Positions 1 to 38,076 of a DNA stretch of 38,076 nucleotides are shown one piece after another (within the stretch, counting starts at the first letter, position 1; every line of letters begins with the position of its first letter). The stretch comes from an uncultured Eubacteriales bacterium (GTDB lineage Bacteria; Acidobacteriota; Aminicenantia; Aminicenantales; Aminicenantaceae). The DNA lies in NCBI GenBank assembly GCA_964640835.1, contig CAZXJE010000003.1, positions 1-38,076 of the forward strand, in the 5' to 3' direction. The notes below the pieces were generated by a model, which saw only the letters and a program-made list of their open reading frames with translations, had not been told where the DNA came from and did no database searches. The translations under genes and the position numbers were made by a program.

Positions 1-149
1 GCCCACGAAGCTGTAGTGAACTACCGCAAGTGGGCTACAACGAAGGCTTTGTAGTAAGATCGGCTCGCCCGTAGGGTAAAAGATGCTGACAATATAATAA
101 TGAGGTGTTTTTCTTAATAGAGTTGTCGGCAGCTTTTATGAATAATTCA
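1..149 (+). repeat. Copy A of a multi-copy structured intergenic element, with its 5' part cut off by the window edge (conserved core, variable hairpin, terminal 11-mer)
   Basis: The core aligns with the copies at 17376-17566 (revcomp), 23632-23880 and 28865-29161. nt 1-30 are identical to 38031-38060. A hairpin GCTGACAA (85-92) / TTGTCGGCAGC (123-133) is flanked by AAAAG and CTTTT. The copy ends with the palindrome TGAATAATTCA (139-149), 2 nt from the pepD stop. Confidence 0.85.
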
Positions 150-151
150 AT

Positions 152-1609
152 CTAAGCGAGTTCAGATAATACGGTCGTGAGAAAGGTCCAGAATTTTTCC
201 ACTGAACCGACGTGTACGCGTTCATCTGGAGAGTGAGGGTGTTCGATGGTGGGGCCAAAAGAGATCATATCCATACCGGGAAATTTCTCACCGATGATTC
301 CACATTCAAGACCGGCATGGACAGCAGCTACATGAGCTTCCTTATGGAATGTTTTTTTGTAGATGTCTTTCATGGTTTGGAGAAGGGGAGACTGCAGGTT
401 CGGTGTCCAGCCAGGATAACCTTCCTCCAGCACAACGTCTGCATTCACCAGAGAACTGATGGCAGATAGAGTGTCTCGTGTAGCCTGGATCGCTGATGCC
501 ACTGAGCTCCTGGTGCTGCATATGACCTCGGCGTTGTCCTCATGCGTATGGACGACCGCGAGGTTGGTGGATGTTTCCACCAGCCCTTCCATTTCGGGAT
601 GCATGGTGACCACACCGTGTGGGAGCGTAAAAAGCAGATCAATCAACTTGTTTTGAGAATCTTGTGTCAAGACTATCGTTGTGGGTTCATCAGATCTTTC
701 GATAGAGAAGGCTGCTTCTGTTTCGACAGCAGCATACTCTGCTTTGATCTTTTCGAAAGCCTTTTGGCTTGTGTCAGAAAAGCGATCTTTTTCAGATGGA
801 TCGAGGATAACCGAAGCCCATGCTTCTCGAGGAATGGCATTCCGCAGGTTGCCTCCTTCAATGGAACCCAGACGAAAGGGCACACCCGCTGAGGACACTT
901 GCCACAATATCCTAGCAAGCAATTTTATCGCATTCCCTCGTCCTTGATTGATATCGATGCCCGAGTGCCCTCCCCTAAACCCTGATAACTTGATTTTATA
1001 GACTTCACTGCTATCTGTTTTGTCTTTTTGAAGAGGAAGGGATATCTGGGTATCAGCTCCTCCGGCGCATCCTATAGTAAATTCGCCCTCATCTTCGCTG
1101 TCCAGATTGAGCAGTTTTTTTCCATTGAGGAAGCCAGCCTGGATCTTGGTGGCTCCAGTAAGCCCAGTTTCTTCATCAACCGTAAAAAGACATTCGATCG
1201 GCGGATGAACCAAGGTGTCGTCTTCCATAATAGCCAGGGCAGCACAAGCACCAACTCCGTTATCTGCTCCAAGAGTCGTTCCTTCCGCTTGGATCCATTC
1301 CCCTTCCATCTTTGCGTTGATTGGATCCTTGCTAAAATCATGGGATACATCCGAGTTTTTCTCACAGACCATATCCAGATGTCCTTGGAATATCACTCCC
1401 ACAGAATTCTCGTGTCCGGGTGATCCGGGTTTTGAGATGACCACATTGCCCACATCATCTCTTTTCCATTCAAGCCCCTTGCTTTCAGCGAACGCAATAA
1501 TGTAGTCTCCGAGGGCTTTTTCATTGCCCGAGCAGTGCGGGATTTTCAGGAACTCTGCAAAATGTTTCCAAAGATTGTTAGGTTCTATTGTTTCGAATGC
1601 GAATGCCAT
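152..1609 (-). CDS. pepD: Aminoacyl-histidine (Xaa-His) dipeptidase, M20 family
   Basis: 485-aa ORF with M20 metallopeptidase signatures (HCSGNE near the N-terminus, GHLDMV, GADNGVG, VDEETG, HSPDE near the C-terminus). Length is typical of PepD. Confidence 0.85.
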   Translation of the reverse strand: MAFAFETIEPNNLWKHFAEFLKIPHCSGNEKALGDYIIAFAESKGLEWKRDDVGNVVISKPGSPGHENSVGVIFQGHLDMVCEKNSDVSHDFSKDPINAKMEGEWIQAEGTTLGADNGVGACAALAIMEDDTLVHPPIECLFTVDEETGLTGATKIQAGFLNGKKLLNLDSEDEGEFTIGCAGGADTQISLPLQKDKTDSSEVYKIKLSGFRGGHSGIDINQGRGNAIKLLARILWQVSSAGVPFRLGSIEGGNLRNAIPREAWASVILDPSEKDRFSDTSQKAFEKIKAEYAAVETEAAFSIERSDEPTTIVLTQDSQNKLIDLLFTLPHGVVTMHPEMEGLVETSTNLAVVHTHEDNAEVICSTRSSVASAIQATRDTLSAISSLVNADVVLEEGYPGWTPNLQSPLLQTMKDIYKKTFHKEAHVAAVHAGLECGIIGEKFPGMDMISFGPTIEHPHSPDERVHVGSVEKFWTFLTTVLSELA

Positions 1610-1768
1610 TTTATTAATCCTCCAGATTAGATTAATTTACTCCGGTTATAATTATCAGAATCAAAATAATGACATAAAAGTCTTTCCGATTCAAGCATAT
1701 TTTCTCTTGCTTTGAATAATTCAGGTTAGTTGAGTTTTAAACATATTTGAATTAAAATCCACAGAAAC

Positions 1769-2929
1769 ATGAACGAGTCTCAACATATAAAAAAATTTGA
1801 AGAGATTTTTCGAGCAACTCCTGAAATCATATCATCGGCGCCCGGACGAATCAATATCATCGGAGAGCACACAGATTACAACCAAGGGTATGTCCTCCCT
1901 GCTGCCATCCACATGAACATTCAATTTTTAGCGTGTCGTAGAGATGATGATCGCGTTCATATTTGGGCTGAGGACTTCGGGGAGGAGAGTTCGTTTTACG
2001 CGAGAAATATACCAGCATTGAGGGAGCATCATTGGGACACTTACATCAAAGGAATTTTTTGGGTACTCGAGAAAAATGAATTTTCCCCTGGTGGCATAAA
2101 CGGCTTGGTTTGGGGTGATATCCCGATTGGATCAGGCTTGAGCTCCTCTGCGGCTCTTGAAGTGAGCGTGATCAATGGCCTGGATATGCTTTTTAAACTC
2201 GGGATCGCCCCCATGGAGAAGGCCAAACTGGCCCAACAAGCAGAAAATGATTTTGTGGGTGTGAAGTGTGGTCTGATGGACCAATTTATATCAGTTTTTG
2301 GGGAGGATAACACAGCTATCTTTTTGGATTGTCTTTCGTTCGATTTCGAGAATATTCCGCTCAAACTGCACAAGTATAACCTCGAATTCATGGTTTATGA
2401 CAGTCGTGTAAAAAGAGAACTTCCGCGATCAGAATACAATACGAGACGTTCAGAGTCAGCGGATGCAGAGCTCTACTTGCGTAGTTGCGGCCTTCCTGGA
2501 TATAGGGGTACAACTCTGGAGATGCTTAAGACACAAAAGGAGAAAATGGACTTGGTCCTTTACAAGCGTGCCCGACATGTTATCAGTGAAAATGAACGCG
2601 TTCTAAAGGCAAAACAGGCCCTGCGAAATGATGATTTTTCAACTTTGGGACAACTCCTCTTCCAATCTCATGTGAGTTTGAGGGATGATTACGAAGTCTC
2701 TTGTCCGGAACTCGATCTGCTCTATGAATTTGGCCTGGAGTTTTCTGGATGTCTGGGATCCCGTCTCACGGGAGCAGGATTTGGAGGATCAGGGATCGCA
2801 TTGGTGAAAAAAAAGGACGCAGATGTCTTCATAAGTGAAATCCTTGATTTAGCCCAGAAAAAAGGATACCGTAAGCCCAGAGTTTTTCCTGTTAAGATCG
2901 ATAAAGGAGCAATAACATCGATCCTATGA
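1769..2929 (+). CDS. galK: Galactokinase
   Basis: Galactokinase signature GRINIIGEHTDYNQGYVLP, GHMP kinase motif PIGSGLSSSAALEV, and C-terminal GAGFGGSGIALV. Confidence 0.9.
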   Translation: MNESQHIKKFEEIFRATPEIISSAPGRINIIGEHTDYNQGYVLPAAIHMNIQFLACRRDDDRVHIWAEDFGEESSFYARNIPALREHHWDTYIKGIFWVLEKNEFSPGGINGLVWGDIPIGSGLSSSAALEVSVINGLDMLFKLGIAPMEKAKLAQQAENDFVGVKCGLMDQFISVFGEDNTAIFLDCLSFDFENIPLKLHKYNLEFMVYDSRVKRELPRSEYNTRRSESADAELYLRSCGLPGYRGTTLEMLKTQKEKMDLVLYKRARHVISENERVLKAKQALRNDDFSTLGQLLFQSHVSLRDDYEVSCPELDLLYEFGLEFSGCLGSRLTGAGFGGSGIALVKKKDADVFISEILDLAQKKGYRKPRVFPVKIDKGAITSIL

Positions 2930-2986
2930 TGGAAGAGTTAAAATTAAAGATGAGAATAAAATCATTTTTAACGAAGAGGGAGGTCT

Positions 2987-3940
2987 ATGATCCGTAAGAT
3001 TCTTGTCTCCATCTTCCTGAGCATATGTACACTAGGATTTTGTTTGGGAGTTTGCAAAGATCAGACAAAGATCAGGGTCACAGCGAGCGTATTCCCGCTT
3101 ATGGAGTTCGCCCAGGCTGTATGCGGTGAGAGGGGGGAGGTGAGACTTCTTCTTCCTCCAGGAGCGGAAATACACACCTGGCGCCCGCGTCCGAGCGACA
3201 TGATAAAAATTTCAAAATCTGATGTGTTTATAAATATTGGTGTAGACCTCGAGCCATGGCTGGATGATGTTTTAAAGAGTGTCAACAATCCCAACTTACG
3301 TATCTTTAGAGCGAGTGATTTGGTTCTTCCTATGGAAAGAGTGGAACACCAACCGGAAATAGACCATGAAGAACAGCATGATGAACATGCTCACAAACAT
3401 ACTCACGGAACTCTCGATCCACATATTTGGCTTGATTTTGTCATCGATCAGAGGATCATCGACAACCTTGTTGAGCTGTTCTCCCGAATGGAACCGGAAA
3501 ATAGCGTGCTATTCGAGAGGAATGGCGCCGCATATAAACAAAAACTCGAAAAATACGATCGCAGGTTCAGAGAGGAACTCGGTCAGTGTAAAAACAGGAC
3601 CTTTATTCTGGGCGGACATGCCGCTTTTGGCTACTTGGCTCGAAGATATAGACTCCATCAGGTCTCCCTCTACGGAGTAAGCCCTGATTCCAGGCCAACT
3701 CCTAAACAGCTTGTCCGAGTCATAGAACTGGCAAAGGAGCATCAAATAAACGTGATATATTTTGAAGTTTACGTGAGCAATAATCTAGCAAAGGTGATCG
3801 CTGAAGAGGTGGGGGCAAAAACTCTTGTTCTCAATCCAGGGGCAAACCTGACCATTGAACAGACCAAAGCCCATATAACCTTTTTAGATATCATGAACCA
3901 AAATTTAGCGAGTTTGAAGAAGGGGCTTTCCTGTGACTGA
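2987..3940 (+). CDS. znuA: Zinc ABC transporter substrate-binding protein (TroA/ZnuA cluster 9)
   Basis: N-terminal signal peptide. His/Asp/Glu-rich loop HQPEIDHEEQHDEHAHKHTHG followed by DPHIW, typical of ZnuA. Strong SD GAGGGAGG upstream. First gene of the znuACB order. Confidence 0.8.
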   Translation: MIRKILVSIFLSICTLGFCLGVCKDQTKIRVTASVFPLMEFAQAVCGERGEVRLLLPPGAEIHTWRPRPSDMIKISKSDVFINIGVDLEPWLDDVLKSVNNPNLRIFRASDLVLPMERVEHQPEIDHEEQHDEHAHKHTHGTLDPHIWLDFVIDQRIIDNLVELFSRMEPENSVLFERNGAAYKQKLEKYDRRFREELGQCKNRTFILGGHAAFGYLARRYRLHQVSLYGVSPDSRPTPKQLVRVIELAKEHQINVIYFEVYVSNNLAKVIAEEVGAKTLVLNPGANLTIEQTKAHITFLDIMNQNLASLKKGLSCD

Positions 3941-4688
3941 TTCTGATATTTTGATTTCTATCGAAGGTATTTCTTTCAGCTATGGAGACACAAAAGTTTT
4001 GGATCATGTCACATTTCCCATTCGGTCCGGAGATTTTCTTTCGATCATCGGACCGAATGGATCGGGGAAGACAACTCTTATCAAGATCATTCTTGGCTTA
4101 TTAAATCCCTCTGAGGGCAAGATCCAGATCTTTGGGGAGAACGGTGCAGCATTTACTCGGTGGGAAAAACTGGGTTATGTCCCACAGAAGGCCACTCATG
4201 TGGATCCTTTTTTCCCAGTCTCTGTGAAGGAAGTCGTTGAAATGGGCCTCGTTTCCAGCCGGAAATTTTTTGGAAATCAGAAAAAGGATGATGAGGGGCA
4301 TATCCGAAGAGCCCTCAAACAAGTCGGAATGGAGGCGTATAAGGATTGGCGGATCGGGAAACTCTCAGGGGGCCAGCAACAAAGAGTGTTTATCGCCAGA
4401 GCGATCGTAAACCAACCGCACATTCTTTTTCTCGATGAACCGACCACTGGAGTGGATGCGGAAACACAGGAGCACTTCTACGATATGTTGGACGACTTGA
4501 ATACGAAGGAATCGATAACCATTGTTTTGATCACTCATGACATCGGTGTCGTGAATAAACATGTCGGTCAAGTCGCGTGTCTTCATCAGATCTTACAGTA
4601 TCATGGATCACATGAAGAATTTTGCCAATCGGAGATATTCAAGAAGATGATCACTGAAGGACATCATGTTATCTCTCATCGTCACTGA
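3933..4688 (+). CDS. znuC: Zinc ABC transporter ATP-binding protein
   Basis: Walker A GPNGSGKTT, ABC signature LSGGQQQRV, Walker B LFLDEPTTGVD. The GTG start overlaps the znuA stop. Confidence 0.85.
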   Translation: MTDSDILISIEGISFSYGDTKVLDHVTFPIRSGDFLSIIGPNGSGKTTLIKIILGLLNPSEGKIQIFGENGAAFTRWEKLGYVPQKATHVDPFFPVSVKEVVEMGLVSSRKFFGNQKKDDEGHIRRALKQVGMEAYKDWRIGKLSGGQQQRVFIARAIVNQPHILFLDEPTTGVDAETQEHFYDMLDDLNTKESITIVLITHDIGVVNKHVGQVACLHQILQYHGSHEEFCQSEIFKKMITEGHHVISHRH

Positions 4689-4694
4689 TAACGC

Positions 4695-5525
4695 TTGAAT
4701 CGAAATATGGATATTGTGACAGAATTTCTCAGATATGGTTTTCTCCAAAGGGCTTTTCTGGCCGGGATTTTTGTGGCGATTGCCTGCGCAGTCCTCGGTG
4801 TTTTTTTAATACTGAGGCGTGATTCTATGATCGGTCATGGCCTTGCCCATGTCACATTTGCAGGCATAGCGATAGGTCTGCTGCTCAATGTGATGCCTTT
4901 AGCCGTTGCGACAGGTGTAGCTGTGATAACAGCATTGGGGATCATGAAACTCAAGGAACAGGCAGGTCTTTATGGGGATACAGCCATCGCCATTTTTAGC
5001 AGTGTGGGTTTTGCTGTCGGGATCTTGATTGTGTCGGTGTCCCAAGGTTTTAACATCGACCTCTTCGGCTATTTATTCGGAGAGATATTGGCTATTGATG
5101 CTTTTGAGGTTAGCTTTTCGATCGGATTAGCCTTGAGCGTGGTGATCATCATCATCCTGAACTATCACAAGTTCATGTATATGACATTCGACCGTGAGTC
5201 CGCAAAAGTATCGGGCATTCGAGTTAGACGATTGGATGTGCTTCTCACTGTCCTCACTGCTGTCACTGTGGTCCTTGGGATGAAGATCGTTGGACTTTTG
5301 CTTGTGGCGGCTCTGCTGGTGATCCCAGCAGCTGCGGGTTTACAATTGGCCTCGAATTTCAAACAGGCGATTGTTCTGTCTTCCCTAGTATCCTTGGTGT
5401 CGGTTATCTTAGGATTGGTTATGGCATTTACTCTCGATCTCCCCGCCTCTGGAACTATTGTTTGCCTCTCATTTGTCTTTTTCCTCGTATTCTTTTTTGT
5501 AAAAAGAGAGAGACGATTTTTTTGA
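4695..5525 (+). CDS. znuB: Zinc/manganese ABC transporter permease (ABC-3 family)
   Basis: Polytopic hydrophobic 276-aa protein directly after znuC. The ORF opens with TTG at 4695 and the first ATG is at 4707, so the start is uncertain. Confidence 0.8.
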   Translation: MNRNMDIVTEFLRYGFLQRAFLAGIFVAIACAVLGVFLILRRDSMIGHGLAHVTFAGIAIGLLLNVMPLAVATGVAVITALGIMKLKEQAGLYGDTAIAIFSSVGFAVGILIVSVSQGFNIDLFGYLFGEILAIDAFEVSFSIGLALSVVIIIILNYHKFMYMTFDRESAKVSGIRVRRLDVLLTVLTAVTVVLGMKIVGLLLVAALLVIPAAAGLQLASNFKQAIVLSSLVSLVSVILGLVMAFTLDLPASGTIVCLSFVFFLVFFFVKRERRFF

Positions 5526-5570
5526 TCTCCTTTTTAGTTTTCTGTATCCTATGGACTATCCTTTCATGAT

Positions 5571-5596
5571 GCTTGGCTTAGCCAAGCTCTTTTAAA
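5571..5596 (+). terminator. Possible intrinsic terminator of the znu operon
   Basis: Hairpin GCTTGGC-TTA-GCCAAGC (5571-5587) followed by TCTTTTAAAA. It overlaps the 3' end of the convergent FTCD gene. Confidence 0.3.
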
Positions 5597-7248
5597 ACAA
5601 GATCTTTGATCTCGTTTCCAAGATTAACAGCATCTTCTTTTAAGGAATTGGCCCGATCACCTATATCTTTTTTAAATTTTTCATCCTGAATATCAGGAAG
5701 GTTTATCCTGACATTGTAAAAAGCACCCTCTGCTCCGGCCTGCGCTGTGAGACCTGCGACACCGGCATCATTGATCGAATTTTTATTTCCGCTCAGCACG
5801 ACTTCCTTGGCAAGGTTCAAAGCTTCCACACACTTTTCCAAGACTTCGAGTGGGACCAATGTTGCCTTCTTGGATGTTTCTTCGATCGCTGCAGCCCTGG
5901 CTTTCTTCTGCTCATCTGTTTTGTTCTTCATTCGCATGGCGGTCATCACGCTGTTGAAAGCTACAGTGTCCGCATCCACGTCATGTAGAAGCTGGTCTTT
6001 TAGTGCTTGACCATGGGTGGCCAAATCCTTGATTTTGATCTGTACATCTTCGTACTCTTTTTTCCCAACCGTGAGGTTGGAAACCATAGCTGATAGTGCA
6101 GCCGATAATGCACCACACAGAGCTGCCGTGCTCCCACCTCCTGGAGCAGGAGAATCCATAGAGAGTTCATTGGCGAACCCACGGAGATTCAGGTCCAGAA
6201 GCGAGTTTTCTACTTCTGTGAATTGGTATTCTATTATTTTCTTTTGCTTATCAAACAGCGCTACATCATTCAGTCCCAACGAGAGAACAGCTGTCCTGAT
6301 AAGTTCTTCCTCGGGTACTCCGGGGCTTTTTCCTTGTTTGTTAAGGTAGTATCGCCCGGCCATGAGCATGGCCTCTTTGGGGATTAAGCCTACAAGCTCA
6401 CTTCCAGTCACACGAAGACCTATTTGTTCAGCTTCCTTGATAGCCTCATCAAACACAAGATGAGGGGGAGAGATCTTGTAATTCGTGAAATTTATGGATA
6501 TTTGAGCGATCCCGTAATCTTCGACATACCATCCAACAGCCTTAACTTCATTGAATTTTCCCGGAACTTTTATGGACTTGCCGTTTTTATCTCTGATAAT
6601 CTTCCCGTCTTCATCTCTTTTGGCTCGTTCTCTCTCTCGAAGGTTGAATGCGATATGACGAGCTAGTGTGCGATCTTTTGTGTTGAGGTTGATGTTGTAT
6701 GCAATGAGAAATTCTCTAGCACCGATAGCAGTGGCTCCTGCTTTAGCGCTGAACACGGGCTCTCCATAATCCGGTGCCCACTCTGGATCCTTGAATTTAT
6801 CTTCTAGCCCCTCATACTGACCAACTCTAATGGTCGCCAAATTTTTTCGATCCGGCTTTTGGGCGGCCTCTTCATACAGATAGACTGGAATTCCCAACTC
6901 TCGTCCTACTCTTTCTCCCAACTCCCGAGCCAGTTGGATGCAATCTTCCATGGTAACTCCTGTCACGGGAACAAAGGGGCATACATCTGTTGCTCCGATC
7001 CTGCTGTGTGTTCCTGAATGTTTACTCATGTCTATAACTTCGGCTGCTTTTTTTATGGCCTTGAAAGCCGCTTCTTTAACAGCCTCGGGTATTCCGATGA
7101 ATGTCACTACGGTTCGATTCGTGGAATCCCCTGGATCCACATCGAGGAGCTTAATTTTGGGGGTTGCCTCAATCTCTTTTGTAATCGCGCTGATCTTTGT
7201 AAGGTCTCGTCCCTCGCTGAAATTAGGAACACACTCAACAAGCTTCAT
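5578..7248 (-). CDS. ftcD: Bifunctional glutamate formimidoyltransferase / formimidoyltetrahydrofolate cyclodeaminase
   Basis: N-terminal formiminotransferase domain (MKLVECVPNFSEGRD...) and C-terminal cyclodeaminase domain (PAPGGGSTAALCGALSAAL). 4-nt overlap with the upstream M16 gene. Confidence 0.85.
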   Translation of the reverse strand: MKLVECVPNFSEGRDLTKISAITKEIEATPKIKLLDVDPGDSTNRTVVTFIGIPEAVKEAAFKAIKKAAEVIDMSKHSGTHSRIGATDVCPFVPVTGVTMEDCIQLARELGERVGRELGIPVYLYEEAAQKPDRKNLATIRVGQYEGLEDKFKDPEWAPDYGEPVFSAKAGATAIGAREFLIAYNINLNTKDRTLARHIAFNLRERERAKRDEDGKIIRDKNGKSIKVPGKFNEVKAVGWYVEDYGIAQISINFTNYKISPPHLVFDEAIKEAEQIGLRVTGSELVGLIPKEAMLMAGRYYLNKQGKSPGVPEEELIRTAVLSLGLNDVALFDKQKKIIEYQFTEVENSLLDLNLRGFANELSMDSPAPGGGSTAALCGALSAALSAMVSNLTVGKKEYEDVQIKIKDLATHGQALKDQLLHDVDADTVAFNSVMTAMRMKNKTDEQKKARAAAIEETSKKATLVPLEVLEKCVEALNLAKEVVLSGNKNSINDAGVAGLTAQAGAEGAFYNVRINLPDIQDEKFKKDIGDRANSLKEDAVNLGNEIKDLVLKELG

Positions 7249-8717
7249 TCAGTCTCTCCTTTTCGGATGGTATATTGAAATTCTCCATTTGTATCATAGA
7301 CTTCCAGGTCGAATTCTTGTAAATAGGGAATCAGCTCTTGGATATTCCCCACGACGACCACAATTGGAGATTGGAACGAGGATCGACGAGCAATCTCATA
7401 GACATTTTCAGGGCTAATGAGCATCATGCTTTTATAGTATGAATTCCAATGAGACTCTTCTAATTCAAAAGCTTGAATTGCAGACAACCTGGAGGAATAA
7501 TACTCAAGGTCCTCGATCCGAAGCGGGAAATTTCCTATCAGGTACGATTTAGCCTGTTCTAGCTCATAATTCGGTACGACCTGGGTAGAAATTCTCCTGA
7601 TCTCATTCAGGCTCTCTGTGATGGATTCGAAAATTGCATTAGGCCTGACTCGTTCTTGAATGGTCAAGATACCACAGGCTTTGAAAAATTCAATGGTACT
7701 GAAAGCAAAGTAAGCATAACCTTTAGATTCCCTCAGGTTCATAAAAAGACGGCTATGGGGAGATCCCCCCAGGACTTGATTGAGAACTGTGATCGGGAAA
7801 TAGTCATCATGATTTCTCACAAGGATTGTATTCCCGATCGTGATCGTGGCATCTTCCTCTTCGGGAAGATCTACGATACAGAGTTTCAGAGTTTCATTAG
7901 GTTGTGGTGGTCTGACGACATCGCTTTCGATGTTCCTGTTTTCCCAAGTATTTAAATAGCGGCTGACTTTTCTTACCGCTGTCCTGAGAGTAAGATTGCC
8001 GATCAAGATCAATTTTGCATTGTTCGGTCTGTAATATTTCTCAAAAAAAGACAAGAGTTCATCTCGATTAAAATTTCTGGTGCCTGTTTCGTTGAAACCA
8101 ATATTTCTGTAAGGGTGTTCTTCGAATAGTATCCGGAGCAGAGTCCTCCGTCCGACAAAGGTCGGTGAGGATTTTCTTCCCAGTAGATCATAGTGCATGG
8201 TTCTGATGACATTACTAACTTCAATCCGAGGGAACGTCGGCTGGAGGATCATTTTACCAAAGGTTTCTAGCGCAGTGTCGAGATAATCTTCTAAAAAGGT
8301 AAAGGAAATGACAGAATAATCGGGGTGTGTTTCGGACGAAAATTTCCCCCCGATTGTTTCGATCGTCTCAGTGATGCGGGATGACGAAAGCCCGATGGCT
8401 CCTTTATTAACCATATTTGCAGTGAATGTGGCTAATCCTGGCAAAGTATCGGGTGAAAAACTTTCTCCTGCATAAACGATCAGATGCATGGAAATCACTT
8501 GTAGGTCTTGACGTCGGATTACGGATACTTCAAGTCCATTAGAAAGAGATGCTGATTCTATTTCGGGCAGAGTGAGTTCTGGAAGTGGATCTGGGAAAGG
8601 AGGATCTCGGCGGAATCTTTCTTGTGAAAAAAGAGATGTATTCCAAATGAACAACAATATCAGGAGAAGGAAACAAAGAGATGATGGATGACTTCGTATC
8701 CTCATAGTAATACTCAT
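7245..8717 (-). CDS. Secreted M16 (pitrilysin/insulinase) family protein, with the zinc motif absent
   Basis: Signal peptide MSITMRIRSHPSSLCFLLLILLFIWNTSLFSQ. M16 two-domain length. The position of HxxEH reads GLATFTANMVNKG (about nt 8415-8429). ATGA overlap with the upstream paralogue. Confidence 0.75.
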   Translation of the reverse strand: MSITMRIRSHPSSLCFLLLILLFIWNTSLFSQERFRRDPPFPDPLPELTLPEIESASLSNGLEVSVIRRQDLQVISMHLIVYAGESFSPDTLPGLATFTANMVNKGAIGLSSSRITETIETIGGKFSSETHPDYSVISFTFLEDYLDTALETFGKMILQPTFPRIEVSNVIRTMHYDLLGRKSSPTFVGRRTLLRILFEEHPYRNIGFNETGTRNFNRDELLSFFEKYYRPNNAKLILIGNLTLRTAVRKVSRYLNTWENRNIESDVVRPPQPNETLKLCIVDLPEEEDATITIGNTILVRNHDDYFPITVLNQVLGGSPHSRLFMNLRESKGYAYFAFSTIEFFKACGILTIQERVRPNAIFESITESLNEIRRISTQVVPNYELEQAKSYLIGNFPLRIEDLEYYSSRLSAIQAFELEESHWNSYYKSMMLISPENVYEIARRSSFQSPIVVVVGNIQELIPYLQEFDLEVYDTNGEFQYTIRKGETE

Positions 8718-10120
8718 TTTATTTTAATGTTCAGAACGACTCTCTTTTTAGTGAAATGTCTATTTGCGATCCCGATTATATCTGTAGGGGTTACGGCTAG
8801 ATATTTTTTCAACTCCTCCAGGAAGTTAGTATTTTTTTTTTGTGAGAGATGAAATTCAGCCAAGAGAATTCCTCTATCCGCCAGAGTAGTGAATTGATCC
8901 AGATAATCTCTTTTGAACATATTTTTAGCTTTATTGAGTTCATCTTCCGAAATGAAACCAGACTTTAGCTTATCGACCTCATCAAATATGGATTTTTGGC
9001 TTCGGTCTCGTAATGTTTCAGTGTTGTTCTTGACAAATATTTTAAACGTCGCAAGGTTTTTTTTCATCTCTATTCCTCCGCTTAAATGAGAGGCGATACG
9101 GTCTTCGTAGATCATTCGTTTTTGGAGTCGAGAGCTTTTTCCATGGAGCAAGATGTACTCGATAATGGCAAGAGTGTAGCTGTCGGGTGAATCAGGTGAA
9201 GATATCCTGTATCCGAGGTGAAATCCAGGAGAAGGAGCCAGATAGTCTTCTACATTCCGAATCATCTCTTCGGATATAAAATGTTCTTCTTCCGGGAAGA
9301 AAGGGACAGGCTGCCCAGGACGAATCGTAGAGAAGTATTTTCTCACGAGTTGTATGGCTTTTCTCTTCTCGAAATTCCCTGTAATACAGAGAACGGCATT
9401 GTTCGGTATATAATATTTTGTATAAAAGTCTTGGACATCTTCTGTGGTTATTTTCCGCAGGTCGGTTTCACTGCCCAAAACGGGATGACTGTATGCAATA
9501 TTCGGATAGAGCAGTTGATCGAGAAGAACAGAACTTTCAAAATAAGGATCGTCCAGTTTTCTTTGCTTGAGCTCTTCGATTAAAGAATCCCTGGTCCTTT
9601 TCACTTTGGATGGATGAATATCCAGTGAGATCATCCGGTCAGATTCAAGCCACAAAATAAGCGCAAGTTGGCTGGCAGGGACGGTCTGGAAAAAGATCGT
9701 TTTGTCTTCAGTAGTAGTGGCATTTAAAACTCCACCAATTTTCGAAATGAAGTGAATGTGTTGCATGGACCTTATGTTTCTTGATCCTTGAAACATCAAA
9801 TTTTCGAGCATGTATGCCAGCCCTGTTCTTTTTGGTGGCTCATTAATCGAACCTACATTATATGCCAGTACAACAGAAACGAGCGGCAGGGAATAATCCT
9901 CGGCGAGTATAACTTGAAGACCATTTTCCAATTGTAAAGTTGTTACTTCAAAAGGAAATATCTCATCCTCTTGTACAGGGAAAAGGTTCCCGGCCAAAAA
10001 AATCAGAAAACTCATAAAGAATATTAACGATTTACTTGGCAATAGGCTCATTATCCGTTCTTTACAAAACAAGGGAATTCTAGAGGTTATTATCATAGAA
10101 TAGAATTTAAAAAACTGCAA
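8714..10120 (-). CDS. Secreted M16 family protein, with both zinc-ligand His residues replaced
   Basis: M16 N-terminal motif region reads GLAYMLENLMFQGS (about nt 9800-9814), where the canonical sequence is GxAHxLEHMxFKG. The ORF opens with TTG at 10120. The likely ATG is at 10051 (MSLLPSKSLIFFMSFLIFLAG, a signal peptide). Confidence 0.75.
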   Translation of the reverse strand: MQFFKFYSMIITSRIPLFCKERIMSLLPSKSLIFFMSFLIFLAGNLFPVQEDEIFPFEVTTLQLENGLQVILAEDYSLPLVSVVLAYNVGSINEPPKRTGLAYMLENLMFQGSRNIRSMQHIHFISKIGGVLNATTTEDKTIFFQTVPASQLALILWLESDRMISLDIHPSKVKRTRDSLIEELKQRKLDDPYFESSVLLDQLLYPNIAYSHPVLGSETDLRKITTEDVQDFYTKYYIPNNAVLCITGNFEKRKAIQLVRKYFSTIRPGQPVPFFPEEEHFISEEMIRNVEDYLAPSPGFHLGYRISSPDSPDSYTLAIIEYILLHGKSSRLQKRMIYEDRIASHLSGGIEMKKNLATFKIFVKNNTETLRDRSQKSIFDEVDKLKSGFISEDELNKAKNMFKRDYLDQFTTLADRGILLAEFHLSQKKNTNFLEELKKYLAVTPTDIIGIANRHFTKKRVVLNIKIK

Positions 10121-10125
10121 ACGTA

Positions 10126-11802
10126 TTAGCTGGTGCGCTTGACGATGACAAGAGTCATGTCATCCATCTGTTCGGTTCCAGATGTGTAAGAGTTGACCTC
10201 ATCAAATATTTTTTCAATAAGTTTTTGAGATGAAAGTTTATTGTTCTTTTTCAGGAGTTTACCCAGCCGATCTTCGTTAAATTCCTCATTGGCCTTGTTC
10301 CTGCATTCCGTGAATCCATCCGTGAAGAACAGAGCCATGTCTCCTTTTTCAAGACTTATTGTTCGAACTTCGTAATCGGCAATTGGGAACATACCTAAAC
10401 AGAATCCGCATGTATCCAGACGTATGATATCGCCCTTTTTGTTCAGAAGAATGGGCGGAGTATGGCCTGCGTTGAGATATGAGAATTCTCCAGTATTTTT
10501 GTTAAGTTCTCCATAGAAGAATGTGATAAACACATTGGACGCTGTACTGGAGTGAACGAGAATGTTAAGTTTGGCTGCCATTTCTATAATGTCATATGAA
10601 GGACTGACTTGGGTATGGAGAGAAGCCCGGAGTTGTGCCATGATAAGTGCTGAAGAGACGCCTTTTCCAGAAACATCAGCGATCGTTACGCCTATTCTCT
10701 CATCATCGATGTCGATAAAGTCGTAATAATCCCCGCCAACTTGATAACATGGGATGTTCGCACCGCTGATTTCGAACTGTTTACATTCCGGATTTTCCTT
10801 GGGCAGAAAATCTCGTTGAACTTGAGCAGCCAGTTCAAGTTGCTTTTCCATCTGATCCCTTTCCTTTTCCTGTTCGATGTGCTTGGAGTTTTCGATCTTA
10901 ACGGCAGCAAGGTTTGACAATAATGTGAGCAACTCCAAATCCTCGTCAGAGAACTGCTTCATGAGGGATATTCTGTCGGTATAGATAATTCCGATAATTT
11001 CTTTATTATCATAGAGAGGAACACACATGGCAGATTTAATATTCATTTTAAGGATACTGTCCTGAGCTTTAAAGCGGGAATCCTCTTGAACATCTGAGAT
11101 GAGAAGGGATGAATGTTTATTTATGGCCATATTGATGATGCTTTTACTCACTTGTATTTTCTGATTTTTCAAGCGTTCATTGTTGATTCGGATGACCTTA
11201 GGAATGAGTTGTGAAGGATTGCCCAGTTTAAGCATCAATATCCCTCTGTCCATCGGGAGATTTCCTGAAATGAGGTCCATGATATGTTCAAGAAGCTCGT
11301 TGAGGGGTTTGTGGAGAAGTAAAGCTTTATTGACTTCGTTGATCACCGCGAGAGATCGATGTTCGAGCTTGATCTGCTCGATATCGATGGGTCTGGCTGC
11401 AGCGCGGATGGTTGTGCTGATGTCATGCTTCTTTAGAACATCATCGAGATGCATGATGGTGTTGACGTTTACAGAGGGGGATGGGGCATCGGTGACTTCA
11501 ACATTGGATGAGATCTCTTTATCATATATTACACGAGTTGTCCCGACCAGAATTTCGTCTGCTTTTTTTAGCTCGACTTCAGCTGCAATTCGTTTGCCGT
11601 TCACAAATGTTCCATTTTTGCTATTATTGTTTCTTATCGCATAACCTTGATCAACGGGATAGAAGAATGCATGGCGGCCTGAACAAAAAGGATCTGGGAG
11701 AGGGATTTCATTGTCGGATGACCTTCCAATTGAGACTTTGTCCTGTGGTAAAGGAAACTGGAAGGCATCGCCCTCTTTGGGATAAATGTATAATTTTGGC
11801 AT
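10126..11802 (-). CDS. FHA-GAF-PP2C (SpoIIE/RsbU-type) serine phosphatase
   Basis: FHA motifs (IGRSSDNEIPL...SGRHA...NGTFVNG), a central GAF-like region, and a C-terminal PP2C/SpoIIE domain (GGDYYDF, ADVSGKG, FTDGFTE, DDMTLV). ATG at 11802 with AAGGGG upstream. The ORF extends to a TTG at 11811. Confidence 0.8.
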   Translation of the reverse strand: MPKLYIYPKEGDAFQFPLPQDKVSIGRSSDNEIPLPDPFCSGRHAFFYPVDQGYAIRNNNSKNGTFVNGKRIAAEVELKKADEILVGTTRVIYDKEISSNVEVTDAPSPSVNVNTIMHLDDVLKKHDISTTIRAAARPIDIEQIKLEHRSLAVINEVNKALLLHKPLNELLEHIMDLISGNLPMDRGILMLKLGNPSQLIPKVIRINNERLKNQKIQVSKSIINMAINKHSSLLISDVQEDSRFKAQDSILKMNIKSAMCVPLYDNKEIIGIIYTDRISLMKQFSDEDLELLTLLSNLAAVKIENSKHIEQEKERDQMEKQLELAAQVQRDFLPKENPECKQFEISGANIPCYQVGGDYYDFIDIDDERIGVTIADVSGKGVSSALIMAQLRASLHTQVSPSYDIIEMAAKLNILVHSSTASNVFITFFYGELNKNTGEFSYLNAGHTPPILLNKKGDIIRLDTCGFCLGMFPIADYEVRTISLEKGDMALFFTDGFTECRNKANEEFNEDRLGKLLKKNNKLSSQKLIEKIFDEVNSYTSGTEQMDDMTLVIVKRTS

Positions 11803-11845
11803 TGAGTTCAACCCCTTAAATTATAACCCTTGGAGGGGAAAAATA

Positions 11846-14338
11846 TCAAGAGAATTTGATCTTTTCTAGAGGCTTTATCATTTTTTTACACTTTCTTACT
11901 CTATCCTCGAACGAGATATCATCGATCAAGGGAAAAAGGACTTCTTTGACCTCCTTGTGTAAAATGTTGTCCAGAAGCTCGATGGAATAGTCAATCGATT
12001 TTTTAGTACCCGTACAGATATTCTGGTAGGCTTTGATGATATCATTTGGGGAGTAAATCAAGCTGAGAAGTTCAAATATGTGCTTCAACGATAGAGCGAG
12101 ATTCTTTTCCATATCGCTGACCAGATGTTCTTTCCTTCGGTCTGCCATCAGATCATGCATTTCTAGGAGAACAAAATAACATTTCTTGATGATCTGGATC
12201 GTTTTTCCCAATACGGGTTTTTGAGAAAACTGGATTTGGGGATGTTTTGTCCTCATTTTGTAAAGAGCTTCAATCATCTCTGTTTCGACCTCATTCTCTG
12301 TCTTTTTGAGCTCAGAAGCCAACAAATCCGCAGCCCTCTGTGTACCTACCTGTTTTAAAATATCAGGAATGGCTCTTCTTGTTTGCAAGTTGACATCTGG
12401 ATCCGAAAGATAGTCTTTGAGGATTCCTGTGATTTTATTTCCATATGCGACCAAGGCCTTGCTGGAAATAATCTCTACTCTTGGTGTGGATAGATGGTTG
12501 ATAAGGTGGGGTACGAACTCCCGCCTTTTTAGCCTGCCTGCGCTCTCGATCGCATACCTAAGAACATCGGGCGATTTGTCTTTGAGCAGTTTGTTGAGCT
12601 CGCTTGTGACGGGTGAGCTCGACTCTATCATCCCAAGGACTTTGGCCGCCTCCATCCTGGAAACTTCGCCTTTTTCGCCTTTCTCATCCACAATTTTGTC
12701 AAGCTGCTCTTTCAAGACTTGATGATAGATATCTTGAGACATGATCTCCTTGATTTGTGTGTTGATGTCCTCTTGGTCCAGGGCGTCATCTTCCTTCGGG
12801 AGGAGTAATTCTCCATCCAATTCCAAGAGTGAGTCCATTGCACATGCTTGGACCTGATCGGATTTGTGAGCTATTATGCTGCGCAACTCCGGACTCATTT
12901 TCTCTCTTTTGATAAGATCAAAAAGGTTCATCGCATACAAAACAGAGCTCCGGTCTTTGCTTTGGAGGGTGTCAAAGACAAGCTTTGTCATGTCGATGTC
13001 GACGGTCTCTGAGATGAACTTATCCGCATCTTGCCATTTGATCTTTAGGTTTTTTTTGACACTACCAACATACTCACGGGTGATCCAACGGTTAAGAAAA
13101 ATCCAGAGAAGGGAAAAGCCGATAACGATAAGACTTATATGCTCGAGCGAAAAATCAAGTATGAATATACAGACGATAAGGATGGTTGCCGCTATACCTT
13201 TAGCAAACTTGTTTACAAACATATCGATAAATACTTTAGCCTTGTATTTGATATCAGGTGAGATCGGGATGTACAACAATTCTCGAACCGACTGGTTGAG
13301 GGAATGTGCCAAGCTTTTATCTCCGCCTTTTATTGCTATGGCCCAATAGAGGAGGAATGCGGCTGGGATGAATAATATAGTAATCGAGGCTATCAAGAGG
13401 AACAAGGGGGCGATTGACAGCGCCAAACGCATCCCGAAATTTTTCAAGATCCGGCTTGTGAGAAAAATATGCACGAGGTAGGAGAATACGAGGAGCCCTG
13501 TGAAAAACGTGCCCAAAAACGCAGTCCTTTCGTCTTGGTCAACTAATACCACTTCAACTACAGAATTGAACTGAAAATCAATCAGTGTCGTTATGACAAT
13601 GGCTGTAGTCATGATGGCGCTCAAGATCAGCAGATACCGGTTTTTTTTGATGATACCAAAGCTTTCAAGATAACCGGTCTTGGGCGTCTTCGTTGAAGTA
13701 TTCCCTCTTTTTTTATCATCCAGAGGTTCTATTGTTTGTTTGTGAAGGATGGACACAAAAAGAATGCAGGGGAGGAGCAAAAAGGGGCAGATCAGGAGCA
13801 AATCCGTGGTTCCAAGAACCTGAGCAAGGAATCGGGCGGCCAATGATCCTGCTATGCCGCCTAAAAGTCCTCCACTCACAAGAAATCCGATCAGCCGCTT
13901 TGCCTGTCTGGGATGGTAGATATCATTGACCAAAATCCAGAATTGGGTTACTGTCGTTATAGTAAAAATGTCACACCACACCCAATAGATCATGGACAGC
14001 CAGCTCCATTCCATCTGGAAGAGAAACCAGAAAAGGACGAGGCTAAAAATAAAGAAAATCAAGCTTAGAGATATATACACATTCCTTTTCATTGCGTAGA
14101 TAAATTTTGTGTTGAGAGAAACAACAAAACCAATAAGTATAGCGGTAATAAGATAGGCAAAAGGAAGGAGCTCGGCGTTCAGCGATTCCAAAAAGTTTGA
14201 AATTTTAACGGGTTTTACGATGTATGCAGAGCATGTGATCAAGAAAAAATAGGAAAACATGAGAAGAGCAGTGGGCATCTCTCCATGTTTAATATCAACG
14301 AAGGGGGAGAGAGCTTTATGGATCGTAGTCTTTGTCAT
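11846..14338 (-). CDS. TLC (ATP/ADP translocase, Npt/AAA family)-like transporter fused to C-terminal HEAT repeats, paralogue 1
   Basis: Polytopic N-terminal domain of about 430 aa with the TLC-type motif FWILVNDIYHPRQAKRLIGFLVSGGLLGG. The C-terminal domain of about 380 aa is a soluble helical repeat domain (HEAT/PBS-lyase-like). 830 aa. Confidence 0.7.
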   Translation of the reverse strand: MTKTTIHKALSPFVDIKHGEMPTALLMFSYFFLITCSAYIVKPVKISNFLESLNAELLPFAYLITAILIGFVVSLNTKFIYAMKRNVYISLSLIFFIFSLVLFWFLFQMEWSWLSMIYWVWCDIFTITTVTQFWILVNDIYHPRQAKRLIGFLVSGGLLGGIAGSLAARFLAQVLGTTDLLLICPFLLLPCILFVSILHKQTIEPLDDKKRGNTSTKTPKTGYLESFGIIKKNRYLLILSAIMTTAIVITTLIDFQFNSVVEVVLVDQDERTAFLGTFFTGLLVFSYLVHIFLTSRILKNFGMRLALSIAPLFLLIASITILFIPAAFLLYWAIAIKGGDKSLAHSLNQSVRELLYIPISPDIKYKAKVFIDMFVNKFAKGIAATILIVCIFILDFSLEHISLIVIGFSLLWIFLNRWITREYVGSVKKNLKIKWQDADKFISETVDIDMTKLVFDTLQSKDRSSVLYAMNLFDLIKREKMSPELRSIIAHKSDQVQACAMDSLLELDGELLLPKEDDALDQEDINTQIKEIMSQDIYHQVLKEQLDKIVDEKGEKGEVSRMEAAKVLGMIESSSPVTSELNKLLKDKSPDVLRYAIESAGRLKRREFVPHLINHLSTPRVEIISSKALVAYGNKITGILKDYLSDPDVNLQTRRAIPDILKQVGTQRAADLLASELKKTENEVETEMIEALYKMRTKHPQIQFSQKPVLGKTIQIIKKCYFVLLEMHDLMADRRKEHLVSDMEKNLALSLKHIFELLSLIYSPNDIIKAYQNICTGTKKSIDYSIELLDNILHKEVKEVLFPLIDDISFEDRVRKCKKMIKPLEKIKFS

Positions 14339-14347
14339 ATTCGGCCT

Positions 14348-16840
14348 TTAAAAAAATGGAAAATTCTTCAGAAGGACGCGGCATCTCTTCACTCTTTCCA
14401 TGATGGACAAATCCTCAATGATGGGGAATATGGCATCCTTGATTTCTTTTTGCAAAAGGTTATCGAGAAGCTCGACGGCATAGGCTACCGAATCTTTAGT
14501 GCCGGTTCGAATGTTCTGGTAGGATTTCATGATGTCTTCGTGGGAATAGATCAACCCCAAAAGCTTGAAGATATTGGATAATCGAGTGATTATGTGATTC
14601 GGTATCTTAAATCTTGCGCTGACGTCTTGGCTTTCCTTAGAGTGGCGTTCATAGGCTTCGATCAGGTCTTTATAGTACTCTTTTACTTGTTCGGAGATCT
14701 TGTTCTTGACAGTTCTCTCTTGGAAATAGATATTCGCTCTTGCCGAACGGATGCGGTCCATGGCATCGATGAGCTCACTTTCCATGTTCTCTCTTCGCTC
14801 CTCTAGTTCCAATAAGAGAAAATCAGCCGCTTCTTGATTGCCGATTCGTGCCAGAGATGTAACCACTTCCTTTCTCAGCTCTATATCGATTTCCAAATCC
14901 CCAAGGTAATCTGCAAGAGTTCCGGTGATCTTGGGACCATATTTTTCCAGAGCGCTTCTCGCATCCACCCGAGTCATGGGATTTTCTAATTTTTCGATGA
15001 GCGCGGGCACATACTCTCTCTTTTGCAGCTTCGCCGCACTGGCCATGGCATATCGACTTACTTCTACAGAATCATCATTGAGCAGCTCTTCAAGTTTATC
15101 ACTCATGGGAGACCGAGAATCCGAGAATCCCAAGGCTTTGGCTACTTCCATCCTTGCCGTTTCTGACTCGTTATCTTTATTGACGAGAACCTCTTCTATA
15201 TACTCGCTCATGATCTCATTATAGACATCCAGTGACATGATCTCTTCAATCTCTTTTAGTAGAATTCCTTCATTGACTTGATCTTCAAAATCAGGTGCAA
15301 TTCCCGACTCGGAACCCTCAAACAACATCCCCACAGAAGATAATCTGACCTCATCCTGCTTGTAGCCGATCAGTTTTTTAACTTCGGGTGTGAGCTTATC
15401 TTGCTTGATCAGGTCGAATATATCCATGGCATACAAAATGGAACTCCGATTCTTGTCCTCGATAGTGTCGAGAACAAGCTTCATGAAGTCCACGTCCAGC
15501 TTTTCATCCACGATCCTGTCTGCACGCTTACTCTTTTTTAATTTTCCTTTGATGATATTGGCATACTCCTTGCTCACTCTTAGATTGAGCCCTACCCACA
15601 GGAGGATAAACACTATCGACATAATGCTAACAATCCGAATTCTTAAGATCTGAGCTGTCGGAACCCAAACGAAGATCATGAGTAATAGAGCACCGATGCC
15701 CTTTCCCACCCTGTTGAGAAACATATCGATGAAGATCTTTGCCTTATATTTAACTTCTGGAGATATAGGGATATAAAGCAGCTCTCTCACGGACTGATTC
15801 AGGGAAAAAGAAAGGCTCTTATCACTTCCTTTGATGCTTAATGCGAATAGGATGGTCGGGAAGGCTGCAATTCCGAACGAAAAGAGAAGAAGTATCAAAG
15901 GATAAACAAGGAGAGTTAAGCGGATGCCTAAGCGTTTGATGATATTGCTAGTCATAAGCAGTTGTACGAAGAATGGAACAATGAGCAATGCAGAGTTGAA
16001 ATATCCAAAAAAGGAGATGTAAAACGTCTGTGTAACTTCCCTCTCAATAACGGTATTATACTGAAAATCGACGAAAGTCGACACGATCCATGTGATGGTG
16101 ACGAGGGCGGCAAGGAGTTTCAAATAGTAAGTTTTTCTGACTGTTTTGAAACAGTCTAAAAAACCGACTTTCTCGATCTTTCCAGATTTTTGTACATCAT
16201 CTGTTTCCACCCGAGTAGGGGGGGGACTAGTTTTTTGTCTCCACCTGAATATTGAAGCTGCGACACCTATGTTGAGGATAAGTATTCCACCGGCAATATA
16301 AAGGAGGTAATCGGGAATGTAAGTAGCCAAAACACCGGCTAAAAGCCCTCCCACTATCCCTCCGAGGATGCCACCGCTCACCAAAAAGCCGATTAACCTT
16401 TTTGCTTCTCTGGGATTAAAGACGTCGTTGACTAATATCCAGAACTGAGTCATAAGCACCATAATGAAGACGTTGGCCCATACAAAAAAAACAAGAGGAA
16501 CCCATCCTAGATCTTTTATAAAAAGAATCCCAAAAACAAAACTTGAGAGAATGAAAAAAACAAGACTGGCAATAATGAGAAGAGATCTTGGGATCCGGGC
16601 TTGAATTTTAGAATGAAAGGCGACAACAAAGCCCATAAAAATGGCTGTGATTAGATAGGCAACAGGTAACCATGCAGCTTGATATTCGATAATGTACTTG
16701 GCGTTTCTGACTGATTTGATAATAGTGTAAGGAGCAGATATTAGAAAAAAATTGAAGAACAACAAAAGCGAGATGGTTTCTTCACCTCGCTTAATCTCTA
16801 CAATCCGGGATAGAAGTCGAAACAGGCGATTTTTGGTCAT
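14348..16840 (-). CDS. TLC-like transporter fused to C-terminal HEAT repeats, paralogue 2
   Basis: Same architecture and exactly the same length (830 aa) as the downstream paralogue. Motif FWILVNDVFNPREAKRLIGFLVSGGILGG. A 9-nt gap separates it from paralogue 1. Confidence 0.7.
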   Translation of the reverse strand: MTKNRLFRLLSRIVEIKRGEETISLLLFFNFFLISAPYTIIKSVRNAKYIIEYQAAWLPVAYLITAIFMGFVVAFHSKIQARIPRSLLIIASLVFFILSSFVFGILFIKDLGWVPLVFFVWANVFIMVLMTQFWILVNDVFNPREAKRLIGFLVSGGILGGIVGGLLAGVLATYIPDYLLYIAGGILILNIGVAASIFRWRQKTSPPPTRVETDDVQKSGKIEKVGFLDCFKTVRKTYYLKLLAALVTITWIVSTFVDFQYNTVIEREVTQTFYISFFGYFNSALLIVPFFVQLLMTSNIIKRLGIRLTLLVYPLILLLFSFGIAAFPTILFALSIKGSDKSLSFSLNQSVRELLYIPISPEVKYKAKIFIDMFLNRVGKGIGALLLMIFVWVPTAQILRIRIVSIMSIVFILLWVGLNLRVSKEYANIIKGKLKKSKRADRIVDEKLDVDFMKLVLDTIEDKNRSSILYAMDIFDLIKQDKLTPEVKKLIGYKQDEVRLSSVGMLFEGSESGIAPDFEDQVNEGILLKEIEEIMSLDVYNEIMSEYIEEVLVNKDNESETARMEVAKALGFSDSRSPMSDKLEELLNDDSVEVSRYAMASAAKLQKREYVPALIEKLENPMTRVDARSALEKYGPKITGTLADYLGDLEIDIELRKEVVTSLARIGNQEAADFLLLELEERRENMESELIDAMDRIRSARANIYFQERTVKNKISEQVKEYYKDLIEAYERHSKESQDVSARFKIPNHIITRLSNIFKLLGLIYSHEDIMKSYQNIRTGTKDSVAYAVELLDNLLQKEIKDAIFPIIEDLSIMERVKRCRVLLKNFPFF

Positions 16841-16873
16841 AAAATGACTCAGTTTTCGATAAAATACAGAGGA

Positions 16874-17221
16874 TTACTGCTCTAGAAAGGCCGCCAATGC
16901 GATTTCTTCATTATCATGAATGTCGAGAACTTTTGTAAGCATGGTGACTTGGAAAACAAGGTAGAGCTTCTGAGAAATTTTAGCAATTTTTAATTGTCCG
17001 CCCAGATTGTGAGTGGAAATATAGCTGGCTAATATTTCTCCCACTCCAAAGCTATCGATGAATTCCACCTTGTCAAAATTTAGGAGAATCTTCTTGTTTC
17101 CAGAATCCAGTTGATCTTTTACAAGTTGGTGCAGAGTGACATCGGAAATGTCTGATCTTCTGATTTCGCCTTCAATATCGAATACGATAATATCGCTTTG
17201 TTTTCTTGAATTTATCTTCAT
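16874..17221 (-). CDS. STAS-domain anti-sigma-factor antagonist (SpoIIAA/RsbV-like)
   Basis: 115 aa with a typical STAS layout and the phospho-acceptor context FIDSFGVGEIL (DSxG). First gene of the long minus-strand operon. Confidence 0.85.
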   Translation of the reverse strand: MKINSRKQSDIIVFDIEGEIRRSDISDVTLHQLVKDQLDSGNKKILLNFDKVEFIDSFGVGEILASYISTHNLGGQLKIAKISQKLYLVFQVTMLTKVLDIHDNEEIALAAFLEQ

Positions 17222-17375
17222 TTTTATCCCTTGTCCTTTAAGACCTCAGCGAATCCTGATACCCTTTCCTGCGGATAGTCTGTCTATGCGGTTTTTTTAC
17301 GCGATAGACTTGCTATAACAGATTCTACTTAAGCTTTTACCAGAACGCTATTTCAAAGTCAATCTCTTGCTATGA

Positions 17376-17566
17376 TGAATTATTCATAAAATTTGCTGCC
17401 AAATTTATATTCTAAAAACATTCAATATTTTATTGGCGGCATCTTTTACCCTGCAGGCGAGCCGATCTCACAACAAAGCTTTCGTTGTAGCCCATTTGAG
17501 GTAGTTTACTACATCTTCATGGGCCACTGCCTGGCCTTTGTAGCGATATCAGCTCGTGAATAATTC
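17376..17566 (-). repeat. Copy B (complete) of the structured intergenic element
   Basis: The revcomp aligns base-for-base with copy C over about 125 nt. It is bounded by TGAATTATTCA (17376-17386) and TGAATAATTC (17557-17566). The variable hairpin is GCCGCCAA/TTGGCAGC (plus-strand coordinates 17395-17440), flanked by A- and T-runs. Confidence 0.85.
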
Positions 17567-17575
17567 TTTATCGTC

Positions 17576-17586
17576 TGAATTATTCA
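17576..17586. repeat. Solo copy of the 11-bp palindrome TGAATTATTCA
   Basis: Exact motif, 8-9 nt beyond the end motif of copy B. A similar tandem arrangement, with an 8-nt spacer, is seen at 37938-37967. Confidence 0.6.
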
Positions 17587-17596
17587 TAAATCTCAT

Positions 17597-17625
17597 TTGT
17601 CAATTTGACGATAGAGGAATATAAT
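17597..17625 (+). promoter_or_regulatory. Sigma70-like promoter for the phosphatase/kinase-like cluster
   Basis: TTGTCA (17597-17602), a 17-nt spacer, then a perfect TATAAT (17620-17625). Confidence 0.5.
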
Positions 17626-17700
17626 AAAATTGGAGGAATTGAGAGATGCGATGGATGATCAGTGGGGGAGCGACTCCAACCGATGAAACAAGGGAGTTCA

Positions 17701-18807
17701 ATGAAAGCCAGTGAAATCCAGAATAGAATGAAGCCAATTCGGCATATTCTCTTCATTGCCCTTATCACAGTTCTGTGTTTTACATTTTCTTTGGCTGAGG
17801 AACTGCCATGCGAATGGACTGGAGTCAAAAAAATCGTAGCGATCGGGGACCTGCACGGAGACTACAAGAACTTTGTGGAAATACTGAAAGGAGTTAAACT
17901 TGTCGATGACTCTCTCCATTGGAAAGGTGGAGAAATTCACTTCGTTCAGACAGGGGACATCTTAGACAGAGGACCGGATGGAAAAAAAATACTCGATCTG
18001 ATCCTGCTCCTGGAAAAAGAGGCCGAAGAAGCTGGAGGAATGGTCCACATGTTGATCGGAAACCATGAGGAGATGAATATTACGGGTATTGCCATCGACA
18101 ATCCGAGATATGTAACAGTAGAGCAATTTATATCTTTTCTTCCCGATGATTTTAGAGAAAACAAAGAGGAAGATTTTAAAAAAAAATATGACAAAAATAA
18201 TAACAAATCTTCAAACTCCGCTCTTTCTTATGAAACAGAGTTAAGAAATTACTGGGCCGATGTTTTGAAAAAGGACAGAAAAGCGAAAGCAGAGTACACA
18301 AGATATTTTAACGATAACTACGGAAAGTGGATCATAAAACACAACGCCGTAATAAAGATCAATGAAACGGTCTTTGTTCATGGTGGAATCAGCAATAGCT
18401 ACTCTAAGAAGAGCTTAAAGGATATCAACAACCAATTGCGAAGGGAGTTGGAGGAATTCCGGCTGGCACTAAAGAGGGGAAGAGCTTTGAGGTCTCAGCC
18501 GAAAATTGTGTACGATCAGAATGGCCCTCTGTGGTACAGAGGTTTGGCTATAAAGGAGGATGTGAATTTTGCGGAAGAAGTAAAAAAAATCCTGAATAAT
18601 CTCGGGGCTAAAAATATGGTGATCGCTCATACTCCCCAGAGAGGGAGCAGTAGTGTAGTCTCTGAAGAATTCGTTAGCCGCTATGATGAGAGTATCTGGA
18701 TCATCGATACAGGCATTTCCGAAGTGTATGGAGGTTTTTTAAGTGCATTGATCATAGAAGAAGGGGACATCTGGCTATGGCCAGAGGGGGAAATTAATGA
18801 AAATTAA
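17701..18807 (+). CDS. Secreted PPP-family (calcineurin-like/Shelph-like) metallophosphatase
   Basis: PPP signatures GDLHGD, GDILDRG and GNHE. Signal peptide ...MKPIRHILFIALITVLCFTFSLA-EE. ATG at 17701 is preceded by AGGGAG. The ORF extends up to a GTG at 17662, so the start is uncertain. Confidence 0.8.
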   Translation: MKASEIQNRMKPIRHILFIALITVLCFTFSLAEELPCEWTGVKKIVAIGDLHGDYKNFVEILKGVKLVDDSLHWKGGEIHFVQTGDILDRGPDGKKILDLILLLEKEAEEAGGMVHMLIGNHEEMNITGIAIDNPRYVTVEQFISFLPDDFRENKEEDFKKKYDKNNNKSSNSALSYETELRNYWADVLKKDRKAKAEYTRYFNDNYGKWIIKHNAVIKINETVFVHGGISNSYSKKSLKDINNQLRRELEEFRLALKRGRALRSQPKIVYDQNGPLWYRGLAIKEDVNFAEEVKKILNNLGAKNMVIAHTPQRGSSSVVSEEFVSRYDESIWIIDTGISEVYGGFLSALIIEEGDIWLWPEGEINEN

Positions 18808-19588
18808 ACTAATTCTGGCAGTTGGATTTTTGATGATCTTGAACACAACATTCATCTGTGGAAAGGAGTTTCATCCCGTTCAGGAAAATGCAGACATGAA
18901 CAAATTGGAAAAATATCTAAAAACAGCTGAAATTTATGAAGTCGAGATCGATAAATATGAAGGGAGAACGGCTCCATGGGGAGTAGTATTGAATGATGGA
19001 GAGATAAGCAGACAAGCGATATTCAAGTATGCCAATCGGCCCCGACCTACTCTTCTTCCAGATAGCTATCATTACGAAATTGCTGCTTATGAGATAAGCA
19101 AACTTTTAGAATACCTCGTGGTCCCACCTGTCGTGGAAAGAGAGGTTAAGGAAACACTGGGATCTCTTCACATATATCTCGAGGGATGTTTTTCGCTGAT
19201 TCATCGACAAAGAATAGGCACAAAATCCAATGACTCCCAAAAATTTTCTGATGCTCTATGCGAGATCTCTGTTTTTGAGAACTTGGTTTTTTGTGAAAGA
19301 GATCCCGAAGATATTTACATCCAAGAGAGCGATTGGAAGATCTGGCGTGTTGATTTTTCTGAGGCATTTGCGCCTTTCGCGGAGCTAATTTCTGAGGCTG
19401 CTATCACAAGATGTTCGAAGGAGCTTTTCCATAATCTGCAGAGATTGGAAGCGAGCGAGATAAAAAAAGTGCTCGAGCCCCATCTTAACGACGAGGAGAT
19501 AGATGCCCTCCTCAAAAGAAAAGATCTGATCATCGATAAAATCAAGCTTTTGATCGAGGAAAAGGGCGAAGACGCCGTCCTATTCTAG
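18797..19588 (+). CDS. Secreted type-II-PI4K-like kinase-fold paralogue 1 (catalytic loop degenerate)
   Basis: Signal peptide. Shares YLKTAEI, YHYEIAAYEISKLL...VPPV.ERE, GSLH and the C-terminal LNDEEIDALLKRKDLI...EEKGEDAVLF with the paralogues at 21256 and 22142. CERDPEDI replaces NEDRxxxN. The start overlaps the phosphatase gene by 11 nt. Confidence 0.65.
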   Translation: MKIKLILAVGFLMILNTTFICGKEFHPVQENADMNKLEKYLKTAEIYEVEIDKYEGRTAPWGVVLNDGEISRQAIFKYANRPRPTLLPDSYHYEIAAYEISKLLEYLVVPPVVEREVKETLGSLHIYLEGCFSLIHRQRIGTKSNDSQKFSDALCEISVFENLVFCERDPEDIYIQESDWKIWRVDFSEAFAPFAELISEAAITRCSKELFHNLQRLEASEIKKVLEPHLNDEEIDALLKRKDLIIDKIKLLIEEKGEDAVLF

Positions 19589-19781
19589 TCCATTTTCTTA
19601 TCTAAGTGCCCAGAAAATGTGCATTCGATTATAATCCCAATTAAATCAATTTGTTAACAAAATCCCATTCGATTTTTCAACAAACTTTTGCACAGAAAGC
19701 GTGGAAAAGTAAATTAATTTCCGATTGACATTTGCAATCAATTATGAAAAATTCAAGGACGCTTCATGGAGGGAAAATAAA

Positions 19782-21176
19782 ATGGGATCTTCTGAGAATA
19801 GTCTAAGAAGTGATAAACACGGTATCTTCAATAAGTTTCTAAGCCTCTTTGCCACTGTCTATCCAGGAGAATTACCAACTGCTTTACTCCTCACTCTGAA
19901 CATCTTCTTGATCTTTGCTGCTTATTACATAATAAAGCCCATAAGAGAGGCACTGATTCTCGCTGGAAAAGGGCCTGAAATCAAAAGCTATCTCTCTGCC
20001 GTAATTGCAATTGTGCTAATTTTTGTTGTGAAAGCATTCAGTAGAGTTTCCTCTCGTTTTCCAAGACAGAAATTGATCACGTGGGTGACTCTTTTCTTTG
20101 TTTCTAACTTGGTCATATTTTATGCCCTATCATTTACAGATATCAGTCTTGGAACATTTGGCATAATTTTTTTCATTTGGATAGGCGTTTTTAATGTCCT
20201 GGTTCCTGCGCAGTTCTGGGGTTTTGCCAATGACATCTACAATCCCGAAGAAGGAAAACGACTCTTTCCAATTGTCGCTTTCGGTGCTACATTCGGAGGT
20301 TTCTTTGGAAGTGTTGGTGCGGGTGGGCTTGTCGAACCAATCGGATTATATCGAATGATGCTAGTTTCTGGCGCAATTCTATTGATTTGTATCATTTTGG
20401 CTTGGATTATTCATACCAGAGAAAAAAAGAGGGCCAAACTTAAAATATCAACGAACGGTCAAGCTGACTCCCAGCAAGAAGATGCGGAGAAACCACTGAA
20501 AAAAGGTGGAGGTTTTAAGCTTGTATTTAAAAAGAGATATCTTCTCTATATTGCTTTCTTTGTTTTATTGCTGAATTTCATAAATACGAACGGGGAGTTT
20601 ATTCTAGGGCAATATGTCAAAAAGAGTGCTCATGAAGTTGTTGAGATGGGACAATCAGAAGGATTAAACACGGAAGAATACATAGGCAAATTTTATGCGG
20701 ATTTTTATAAATATCAAAATCTTTTTGCTATTCTGATCCAACTTTTCCTTGTCTCCCGAATATTCAAGTGGATTGGAGTCAGAGGTGCAATTTTTGTTTT
20801 ACCCTTCATTGCACTTGGCGGATATGCTTTCATTGCCATCGGCGCATCCTTGCTTGTTGTGAAGTGGGTAAAAGCCACTGAAAATGGGACGGATTACTCC
20901 TTAATGAACACTACAAGACATGCTCTATTCCTCATTACATCGAGAGAAGAGAAGTATAAAGCCAAAGCTGCGATCGACACTTTTTTTCACAGATCAGGGG
21001 ATGTTCTGTCAGCCTTAGTCGTCTTTATCGGGTCCACATACCTCACTTTGAGCTCAACCGGATTTGCAGGTATTAATGTTATTTTATGCTTGATTTGGAT
21101 TTTTCTCGGAGTTTTAATAGCGAAAGAGTATAAAAGGCTTTCAGGAGAAGCAACTCCTGCAAAGGAAGCACAATAA
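19782..21176 (+). CDS. TLC (ATP/ADP translocase family)-like nucleotide transporter, short form without HEAT domain
   Basis: Polytopic protein with the motif FWGFANDIYNPEEGKRLFPIVAFGATFGG, close to rickettsial/chlamydial Tlc/Npt. ATG at 19782 is preceded by GGAGGG. The ORF extends to a TTG at 19725. Confidence 0.75.
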   Translation: MGSSENSLRSDKHGIFNKFLSLFATVYPGELPTALLLTLNIFLIFAAYYIIKPIREALILAGKGPEIKSYLSAVIAIVLIFVVKAFSRVSSRFPRQKLITWVTLFFVSNLVIFYALSFTDISLGTFGIIFFIWIGVFNVLVPAQFWGFANDIYNPEEGKRLFPIVAFGATFGGFFGSVGAGGLVEPIGLYRMMLVSGAILLICIILAWIIHTREKKRAKLKISTNGQADSQQEDAEKPLKKGGGFKLVFKKRYLLYIAFFVLLLNFINTNGEFILGQYVKKSAHEVVEMGQSEGLNTEEYIGKFYADFYKYQNLFAILIQLFLVSRIFKWIGVRGAIFVLPFIALGGYAFIAIGASLLVVKWVKATENGTDYSLMNTTRHALFLITSREEKYKAKAAIDTFFHRSGDVLSALVVFIGSTYLTLSSTGFAGINVILCLIWIFLGVLIAKEYKRLSGEATPAKEAQ

Positions 21177-21255
21177 AGATTTTGATTTTCAGAACTTGAA
21201 TGGTTATCATAGAAATGTAAACCAGTGGGGATGATTAACTTTAAGGGATAATCCA

Positions 21256-22077
21256 ATGAAAAGAAAATTCCTTTTCGTCTTGGTTTTTGGTCTTCTTCTC
21301 TCACTCGTTTCTTCTCTGTATGCACAATTTACTCCTGAAGAGATCGCCGAGCGGCCGAAAATAGAGGAGTTTCTGAGGACAGCAGAAATTATCAGGTCCA
21401 AGGATATTGGAGAGGGCGTCACAAAACCGTATAAGCTGGACATGAAAAGTGGCGATGAAGAACATAGTGGTTGCTGGAAGAATCCCAGCGGAATGCAGAA
21501 GGGTTTTATTGAGGGATGGCAGTATGAGATCGCTGCTTATGAGATGGATAAACTGTTGGGATTGAACATGATCCCACCCACAAAAGAAAGGGAATTCAAC
21601 GGAAAGAGAGGATCTCTCCAGTTCTGGATCACAAGTGAAATGAGCGATCTTGAAAGAATGGAACAGGGAATTAAAATTCCACAGGATAAGCTGGAGAGTT
21701 GGAACAAACAAAAATATTTGACGAGGGCCTTTGATTGTGTGATCGCCAACGAAGATCGAACGCAACAAAATATCCGCTACAAGAAGGATTGGCGGACGAT
21801 TCTCATCGATCATTCGCGGAGCTTCCGCTCTTCTGAGAAATTTCAGAAACAGCTGGTTTTTGGTAAAAATGGTGTATTAGCTCAAAAACTGTTCAGACGT
21901 CTTCCGTGGGTGTTTGTTGAAAACGTTAGAGCATTAAATTTTGATAAAATCAAACAAGCTGTTGGGCCATATTTAACAGATGAGGAAATCCAAGCTGTCC
22001 TGGTAAGGAAAAAACTCCTTTTGGACGAAATTGAAGAAATGATCGAAGAAAAAGGAGAGGCAAACGTCCTGTATTAG
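21256..22077 (+). CDS. Secreted type-II-PI4K-like kinase-fold paralogue 2 (motifs intact)
   Basis: Signal peptide with LYA-QF cleavage context. Motifs GCWKNPSG (candidate ATP-binding Lys), WQYEIAAYEMDKLLGLNMIPPT, GSLQFW, ANEDRTQQN (21748-21771), and LIDHSRSF. Confidence 0.65.
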   Translation: MKRKFLFVLVFGLLLSLVSSLYAQFTPEEIAERPKIEEFLRTAEIIRSKDIGEGVTKPYKLDMKSGDEEHSGCWKNPSGMQKGFIEGWQYEIAAYEMDKLLGLNMIPPTKEREFNGKRGSLQFWITSEMSDLERMEQGIKIPQDKLESWNKQKYLTRAFDCVIANEDRTQQNIRYKKDWRTILIDHSRSFRSSEKFQKQLVFGKNGVLAQKLFRRLPWVFVENVRALNFDKIKQAVGPYLTDEEIQAVLVRKKLLLDEIEEMIEEKGEANVLY

Positions 22078-22141
22078 AAATTAATTTTCTATATGGCTAT
22101 AAAGTGTGATTATCAATATAAACATGGAAGGAGGGACAAAA

Positions 22142-22975
22142 GTGAAAAAATACATCATGACTTTTTCAGTTTTTATCCTCATTTTGGGATTCAATCTTCC
22201 TTCATTTGCCCAGTTCAAGCCGGAAGAAGTGGAAGCGCGTGATAAGTGGGAAGAGTTCTTGAGGACGGCTGAAGTTACCGGTCAAGATCAACCGTTTAGT
22301 GATCGAGAGGCGGTCACAAAGCCCTGGGTGGTCACCCTGGAAAAAGACGGAGTCACGAATAAAGCGATATGGAAAAATCCTGAAGGGCGAATGAAGGGCT
22401 TTATGGAAAACTGGAGATGGGAGATCGCTGCCTATCATCTGGACAAGCATTTGAACCTTAACATGGTGCCTCCAACAGTGGAAAGACGGTTTCAAGAAAA
22501 TCGCGGATCATGCCAGTTATGGGTTGATTCCATGATGAGCCTTAGACAAAAAGTCGAGAACAAGGTAAAAACTCCCTCCTATAAAATTTTCTACTGGAAC
22601 AGAGCTCTCTATATGCAAAGGGTTTTCGACAATCTGATCGCAAATGAGGACCGCCATCAGAATCAGTATCTCATCACTGAAGATTGGCGGATGATCCTCA
22701 TAGACCATTCCCGGTCATTCCGTACAGCCAAGAAATTTACAAAGAATCTTATTTATGACGAGAAATACAAGGAAGGGCCCACATTTATTATGAAAGAAAT
22801 CCCCAAAGACCTGTATGAAAAGCTAAAAACTCTGAGTGCCGATGTCATGAAAGAAGTTGTCGGGGAATATTTGACTGATAAAGAGATCGAAGCAACTCTG
22901 ATGCGCAGGGACCTGATCATCAATTGGTTGGATAAGAGAATTAAAAAAATGGGGGAAGAAAAAGTCCTGTACTGA
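22142..22975 (+). CDS. Secreted type-II-PI4K-like kinase-fold paralogue 3 (motifs intact)
   Basis: The GTG at 22142 lies 6 nt after AAGGAGGG; the ORF extends to 22106. Signal peptide with SFA-QF cleavage context. Motifs AIWKNPEG, WRWEIAAYHLDKHLNLNMVPPT, GSCQLW, ANEDRHQNQ (22643-22666), and LIDHSRSF. Confidence 0.65.
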   Translation: MKKYIMTFSVFILILGFNLPSFAQFKPEEVEARDKWEEFLRTAEVTGQDQPFSDREAVTKPWVVTLEKDGVTNKAIWKNPEGRMKGFMENWRWEIAAYHLDKHLNLNMVPPTVERRFQENRGSCQLWVDSMMSLRQKVENKVKTPSYKIFYWNRALYMQRVFDNLIANEDRHQNQYLITEDWRMILIDHSRSFRTAKKFTKNLIYDEKYKEGPTFIMKEIPKDLYEKLKTLSADVMKEVVGEYLTDKEIEATLMRRDLIINWLDKRIKKMGEEKVLY

Positions 22976-22977
22976 AC

Positions 22978-23601
22978 TCAGCTTTTTTCGTTCATGCTGA
23001 TAATCTCATTCTCCTCAAGATAACGAATAACAGTATCTTGGCATTGTACGAGCGTGAGCTTATCTGTATCTAGTGTGAGTTCAGGATTCAGCGGTTCTTC
23101 ATAGGGAGCGGATATGCCCGTGAATTCTTTAATCTCGCCAGTCCGAGCCTTTTTATAGAGGCCTTTGGGATCTCTTTTTTCTGCCACATCCAAAGACACC
23201 TTTACAAAGATTTCAATAAATTCACCGCCCTCGAGAAGCTCTCTGTTTCGGTCTCTGTCCTTTCTGTAGGGAGATATGAATGCTGTCATGGTGATTAACC
23301 CCGCATCAGCAAACAATTTGGCCACTTCTCCGATGCGGCGGATATTTTCTTCTCGGTCCTCGGGGGAGAATCCAAGGTTTTTATTCAAACCATGGCGGAT
23401 ATTGTCTCCATCCAGAACATAGCTCAGATGACCACGCTCGAAAAGCCGTTCCTCTACGGCACGGGCGATAGTGGACTTGCCAGAGGATGAGAGACCTGTA
23501 AACCAGATCACCACGCCCTTTTGTTGAATAAAACGCTCTCTATCTAATTTGGTGATGTCTCCATCATGCCAGGTTATGTTTGTTGCTTTTTGAATGGTCA
23601 T
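22978..23601 (-). CDS. cysC: Adenylyl-sulfate (APS) kinase
   Basis: P-loop [11 protein letters not shown] and APS-kinase length. ATG at 23601 is preceded by GGAGAA. The longer ORF to 23667 runs into the repeat element and is unlikely to be real. Confidence 0.85.
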
Positions 23602-23631
23602 TGTACATTCTCCATAATTGTATTGTAATCC

Positions 23632-23880
23632 TGAATTATTCACGAGCTGATATCGCTGCAAAGGCAAGGCAGTGGCCCATGAAGATGTAGTGAACTACCT
23701 CGAATGAGCTACAACGAAGGCTTTGTTGTGAGATCAGTTCGCCCGTAGGGTAAAAAATGTCGATTATTGTAATAAGAGCCATGAAAATGGAAACGTTAAA
23801 TTGATTTCGTGTATGGACCAAATGAGTTGTCAAAATTGTTTTATTTGTAGTAAGAATCGACATTTTTTATGAATAATTCA
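23632..23880 (+). repeat. Copy C (complete) of the structured intergenic element, lying between sat and cysC
   Basis: Bounded by TGAATTATTCA (23632-23642) and TGAATAATTCA (23870-23880); the latter overlaps the sat stop codon. The conserved core is about 23643-23756. A long-range stem ATGTCGATT (23757-23765) / AATCGACAT (23855-23863) is flanked by AAAAA and TTTTTT. Confidence 0.85.
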
Positions 23881-25047
23881 GCCTAATTTTTTGTAATAGT
23901 CCATCAGAATCTGAACAACCTCAGGCCGACTGAATTCTTTAGGAGGCATCTGCCCGTTTGCCAGCATGTCGCGCAATTTTGTGCCGCTGATGAGCACTCG
24001 GTCCTCCTTGGAATGAGGACAGGTTTTCATGGAAGCCATGCCATCGCATTTGAAACACCAAAAGGTCCAGTCGATTTTTAATGGTTTGAGATGCAGGTCG
24101 TCATCGTGGATGTCGTCAAATATTGCCTGTGCATCAAAGGGACCGTAATAGTTACCCACACCCGCATGGTCTCTGCCCACGATCAGGTGACTGCATCCGT
24201 AATTCTGGCGAAAGATGGCATGAAGGATGGCCTCCCGGGGACCGCCGTACCGCATTTCCATCGGATAGACCTTTAGCACAACCCTGTCTTCTGGATAATA
24301 ATTCTTAAGCAGGGCCAAGTAGCATTTCATGCGGATGTCTGCTGGGATATCACCGGCCTTGAGTTTTCCGACCAGCGGGTGGATCAAAATACCATCACAG
24401 ACCTCGAGAGCGATTTTTGTACAGTATTCATGGCTCCTGTGGATTGGATTCCTGGTTTGAAAAGCAGCAATCGTGGTCCATCCTTTTTCTTCAAAAATGG
24501 CCCGTGTTGTCGCGGGACGGCCATAATAATCTCCAAAGGCTTTCGGATAGGGGCCTTCGCTAAATACTTTGACAGGTCCAGACAAGAGAATATCCTGCTG
24601 GTCGTATACCTTAGCCACTCCGGGATGGGCCGCGTCCTCGGTCTTGTAAACCTGTTTGACCTCAGCTTTTTTGTTATAAGTGAATATTTCCTCTATTTTC
24701 ATACTCCCCATCATCTCGTCGCTTTCATCATCGATGAGGGCAATCTCAGAGCCTATAGGGAAGCTGTCAGCTTCTGTTTTTGTCACAGAAAGAGTGATGG
24801 GGATTGGCCAGAGCGTTCCATCAGCGAGACGCATATCTTGAACCACTCTTGTATAATCGTCCTCACCCATGAATCCTGTCAAAGGGCTAAAGGCGCCTAT
24901 GGCCATCATGATGAGATCAGATGTCTCTCTTGATGAGAGTCGCACGCGGGGCATAGCTTTTGCCCTTTCCATTTCCTCCTCACGTTCTTCACCTTCCACG
25001 AACAAGAAATTCAACCGTCCTCCATGAGGCGGCACTAACTTAGACAT
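23878..25047 (-). CDS. sat: Sulfate adenylyltransferase (ATP sulfurylase, homo-oligomeric Sat type)
   Basis: Motifs [11 protein letters not shown] and [11 protein letters not shown] at 25047 lies 5 nt after GGAGG. The ORF extends to 25059. Confidence 0.9.
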
Positions 25048-25079
25048 TATGACCTCCACGTATTAAATACAGATTTAAA

Positions 25080-25484
25080 CTAAGTGAATGTTTTGTAAAT
25101 AGTGAGAATATTCTGATCGTTTTCTCTTTTATAATCGAATCCATCCATGAGTTTTCTTGCAAGAAAAATCCCGAATCCACCCTTCTGTCCGTTTGAGATC
25201 ATTTTTTCTAAATCAGGGTCCTCAACCGTTATCGGATCAAAGGGGATGCCATCATCACTGATCTCGAGGTAGAACTTATTGTTGTCCTCCCAGGTCTTCA
25301 GATGGATGTTTCCTTGGTCTTCTGGATAAGCATAACGAATGATATTGACACAAATTTCGAGCATTGACAACTCGATAGCATAATAATCCGTTTCTGAAAT
25401 AGAGAGTGCGCTCAAATTTTCCTTGAGGTAAGCTCTGATTTTATTCAGCTCTGCCAAGTCGCTAACAACAGTGAGTGTTTTCAT
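25080..25484 (-). CDS. Anti-sigma regulatory factor-type serine kinase (RsbW/SpoIIAB-like, HATPase_c)
   Basis: 134 aa with an N-box-like EICVNIIRYAY, SDDGIPFDP, and the G-box GGFGIFLARKLMD. It lies 32 nt upstream of sat on the same strand. Confidence 0.8.
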   Translation of the reverse strand: MKTLTVVSDLAELNKIRAYLKENLSALSISETDYYAIELSMLEICVNIIRYAYPEDQGNIHLKTWEDNNKFYLEISDDGIPFDPITVEDPDLEKMISNGQKGGFGIFLARKLMDGFDYKRENDQNILTIYKTFT

Positions 25485-25616
25485 CCGAAATATCTTTGAG
25501 TGAAAAACACAGGAATTCTGTGTCCCTAGAATTCTACCAAAAGGTCATTGCAAAGTCATTCTTTTTGTGTTACTTTTTTTGTTTATCTTTTTTAATCAAC
25601 AGGATGGAGGCAAATC

Positions 25617-26783
25617 ATGAGTAAAGTCGGAAAACACCTGTTTACATCTGAATCGGTAACAGAAGGGCATCCAGATAAGATCTGCGACCAGATCTCCGAT
25701 GCTATTCTCGATGACCTCATCAAACAAGATCCAAAAAGCCGGGTTGCTTGTGAAACTCTTGTTACCACTGGGCTCGTTCTCATCGCCGGAGAAATCTCAA
25801 GCAACGGGTTCTGTGACTTTCAAAAGGTTGTCCGGGATACGGTCAAAGAGATTGGATACACCAGAGCCAAGTATGGCTTTGATTATGAGACGTGTTGTGT
25901 CGTATCTTCCATTCATGAACAATCTCCCGATATCTCAATGGGAGTCAATGAATCGGATGAACATGAACAGGGCGCTGGTGACCAAGGATTGATGTTTGGC
26001 TATGCAACCAGAGAAACAGAACAGTTCATGCCTCTCCCAATCACACTCGCTCATCAACTTGTCAGGAGACTAAGTGACGTCAGACGCAGCAAAGAATTAC
26101 CATTCCTCAGACCTGATGGAAAATCGCAAGTCACCGTTGAATATGAAGGAAATGTTCCGACGCGCGTAGATGCTGTTGTCATTGCTGCGCAGCATGATAA
26201 AAAAGTAAAAATGCAGGATTTACGTAAAGAGATCGAGGAAACTGTCATCAAAAAAATAATCCCAGCTCATATGCTCGATGATAACACCAATATCTTTATA
26301 AATGAAACCGGGCAATTCATCCGGGGAGGTCCTTTTGCAGACTCTGGACTCACCGGGCGGAAGATCATCGTTGACACCTATGGTGGTGTAGGGAGTCACG
26401 GTGGCGGTTGTTTTTCCGGTAAGGATCCCTCGAAAGTCGACCGTTCTGGTTCGTATATGGCTAGATATGTTGCGAAGAACTTGGTTGCTGCTGGAATCGC
26501 CGATAAAATTGAAGTTCAGATCGCATATGCTATCGGTGTGCCTTTCCCGGTTTCGATAATGGTGGACTCATTCGGAACAGCAAAGATATCAGAAGACAAA
26601 ATCAAGAAATTGATCCGTGTTCATTTTAATCTCTCTCCCAAAGGTATGATCAAAAGCCTCGACCTGCTTCGCCCAATCTACAAAAAAACAGCGGCTTTTG
26701 GACATTTTGGAAGAGAAGAGGAAGAATTCACCTGGGAAAAAACAGACAAAGCTGAGCTGTTGCGGAAAGATGCAGGCTTCTAA
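25617..26783 (+). CDS. metK: S-adenosylmethionine synthetase
   Basis: Motifs [13 protein letters not shown] and [17 protein letters not shown]. 388 aa. Confidence 0.95.
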
Positions 26784-26793
26784 GGAGATCTAA

Positions 26794-28050
26794 ATGGAAT
26801 ACGATGTAAAAGACTTGGCGTTAGCCAAAAAAGGGAAATTAAGAATCGAGTGGGCGGGGCGATTCATGCCTGTCCTCGCACATATCAAGAAAAAATTCGC
26901 TAAAGACAAACCGCTCAAAGGAATAAAACTTGCCGCCTGTCTCCATGTGACGAGTGAAACGGCAAACTTGATGGAGACGTTAAAGCTTGGCGGGGCAACG
27001 GTTGCTCTGACCGCTTCCAATCCGTTGAGCACGCAAGACGATGTTTCTGCATCCCTAGTTAAACATTACAAAATCCCGGTGTTTGCCATTAAGGGTGAGA
27101 ACAACAGGACATACTACCAGCACATCAGCCAGGCATTGGACAACAATCCCCATATCACAATGGATGATGGAGCCGACCTGGTGAGTACCATCCATTCGAA
27201 ACGCCGCAAGCTTCTGGACCATATTATCGGAGGGACCGAGGAGACGACCACAGGCGTGATTCGGCTGAAAAGTATGGCCAAAGAGAAAGTCCTGGAATAT
27301 CCTATCATCGCCGTCAATGATGCGAATACAAAACATTTGTTTGATAACCGGTATGGGACCGGCCAGAGCACTATTGATGGTATCCTCAGAGCGACTAACA
27401 TCCTCCTTTCTGGATTGAATTTTGTCGTAGCCGGATATGGATGGTGTGGCCGGGGAGTTGCCATGAGAGCCAGAGGAGCCGGATCTAAAGTCGTTGTCTG
27501 TGAAGTGGATCCGTTGCGTGCTTTGGAGGCTTTGATGGATGGGTACCAGGTGATGTCCTTAAAAGAAGCTGCAAGAGTCGGTGATGTGTTTGTAACCGTG
27601 ACAGGAGACAAGTGCGTCATAACCAAAGAACATTTTGCAGTAATGAAGGATGGGGCTATTGTCGCTAACTCAGGACATTTTAATGTGGAGATAGATATTC
27701 CTTCTTTAAAAGAATTGAGCAAGAGTAAAAGAACAGTCAGGGAGTTTGTGGAAGAATACGCTCTCAAAAGCGGGAGAAAGATTTATCTTTTAGGACAGGG
27801 ACGCTTGATCAATCTAGCTGCGGCAGAAGGGCATCCTGCTGTGGTTATGGACATGAGTTTTGCAAATCAGGCTATGAGTGCTCTCTTCCTGTTGAAACAG
27901 GGGATAAAACTTGAGAAAAAAGTCTATCCTGTTCCCAGAGAGATCGATGAAGATATTGCACGCATGAAGCTGAAATCTCTGGGAATCACTATAGACAGAC
28001 TCACACCTGAACAGCAAAAATATCTTGCGGGATGGGAAGAAGGTACTTAA
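26794..28050 (+). CDS. ahcY: Adenosylhomocysteinase (short form, about 418 aa)
   Basis: SAH hydrolase motifs ([18 protein letters not shown]-binding GYGWCGRG). It lies 10 nt after metK. Confidence 0.9.
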
Positions 28051-28082
28051 TTTTTCGATTTCCTATTTGTTGATCGGGAAGA

Positions 28083-28838
28083 TCACTTGATGAGTTTAAG
28101 ATACTCATCGATCTGCCTCTTCATCTCTATTTCGGCGCCGGAATAGATCTCGTCGAACATCTCTCTGGCAAGATTGTATTGCTTGTTTTTAAAATAAGCT
28201 ACAGCGAGATTGAATTTTAAATTGATATCTTCTTCAGAAAGCTTTAATCCGGCCTTATAGCTTTCGATAGCCTTATCAAAATCATTGAGCCTTTCATACA
28301 GGACACCCTCAAGGTTATGAGCCATAACTAACCTGGGATTCGTTTCGATGGACTTTTGAACATAATAAAGAGCATCTTTGGGCATTTCTTTCGTTAAATA
28401 CAAGCGGGCGAGATTATAATAGGGGAGCTCTCTGGATTTATAGTTGGCATCGGATGCCGCTGTTCTAAATTCCTGTTCAGCTTTATCGAGCATGCCGATT
28501 TCCTGGTAAGCGGTTCCCATATAATTGTGTGCCTCGGTCAGAGCTGGATTGAGCTGCAGGCTTTTCTGAAAAAAGTCGATTGCTGTTTTGAACTCACCCT
28601 TCATCAAATTAGCGATCCCAATGCCGTTGTATGAAAGATAATACTTTGCATCAAGGGAGATACATTTATTGAAATATTTGATGGCTTCATCAGGGTTTCC
28701 GTTGTTCAGATGGAAAAGAGCTAAGTTATATTGATAACGGGGATCTTGTTCTCTCTGTTTTTCGGCTTTTTTCTCCGCCGAGGAACAAAAAGCTAAAGAT
28801 AAACACACCAAAAGAATTCCTGCCGTTCTTATTTTCAT
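28083..28838 (-). CDS. TPR-repeat protein with signal peptide, probably a lipoprotein
   Basis: N-terminal MKIRTAGILLVCLSLAFCSS with a lipobox-like LAFC. Multiple 34-aa TPR repeats. Confidence 0.75.
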   Translation of the reverse strand: MKIRTAGILLVCLSLAFCSSAEKKAEKQREQDPRYQYNLALFHLNNGNPDEAIKYFNKCISLDAKYYLSYNGIGIANLMKGEFKTAIDFFQKSLQLNPALTEAHNYMGTAYQEIGMLDKAEQEFRTAASDANYKSRELPYYNLARLYLTKEMPKDALYYVQKSIETNPRLVMAHNLEGVLYERLNDFDKAIESYKAGLKLSEEDINLKFNLAVAYFKNKQYNLAREMFDEIYSGAEIEMKRQIDEYLKLIK

Positions 28839-28864
28839 TGTTTCACCTCTCTTATAATACGATC

Positions 28865-29161
28865 TGGGTTATTTACGAGTTGAGTCCAACCCACCCCACC
28901 CTAACATTAAGGTTAAGGCAGCGGCCCATGAAGCTGTAGAAATCTACTGCGAACCGTCCCAACCTAACCCGGGCTGCAACGATGCAGATGCCGACCCAAC
29001 CTACCCGGTGAGATCGACTCGCCCAGAGGGTAAAAGATTTCGATATAAAAATATAAACTATTCTTTCTAGATATCCAATATTCGATCTCTTGAACATGAA
29101 CATTATAACTAACTCATATCACCGAAAAAGTTATATATCGAAATATTTTATAAATAACCCA
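28865..29161 (+). repeat. Copy D (complete, expanded variant) of the structured intergenic element, with three C-rich insertion modules
   Basis: Same core as copies A-C, interrupted by CCAACCCACCCCACCCTAAC (28886-28905), CCGTCCCAACCTAACCC (28954-28970) and CCGACCCAACCTACCC (28991-29006). It is bounded by a variant inverted repeat, TGGGTTATTTA (28865-28875) and TAAATAACCCA (29151-29161). Confidence 0.85.
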
Positions 29162-29162
29162 G

Positions 29163-30158
29163 CTATTCGTCTTTTAATTTTCTTGCCATTAGATCCTGCA
29201 ACGCTGTCCGTGGATCCTTATTCTTGTAGAGGACAAGATAAGCCTGTTCATGGATTGGCAGCTCGACATTTTCCCTCAGTGCCAGTTGGTGGCTTGAGAG
29301 TGTTGTGGTTATACCCTCTGCAACCATTTTCATGTGAGATACGACCTCTCCCATCCGCTTCCCCTGACCTATCTCATAACCTACATAATGGTTCCGGCTG
29401 AGCTGCCCTGTACATGTAAGGACAAGGTCTCCCACACCAGTCAAACCAGCAAACGTATCTCTTTTGGCCCCAAGCGTTATCCCCAATCTGGTTATTTCTG
29501 CTAAACCTCTTGTGATCAATGCAGCACGAGAATTATCTCCGAACTGAAGGCCATCGGATATACCTGCCGCTATGGCGACAACATTTTTAAGAGCGCCTGC
29601 GATCTCAACACCAAGTACATCCTCAGAAGTATAGGCTCGCAGATTAGAACCTGAAACTAAGTGTTGGACCTCCTTCGCCACAGCATTGTCTTTAGATGCG
29701 ACGACGACAGCTGTCGGGTGGGCAATAGCGACCTCCTTTGCAAAACTGGGGCCTGACAGCACAGCGAGCTGAGGCACAAAATGGGGTGAAAAGATCTCTA
29801 CCATCACCTCACTCATCCTTTTGAGTGTTCCATCTTCAATCCCCTTAGTCAAGCTGACAATGATGTGTTGTGATGAGAGGTGGGGTTGAATTTTTGTATA
29901 TATGTATCGACAGAATTTGGAAGGGACGGCGACAAAGACGATCTCAGTCGATTGGACACATTCTCCCACCTCATGAAAGAAGGATACTGAAGACGGAAAT
30001 ATGGCTCCAGGAAGGAAAGTCTTGTTTTCTCTGAACCGGATGGTATCTTTATAGATGTCCTTTTCTCTGATCCAGAGATGCGTGTCTATGTTCTTGCGGC
30101 CAAGATGCAGGGCAACGGCGCTCCCCCAGGATCCACCTCCGATGACACATGCCTTCAT
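29163..30158 (-). CDS. gpsA: NAD(P)H-dependent glycerol-3-phosphate dehydrogenase
   Basis: N-terminal Rossmann motif VIGGGSWGSA. 331 aa. 4-nt overlap with plsY. Confidence 0.9.
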   Translation of the reverse strand: MKACVIGGGSWGSAVALHLGRKNIDTHLWIREKDIYKDTIRFRENKTFLPGAIFPSSVSFFHEVGECVQSTEIVFVAVPSKFCRYIYTKIQPHLSSQHIIVSLTKGIEDGTLKRMSEVMVEIFSPHFVPQLAVLSGPSFAKEVAIAHPTAVVVASKDNAVAKEVQHLVSGSNLRAYTSEDVLGVEIAGALKNVVAIAAGISDGLQFGDNSRAALITRGLAEITRLGITLGAKRDTFAGLTGVGDLVLTCTGQLSRNHYVGYEIGQGKRMGEVVSHMKMVAEGITTTLSSHQLALRENVELPIHEQAYLVLYKNKDPRTALQDLMARKLKDE

Positions 30159-30745
30159 TTGCCCTTTTCTCCAAATTTTCTTTCGTTTCCAGCGATCAAT
30201 CTTTTGATATTACCCATATGTCTGAAAATTATCAAACAAAAGATGGCAATGCTCAGTGCTATGACGGCAGGGTTTCCTATGAAGTAAAGGACGAAAATGG
30301 GGAAAAAAAACATTGCCAACAGAGATCCTAGAGAAACATACCGTGTGAGCAAGACAACGGACAGAAAAATCCCGACAGAACACAGGAGCGGGACAGGAGC
30401 CAAAGCTGCATAAACTCCCACAGTGGTTGCGACTCCTTTTCCCCCCTTGAATTTAATAAATATCGGAAAACAATGCCCCAGCACAACCAGAAATCCGCAT
30501 AGAAGAGCCAATTTTTTATCCGGAAATAACTTGAGAGCGAAATAAACAACAAAAAATCCTTTGAGAATATCAAACAACCCAACAGGAATGGCGTATTTCC
30601 ATCCCTTAAGCCGGAGAACATTAGTGGCGCCTGTCGCTTGACTGCCAAATCTACGGATATCCTTTTTTTCGCTGAGTTTATAAAATATGTAACCGGTGGG
30701 GATGGACCCGACAAGATAGGAGAGCATAGCATAGATCAATGTCAT
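30155..30745 (-). CDS. plsY: Glycerol-3-phosphate acyltransferase (acyl-phosphate dependent)
   Basis: 196-aa membrane protein with GSIPTGY and GSQATGATNVLR motifs. Confidence 0.9.
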   Translation of the reverse strand: MTLIYAMLSYLVGSIPTGYIFYKLSEKKDIRRFGSQATGATNVLRLKGWKYAIPVGLFDILKGFFVVYFALKLFPDKKLALLCGFLVVLGHCFPIFIKFKGGKGVATTVGVYAALAPVPLLCSVGIFLSVVLLTRYVSLGSLLAMFFFPIFVLYFIGNPAVIALSIAIFCLIIFRHMGNIKRLIAGNERKFGEKGK

Positions 30746-31299
30746 TTGAGTTGAATTTTTGCGAGGACGCTGTAATCTGCGCCTGTGGGCTTCAGTGTGC
30801 TCTTAAAAAAAGTGATCTCCTCCACTTCCATGCTTCCAAATTCTTTGACTTTGTTTTTAGACAACTCTTCCAGGACTGGCGCGATATTGGTACTCGATCT
30901 GAGCCTTCCTAAAGTCAGGTGGGGATGGAACCTCCGCTTTTCTCGAGTAATAGATAATTTATCCAGCATGGATTCAACCTCATTCTGCACTGACGTCAGT
31001 TTCTGGCTTTCCTCGATCCCCACCCAAAGAATTCTCGGGTGTCTGCTCCTTGGAGGGAATGTGCCTGTGCCCACCAGTTTCAGCGGAAAACGCTCATACC
31101 TTAAAGAAAGGTCCATCAATACCGATCGAATATCACGGGCTTTGTCATCCGTGATTTCTCCGATAAACTTTAGCGTCAGGTGCATGCCCTGGTTTTTGAT
31201 CCATCTGACACTGGGATTGTGACTCTCAAGTTTTTGTATGAATTGAGAAATGTTTTTTTTGATTTCGGGGTCGAGATCTATAGCTACAAAAGTTCTCAT
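30742..31299 (-). CDS. thpR: RNA 2',3'-cyclic phosphodiesterase (2H phosphoesterase, LigT/ThpR)
   Basis: Two HxTx motifs (HLTLKF and HLTLGR). 185 aa. Confidence 0.8.
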   Translation of the reverse strand: MRTFVAIDLDPEIKKNISQFIQKLESHNPSVRWIKNQGMHLTLKFIGEITDDKARDIRSVLMDLSLRYERFPLKLVGTGTFPPRSRHPRILWVGIEESQKLTSVQNEVESMLDKLSITREKRRFHPHLTLGRLRSSTNIAPVLEELSKNKVKEFGSMEVEEITFFKSTLKPTGADYSVLAKIQLK

Positions 31300-31300
31300 G

Positions 31301-32587
31301 TCAATTTGTTTGATTATTTAGTCTGTTCTTTTGGAATTTTAGAAGATGACGTCGAAGCATATCAAGGGCTTTCTGAGAGGATTGGAACTTGATGACTTCT
31401 CTGTTTCCTAAAAAAATGTTCTTCGCAACTTCTAGCTCGTTTTCCCAGGCTAGCCCAACGTAGACAAGGCCAACAGGTTTTTCTGGTGATCCTCCATTAG
31501 GTCCTGCAATTCCCGTTATAGAGAGGCCAATATCTGACCCTGACCTTTTCCTGATTCCGATGGCCATAGCCTCAGCAACTTCATGACTGACAGCACCATG
31601 TTGGAGAATGAGATCATATGGAATACCCAATAGTTGTACTTTGGAGTCGTTCGAATACGTCAGAACTCCCTGTTGAAAATAGTCAGAACTCCCTGAAACA
31701 TTCGTGATGCGGTGACCCAGAAAGCCACACGTACATGATTCAGCGATGGATAAAGTTTTTTGAGCTTGACGCAATAATGCCCCTATCACTTCCTCAAGTT
31801 CTTCACCGGATGAGGAAAATATATTTTCTCCCAGGAGCTTTTGGAGGGTGTGCTCGAGGTCATCCAGAGTTTCATCCGCTTTTTTATGGCTTTCCAATGA
31901 ACGAGAAGAAAGGTGCAGCTCTATTTGTCCTGGATAGGCGAGAATCGTTAATTTGACTAATGGCTGCAGAGGATAGATATCAAAGAGAAGGGAATCGATC
32001 TTGGATTCTGTAAGTCCTGAAATCTTTAACACCCGTCTTCGCATAAACTGTTTCTGGAACTCCAGGAATCGCGGCCATACATAATTTTCAAACATGGGTT
32101 TGATTTCATGCGGAGGCCCTGGAAGAAGTATGAGAATTTTTCCGCCTGCTTCTAGCCAAAGCCCCGGGGCCGTTCCATGCTTGTTCTCGAGAACAGAGGA
32201 GCCTTCGATGATATAGGCCTGTTTGTTGTTCACAGAAGGCATCTCAAAGCCTCTGCGTTCAAACCGCTGCTTTATTCTGTTAAGAATCTGTTCCTTAAAG
32301 ATAAGCTTTTTTCCTAAAGTGGAGGCGACGACCTCACGGGTCCGGTCATCTTCGGTTGGACCGAGTCCACCGATGAGAAATATTATGTCCGAACGGACGA
32401 GGCTGCTTCTGATGCAATCCGCTAGGTCATCCCGGCTATCTCCGACAATTGACTTGAAATTGATCTCCATTCCCAAATCATTCAAGCGTTGGGTAATATA
32501 AAGAGAATCGGTATCCTGATAGTGGGGAGTGAGGAGTTCATTGCCAACTGCGATGATTTCTATCCTGCTGTTTTCCTTGAGTTTCAT
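31301..32587 (-). CDS. cinA: CinA-family protein (MoCF-biosynthesis domain plus nicotinamide-nucleotide amidase PncC domain)
   Basis: IEIIAVGNELL N-terminus and C-terminal ITGIAGPNGGS. The ATG at 32587 forms an ATGA overlap with the pgpA stop. The ORF extends to 32626. Confidence 0.85.
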   Translation of the reverse strand: MKLKENSRIEIIAVGNELLTPHYQDTDSLYITQRLNDLGMEINFKSIVGDSRDDLADCIRSSLVRSDIIFLIGGLGPTEDDRTREVVASTLGKKLIFKEQILNRIKQRFERRGFEMPSVNNKQAYIIEGSSVLENKHGTAPGLWLEAGGKILILLPGPPHEIKPMFENYVWPRFLEFQKQFMRRRVLKISGLTESKIDSLLFDIYPLQPLVKLTILAYPGQIELHLSSRSLESHKKADETLDDLEHTLQKLLGENIFSSSGEELEEVIGALLRQAQKTLSIAESCTCGFLGHRITNVSGSSDYFQQGVLTYSNDSKVQLLGIPYDLILQHGAVSHEVAEAMAIGIRKRSGSDIGLSITGIAGPNGGSPEKPVGLVYVGLAWENELEVAKNIFLGNREVIKFQSSQKALDMLRRHLLKFQKNRLNNQTN

Positions 32588-33033
32588 GTTAGAAGTAAGT
32601 AGAGATTTATAATAATACCTGAACATACACCGGCCACGACATCATCCATCATAATTCCCCATCCTCTGGGGAAATTTTCGGATTTTTTAATTAAATATGG
32701 CTTTAAGATATCAAGCATCCGAAAAAGCAATAAACTGGCAATAAGGAGAGGCCATGTGGGAGGCATGCGGAATAACACGATAAGTTGTCCCAACACTTCA
32801 TCTATGACTACACTCCGAGGATCCTGCTTTTTTATAGTTTCTGCATGAACAGAGGAAGCGAGCGCTCCAAAGATGAAGATTAAAACAAGAACTCCCAAAT
32901 ATACTGGCCAATTCCATGTGTAGAGATAATATCTGTAGAGAAGAATCACCAAAAAACTTGCGATTGTGCCCGGTGCCAAGGGTGAGTAGCCGACGCCAAA
33001 AAAAGTGGCGATTATTTTCGAAAGAATTTTCAT
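32584..33033 (-). CDS. pgpA: Phosphatidylglycerophosphatase A
   Basis: 149-aa membrane protein with FFGVGYSPLAPGT and the DEV..Q motif. 4-nt overlap with rimO. Confidence 0.85.
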   Translation of the reverse strand: MKILSKIIATFFGVGYSPLAPGTIASFLVILLYRYYLYTWNWPVYLGVLVLIFIFGALASSVHAETIKKQDPRSVVIDEVLGQLIVLFRMPPTWPLLIASLLLFRMLDILKPYLIKKSENFPRGWGIMMDDVVAGVCSGIIINLYLLLT

Positions 33034-34349
33034 TGGATAGGTTTTCCAATTAAATCATATACATCCCTGTCTATGATTTCAACTTTTTGGATGGAATTCA
33101 CTAAATCAGGCATGTTTTTTTCCACGTATATCAAAATGATGCCATCGACTTCAGGTGCTTGAAACCGGCCTCGAGAGAGAAGGAGGTTTGTATTGTCCTT
33201 TAGATGCCCTTCAACGAGCACATCGATTGATTGATCCAAGTATTTTAAATTCTTTTTAAAGGATATCTCAGCCTGGATCTGGAAAATTTCTTCCAGTCTT
33301 TCTTGCTTCGCATTATCCCGGATGGGATCACCGAGTGAAAAACAATCGGTTCCTTCTTCTGGGGAATAGGTGAAAACTCCCAAATGATCGAACTGAGCAG
33401 ATGAGACAAAGCTTTTAAGATCGGAAAATTCTTCTGGTCCCTCTCCAGGAAAACCTACGATTAGGGAAGTTCGTAAGCTGATATCTGGAAGCTTTTTTCT
33501 AATATTATCAATCAGCTTTAGTGCTCTATGTCCATCAAATCCTCTTTTCATGGCCTTTATGATATTCGCATTGGCATGCTGAAAGGGGATATCAAGATAA
33601 GAACAGATTTTTTCTTCTTGCATAATATCAAGAAGGGGTTCGGATATTTCTTCAGGATAGCCGTACAGAATTCGAATCCACTCGAGTCTCTCAATATTGA
33701 TGAGTTCTTCCAGAAGTTCAGCGAGTCCGTTTGAAAGTCCCGCATCTCGACCATAGTAAGTTGAGTCTTGTGAAATCAGGTTGATTTCTTTAACCCCTTG
33801 AGAGACAAGGATCAAACATTCTTTTTTTATAGAAGAGATACTCCGTGACCGATATGGTCCTTTGATTAGAGGGATCGCACAGAATGAACAATTATGGGCG
33901 CATCCTTCAGAAATTTTAACATAAGCCCAAGCCGTTGGAGTAGAAACAAACCGAGGAGATTTATGATCATACAAATAGCATTGGGCCGCACTTTTGTAGG
34001 GGAGTCCCTCCACTGCTCGAACGATCTTATCGAAATCTCTAGTCCCCATCCAAGCGTCTACGTCTGGGAACGCCTTTTGAAGCTCATGCTGGTTTCGTTC
34101 CACATAGCACCCGGTTGCGATCACCCTTATATTCTTTCCTTTTTTTTTAGATTTTACGGCATTCGCCAACGTTTCGTTGGCCTCATCCTTAGCTGGTTTG
34201 ATGAATCCACATGTGTTGACGATTAAAACATCTGCCTTTTGAGTATCTGTGACAAACGTGTAGCCGCTCTTTTTGAGAAAACCGAGCATCACTTCGCTGT
34301 CAACTAGATTTTTGGCGCAACCCAAGCTTATCAAGGCGACTTTTTTCAT
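33030..34349 (-). CDS. rimO: Ribosomal protein S12 methylthiotransferase
   Basis: UPF0004 N-terminus LGCAKN, radical-SAM motif CAHNCSFC, and a C-terminal TRAM domain. Confidence 0.85.
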   Translation of the reverse strand: MKKVALISLGCAKNLVDSEVMLGFLKKSGYTFVTDTQKADVLIVNTCGFIKPAKDEANETLANAVKSKKKGKNIRVIATGCYVERNQHELQKAFPDVDAWMGTRDFDKIVRAVEGLPYKSAAQCYLYDHKSPRFVSTPTAWAYVKISEGCAHNCSFCAIPLIKGPYRSRSISSIKKECLILVSQGVKEINLISQDSTYYGRDAGLSNGLAELLEELINIERLEWIRILYGYPEEISEPLLDIMQEEKICSYLDIPFQHANANIIKAMKRGFDGHRALKLIDNIRKKLPDISLRTSLIVGFPGEGPEEFSDLKSFVSSAQFDHLGVFTYSPEEGTDCFSLGDPIRDNAKQERLEEIFQIQAEISFKKNLKYLDQSIDVLVEGHLKDNTNLLLSRGRFQAPEVDGIILIYVEKNMPDLVNSIQKVEIIDRDVYDLIGKPIQ

Positions 34350-34466
34350 GTCCCCCCTATGGTAATAACTTCGAAACGAATAGTAAATAACGTCTTTAAA
34401 ATTGTAAAACGCGAAAAGAAAAATGTCTCAATTTGTAACGCTTGGTTTTTCCTTCTAACAACAGAA

Positions 34467-35759
34467 TTAGGGATAGATTTTGTAGAGAAGTCGTGGGAAT
34501 GGAATGGTTTCTCTGATGTGCTTGATCTTACAGATCCAGGAAAGAGTCCGTTCAATGCCCAAACCGAATCCAGAGTGGGGAACCGAACCGTATTTTCTCA
34601 GGTCGAGATACCATTCATAGGCATCCCGCGGCAAGTTAAACTCCTTTATGCGCTGCTCCAAGAGCTCAAGATCGTGGATTCTCTGGCCACCACCAACGAG
34701 TTCTCCATATCCTTCGGATGCCAGGATGTCCACGCCCAACACTAGGTCAGGCCGATCTTTATCAGGCTGCATATAAAAAGCCTTTATTGCTTTAGGAAAG
34801 TGTGTGATGCTAACCGGAGTATCAAAGATCTTAGAGATGAGCGTTTCCTCAGGAGCGCCTGGATCATCGCCATACTCCATCTCCGATCCTTTTTCTTTAA
34901 GGAGTTTATATGCTTCATCGTAGGTAATACGTGGAAATGGTGTCTTTACTTTTTCGAGAGGCTTTGTTTCTCTTTCAAGGACATTAAGTTCATCCTTTCT
35001 ATTTTCCAGGATCCGTTCGATTATGTAAACGATGAGGTCCTCTGCCAGTTCTACAGTGTCATCCAGGAGCGCGAAGGCAACCTCGGGCTCGACCATCCAG
35101 AATTCGATCAAGTGTTTTCGTGTTTTTGATTTTTCTGCTCTGAATGTCGGTCCAAAACAGTACACTTTCCCAAATGCCATGGCCGTGGCTTCATTGTAGA
35201 GCTGTCCGCTCTGGCTTAAATACGCTTTCTGGTCAAAATATTCTGTCTCGAAAAGTGTGGTTGTTCCTTCACAGGCACTGGGAGTCAGAATGGGTGTGTC
35301 CATAAGGCGAAAACCTCTTCCGTCGAAAAAGTCGCGAATGGCTTTGATAAGCTCTGCCCTGATCTGCAAAACAGCATTTTGTTTTTGAGATCGGAGCCAG
35401 AGATGCCGATGTTCCATGAGAAAGGGGATGCCGTGATCTTTGGGAGTTATGGGGTATTCTTCTGCGATCTGAACGATTTCCAGGTCTTTGACGCTGAGTT
35501 CAAATCCTCCGGCCGCTCTCTTTTCTTCCCTAACAGTCCCGCGTAGAATGATCGAAGACTCTTGAGTGAGCTCATCAAACTTGACAAAGAGAGGATGATC
35601 TTTGTCTGCACTGTACATTGTAGATTGGATCAATCCTGTTCCATCTCTCACTAGGATGAAGCGAACCTTTCCGCTGGAGCGTTTGTTGTAAACCCATCCC
35701 CGTATCTCAACATCCTGGTCTTTATAACGGGCGATATCTTCGATGTATATCCACTTCAT
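34467..35759 (-). CDS. asnS: Asparagine--tRNA ligase
   Basis: Class II motif FRAEKSKTRKHLIEFWMVEPE (AsnRS type). The N-terminus MKWIYIEDIARYKDQDVEIRGWV matches the usual AsnRS start. The ORF extends to a GTG at 35822. Confidence 0.85.
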   Translation of the reverse strand: MKWIYIEDIARYKDQDVEIRGWVYNKRSSGKVRFILVRDGTGLIQSTMYSADKDHPLFVKFDELTQESSIILRGTVREEKRAAGGFELSVKDLEIVQIAEEYPITPKDHGIPFLMEHRHLWLRSQKQNAVLQIRAELIKAIRDFFDGRGFRLMDTPILTPSACEGTTTLFETEYFDQKAYLSQSGQLYNEATAMAFGKVYCFGPTFRAEKSKTRKHLIEFWMVEPEVAFALLDDTVELAEDLIVYIIERILENRKDELNVLERETKPLEKVKTPFPRITYDEAYKLLKEKGSEMEYGDDPGAPEETLISKIFDTPVSITHFPKAIKAFYMQPDKDRPDLVLGVDILASEGYGELVGGGQRIHDLELLEQRIKEFNLPRDAYEWYLDLRKYGSVPHSGFGLGIERTLSWICKIKHIRETIPFPRLLYKIYP

Positions 35760-35892
35760 GATGTCAAAATTATAAGGGTTCTCTCTACTCAGGTCAATTA
35801 AAAAAGATTGTATAAACACCACGTTTTATGGCTATAATTGTAGAAACAATCCTTGCTGAATCACGGTCTAAGTTTAGGAGTGTTTTATAACC

Positions 35893-35903
35893 TGAATAAT
35901 CCA
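35893..35903. repeat. Near-copy of the 11-bp palindrome (TGAATAATCCA) within the hairpin AACCTG/CAGGTT
   Basis: 10 of 11 positions match TGAATAATTCA. It lies in the divergent intergenic region between asnS and the small membrane protein gene. Confidence 0.45.
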
Positions 35904-35946
35904 GGTTGAGTATTTTAGATATATTATATGTTAAGGAGGAGAGAGA

Positions 35947-36315
35947 ATGGAAAAACATATCACCTTTGTTGCTGTGCTCAATATCGCTTTCGGTTTCCTG
36001 GGGCTGTTTTTTGCTGTTTTTCTCTTTGTAGCCATAATCGGCGCAGGCATAATCTCGGGTGAGCCGGAGGCTATGACAATCACCTCGATTGTCGGTACGG
36101 CTTTAGCGTTCTTTTTAGTTATCACATCACTGCCCGAAATCATTGGGGGATTCGGACTCCTCAAGCGTAAGGCCTGGGCAAGGATCCTAATCCTGGTGGT
36201 GGCTTGTTTGGATTTGCTCTGGATACCGATAGGAACCATAATCGGTATTTATGAGCTGTGGGTGCTTCTGAACGAAGAGACAGTAAAACTGTTAACGAAG
36301 GAAATAAAATCCTGA
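35947..36315 (+). CDS. Small integral membrane protein, function unknown
   Basis: 122 aa with 3-4 hydrophobic helices. Strong SD AAGGAGGAG upstream. Confidence 0.7.
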   Translation: MEKHITFVAVLNIAFGFLGLFFAVFLFVAIIGAGIISGEPEAMTITSIVGTALAFFLVITSLPEIIGGFGLLKRKAWARILILVVACLDLLWIPIGTIIGIYELWVLLNEETVKLLTKEIKS

Positions 36316-36570
36316 CCTTCTAGGAGTCAGATTGGGAAGCATCTCCAAAACTGTGATGAATAGCGTACCGAGTGTTCCAATTTGTGATTTCGAAAACACG
36401 CTCAGTTTCCCCAGCGAGGAAACTTCGCTCGGATCCGGGCTTCCCTCACATCTCCCACGGGAGATGCACCATGCCCGTCCAGCCCTTCTCACGGTTTTCT
36501 CCACCACACAATTGGGACACTCAATAACGCAAGGTGATTCATGCCATCACGGATTTGGATATGCTTGTGT
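36296..36570 (-). ncRNA. Candidate structured ncRNA of unknown class in a G+C-rich intergenic island
   Basis: Visibly more G+C-rich than the other intergenic DNA. Stable hairpins, for example CATCTCCC/GGGAGATG at 36449-36466. On the minus strand a hairpin (36312-36330) is followed by GATTTTATTT. There is no credible ORF. The class was not recognised. Confidence 0.3.
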
Positions 36571-36651
36571 CTGATTGACACAACATTGATTTGATACTAG
36601 GAATGTTGTATTAAGATGAATCAATCAAATTGGATGAGGAGTTGCGATACG

Positions 36652-37332
36652 ATGGTTTCAAGTAAGAGAGACATTCTCGAGAGGATCGCCATCTGTGTAG
36701 AAAAGGGCAAAGTTAACCTCCAATCACTCCATCCCCCAGATATGAAAAATCAGGAAGGTGCGGATGAATTGGTATGGTTAGCTTTGAAAGAGGAAATACC
36801 TCCCGCCGAAATCTTGGGGAAGGGCTTAGTAGTTGGGATGGGACAAGTTGGAGAAAAATTTCAGAGGAACGAGATATATCTTCCCGATGTTCTGATAGCA
36901 GCAAGAGCGATGACCGCTGGGATGGAGCATCTCAAACCCTATTTTTTATCAGGGGATATACAACACCGGGGGAGAATAGTCATGGGAACGGTGGCCGGAG
37001 ATTTGCACGATATCGGGAAAAAGATTGTGGCAATGATCTTTGAAGGGGGTGGATGGGAAGTCATTGATTGTGGGGTTGATGTTTCAGTAGAAAGCTTTAT
37101 CGAGGCCATAGATCGCTATTCTCCTCAGGCCGTTGGATTGAGTGCTCTTCTCACTACGACAATGGTCAGCATGGAACAGATCACAAATGAAATCAAGTTT
37201 GTGCATCCCGGAGTCTTAGTGGTTATCGGGGGAGCTCCAGTCACAACTGAGTTTGCAAAGAGAATAGGCGCAGACATGTATTCTCCTGATCCACAAGACG
37301 CTCTTGAATTGTTAAATGCATCCTGCACATAA
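36652..37332 (+). CDS. Corrinoid (cobalamin-binding) protein of the MtaC/MtbC/MetH-cap type
   Basis: B12-binding motif GDLHDIGKK (DxHxxG), followed by GGWEVIDCG and a Rossmann-like C-terminus, with an N-terminal helical cap. The ATG at 36652 lies 10 nt after GAGGAG. The ORF extends to 36616. Confidence 0.8.
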   Translation: MVSSKRDILERIAICVEKGKVNLQSLHPPDMKNQEGADELVWLALKEEIPPAEILGKGLVVGMGQVGEKFQRNEIYLPDVLIAARAMTAGMEHLKPYFLSGDIQHRGRIVMGTVAGDLHDIGKKIVAMIFEGGGWEVIDCGVDVSVESFIEAIDRYSPQAVGLSALLTTTMVSMEQITNEIKFVHPGVLVVIGGAPVTTEFAKRIGADMYSPDPQDALELLNASCT

Positions 37333-37384
37333 TGTTTTGCTTTGATTGACGCACTCTTCTTCAGTGTTTAAAAAGATTACAGCC

Positions 37385-37395
37385 AGAATTATTCA
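37385..37395. repeat. Solo near-copy of the 11-bp palindrome (AGAATTATTCA)
   Basis: 10 of 11 positions match. It ends 6 nt upstream of the ATG at 37402. Confidence 0.5.
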
Positions 37396-37401
37396 CAGAA
37401 A

Positions 37402-37944
37402 ATGGCAAAAGCGATATCATTTACGCCTGTAAAACTCATTTGTGGGATCATTGCTTTTCAAGATGACATCTTTGCCAGGTCCACAGCCTATCTCACAGAT
37501 AGTTTCGGGCCCATCGACCATACAAGCACGCTCATGGATTTTAAATTCACTGATTATTATGAGAAGCAGATGGGGGAGGGGCTAAAAAGGAAGTTTATCA
37601 GCTTTTCTGATATTGTTCCGCCTGAAAAGTTGAGCGAAGCAAAGATCCAAACGAACATGATGGAGGAGGAAATAAAAAAGGAGTTTGGATCGGTAAAACG
37701 TATCGTGAATCTCGATCCAGGATACATGACAGCCTCTGCACTAATCTTGGCAACTGCCAAAGATTTTTCCCATAGAATCCCTCTGCAAAAGGGGATCTAT
37801 GCTCATCTGGAGTTTCTTTTTGGAAAGAATGAGGTGAAGACATTGAACTGGACCTACCCAGATTACCGGACAGAAGAATATCAGCGATTTTTCCTCGAAG
37901 TCCGTAAAACCTATCTTGCCCAGCTCAGAAATCTGAATGAATAA
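37402..37944 (+). CDS. Conserved hypothetical protein (from memory resembles the DUF4416 family)
   Basis: 180-aa soluble ORF with normal composition. No catalytic motif recognised. Confidence 0.6.
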   Translation: MAKAISFTPVKLICGIIAFQDDIFARSTAYLTDSFGPIDHTSTLMDFKFTDYYEKQMGEGLKRKFISFSDIVPPEKLSEAKIQTNMMEEEIKKEFGSVKRIVNLDPGYMTASALILATAKDFSHRIPLQKGIYAHLEFLFGKNEVKTLNWTYPDYRTEEYQRFFLEVRKTYLAQLRNLNE

Positions 37945-37956
37945 TTAGATGAAATT

Positions 37957-38076
37957 TGGATTATTCACGATCCGACCCGTCCCGCCCTAACGCCAACCCA
38001 CCCCACCCTAACATTAAGGTTGAGGCAGTGGCCCACGAAGCTGTAGTGAACTACCGCAAGCCGTCCCAACCTAACC
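37957..38076 (+). repeat. Copy E of the structured element (expanded variant), with its 3' part cut off by the window edge
   Basis: Starts with TGGATTATTCA. It contains tandem C-rich modules CCGACCCGTCCCGCCCTAAC (37972-37991) and CCAACCCACCCCACCCTAAC (37993-38012). These are followed by the core (38031-38060, identical to nt 1-30) and module CCGTCCCAACCTAACC. Confidence 0.85.

Follow-up and report, generated by a model that had tools for sequence, protein, structure and literature searches.

Partner switches of the Bacillus type, such as SpoIIAA-SpoIIAB-SpoIIE and RsbV-RsbW-RsbU, are built from a STAS protein with a DSxG motif, a small GHKL kinase and a PP2C phosphatase. Switches acting on outputs other than sigma factors comprise SypE/SypA of V. 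fischeri, HsbR/HsbA and SiaABCD of P. aeruginosa and BtrUVW of Bordetella, and such outputs include biofilm polysaccharide, diguanylate cyclases, FlgM and type III secretion. A STAS fold may also sit on the cytoplasmic face of a transporter and modulate its activity or stability, as do the C-terminal STAS domain of SLC26/SulP proteins and MlaB on MlaFEDB, and the ABC transporter Rv1747 of M. tuberculosis is regulated via FHA domains and a phosphorylated disordered linker. In the non-sigma partner switches that have been reviewed, a target other than a sigma factor is controlled at the post-translational level by whether a single-domain STAS protein is phosphorylated (PMC8256260). The literature searched yielded neither a solute transporter as the output of a partner switch nor a prior description of STAS proteins or partner switching with nucleotide transporters.

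NTT-HEAT and NTT-HEAT-cNBD fusions have already been described, as uncharacterised proteins, in free-living bacteria (Major, Embley & Williams 2017, PMC5381601), and C. trachomatis carries one NTT-HEAT gene (PMC5381601), for which a link to the Rsb genes of that species is not reported. Proteins of this kind are widespread, occurring in free-living bacteria, cyanobacteria, Chlamydiae and oomycetes, and have been flagged as uncharacterised since 2017; no follow-up work on them emerged from the literature searched. The window analyzed here is a stretch of 38,076 nt, the host of which is an uncultured bacterium from sediment that belongs to Candidatus Aminicenantes (class Aminicenantia, Acidobacteriota). 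It encodes two transporters, A and B, with the layout of the proteins described in 2017, namely an N-terminal TLC/NTT domain and a C-terminal HEAT_2/PBS-HEAT domain. Unlike other NTT-HEAT proteins, those of the Aminicenantia clade are about 830 aa long, usually encoded in tandem, devoid of a fused or adjacent cNMP-binding domain and flanked by a STAS protein and an FHA-GAF-PP2C phosphatase, a context that is unreported in PMC5381601.

Results

Four genes on the reverse strand make up the locus of interest: a STAS protein (16874-17221, 115 aa), transporter A (14348-16840, 830 aa), transporter B (11846-14338, 830 aa) and the FHA-GAF-PP2C phosphatase (10126-11811, 561 aa counted from TTG), the likely start of which is the ATG at 11802, the fourth codon when the TTG at 11811 is counted as the first. 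Open reading frames lie exactly where a first-pass annotation of this DNA had placed the four genes, all on the same strand, and re-reading them returned the same gaps of 33, 9 and 43 nt. The continuation of the operon into two M16 peptidase genes and a formiminotransferase-cyclodeaminase (FTCD) gene, also proposed there, is borne out by collinear genes with gaps of 5, -4 and -4 nt: two M16 peptidases (8714-10120 and 7245-8717, reverse strand, Pfam), both with a signal-like N-terminus as judged by hydropathy, and FTCD (5578-7248, reverse strand, Pfam). Because the cassette precedes them in only some loci, however, the M16 pair and FTCD fall outside its conserved core. A putative sigma-70-type promoter is found on the reverse strand at 17334-17362, some 105 nt before the start codon of STAS, and consists of TTGACT (17362-17357) separated by 17 nt from TGG-TAAAAG (17339-17334). 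Seven aligned intergenic regions, taken from loci with proteins of 58-89% identity, all share the motif without change. The genes for STAS, A, B and the phosphatase are the conserved core of a cassette that is predicted to be transcribed from a conserved promoter 5' of STAS. Rfam gave zero matches over the whole window, and no riboswitch accounts for the long STAS leader.

The conservation of this arrangement was surveyed in the best 80 distinct loci of a genome scan (39-89% identity), all of them from Aminicenantia or close Acidobacteriota. STAS lies directly upstream of NTT-HEAT in 63 of 69 loci, or 63 of 65 once the four of six misses that are contig-edge artefacts are discounted, and FHA-GAF-PP2C lies directly downstream in 64 of 70 (64 of 68 without two artefacts among the misses), with median gaps of 32 nt between STAS and NTT-HEAT and 50 nt between NTT-HEAT and PP2C. 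The core order persists with unrelated or reshuffled flanks (L001, L012, L058, L063), and the tandem A and B pair is found in 49 of 64 fully assessable loci. Such an arrangement is far beyond chance, and the synteny of STAS, TLC/HEAT and PP2C genes seen in the window is conserved across the class Aminicenantia. Departures from it are the loss of PP2C beside the cassette in one lineage (L063, L066, L068, L070) and an extra NTT-HEAT paralogue without STAS in two metagenome-assembled genomes (L067, L069). More distant NTT-HEAT clades were sampled through a metagenome scan with a separate alignment. The 104 distinct immediate neighbors in 65 of these loci include 18 cNMP-binding proteins and 17 metallophosphoesterases, and STAS and SpoIIE are both missing from the families that at least two neighbors match; in some distant NTT-HEAT proteins the cNBD is fused rather than adjacent. 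The link to STAS and PP2C is therefore not a general property of NTT-HEAT proteins.

The two transporters are paralogues that share 40% identity across their full length, and the view of them as diverged TLC-HEAT proteins of 830 aa each holds for both. Pfam TLC (7e-15 and 2e-12) is matched above the gathering score, with 55.2 and 47.2 bits for PF03219 (TLC/NTT, TCDB 2.A.12) against a gathering score of 21, MFS_1 is matched in both, and HEAT_2 is matched at 1.7e-9 and 2e-11. In a profile search of the PDB the sole transporter matches are C. pneumoniae NTT1 (5e-25) and AtNTT1 (2e-18), and alphaRep (PBS-HEAT) structures match across residues 550-708. The AlphaFold2 model of A (pLDDT 74.8) has 12 long helices before residue 447, and its best five Foldseek matches are NTT1 structures (9j3l, 9j3m, 9j3n, 9j3j and 9j3o; E 2e-8 to 4e-7, TMt 0.62-0.74), behind which generic MFS proteins rank at 2e-5 or worse. 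Profile and fold hence agree with the earlier assignment of the membrane domain to the TLC type rather than to a generic MFS clade. The NTT signature motifs FW..N..EAKR and S.RE..YIP...E.K.K.K..ID are kept in the alignment to NTT1, and K155, E245, E385 and K527 of AtNTT1 may correspond to R45, E145, D258 and K380 here. A and B score 48.8 and 32.4 bits with TIGR00769, the NCBIfam model of canonical NTP/NDP exchangers, against a cutoff of 387.2. With an NTT domain followed by HEAT_2/PBS-HEAT and with homology to TLC plus HEAT_2 proteins with or without cNMP_binding, including the 920-aa and 1050-aa NTT-HEAT classes (25-32% identity, full length), they are classified by sequence as distant members of the NTT-HEAT clade and not as canonical ATP/ADP translocases.

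Between the membrane domain of A (residues ~20-447) and its HEAT/PBS-HEAT domain (~550-830) runs a linker (~445-525) modeled with low confidence, which is disordered, contains Ser/Thr residues and is highly conserved at residues 445-510 despite its low pLDDT, a combination typical of a binding segment. A K-L-[TS]-P-E motif in the linker is present in 12 of 14 sequences of the clade itself, as opposed to 0 of 13 from distant clades.

The STAS protein is a single domain of the SpoIIAA/RsbV type (Pfam STAS 8e-10; TIGR00377 above cutoff), with SpoIIAA (1th8, 4e-10) as its closest PDB match. Ser57, in the motif IDSFGVGEILAS, aligns with the phosphorylated serine of SpoIIAA and is present in every one of 64 distinct orthologues, in agreement with the phosphorylatable serine previously pointed out. 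Profiles, PDB match and orthologue alignment thus all describe a lone STAS domain with a conserved serine in DSxG, as in partner switches. It is also the most conserved protein of the cassette, with a median identity of 75.7% as against 52-60% for the others, and no STAS-transporter fusion was detected through homologue lengths among more than 1000 homologues. In the phosphatase, the FHA (2e-17) and GAF (1.5e-15) domains that had been named as its inputs are both intact in Pfam, and the SpoIIE/PP2C domain (7e-50), as in partner-switch phosphatases, spans 1-191 of 192 profile positions; the PDB matches are Rv1364c, RssB, SpoIIE and the FHA domain of Rv1747.

The first-pass annotation had seen a bracket of two partner-switching proteins, STAS and PP2C. 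Both do flank the transporters, but a third component had been overlooked. An RsbW/SpoIIAB-type GHKL serine kinase of 134 aa is encoded at 25080-25484 on the reverse strand (Pfam HATPase_c_2 7.5e-27), carries N-box, DxG and GxG motifs and has RsbW (6m36) as its top PDB match, its NCBIfam RsbW scores being below cutoff. In the window its gene comes first in an operon that also encodes ATP sulfurylase and APS kinase, outside the cassette operon. Of the 46 loci that extend 7 kb or more upstream, 25 have the kinase gene linked to the cassette and 21 lack it. In every rearranged variant, including loci without PP2C, it remains linked to STAS. This linkage suggests a cognate role, and the protein is probably the STAS kinase; from the sequences we infer a three-part switch comprising STAS, the phosphatase and an RsbW-like kinase of the cognate type. 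None of the three has a hydrophobic N-terminus by hydropathy, and they are therefore expected to be cytoplasmic, as is the C-terminal tail of a 12-TM MFS protein. The absence of a sigma factor, as previously proposed, extends beyond the window: no sigma-70 family domain is found in the window genes and plausible open reading frames, and the five annotated loci L001-L005 have no sigma factor at a distance of up to 10 kb from the cassette.

Divergent from the STAS operon, an operon of predicted exported genes, which the first-pass annotation had likewise passed over together with the transporter gene inside it, spans 17662-22975 on the forward strand. It starts with a Shewanella-like PPP-family phosphatase (17662-18807, Pfam Metallophos), the PDB match of which is the protein-tyrosine-phosphatase 1v73/2z72 (Shewanella PPI, 7e-35) and for which 89% of the family members have a signal-like N-terminus by hydropathy; it adjoins NTT-HEAT genes also in Terriglobia and in other metagenomic loci. 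Overlapping it by 11 nt is the gene for a 263-aa protein of no Pfam family (18797-19588, forward strand), predicted to be exported, with profile matches to FAM20A/B/C (3e-6 to 7e-5), a confident AlphaFold2 model (pLDDT 91) best matched by Fam20C/Fam20A in Foldseek (6e-8, TMq 0.67) and conserved residues K77, D172 and D186. The phosphatase is sometimes fused to this kinase-like protein (L048, L050, L146). A third TLC/NTT-type transporter follows (19725-21176, forward strand, 483 aa), which lacks HEAT repeats (Pfam TLC 2e-13, MFS_1) and keeps the same position in many loci, inside the exported kinase/phosphatase operon. Two further kinase-fold paralogues (21256-22077 and 22106-22975, forward strand), predicted to be exported and bearing DRxxxN and IDHS motifs, have weak TIGR03843 and Fam20C matches, 29% identity to the first and signal-like N-termini. 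These proteins thus combine the fold, the catalytic Lys/Asp residues and the signal of Fam20-like secreted kinases, the signal being judged by N-terminal hydropathy only. They resemble Fam20C/Fam20A in fold and in their signal-like N-termini, and differ from Fam20 kinases in being bacterial, minimal (~265 aa), outside any Pfam family and encoded with NTT-type transporters; no prior description of bacterial Fam20-like periplasmic kinases was found in the literature searched. The linkage of PPP phosphatase, kinase-like and NTT-HEAT genes crosses classes, with its clearest examples in Terriglobia (Acidobacteriota).

Discussion

It seems reasonable to postulate, tentatively and at a little less than an even chance, that the NTT-HEAT transporters are under the control of a partner switch that is independent of sigma factors and specific to Aminicenantia, with STAS phosphorylation, tail binding and gating as its conjectural steps. 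The RsbW-like kinase encoded nearby would phosphorylate Ser57 of STAS, and the FHA-GAF-PP2C phosphatase would reverse this in response to a small ligand sensed via GAF and a phospho-threonine mark recognized via FHA. The linker/HEAT tail of the transporters would read the phosphorylation state of STAS, either directly or through release of the kinase from the tail, and this reading would turn nucleotide exchange on or off. The tail is put forward as the reader because no sigma factor is present, and it is from gene order, co-transcription and topology that we infer a reading of phosphorylated STAS by the HEAT domain. The partner switch would then stand in for the cyclic-nucleotide-binding domain that other lineages have fused or adjacent to their NTT-HEAT proteins. 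Kinases of the RsbW type respond to the ATP/ADP ratio, and the switch could therefore couple transporter activity to the energy state of the cell.

The components of this putative switch have their best PDB relatives in the Bacillus modules, from which the locus differs in the lack of a sigma factor, in a kinase encoded outside the operon, in the FHA and GAF inputs and in having transporters as operon partners. With SLC26/SulP proteins, in which STAS is fused to the C-terminus of an anion transporter, the likeness is one of analogy only, as STAS is here a separate protein of 115 aa and the transporters are of the NTT/MFS type. More generally, the STAS folds of SulP and MlaB are fused or constitutive subunits without a kinase/phosphatase cycle, and serve SLC26 and ABC transporters rather than MFS-type NTT proteins. 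The FHA domain of Rv1747 is the one most similar to that of the window phosphatase, and both Rv1747 and the window NTT-HEAT proteins have a disordered linker, with Ser/Thr residues in the latter; in Rv1747, however, FHA lies within the transporter, whereas in the window a distinct PP2C protein carries it, and a phosphorylated linker is here a conjecture.

Other explanations of the cassette must be weighed against transporter gating. STAS, kinase and PP2C might control a sigma factor or another regulator elsewhere and be merely co-transcribed with the transporters, which, or the substrate of which, might in a variant of this explanation supply an input (e.g. via GAF or FHA) instead of being the target. 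All three canonical parts are indeed present, their closest structural relatives are SpoIIAA, RsbW and SpoIIE/Rv1364c, Rsb-like modules lie far from their targets in many bacteria (PMC8256260) and 21 of 46 loci show no link between kinase and cassette. Nonetheless, no anti-sigma or sigma partner of the switch occurs within 10 kb in any annotated locus, and a STAS gene at a median of 32 nt from a transporter gene in 63 of 65 loci, amid varied flanks, is unusual for a regulator with a distant target, so that we regard a distal target as rather unlikely. Shared descent must also be considered: the linkage is confined to one class, and inherited gene order could therefore explain part of the conservation, the more so as the best 80 loci all come from Aminicenantia or close Acidobacteriota and distant NTT-HEAT genes lack STAS and PP2C among the families with at least two neighbor matches. 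Against inheritance without functional coupling, core order and short gaps remain where proteins fall to 39-50% identity and flanks are reshuffled, the promoter is conserved and STAS is under the strongest constraint, all of which make it very unlikely as a full account.

The position of the kinase gene suggests yet another target, in that the switch might govern the wider envelope system of exported PPP phosphatase, Fam20-like kinases and third TLC transporter, or else the adjacent ATP sulfurylase and APS kinase, instead of the HEAT tails, with the RsbW-like kinase, for example, binding and inhibiting an adenine-nucleotide or PAPS enzyme. The kinase gene adjoins the kinase-like genes or converges on them in most loci, sat-cysC belongs to its operon in about 10 loci as well as in the window, and L063, L068 and L070 have kinase-sat-cysC-STAS-NTT-HEAT in this order on one strand. 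Most loci with the STAS-NTT-HEAT-PP2C cassette, on the other hand, have no sat-cysC, 12 of 57 loci that keep the cassette lack the PPP phosphatase and kinase-like genes, and in Terriglobia the PPP phosphatase, kinase-like and NTT-HEAT genes occur with no gene of the switch. We hence deem such a target unlikely.

Beyond the gating of A and B by the partner switch, an envelope function of the NTT-HEAT transporters is suggested by the exported kinase-fold proteins and PPP phosphatase that are conserved along with them. A bolder reading, which we consider doubtful and offer as speculation, sees in the neighborhood a system for phosphorylation outside the cytoplasm that supplies itself with ATP and has its transporters gated by the switch. 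A, B and the third TLC transporter would swap cytoplasmic ATP outward for periplasmic ADP, the exported ATP would feed the three exported Fam20-like kinases, and the exported PPP phosphatase, translationally coupled to a kinase, would undo the modification. Cytoplasmic gating would be called for in such a system because an open ATP/ADP exchanger would drain the cell, and the gate would consist of cNMP-binding domains elsewhere and, in Aminicenantia, of an energy-sensing partner switch acting on the HEAT/linker tail. In the Golgi lumen, Fam20C depends on imported ATP, and the system, if real, would be a bacterial counterpart of that compartment.

For the NTT-HEAT family, the Aminicenantia cassette provides a testable handle on the purpose of the HEAT tail, which may be a docking site for regulators. 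If transporter gating is true, the few outputs other than sigma factors that are known for partner switches would come to include a solute transporter, and if the transporters deliver ATP outside the cytoplasm, the locus would be relevant to an old problem, namely what could power periplasmic or extracellular phosphorylation in bacteria.

Organization of the cassette and its surroundings

The ORF table bears out the gene order, coordinates and intergenic gaps (33, 9 and 43 nt) that the first-pass annotation gave for a minus-strand array encoding a STAS protein (16874-17221; 115 aa; Pfam STAS, 8e-10), two 830-aa NTT-HEAT transporters, A (14348-16840) and B (11846-14338), and an FHA-GAF-PP2C phosphatase (10126-11811; 561 aa). 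The phosphatase ORF opens at a TTG, and the ATG at 11802 from which it had been read is its codon 4. As had also been described, the array continues into two M16 peptidases (8714-10120 and 7245-8717) and FTCD (5578-7248), all on the minus strand and assigned by Pfam, with gaps of 5, -4 and -4 nt; both peptidases (7245-10120) have hydrophobic signal-like N-termini. The family assignments hold equally well. The transporters are diverged TLC-HEAT paralogues (40% identity end to end) that match Pfam TLC (55 and 47 bits; gathering score 21), MFS_1 and HEAT_2; the phosphatase combines FHA and GAF inputs with a full-length SpoIIE/PP2C domain (7e-50); and the STAS protein, which contains EFIDSFGVGE, retains the phosphorylatable serine, aligned with the phosphorylated Ser of SpoIIAA (1th8, E 4e-10). 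A TTGACT-17-TGGTAAAAG promoter, invariant in seven diverged loci, lies ~140 nt upstream of STAS in the 440-nt divergent intergenic region (17222-17661), which has no Rfam match, and the ~105-nt operon leader is partly conserved among close relatives.

Absent from the first-pass listing was an RsbW-like kinase (25080-25484, minus strand; 134 aa; HATPase_c_2, 7.5e-27) with N-box, DxG and GxG motifs, the best solved relative of which is RsbW. Its gene opens an operon that continues with ATP sulfurylase (sat, 23878-25059) and APS kinase (cysC, 22978-23667), adjoined by MetK and AhcY (25617-28050), so that several adenine-nucleotide-consuming enzymes cluster around the transporters. The STAS protein, the kinase and the PP2C phosphatase have no hydrophobic signal-like N-termini.

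Also unlisted was a plus-strand operon divergent from STAS (17662-22975), comprising a metallophosphoesterase, a 263-aa protein, a third TLC transporter devoid of HEAT repeats by Pfam and NCBIfam scans (19725-21176), and two paralogues of the 263-aa protein. By PDB match (1v73/2z72, 7e-35) the metallophosphoesterase belongs to the Shewanella-like phosphatases of the PPP family, and its gene overlaps the first 263-aa gene by 11 nt; the two are fused into one ORF in loci L048, L050 and L146. The 263-aa family has no Pfam family and only homologues annotated as hypothetical; its profile matches FAM20A, B and C, the AF2 model (pLDDT 91) is closest to Fam20C/Fam20A and then to PI4KII, and Lys and Asp residues of catalytic type are retained. 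The phosphatase and all three kinase-like proteins have hydrophobic signal-like N-termini and are predicted to be exported.

Family and fold of the transporters

Homologues of the transporters are proteins from Candidatus Aminicenantes MAGs annotated as AAA family ATP:ADP antiporter, Npt1/Npt2 family nucleotide transporter or MFS transporter. The only transporters in the PDB that match the family profile are C. pneumoniae NTT1 (5e-25) and Arabidopsis NTT1 (2e-18), and in fold the AF2 model is matched best by five NTT1 cryo-EM structures, with generic MFS proteins ranking lower; these matches rule out a generic MFS clade for the membrane domain. The NTT signature motifs are kept in the profile alignment, and the score against the canonical-exchanger model TIGR00769 (48.8 bits; cutoff 387) places the pair far from canonical exchangers. 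By sequence, the transporters belong to the NTT-HEAT clade of Major, Embley and Williams, which is monophyletic, widespread and uncharacterised, with a cNMP-binding domain often following or fused (PMC5381601).

In the model of NTT-HEAT A, 12 long helices fill the sequence to about residue 447, residues 432-525 are of low confidence and residues 550-830 form a confident HEAT solenoid; the family tail matches PBS-HEAT alphaRep proteins in the PDB. The segment at ~445-510, joining membrane domain and HEAT repeats, is modelled with pLDDT below 50, although few parts of the family are better conserved; the same region of NTT-HEAT B shares this feature. A K-L-[TS]-P-E motif within it sets the 830-aa clade apart (12 of 14 members, against 0 of 13 distant ones). 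The segment is a candidate docking or phosphorylation site.

Conservation across Aminicenantia

A scripted survey of five contigs with precomputed annotation and 78 genome loci among the matches listed (80 distinct) reveals that the proposed synteny is conserved, with STAS directly upstream of NTT-HEAT in 63 of 69 assessable loci and FHA-GAF-PP2C directly downstream in 64 of 70. Median gaps within the cassette are 32, -1 and 50 nt, and two NTT-HEAT genes are present in 49 loci versus one in 15. Four of the six STAS misses are contig-edge artefacts; the real exceptions (L067, L069) are extra NTT-HEAT paralogues in MAGs that also hold a full cassette (L078, L072). Two PP2C misses are likewise artefacts, and the four real ones (L063, L066, L068, L070) all come from a single lineage, whose gene order is kinase-sat-cysC-STAS-NTT-HEAT-M16-M16, the kinase-to-NTT-HEAT portion lying on one strand in L063, L068 and L070. 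Of the 46 loci whose upstream sequence spans 7 kb or more, 25 contain the RsbW-like kinase, and however the genes are rearranged it remains close to STAS. Within the cassette the STAS protein shows the highest conservation (median identity 75.7% versus 52-60% for the others), and its motif IDSFGVGEILAS is invariant in 64/64 sequences.

The M16 pair follows the cassette in some lineages only, sometimes straight after the transporter where PP2C is missing. In the complete Aminicenantes genome CP070825.1 (L001, 15054-16382) the FHA-GAF gene encodes only 390-442 aa, without PP2C, which may reflect truncation or decay of the phosphatase gene, or a frameshift introduced by sequencing. The record titles of many MAGs with the cassette read 'uncultured Eubacteriales bacterium' or 'Clostridiales bacterium', which looks like mislabelled taxonomy.

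Distant NTT-HEAT relatives

An exhaustive representative search, checked with Pfam, returned as distant relatives exactly the types described for that clade, NTT-HEAT (~920 aa) and NTT-HEAT-cNBD (~1050 aa). Among 80 metagenome loci from the matches listed for the 920-aa class, HMMs of the Aminicenantia neighbours detected STAS in two only, both Aminicenantia-like. In an unbiased Pfam scan of 104 distinct immediate neighbours from 65 loci, cNMP_binding (18/104), Metallophos (17/104), histidine kinases (6/104) and Omp85-like proteins (6/104) were found, and neither STAS nor SpoIIE was among the families matched by at least two neighbours. In many distant loci of the type seen in the Acidobacteriota class Terriglobia (L108, L111, L114, L115, L118-L123, L127, L131, L133, L151, L164-L166), a kinase-like gene, the phosphatase gene and NTT-HEAT follow one another in that order on a single strand, ~30 nt apart; STAS, PP2C and RsbW genes are absent, and the phosphatases again have signal-like or lipoprotein-like N-termini. 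In a 7-Mb Ca. Acidiferrum genome no switch gene lies within 10 kb of NTT-HEAT. Hence, as judged from gene neighbourhoods, the partnership of NTT-HEAT with an exported phosphatase and a kinase-like protein is wider and older than the partner switch, and the STAS, PP2C and kinase layer is an Aminicenantia-specific addition.

In another set (L087, L091, L092, L097, L132, L135, L140, L150, L156 and others) an Omp85-like outer-membrane protein, histidine kinases and a ~573-aa protein with no Pfam family, probably a lipoprotein, recur, with a small cNMP-binding protein right behind the transporter. These neighbours point to a putative envelope-spanning system.

A partner switch linked to transporters

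A complete and intact set of partner-switch parts, with the RsbW-like protein as its probable kinase and no sigma factor, shows a tight link to NTT-HEAT genes that persists across loci, and all its players, like the transporter tail, lie on the cytoplasmic side of the membrane. The partner would be the tail, either reading STAS or holding the kinase, a tentative reading to which we give slightly less than an even chance. Hints in its favor are the conserved, clade-specific K-L-[TS]-P-E segment and, by analogy, the closest relative of the phosphatase FHA domain, found in Rv1747, a transporter under the control of FHA domains and a phosphorylated linker, as well as the cNMP sensor in the equivalent position in other clades, where a fused or adjacent cNMP-binding domain stands instead of the STAS and PP2C of Aminicenantia. 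The activity of RsbW kinases also varies with the ATP/ADP ratio, a dependence that would suit the gating of an adenine-nucleotide exchanger. SulP and MlaB are precedents for a STAS fold acting on a transporter, but there the STAS unit is fused or constitutive.

An output through a sigma factor or a distal target, the transporters being bystanders or the source of the input, is unlikely: Pfam and NCBIfam scans of the remaining window genes confirm that no sigma factor is present, and no sigma-factor domain occurs in any annotated flank of the cassette loci. The switch might instead control the envelope kinase and phosphatase system, the operon of which diverges from STAS, or PAPS synthesis, given the position of the kinase gene beside sat and cysC, and we regard this as quite improbable. 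Inheritance of the gene order without coupling is very doubtful; cassette flanks differ among loci, and L001 has nothing besides the cassette in common with the window. A further reading, with a rather slim chance, is that the exported Fam20-like kinases draw on periplasmic ATP supplied by the NTT exchangers, whose energy-dependent gate would be the partner switch.

The switch parts fall into the SpoIIAA, RsbW and SpoIIE families, and the sigma partner that defines SpoIIAA/RsbV-type modules was looked for and is absent from the window and annotated flanks. Non-sigma outputs are known for SypA, HsbA, SiaC and BtrV (reviewed in part in PMC8256260), and our literature searches returned no report of a transporter as partner-switch output or of STAS beside NTT genes. 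The transporters represent a known but uncharacterised clade and the switch parts known families, the new element being the linkage of STAS and PP2C to NTT-HEAT.

Follow-up and report, generated by a model that had tools for sequence, protein, structure and literature searches.

Adjacent genes for putatively exported Fam20-like kinases, a PPP-family phosphatase and NTT-family transporters suggest phosphorylation outside the bacterial cytoplasm

Genes for a putatively exported kinase, a phosphatase and an ATP/ADP-type transporter lie next to one another in hundreds of species of at least six phyla. This adjacency suggests an undescribed form of phosphorylation outside the cytoplasm that would be fuelled by exported ATP; our literature search returned no prior description of such a module. 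One instance lies in the window, the 38,076-nucleotide stretch of DNA from an uncultured Aminicenantaceae bacterium that we analysed here, for which an earlier note had claimed a plus-strand cluster of five genes. The cluster is real, and all five open reading frames (ORFs), for a PPP-family phosphatase, the kinase-like paralogue K1, a short TLC protein (S-TLC) and the paralogues K2 and K3, were found (Table 1). Likely true starts were chosen from homologue lengths and the ribosome-binding site: the ATG at 17701 of the phosphatase gene sits 3' of a GGGAG ribosome-binding site, orthologues of 464 aa favour the ATG of S-TLC, whose longest ORF begins at a TTG overlapping a promoter-like TTGACA hexamer, and orthologues of 277 aa favour the second GTG of K3. 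The first 11 nt of K1 are shared with the end of the phosphatase gene. The near-consensus promoter proposed ahead of the cluster stands as a candidate site, matching 11 of 12 consensus positions and joint-best between 16800 and 23700, a region in which 17 promoter-like sites, against 14.6 in shuffles, represent no excess.

Table 1. Features of the cluster and its surroundings in the window
Feature	Position	Strand	Basis or remark
FHA-GAF-SpoIIE (PP2C) phosphatase	10126..11811	-	Pfam; synteny
NTT-HEAT fusion transporter 2, tandem paralogue	11846..14338	-	Pfam TLC, HEAT_2, MFS_1; synteny conserved
NTT-HEAT fusion transporter 1	14348..16840	-	Pfam TLC, MFS_1, HEAT_2; C-terminal HEAT repeats
STAS-domain protein (anti-sigma-factor antagonist type)	16874..17221	-	Pfam STAS 8e-10
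Sigma-70-like promoter site, TTGTCA-17 nt-TATAAT (candidate)	17597..17625	+	Consensus match, ahead of cluster
Shewanella-like (Shelph) PPP-family phosphatase	17662/17701..18807	+	Longest start GTG 17662, likely start ATG 17701; Pfam, motifs, PDB relatives, N-terminus
K1, putatively exported Fam20-like kinase-fold paralogue	18797..19588	+	Degenerate catalytic loop
S-TLC, short NTT/TLC-family nucleotide-transporter homologue	19725/19782..21176	+	Longest start TTG 19725, likely start ATG 19782; Pfam, profile, AF2/Foldseek
K2, putatively exported Fam20-like kinase	21256..22077	+	Catalytic set intact
K3	22106/22142..22975	+	Longest start GTG 22106, likely start GTG 22142
HATPase_c_2 anti-sigma-type kinase	25080..25484	-	Pfam; synteny

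All three paralogues are predicted to adopt a kinase fold of the PI3/PI4K-Fam20-HipA group, a result on which profile and Foldseek searches agree. By these comparisons, their nearest solved relatives are the animal secretory-pathway kinases Fam20A, Fam20B and Fam20C, with the type II PI4-kinases second. A profile of 110 homologues matched PDB sequences of Fam20A at 8e-15, Fam20C at 1.7e-10 and Fam20B at 1.7e-9, in alignments spanning the FK Lys through the C-terminal helix, and PI4K2B/A followed at 1e-4. The AF2 model of K3 (pLDDT 94.2, pTM 0.89) returned Fam20C, Fam20B or Fam20A in all of its top 20 Foldseek hits (E 5e-9), with TM scores of 0.60-0.65 for Fam20 versus 0.47-0.48 for PI4K2. The likeness to type II PI4-kinases reported in the earlier note therefore holds at the level of the fold group but not as the best match, since Fam20 leads in both profile E values and TM scores. 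Single-sequence Pfam scans most commonly returned PI3_PI4_kinase, which 41 of the 110 members hit without once reaching the cut-off, and the paralogues of the window fell below the thresholds of Fam20C, HipA_2 and PI3_PI4_kinase alike. K3 has 4196 homologues in a set of 5.8 billion proteins, none of them named.

Between 64% and 97% of the 110 diverse homologues conserve the putative catalytic Lys, Glu, Asp, Asn and Asp (K or R at Lys78 in 92, Glu94 in 89, Asp170 in 80, N or D at Asn175 in 106, Asp188 in 107). K2 and K3 keep the whole set, as CWKNP, EIAAY, NEDRTQQN and IDHSRSF in K2 and IWKNP, EIAAY, NEDRHQNQ and IDHSRSF in K3, and the orthologues of both retain NxDR..N and DHSR(S/A)F. Of the four motifs that had been ascribed to all three paralogues, those of K2 and K3 are borne out, with the qualification that the Asn of K3 (DRHQNQY) lies one residue earlier than in the pattern given, so that the Mg-binding Asn is shifted. 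K1 does not share them: it reads AIFKYA, GSLHIY, FCERDPED and RVDFSEAF at these positions, retaining the FK Lys and the DFSEAF Asp without NxDR...N, and the catalytic loops of its orthologues are variable and degenerate. K1 scores 297 bits against the kinase family profile, and we consider it a degenerate paralogue and probably a pseudokinase. In some Aminicenantes (six loci: L009, L015, L021, L024, L027 and L080), K1 is fused to the phosphatase ORF.

The phosphatase contains the PPP motifs GDLHGD, GDILDRG and GNHE, as had been claimed, and scores 49 bits against Pfam Metallophos (cut-off 21.5; E 1.1e-12). Among solved structures it comes closest to the cold-active protein-tyrosine phosphatases of Shewanella (2Z72/1V73; E 6e-35). 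GDLLGRGD or GDVFSRGD stands in place of the second PPP motif in some fusions from Gammaproteobacteria, and the phosphatase domain may therefore be inactive in some members.

Signal peptides, claimed earlier for all four soluble proteins, are supported by a heuristic that combines a K/R-rich stretch with Kyte-Doolittle hydrophobicity, in place of SignalP or another trained predictor. The N-termini of the phosphatase, K1, K2 and K3 are K/R-rich and then strongly hydrophobic (2.8-3.3, versus at most 1.8 in cytoplasmic neighbours), and 118 of 129 family representatives have a signal-peptide-like N-terminus by the same heuristic. The predicted segment ends SLA/EE in the phosphatase and LYA/QF in K2, and the mature N-terminus A/QF.PEE is conserved. 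Extracytoplasmic action is established for the homologous Shewanella phosphatase, for Shelphs in general and for Fam20.

The gene between K1 and K2 encodes, as proposed, a TLC/Npt-family protein (Pfam TLC 50.4 bits, cut-off 21), whose orthologues carry the names ATP:ADP antiporter or Npt1/Npt2 in their source records. In the PDB, the S-TLC family profile matched NTT1 chains and nothing else (E 5.9e-14), and the five best Foldseek hits of its AF2 model (pLDDT 83.8) were NTT1 of Chlamydia and Arabidopsis (TM 0.55-0.75). C. pneumoniae NTT1 and S-TLC have basic residues in common, as well as the motifs FWxFAN..E(A/G)KR and K.KGK..ID. At 44.9 bits against TIGR00769, for which the cut-off is 387, S-TLC is very divergent; profile and model together point to a genuine but divergent NTT relative. 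Two further TLC genes, both HEAT-fused and absent from the earlier note, lie just upstream on the minus strand, divergent from the cluster. The position of NTT-HEAT 1 is conserved in Aminicenantes, and a gene of this type directly adjoins phosphatase-kinase fusions in Acidobacteriota, Myxococcota and Gemmatimonadota.

Kinase, PPP and TLC genes also lie together well outside the source genome. In Aminicenantes, synteny of the cluster persists to identities as low as about 60%, and in Acidobacteriota, Myxococcota, Gemmatimonadota, Gammaproteobacteria and others the phosphatase and kinase are fused as one putatively exported protein, the architecture signal peptide-PPP-kinase being present in 14 of 21 long representatives. 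Patterns derived from the fusion match at least 577 genome loci that also pass a tblastn comparison with the fusion protein, and the Kangiella fusion is matched by 1989 database proteins. A TLC gene was found, in several gene orders, at 65 of the 80 loci examined, which carry a fusion or a pair and come from Acidobacteriota, Myxococcota, Gemmatimonadota, Gammaproteobacteria, Verrucomicrobiota and Desulfobacterota. The distance is at most 3.5 kb for all 71 TLC ORFs at these loci and at most 1 kb for 66; the remainder of the 1.25 Mb of flanks contained none. About 15 of the 80 have no TLC gene in reach, about eight of these with ample flanks; the linkage is thus strong but not obligatory. Varied gene order and strand favour selection over inherited synteny. 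In the reverse direction linkage is weaker: a PPP or kinase gene is nearby at 45 of 80 short-TLC loci versus 24 of 80 NTT-HEAT loci, and many NTT genes have neither nearby, an asymmetry predicted by a relation of client (kinase) and supplier (transporter). No other consistently linked gene was found, so the three families form the core. Cultured Kangiella species have a two-gene version, which makes the idea testable.

We propose, with about even confidence, that an NTT protein swaps cytoplasmic ATP for periplasmic ADP and so feeds exported kinases whose modification the phosphatase reverses. K2 and K3 would be Sec-exported minimal kinases of the Fam20/PI4K-II/HipA group, acting in the periplasm or at the cell surface, where they would need a nucleotide phosphate donor. 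S-TLC, and probably both NTT-HEAT proteins, would carry cytoplasmic ATP out and kinase-made ADP in; characterised NTTs are all importers serving intracellular bacteria or plastids, and we infer net ATP export from the reversibility of antiport. The cost of such a system counts against it, as ATP in a diderm periplasm is expected to leak through porins. The Shelph-type phosphatase would strip phosphate and render the modification reversible. Translationally coupled to it, K1 is, for want of a catalytic loop, most likely a pseudokinase partner with a regulatory or substrate-binding role, and K1 beside K2/K3 would resemble Fam20A beside Fam20C. That the partner is a PPP-type protein phosphatase leads us to suggest, tentatively, that the substrates are envelope proteins or secreted ones.

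Other readings share much of this evidence. There is a modest chance that the exported kinase folds perform a different chemistry, modifying a glycan or lipid head group or carrying out an ATP-dependent reaction other than a kinase's, such as AMPylation, with the NTT still supplying nucleotide. Their relatives include the glycan kinase Fam20B (5xoo), which phosphorylates xylose, and the lipid kinases PI4K2A/B, and no protein substrate gene is among the linked genes; PMC7948968 also cites SelO and SidJ as kinase folds with other reactions. Against this, the catalytic loop shows the canonical phosphotransfer pattern (D-x-x-x-x-N, with a metal-binding Asp), and the kinase folds are obligatorily partnered by a PPP-family phosphatase, whose characterised relatives act on phosphoproteins (PMC535813). 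It is unlikely that the genes serve nutrition, the NTT importing external nucleotides and an exported metallophosphoesterase-kinase preparing extracellular nucleotides or phosphoesters to be taken up. Scavenging is an established role of periplasmic Metallophos enzymes such as 5'-nucleotidases, and the frequent occurrence of NTT genes without a kinase points to a function of their own; import is, moreover, the activity of every characterised NTT (Major et al. 2017, PMC5381601). Yet the phosphatase is of the Shelph/PPP and not the UshA/CpdB type, none of the linked genes serves nucleoside or phosphate uptake, and a conserved intact kinase domain would have no obvious role while still requiring a phosphate donor outside the cell.

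Quite unlikely, in our judgement, is a transporter with other cargo (NAD, SAM or PAPS), in which case the linkage would reflect transporter regulation or a shared envelope process. Works cited by Major et al. (2017, PMC5381601) place NAD and S-adenosylmethionine carriers within the NTT family, so that membership does not fix the substrate. The divergence of S-TLC, the partner-switching regulators flanking the NTT-HEAT genes and the sat, cysC, metK and ahcY genes adjoining the cluster are in keeping with such cargo. But sat and cysC occur at only some Aminicenantes loci and are absent from the loci of the other phyla, metK adjoins only where they do or by chance, S-TLC keeps basic residues common to ATP-bound NTT1, and an exported kinase fold would still require a nucleotide donor, for which no other linked supplier candidate was found. 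Should the N-termini instead be membrane anchors or annotation artefacts, the proteins would act on the cytoplasmic side in a membrane-associated pathway and extracytoplasmic ATP would not be needed. The heuristic calls and the unclear AxA cleavage site of K1 leave room for this, but it is most improbable: K/R residues, a hydrophobic core of 10-15 residues and A-x-A/Q are near-universal in the family, the conserved mature N-terminus after the core belongs to the fold, fused proteins carry the signal peptide at their phosphatase end, and the relatives named above act outside the cytoplasm.

Around the proposed module lie genes of the partner-switching type. The STAS gene is the first of the divergent NTT-HEAT operon, as in most Aminicenantes loci, and its product may have a role in the module. 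The FHA-GAF-SpoIIE phosphatase, a partner-switching component and conserved NTT-HEAT neighbour, and the HATPase_c_2 kinase are peripheral to it. The HATPase_c_2 gene directly follows K3 in most Aminicenantes; here cysC and sat intervene, and the window holds genes of PAPS synthesis (sat, cysC) and of the SAM cycle (metK, ahcY) next to the cluster.

The three exported kinase-like paralogues K1, K2 and K3, the adjoining phosphatase of the PPP family and the NTT-family transporters that accompany them very probably form one conserved functional module that acts outside the cytoplasm. As the earlier note had proposed, five plus-strand open reading frames (ORFs) separated by short intergenic gaps lie between 17.6 and 23.0 kb of the window (see the table below), and profile scanning of the window found exactly three kinase-like and three TLC-like ORFs. 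The latter comprise the short TLC gene between K1 and K2, and two genes in which a TLC domain is fused to HEAT repeats (NTT-HEAT). Because their homologues measure 464 and 277 amino acids, respectively, we place the start of the transporter at ATG 19782 and that of K3 at GTG 22142. The TTG that opens the longest transporter ORF also begins the first hexamer of a second promoter-like site, and this overlap, together with the 464-residue orthologues, suggests that the site is an internal promoter and the ATG the true start. Close homologues bear the names Candidatus Aminicenantes or Aminicenantaceae, and the source organism belongs to that group.

Genes and promoter-like sites of the cluster and its surroundings in the window
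Feature	Position	Strand	Remark
FHA-GAF-SpoIIE PP2C phosphatase	10126-11811	-	
NTT-HEAT fusion	11846-14338	-	divergent from cluster, behind STAS gene
NTT-HEAT fusion	14348-16840	-	divergent from cluster, behind STAS gene
STAS antagonist	16874-17221	-	
Promoter-like TTGTCA-17-TATAAT	17597-17625	+	11 of 12 consensus positions, joint-best in region; overall count of such sites not above shuffles
PPP-type phosphatase ORF	17662/17701-18807	+	
K1 ORF	18797-19588	+	overlaps phosphatase stop by 11 nt
Promoter-like TTGACA-16-AAAAAT	19725-19752	+	
TLC/MFS protein ORF	19725/19782-21176	+	
K2 ORF	21256-22077	+	
K3 ORF	22106/22142-22975	+	
cysC (APS kinase)	22978-23667	-	
sat (ATP sulfurylase)	23878-25059	-	
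HATPase_c_2 anti-sigma kinase	25080-25484	-	
metK and ahcY (SAM cycle)	25617-28050	+	just downstream of cluster

K1, K2 and K3 all stay below the cut-offs of the Pfam and NCBIfam models. Their weak matches are to Fam20C, HipA_2 and TIGR03843: Pfam Fam20C (PF06702) gives 21.1-21.3 bits for K3 and 13.9 bits for K2 (cut-off 26.8), and Pfam HipA_2 (PF20613) 15.4 bits for K2 and 16 bits for K3 (cut-off 27). Pfam PI3_PI4_kinase (PF00454) returned no match at E <= 0.1 for any of the three, and no match to CotH was obtained. When 110 family members were scanned singly, sub-threshold Pfam matches were to PI3_PI4_kinase in 41, HipA_2 in 25, Fam20C in 16 and FAM198 in 8; the best PF00454 match had an E value of 2e-7, and two fusions (exported proteins that carry a PPP domain and a kinase domain) scored 19.7 and 24.1 bits against its cut-off of 27.1. 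A profile of 110 diverse family members, searched against PDB sequences, matched Fam20A (E 8e-15), Fam20C (E 1.7e-10), Fam20B (E 1.7e-9) and C. elegans Fam20 (E 7.8e-8) ahead of PI4K2B (E 1e-4) and PI4K2A (E 2.6e-4), and the Fam20 alignment starts at the xFK lysine, takes in EIAA(Y/F)xLD(K/R)xLxxxxVPPTV together with the N.DR loop and ends in the C-terminal helix. A confident AlphaFold2 model of K3 (pLDDT 94.2, pTM 0.89) ranked the same families alike, since Foldseek placed Fam20 structures at all of ranks 1-20 (E 5e-9 to 4e-7; query TM 0.59-0.65) and PI4K-II beta and alpha from rank 21 (E 1.6e-6; TM 0.47-0.48), followed by PI3K and PI4K-III. Judged by profile and predicted structure, Fam20 is the nearest known family of the window paralogues, and PI4K-II is a genuine relative with a weaker match. 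The kinase fold proposed from the first reading is therefore upheld, and the likeness to PI4K-II on which that reading relied is real, but Fam20 precedes it in both searches. This matters because Fam20 enzymes are themselves extracytoplasmic. The family comprises 4196 homologues in a set clustered at 90% identity and 3943 clusters at 50% identity (512 at E 1e-30 or better), essentially all of them unnamed.

The putative catalytic residues are widely kept among the 110 family sequences: 92 have K or R at the Lys position, 89 retain the helix-C Glu, 80 the catalytic Asp and 107 the metal-binding Asp, and 106 have N or D at the position of the loop Asn. Orthologues of K2 and K3 preserve NxDR(T/H)Q.N and IDHSR(S/A)F, whereas those of K1 preserve the Lys and a DFSEAF motif and have variable, degenerate catalytic loops, such as VYDECLDTDD and FCERNPED. 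The Fam20-type catalytic set (Lys, Glu, Asp, Asn and metal Asp) is thus present in K2, K3 and most of the family, but not in K1. Owing to its degenerate loop, K1 is best read as a putative pseudokinase or non-canonical member, and the idea that all three paralogues share four common motifs fails for this copy.

The phosphatase scores 49.2 bits with Pfam Metallophos (cut-off 21.5), and GDLHGD, GDILDRG and GNHE, corresponding to the PPP set GDxHG, GDxxDRG and GNHE, can all be read in its translation, in agreement with its original assignment to the PPP family. Its closest solved relatives are the Shewanella cold-active protein-tyrosine phosphatases 2Z72/1V73 (E 6e-35); Rhilph 5VJV matches at E 0.008 only, and the ApaH and PrpE models fall far below their cut-offs on it. 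The best match assigns the protein to the Shewanella-like (Shelph) group, which are bacterial-type PPP enzymes (Andreeva and Kutuzov 2004, PMC535813). Its nearest solved relatives and its three PPP motifs are what it has in common with Shelphs/SLPs. Unlike known Shelphs, it has a kinase-fold partner, to which it is coupled in translation or fused, and linked NTT genes, and a literature search for a Shelph with both properties found no report. In the gammaproteobacterial fusions L161 and L172, the second PPP motif reads GDLLGRGD or GDVFSRGD in place of GDxxDRG, and Kangiella has GDNLDRG; the phosphatase domain may be inactive in some lineages.

That the third component is a TLC/Npt-family transporter, as initially suggested, is supported by Pfam TLC (PF03219; TC 2.A.12), which gives 50.4 bits for the short TLC and 55.2 and 47.2 bits for the NTT-HEAT proteins (cut-off 21). 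The NCBIfam model for NTP/NDP exchange transporters, TIGR00769, gives 44.9 and 48.8 bits where its cut-off is 387.2, and by these scores the window TLC proteins are a distant NTT subfamily. Searched against the PDB, a profile of the short-TLC subfamily matched NTT1 chains only, from C. pneumoniae (E 5.9e-14) and Arabidopsis (E 0.0015), and the short TLC and NTT1 share the motifs FWxFA(N/A)...E(A/G)(K/Q)R and K.(K)GK..ID..R.G, as well as conserved basic residues. An AlphaFold2 model of the short TLC (pLDDT 83.8) likewise placed NTT1 of these two organisms at Foldseek ranks 1-5 (E 1.5e-11 to 6e-8, TM up to 0.75), with generic MFS transporters behind at E values of about 1e-7 and weaker. Sequence and model thus support membership of the short TLC in the NTT family, with ATP/ADP exchange as its putative activity. 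In Gammaproteobacteria, the short TLC can have at its C-terminus a putative Ig domain of the He_PIG type (Pfam 1.7e-8; L161 7351-7761 in Thioalkalivibrio sp. XN8, and similarly in L119 and L146), which follows a basic stretch behind the last membrane helix and is unexpected on the tail of a transporter.

PPP, K1, K2 and K3 each begin with a K/R-rich start followed by a hydrophobic core with a Kyte-Doolittle value of 2.8-3.3, compared with 1.8 or less for cytoplasmic proteins of the window; the phosphatase N-terminus, MKASEIQNRMKPIRHILFIALITVLCFTFSLA/EE, is signal-peptide-like. Among full-length representatives of the family, 118 of 129 have such an N-terminus, and in many it ends in A-x-A/Q ahead of a conserved mature N-terminus. 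Signal peptides were judged here by a hydrophobicity and charge heuristic rather than a trained predictor, and by that heuristic all four proteins bear the signal peptides that the earlier note had read, which would direct them out of the cytoplasm.

Locus searches were seeded from the three paralogues and from an alignment of fusion proteins. The architecture signal peptide-PPP domain-kinase domain occurs in 14 of 21 long family representatives, usually with N.DR and IDH(S/T) intact, and in some Aminicenantes the phosphatase and K1 are themselves a single ORF. With one genome taken per species and patterns drawn from the fusion alignment, tblastn against a fusion protein confirmed at least 577 loci in Acidobacteriota (Thermoanaerobaculia, Terriglobales, Vicinamibacterales), Myxococcota, Gemmatimonadota, Desulfobacterota, Verrucomicrobiota and Gammaproteobacteria. 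The Kangiella fusion alone has 1989 database relatives, named 'metallophosphoesterase' and occasionally 'HipA family kinase'. That the two domains are joined in one gene strongly indicates that their activities operate jointly.

The transporter is tied to this pair by genome position. Across 80 Aminicenantes loci, two NTT-HEAT genes and a STAS gene lie on one strand and PPP, K1, short TLC, K2 and K3 on the other, followed by an anti-sigma kinase gene, and the order of the cluster is kept down to about 60% identity. Outside Aminicenantes, the fusion or the PPP/K pair is accompanied by a TLC-family ORF at 65 of 80 loci; there are 71 such ORFs, every one of them within 3.5 kb of it (66 within 1 kb), and none was found elsewhere in 1.25 Mb of flanking sequence. 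The arrangement differs by lineage (TLC then fusion; fusion then TLC; convergent; PPP, TLC, K; K, PPP, TLC), which argues for selection rather than frozen synteny. When the neighbouring ORFs of these 80 loci were clustered in search of a substrate gene, no other family was consistently linked, the most frequent being a small secreted protein at 13 loci, followed by a cNMP-binding protein at 12 and a TPR-repeat Ser/Thr kinase at 11. The co-localisation that the earlier note had seen in one genome is much stronger and broader than could be told from that genome. Its interpretation stands in outline and in the linkage of the module, though not in treating K1 as an intact copy or PI4K-II as the closest family, and the function is one that we infer.

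Several arrangements around these genes deserve mention. Many Aminicenantes loci have an extra minus-strand gene in a gap of about 1 kb between the short TLC and K2 (L012 8125-8970), encoding a secreted SdiA-regulated/phytase-like beta-propeller protein (Pfam 5e-13); the window is without it. Pairs of an NTT-HEAT and a short (about 450 amino acids) TLC gene with no kinase or phosphatase nearby occur in Bacteroidota, Latescibacterota, KSB1, Gemmatimonadota and others (L264, L265, L272, L273, L284, L285, L289, L296, L298, L304, L306 and L309). At 12 loci among L081-L160 (e.g. L091 3-944), a cyclic-nucleotide-binding-domain protein adjoins NTT-HEAT, a recurrence that matches the NTT-HEAT-cNBD association of Major et al. 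2017 (PMC5381601).

Once exported, the kinases would require a phosphate donor on the far side of the membrane. The net direction of NTTs, which are nucleotide antiporters, is set by gradients, and where a free-living cell has abundant ATP in its cytoplasm while ADP is produced externally, an NTT would give net ATP efflux and ADP retrieval. The Fam20-like kinases would then write a mark and the Shelph phosphatase would erase it, making the modification reversible, with K1 as a likely regulatory pseudokinase; the eukaryotic analogue would be the Golgi pair Fam20C and Fam20A, which receive ATP by import into the lumen. We give this whole chain, from NTT-supplied ATP through exported kinases to reversal by the phosphatase, an even chance of being correct. 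The wider proposal, that many free-living diderm bacteria perform ATP-dependent reversible phosphorylation in the periplasm or at the surface, fed by NTTs, with Fam20-like kinases and a Shelph eraser, is a tentative one.

Alternative readings replace single links of this chain. The NTT might instead be an importer for nucleotide scavenging, and it is true that many Bacteroidota, Omnitrophota, Planctomycetota and Latescibacterota have NTT genes without the kinase. Moreover, among the 80 loci closest to the Thioalkalivibrio gene, PPP or K adjoins the short TLC in 45 and neither is nearby in 35; for NTT-HEAT, one or the other is near in 24 of 80 loci and neither in 56. We therefore discarded the notion that every NTT or NTT-HEAT gene is part of such a module. 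Kinase and phosphatase that almost always occur with an NTT, and NTTs that often occur alone, are the pattern expected if the kinase depends on what the transporter supplies. We consider scavenging improbable. A solute other than ATP/ADP would find precedent in the NAD and SAM carriers that the NTT family includes, to judge from the reference list of PMC5381601, and in the distance of the window proteins from TIGR00769; we regard it as decidedly improbable. Non-protein substrates or non-kinase chemistry would sit with the lipid kinases among the relatives, while K2 and K3 have the full catalytic set; this reading seems unlikely, if worth bearing in mind. That the soluble proteins are cytoplasmic is scarcely credible, given the N-termini of the family, even when these are read by heuristic. 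We also considered an anti-phage defence system, which was set aside, as PADLOC gave only a weak catalytic-loop match to a candidate family.

Of the known systems, Fam20 (the Golgi casein kinase Fam20C, the xylosylkinase Fam20B and the pseudokinase Fam20A) with its lumenal ATP import is the eukaryotic analogue of the module that we propose. Besides giving the best profile and structure matches, it shares (A)xFK, EIAA(F/Y)xLD(R/K)xLxxxxVPPTV, the N.DRxxxN loop, the D-x-(S/G)..F metal site and the C-terminal helix. Its members also have a signal peptide and a location outside the cytosol (by heuristic on the bacterial side), and active kinases stand beside a degenerate paralogue, Fam20A there and K1 here. 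ER/Golgi kinases rely on a nucleotide transporter for lumenal ATP, and a transporter bringing ATP into the compartment would be a further likeness of the bacterial module. The differences are that the bacterial mature proteins have about 250 residues, compared with a kinase domain of about 400 residues with an N-terminal segment and insertions; that Fam20 chains are only partly covered (target-normalised TM 0.41-0.53) and the Fam20C threshold is not reached; that the proposed transporter is NTT/TLC and not an SLC35-type carrier; and that the dedicated PPP phosphatase, coupled or fused, has no Fam20 counterpart. PI4K2A/B share the structural group and the order of motifs, yet their match is limited to the catalytic core (query positions 126-195) and clearly weaker than that of Fam20 against solved structures, and PI4K-II are cytosolic palmitoylated eukaryotic lipid kinases, whereas the window paralogues have signal peptides.

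HipA/HipA_2 and CotH belong to the same superfamily branch; many fused homologues carry a precomputed HipA_2 (PF20613) match, and NCBI names a few of them 'HipA family kinase'. HipA is a toxin of the cytoplasm with HipB as its antitoxin, and CotH works in spore-coat assembly inside the mother cell; unlike the proteins described here, neither carries a Sec signal peptide, and neither has a PPP phosphatase or an NTT linked to it. The transporters resemble the NTTs of Chlamydia and Rickettsia (Npt/Tlc) and plastid NTT1 in the Pfam TLC match, in the top five Foldseek ranks and in signature motifs, and differ in their very divergent sequence, free-living hosts and a proposed net direction of export. 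The architecture of the NTT-HEAT genes is as described by Major et al. 2017 (PMC5381601), who found NTT and NTT-HEAT(-cNBD) genes in free-living bacteria, left their function open and did not mention linkage to a kinase or phosphatase. A survey of kinase-like families treats the FAM20 cluster as eukaryote- or Metazoa-specific with CotH as its bacterial neighbour (PMC9758233), CotH being the member of the FAM20/CotH group that has been described from bacteria (PMC9758233; PMC7821199), and a Fam20 review makes no mention of bacterial homologues (PMC7948968). Full-text searches found no exported bacterial Fam20-like kinases, phosphatase-kinase fusions of this kind or NTT linkage, and those on periplasmic kinases, periplasmic ATP, Shelph fusions and bacterial Fam20 homologues returned nothing relevant. 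Within the literature searched, the module appears to be undescribed.

In the textbook view, the periplasm is without ATP, and ATP-dependent regulation there is hence thought absent. Exported kinase-fold enzymes, an exported protein phosphatase and an antiporter of the ATP/ADP type are genetically coupled across at least six phyla, fusions included, and this conserved coupling makes the assumption of an ATP-free periplasm directly testable. If the wider proposal for free-living diderm bacteria is true, it would overturn the working assumption of a periplasm free of ATP and kinases, explain why 'parasite-type' NTT transporters persist in free-living bacteria and provide a prokaryotic family that stands closest to the secretory-pathway kinases of the Fam20 type, hitherto regarded as confined to eukaryotes. 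For the role of NTT and NTT-HEAT in free-living bacteria, the question raised by Major et al. 2017 (PMC5381601), the module offers a concrete hypothesis. It also brings to view a large bacterial family (some 3900 clusters at 50% identity) for which animal Fam20 kinases are the nearest solved relatives.

The surroundings of the cluster in the window include further genes. The PAPS-synthesis pair sat and cysC is convergent on K3 across a 2-nt gap; in other Aminicenantes, sat/cysC is at the same spot or absent, and where it is absent the anti-sigma kinase gene directly follows K3. The pair looks like an insertion or loss polymorphism between these two genes, and, as it is confined to a subset of Aminicenantes and found nowhere else, we rejected PAPS synthesis as a general feature of the module. 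Since one NTT-family member is a SAM carrier, metK and ahcY could be relevant; elsewhere, metK adjoins only alongside sat/cysC. The STAS antagonist, PP2C phosphatase and anti-sigma kinase make up a partner-switching set that is syntenic with the NTT-HEAT genes throughout Aminicenantes, and STAS or PP2C genes lie near NTT-HEAT in a few loci of other phyla (L144, L151, L156, L160, L171 and L243). These genes may provide cytoplasmic control of the NTT-HEAT transporters.

Cultured, genetically simple carriers make transport assays, kinase assays and envelope phosphoproteomics feasible. Kangiella koreensis (CP001707; L241 8001-11263) has a two-gene module, a fusion and a 444-residue short TLC, which sits between clpX and clpP within an otherwise conserved tig-clpP-clpX-lon block. 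Its short TLC has no Pfam match and aligns to the subfamily by hhalign with probability 100 (E 2e-87). Further carriers are K. shandongensis, Thioalkalivibrio sp. XN8, Aerolutibacter ruishenii, Lysobacter daejeonensis, Aliikangiella sp. G2MR2-5 and Aliiglaciecola litoralis.

Follow-up and report, generated by a model that had tools for sequence, protein, structure and literature searches.

A mosaic intergenic element of Aminicenantes that combines a palindromic MITE shell with a core folding on one strand

The window analysed here is a stretch of DNA of 38,076 nucleotides. It contains five copies of a multi-copy intergenic element, designated A to E, and three solo ends of the same element. 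Copy C adjoins a sulfate adenylyltransferase gene on the minus strand, and the TGA stop codon of this gene (23878-23880) is located inside the 3' terminal repeat of the copy. The 3' end of copy A is found 2 nt from the stop codon of another minus-strand gene (152-1609). A sequence-only reading of the window had already described a multi-copy intergenic element and placed its five copies. A profile built from 43 relatives recovered all five and no others, with matches at 1-81 (the core of copy A), 17567-17444 on the minus strand, 23632-23755, 28865-29035 and 37957-38070. A repeat search of the window also lists the five copies. The features are given below; the helices P0 to P6 are described together with the fold.

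23632-23880, plus strand: copy C, a complete composite (5'-TG...CA-3'); the MFE fold of its plus-strand RNA reproduces the four-way junction
23630-23642, plus strand: 5' terminal inverted repeat of copy C, CCTGAATTATTCA, forming the 5' strand of stem P0 (from sequence and covariation)
23643-23741, plus strand: core rod of copy C, with P1, P2 and P3 in one continuous register (from covariation and G-U/A-C counts)
23684-23701, plus strand: hairpin P4 of copy C, the tip of the core rod
23666-23671 and 23713-23718, plus strand: conserved 6x6 internal loop of copy C
23742-23750, plus strand: mini-hairpin P5 of copy C, CCC-GUA-GGG (from covariation)
23751-23869, plus strand: P6 of copy C, the inner part of the long inverted repeat of the shell (from covariation)
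23870-23882, plus strand: 3' terminal inverted repeat of copy C, TGAATAATTCAGC (from sequence)
1-149, plus strand: copy A, its 5' part missing at the start of the window
17376-17567, minus strand: copy B, a complete composite with a short P6 type, orthologous to the L075 copy
17575-17590, minus strand: solo 3' terminal repeat TTTATGAATAATTCAG, 9 nt upstream of copy B
28865-29161, plus strand: copy D, a composite with compensated terminal repeats TGGGTTATTTA / TAAATAACCCA
28886-28905, 28954-28971 and 28991-29007, plus strand: three C-rich mini-modules of copy D, absent from its orthologue L057
37957-38076, plus strand: copy E, its 3' side missing at the end of the window, with two C-rich modules on the 5' side; orthologous to the L069 copy
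1713-1728, plus strand: solo 3' terminal repeat TGAATAATTCAGGTTA, intergenic
35888-35907, no strand assigned: solo 20-bp palindrome TAACCTGAATAATCCAGGTT, a left repeat fused to a right repeat

The termini of copy C are TGAATTATTCA...TGAATAATTCA, and the two arms of its P6 (23751-23766 and 23854-23869) enclose a variable AT-rich loop. In the terminal repeats of copy D three changes are compensated. The solo palindrome TAACCTGAATAATCCAGGTT is seen again in other Aminicenantes genomes. A scan for the terminal repeat joined to other cargo (ACCTGGATTATTCAR) gave mostly chance matches in unrelated taxa, together with solo palindromes in Aminicenantes. A minus-strand open reading frame of 75 amino acid residues runs across copy C; it was rejected as protein-coding, since its variation shows no three-base periodicity and its indels do not come in multiples of 3.

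The element is a composite structure in which a small palindromic transposon shell (MITE) carries a conserved module that folds on one strand. The shell also stands alone, in 28 examples of 136-143 bp. A typical shell begins with TG, ends with CA and is 142 bp long. Its terminal inverted repeats CCTGAATTATTCATAAAAAATGTCGAT comprise 27 bp each, its centre is AT-rich, and its parts follow the order outer repeat, A-run stem, AT-rich centre, T-run stem and outer repeat. Among sites sampled by means of the long repeat, bare shells are about as common as composites. The core insert of the composites, 108-125 nt in length, splits the left repeat into an outer part of 13 bp and an inner part of 14 bp. 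The site and orientation of core and P5 are constant, between TTCA and TAAAAAATG of this repeat. The terminal inverted repeats comprise 13-16 bp in composites and 27 bp in shells. Complete composites range from 189 to 302 bp, and one internal-deletion copy has 115 bp. The terminal inverted repeats TGGATTATTCA...TGAATAATTCA, absent from the sequence-only account, bound every complete copy, and they both pair and covary. P6 is found in two major and at least ten minor types. The copy at L004 has a core without P5 or P6, and the copies at L045, L061 and L002 carry other cores. The family presents a clean natural case of a transposon shell that acquired structured, strand-specific cargo.

The ends were also considered as direct attL/attR repeats left by site-specific integration. 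This was rejected because in 40 of the 43 copies the left end has a central T and the right end a central A, and the ends of copy D match only as inverted repeats (11/11, compared with 4/11 as direct repeats). The left and right flanks are mirror images of each other (TAACC / GGTTA) and do not represent a one-sided target.

The fold was assessed on an alignment of 43 insert-free copies (A4), which is gapless once the variable loop is removed. The core forms a rod, a roughly 100-nt imperfect hairpin with P1, P2 and P3 in a single register. It contains a conserved 6x6 internal loop, GAGGCA opposite AACGAA, and ends in the terminal hairpin P4 with a constant pyrimidine-pyrimidine mismatch (U-C or U-U). 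The rod is followed by P5, a mini-hairpin of 3 bp with a loop that is mostly C-GNA-G across the family. The P6 stem consists of an A run, a variable arm and a T run. P0, P1, P5 and P6 abut with zero unpaired nucleotides and create a perfect four-way junction, whose arms are the terminal-repeat stem (P0), the core rod (P1-P4), the mini-hairpin (P5) and the inner-repeat stem of the shell (P6). The same junction is obtained, unguided, in the MFE fold of copy C and by RNAalifold on A4.

In A4, 93.0% of the cells in the 67 pairs are standard-paired, and 29 pairs, with 164 cells, are changed on both sides. Not one of 500 column shuffles reaches any of the five pairing and covariation measures. When the 3' partners are slid by 1-3 columns as a control, pairing amounts to 35-43% and the covariation score decreases from 0.21 to 0.04-0.06. 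The P0 helix is 92.8% paired, with 6 of its 13 pairs changed on both sides. Several pairs occur in three types, such as pair 22-110 (UA 16, CG 14, UG 11). The counts are CG 20 and UG 20 for pair 28-104, and CG 36 and UA 5 for pair 118-122 of P5.

The proposal of the sequence-only reading that the helices are supported by covariation is upheld by these counts. Its long-range helix, formed by CGAGCUGAU (23643-23651) and AUCAGUUCG (23733-23741), is present and is the best-covarying helix of the family. The C-G to A-U exchange that it noted in the hairpin GMUGUAG-UGAA-CUACCKC is found at pair 59-74 (CG 34, AU 7), and the end stem, said to be variable and always pairing, has double changes in 8 of 14 pairs. 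The second hairpin proposed, CUACAA/UUGUAG, is 91% paired; however, its double changes comprise just two pairs and 4 cells. It is superseded because it is mutually exclusive with P2 and P3, which carry far more double changes. In variants such as L022 this hairpin is broken and P2 is kept (GCCGUAACUGC against GCAGAUGCGG). It may form where a C-rich module replaces the 5' strand of P2.

Shared descent and the exchange of variant 'alleles' inflate these covariation counts. In two independent sets of orthologues, pairs 53-77 and 58-73 change at the same time, which looks like variant exchange rather than new mutation.

The two strands of the element are not equivalent. The core rod (P1-P3) contains 202 G-U cells and only 15 A-C cells in A4. 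Three positions of the rod are G-U in 33-42 of the 43 copies; pair 29-103 is G-U in 41 of them and pair 48-84 in 42. Wherever the copies have two different Watson-Crick pairs at a rod position, the transitional state is G-U, not A-C. Pair 8-172 of P0 shows the same preference (GU 25, AU 9, GC 8, AC 1), while P6 is strand-symmetric, with 10 G-U and 7 A-C cells. The claim that G-U wobbles are tolerated in the plus orientation only is therefore valid for the core and P0. Since G-U rather than A-C is found there, a single strand is the folded and selected one. Plus-strand selection acts on the fold of core and P0, and the asymmetry would be alike for RNA and for single-stranded DNA. The calculated fold of copy C has -81.2 kcal/mol (z -6.7) on the plus strand and -60.7 kcal/mol (z -4.9) on the minus strand.

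Smaller modules are inserted into the core. These blocks of 15-17 nt, either C-rich (CCGACCCAACCTAACCCG, CCAACCCACCCCACCCTAAC) or the G-rich complement (GGGTAGGTTGGGTCGG), are located at fixed points of the core and were found nowhere else in the fetched DNA. The difference between copy D and its orthologue L057 is exactly three C-rich blocks, and copy E and its orthologue L069 also differ by such blocks. A G-rich block is accompanied by a C-rich block in 10 of 12 copies, compared with 23 of the 68 copies that lack a G-rich block (p about 0.002, Fisher estimate). For the missing 3' strand of copy E the sequence UCGGAUCG had been predicted, but it is absent from the relatives that share the 5' strand of this copy. 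In L007 and L015, which have the same 5' strand CGAUCCGACCC..., the partner is a G-rich block, and L069 carries a G-rich block at the site orthologous to copy E. This indicates that compensation occurs by helix insertion. The 3' strand of copy E is accordingly predicted to contain the G-rich module GGGTWAGGTTGGGTCGG, as in L069.

It is important to compare these results with what would be expected of an ordinary MITE with an unselected structure, in which covariation results from subfamily structure and from homogenisation of a quasi-palindrome at the DNA level, by template switching or gene conversion between the arms. Several observations would agree with such a process: as an imperfect palindrome, the rod matches its own opposite strand; variant pairs change in concert from one orthologue to another; and G-rich modules tend to accompany their C-rich complement. 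However, palindrome correction is strand-blind and yields perfect Watson-Crick pairs. It cannot give the excess of G-U over A-C in the rod, nor G-U pairs fixed in more than 95% of the copies. The 6x6 internal loop and the U-C/U-U mismatch of P4 are kept and not 'repaired'. In addition, orthologous copies are conserved at least as much as the flanking genes, with 87-99% identity compared with 86-93% for flanking coding DNA. The G-U/A-C asymmetry and the preserved mismatches contradict a purely mutational covariation, and we consider this explanation very unlikely.

The MITE character of the shell itself is well documented by the terminal inverted repeats, the stand-alone 142-bp shell, the solo ends, the deletion derivatives and differences in presence and absence. 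Such differences are found between related genomes at orthologous sites. At the locus of copy C, L010 retains a solo long repeat of 30 nt and nothing more of the element; conversely, a copy upstream of the sulfate adenylyltransferase gene in L010 has no equivalent in the window. Similarly, L012 has a short palindromic remnant where L017 has a copy. A solo 3' repeat is located about 9 nt upstream in about a fifth of the copies, three internal-deletion derivatives have their breaks at the base of P4, and tandem arrangements of the element occur.

The flanks of the bare shells contain identical 4-nt sequences of the form NTAN in 7 of 28 cases, compared with 1.8 expected, which is a weak signal of a possible 4-bp NTAN target duplication. 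Among the composites, 2 of 81 have identical 4-bp flanks, and no duplication of 2-9 bp at offsets of 0-3 was found. A TA duplication of the IS630 or Correia type was rejected, as TA is present on both sides of 15 of 81 composites, which corresponds to chance. The bare shell resembles MITEs derived from the IS5 family in its size of about 140 bp, its long perfect inverted repeats and the NTAN flanks; IS5 produces a 4-bp YTAR duplication. The resemblance does not extend to the composites, which have no duplication and whose structured cargo has no counterpart among those MITEs, and the fetched loci yielded no IS with matching ends.

No transposase or partner gene, and no autonomous IS with the same ends, was seen in the fetched loci, of which each scan covered about 80, with lengths of up to 8 kb. 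Two pairs of long repeats situated 1.6 kb apart were considered as an autonomous element and rejected, since they enclose host genes, which from our own reading of the translations we take to be CinA-like and KDO-transferase-like, and no transposase. A common neighbour or partner enzyme was also rejected: the recurrent neighbours are ABC ATPases, HD-GYP proteins, FtsX, SDR enzymes, kinases and the like. The few recurrent neighbouring genes that were examined are all housekeeping genes and include no HUH or RAYT gene. The shell would presumably be moved in trans by a transposase of DDE type, and the copies may exchange parts through gene conversion.

The main alternative concerns the strand-specific fold as a substrate of mobilisation. 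According to this, the plus-strand four-way junction is single-stranded DNA recognized by a strand-specific enzyme, HUH/Y1-like or other, P0 serves to join the termini, and any effects at the RNA level are incidental. P0 pairs the exact termini TG...CA and covaries through G-T, as seen between copy D and L057 (A-T to G-T to G-C). The junction has no linker nucleotides, and most P5 loops read C-GNA-G, a motif that characterises hyperstable mini-hairpins of DNA. The deletion derivatives break at the base of P4, the composites have no target duplication, and the orientation is indifferent to host transcription. The pairing of the exact termini, the missing duplication in composites and the indifference of orientation are better explained here than by an RNA role. 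However, terminal inverted repeats are lacking in the single-strand transposons known so far (IS200/IS605), and the shell, with its weak 4-bp duplication, resembles a double-strand MITE of DDE type. No HUH or other candidate enzyme was found near the copies among the neighbours examined. In addition, the boundary asymmetry of the core-bearing copies, described below, points to an effect on the host and not to a requirement of mobility. We regard the single-stranded DNA substrate as possible but doubtful.

It is useful to compare the element with systems in which one strand of DNA is active. In attC sites and at IS200/IS605 ends only one strand forms a functional hairpin, the structure covaries, and mismatched or extrahelical positions are kept, as in the present element. 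However, attC sites have R and L boxes (GTTRRRY) in cassette arrays, which are absent here, and IS200/IS605 ends lack the inverted repeats that are present here. Elements of the IS200/IS605 type use a fixed target of 4-5 nt on the 5' side of the left end. Membership in this group was rejected in view of the inverted repeats and the mirror-image flanks. The REP and REPIN sequences, associated with RAYT (a Y1 HUH enzyme), are also very abundant intergenic palindromes with maintained pairing, both solo and clustered, and mostly at gene ends; REPINs are thought to act single-stranded. REP units, unlike the present element, are 20-40 nt in length, have a GTAG foot and lack long terminal inverted repeats, and no RAYT gene was found beside the copies among the few neighbouring genes examined.

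The position of the element relative to genes is asymmetric, as given by the distances below, which refer to the stop codon of a gene that terminates at the respective end or to the start codon of a gene that begins there.

3' (P6) end of composites: median of 1 nt to a stop codon, 23 of 28 within 5 nt; median of 20 nt to a start codon, 27 of 42 within 25 nt
5' end of composites: median of 45 nt to a stop codon, 1 of 27 within 5 nt; median of 98 nt to a start codon, 5 of 39 within 25 nt
Either end of bare shells: median of 51 nt to a stop codon and 102 nt to a start codon

The two ends of the composites differ with p = 1e-9 for a stop codon within 5 nt and p = 3e-6 for a start codon within 25 nt. 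At the 3' end the stop codon is often a TAA provided by TTA after CAGG, or it is located inside the repeat as in copy C. The usual spacers of 50-100 nt are kept at the 5' end of composites and at both ends of bare shells. A search for a hidden conserved module on the upstream side of the 5' end gave only solo ends and orthologues. Since bare shells are loose on both sides, the boundary asymmetry is specific to core-bearing copies. This implies that the 3' side of a composite can replace the spacers that normally hold terminators and promoters. The flush position of cargo-bearing copies at start and stop codons, unlike that of the bare shell, suggests that the cargo replaces these spacers and thereby shapes gene expression.

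The end stem had been likened to a bidirectional terminator. A portable bidirectional intrinsic terminator would be consistent with the A run and T run that flank the stem, and with the position of the 3' end, which mostly follows the stop codon by 1 nt where a convergent gene adjoins it. However, no terminator-like sites were found in the element. The loops measure 19-85 nt, compared with 3-8 nt in terminators, and the A run is the pairing partner of the T run within the stem. Bare shells with the same stem do not abut stop codons (median 51 nt). The likeness was therefore not sustained, and we give a terminator function hardly any credence.

The orientation of the copies relative to co-directional genes is unbiased, with 14 copies in the same and 12 in the opposite direction. 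Sites of sigma-70 type pointing into the element number 15, compared with 12.7 expected, and are not enriched; no clear outward promoter was seen. The sequence-only reading had offered a candidate sRNA family or a transcribed MITE. Its MITE part is backed by the data, while the sRNA or transcribed side finds no support in the orientation or in the promoter-like sites. The same data bear on the view that the copies are a family of independently transcribed RNA genes, trans-acting or catalytic (sRNA, ribozyme or guide-like RNA), which are multi-copy only incidentally. The conserved sequence of the internal loop, the fixed G-U pairs 29-103 and 48-84, the large strand-specific fold with its compensatory changes and the lack of a match to any known family are all features of such genes. 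However, an upstream promoter is neither conserved nor enriched, a canonical terminator is absent, and the boundaries are inverted repeats of the transposon type. Hundreds of copies with freely varying P6 types and mini-modules are also unlike a trans-acting RNA gene. This view is, in our opinion, improbable.

The arrangement of the fold and its position at genes allow us to propose that the element is a MITE whose plus-strand structured cargo has a cis-acting role at the RNA level at gene boundaries. The core would be the cargo, and its plus-strand fold would act as RNA when a copy is transcribed from its 5' side. It may serve as a portable gene-boundary structure, such as a transcript end, a processing site or an insulator, rather than as a trans-acting sRNA. 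A cis role of RNA is favoured because the boundary behaviour is tied to the cargo and because of the fixed G-U pairs and the conserved non-Watson-Crick internal loop. We prefer this explanation, and at present it seems to us evenly balanced between right and wrong. Some observations are less easily accommodated by RNA cargo. There is no partner gene in the fetched loci, and the composites have no target duplication. The orientation is unbiased, and sites of sigma-70 type are not enriched. The pairing of the exact DNA termini by P0 fits a DNA intermediate more readily than a transcript. The inflation of the covariation counts by shared descent and variant exchange also weighs against this explanation.

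A more speculative version can also be considered, in which the core is a new strand-specific nucleic-acid machine carried on a MITE. It could be a folded four-way junction of single-stranded DNA or RNA by which a novel enzyme achieves precise placement or copying at gene boundaries, or a new class of large structured RNA with a conserved catalytic or protein-binding internal loop, in hundreds of copies per genome of an uncultured phylum. We think this version unlikely. Two questions become accessible to testing with this family: at which level, RNA or single-stranded DNA, selection acts on the cargo of a MITE, and by what route the cargo is spread.

The whole window gave no match in Rfam 15 at the gathering score, and copies C and D, searched with E values up to 10, gave only chance-level matches (E at least 0.2). 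The statement that the core belongs to no known RNA class thus agrees with the Rfam search. No match to the element was found in phage records, plasmid records or viral contigs, and no description of it in the literature searched. The family is undescribed in the sources searched, while its general kind, the mosaic or MITE-like folding intergenic repeats of bacteria, is known.

The nearest known repeats of this kind are instructive. Correia elements (CREE/NEMIS) of Neisseria are also high-copy, non-coding intergenic repeats of 100-300 bp, bounded by inverted repeats, located at gene boundaries and found in long and short (internally deleted) forms. They are described as forming RNA hairpins that are processed when co-transcribed. 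However, Correia elements have a TA duplication and simple hairpins, while here the TA test fails and the cargo is asymmetric and strand-specific with a four-way junction; there is no sequence similarity between them and the Aminicenantes element. The ERIC/IRU and pneumococcal BOX elements resemble it as modular or mosaic intergenic repeats that fold as RNA and whose internal inserts, where present, occupy fixed positions. BOX elements consist of boxA, boxB and boxC modules, and their ends pair. These repeats differ in sequence and host phylum and are essentially one imperfect palindrome, and we know of none for which a four-way junction free of linkers, a conserved internal loop or conserved G-U pairs have been reported. 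The strand-specific four-way junction, the conserved loop, the helix-inserting mini-modules and the one-sided attachment to gene boundaries set the family apart from Correia, ERIC, BOX and REPIN.

At least 110 copies of the core were found in the window and the fetched loci, about 530 kb from at least 11 Aminicenantes genomes. An exact scan with the most conserved core motif gave at least 86 stretches, and all matches listed belong to MAGs of Aminicenantes type, labelled either Aminicenantes or 'uncultured Eubacteriales'. Three single MAGs have 26, 18 and 19 loci with this motif. The long terminal repeat of the shell gave at least 102 further stretches, in more Aminicenantes MAGs. Among the matches listed in these scans the composite element is confined to Aminicenantes, which are abundant uncultured sediment bacteria whose non-coding biology is almost undescribed. 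With a density of roughly one copy per 8-20 kb, the element probably fills a few percent of these genomes. It also breaks Aminicenantes assemblies, as many copies are located at contig ends. The more than 100 diverse copies, with modular 'expansion segments' and orthologous pairs, form a data set ready for covariance modelling. One MAG labelled 'uncultured Eubacteriales' has syntenic flanks that are 93% identical to those of an Aminicenantaceae MAG, so this label is probably wrong.

The 20-bp palindrome TAACCTGRATWATYCAGGTT, which corresponds to the left terminal repeat of the composite MITE joined to its right repeat, occurs alone in the window at 35888-35907. It is found alone again in Aminicenantes genomes (loci L125, L127, L128, L148 and L113), where it is often positioned immediately at a stop codon. 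Stop codons are also associated with the 3' terminal repeat in three of the window copies:

23878-23880, minus strand: stop codon of the sulfate adenylyltransferase gene, within copy C's 3' terminal repeat
152-154: stop codon 2 nt outside the repeat of copy A
29163-29165: stop codon 2 nt outside the repeat of copy D

When the 3' terminal repeat is read inward, all three frames contain stop codons.

Three independent internal-deletion derivatives of the element share a common breakpoint directly 3' of GGCCCAYGAAG, at the base of the tip hairpin P4:

L008, about 228-295: internal-deletion derivative
L024, about 1131-1203: internal-deletion derivative
L054, about 289-337: internal-deletion derivative

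One minus-strand frame across the core is without stops in 42 of the 43 aligned insert-free copies, and in copy C a 75-residue ATG open reading frame is located at 23636-23863 (minus strand). This frame was judged to be non-coding because its variation is not three-periodic and indels disrupt it. A weak σ70-like site, TTTGCA-16 nt-AATAAT, faces out of copy C at 23635-23662 (minus strand) and matches at 9 of 12 positions. It is composed of the 5' strand of core helix P2 and the 5' terminal repeat, and is directed toward a neighbouring gene whose translation reads as adenylylsulfate kinase-like. The strand opposite the C-rich mini-modules, the short blocks at fixed points of the core, is rich in G-tracts (GGGTGGGGTGGGTTGG and similar; 28886-29007 and 37965-38076), and its sequence could allow G-quadruplex formation.

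The element is also contained in MAGs labelled "uncultured Eubacteriales" (L017 compared with L012, and other CAZIMJ01 and CAYOSH01 loci). Their syntenic flanks are 93% identical to those of an Aminicenantaceae MAG; the label on these element-bearing MAGs is probably wrong.

Two paralogous gene families are interleaved in the window:

11846-14338 and 14348-16840: tandem 830-residue paralogues
19725-21176: shorter 483-residue relative, close by
18797-19588, 21256-22077 and 22106-22975: a trio of paralogues, each about 265-290 residues long

The tandem proteins join a TLC ATP/ADP-transporter/MFS part to C-terminal HEAT repeats. A Pfam scan of the 18797-19588 protein, the one scanned of the three smaller paralogues, gave no match; all three group with relatives from L010, L045 and L075.
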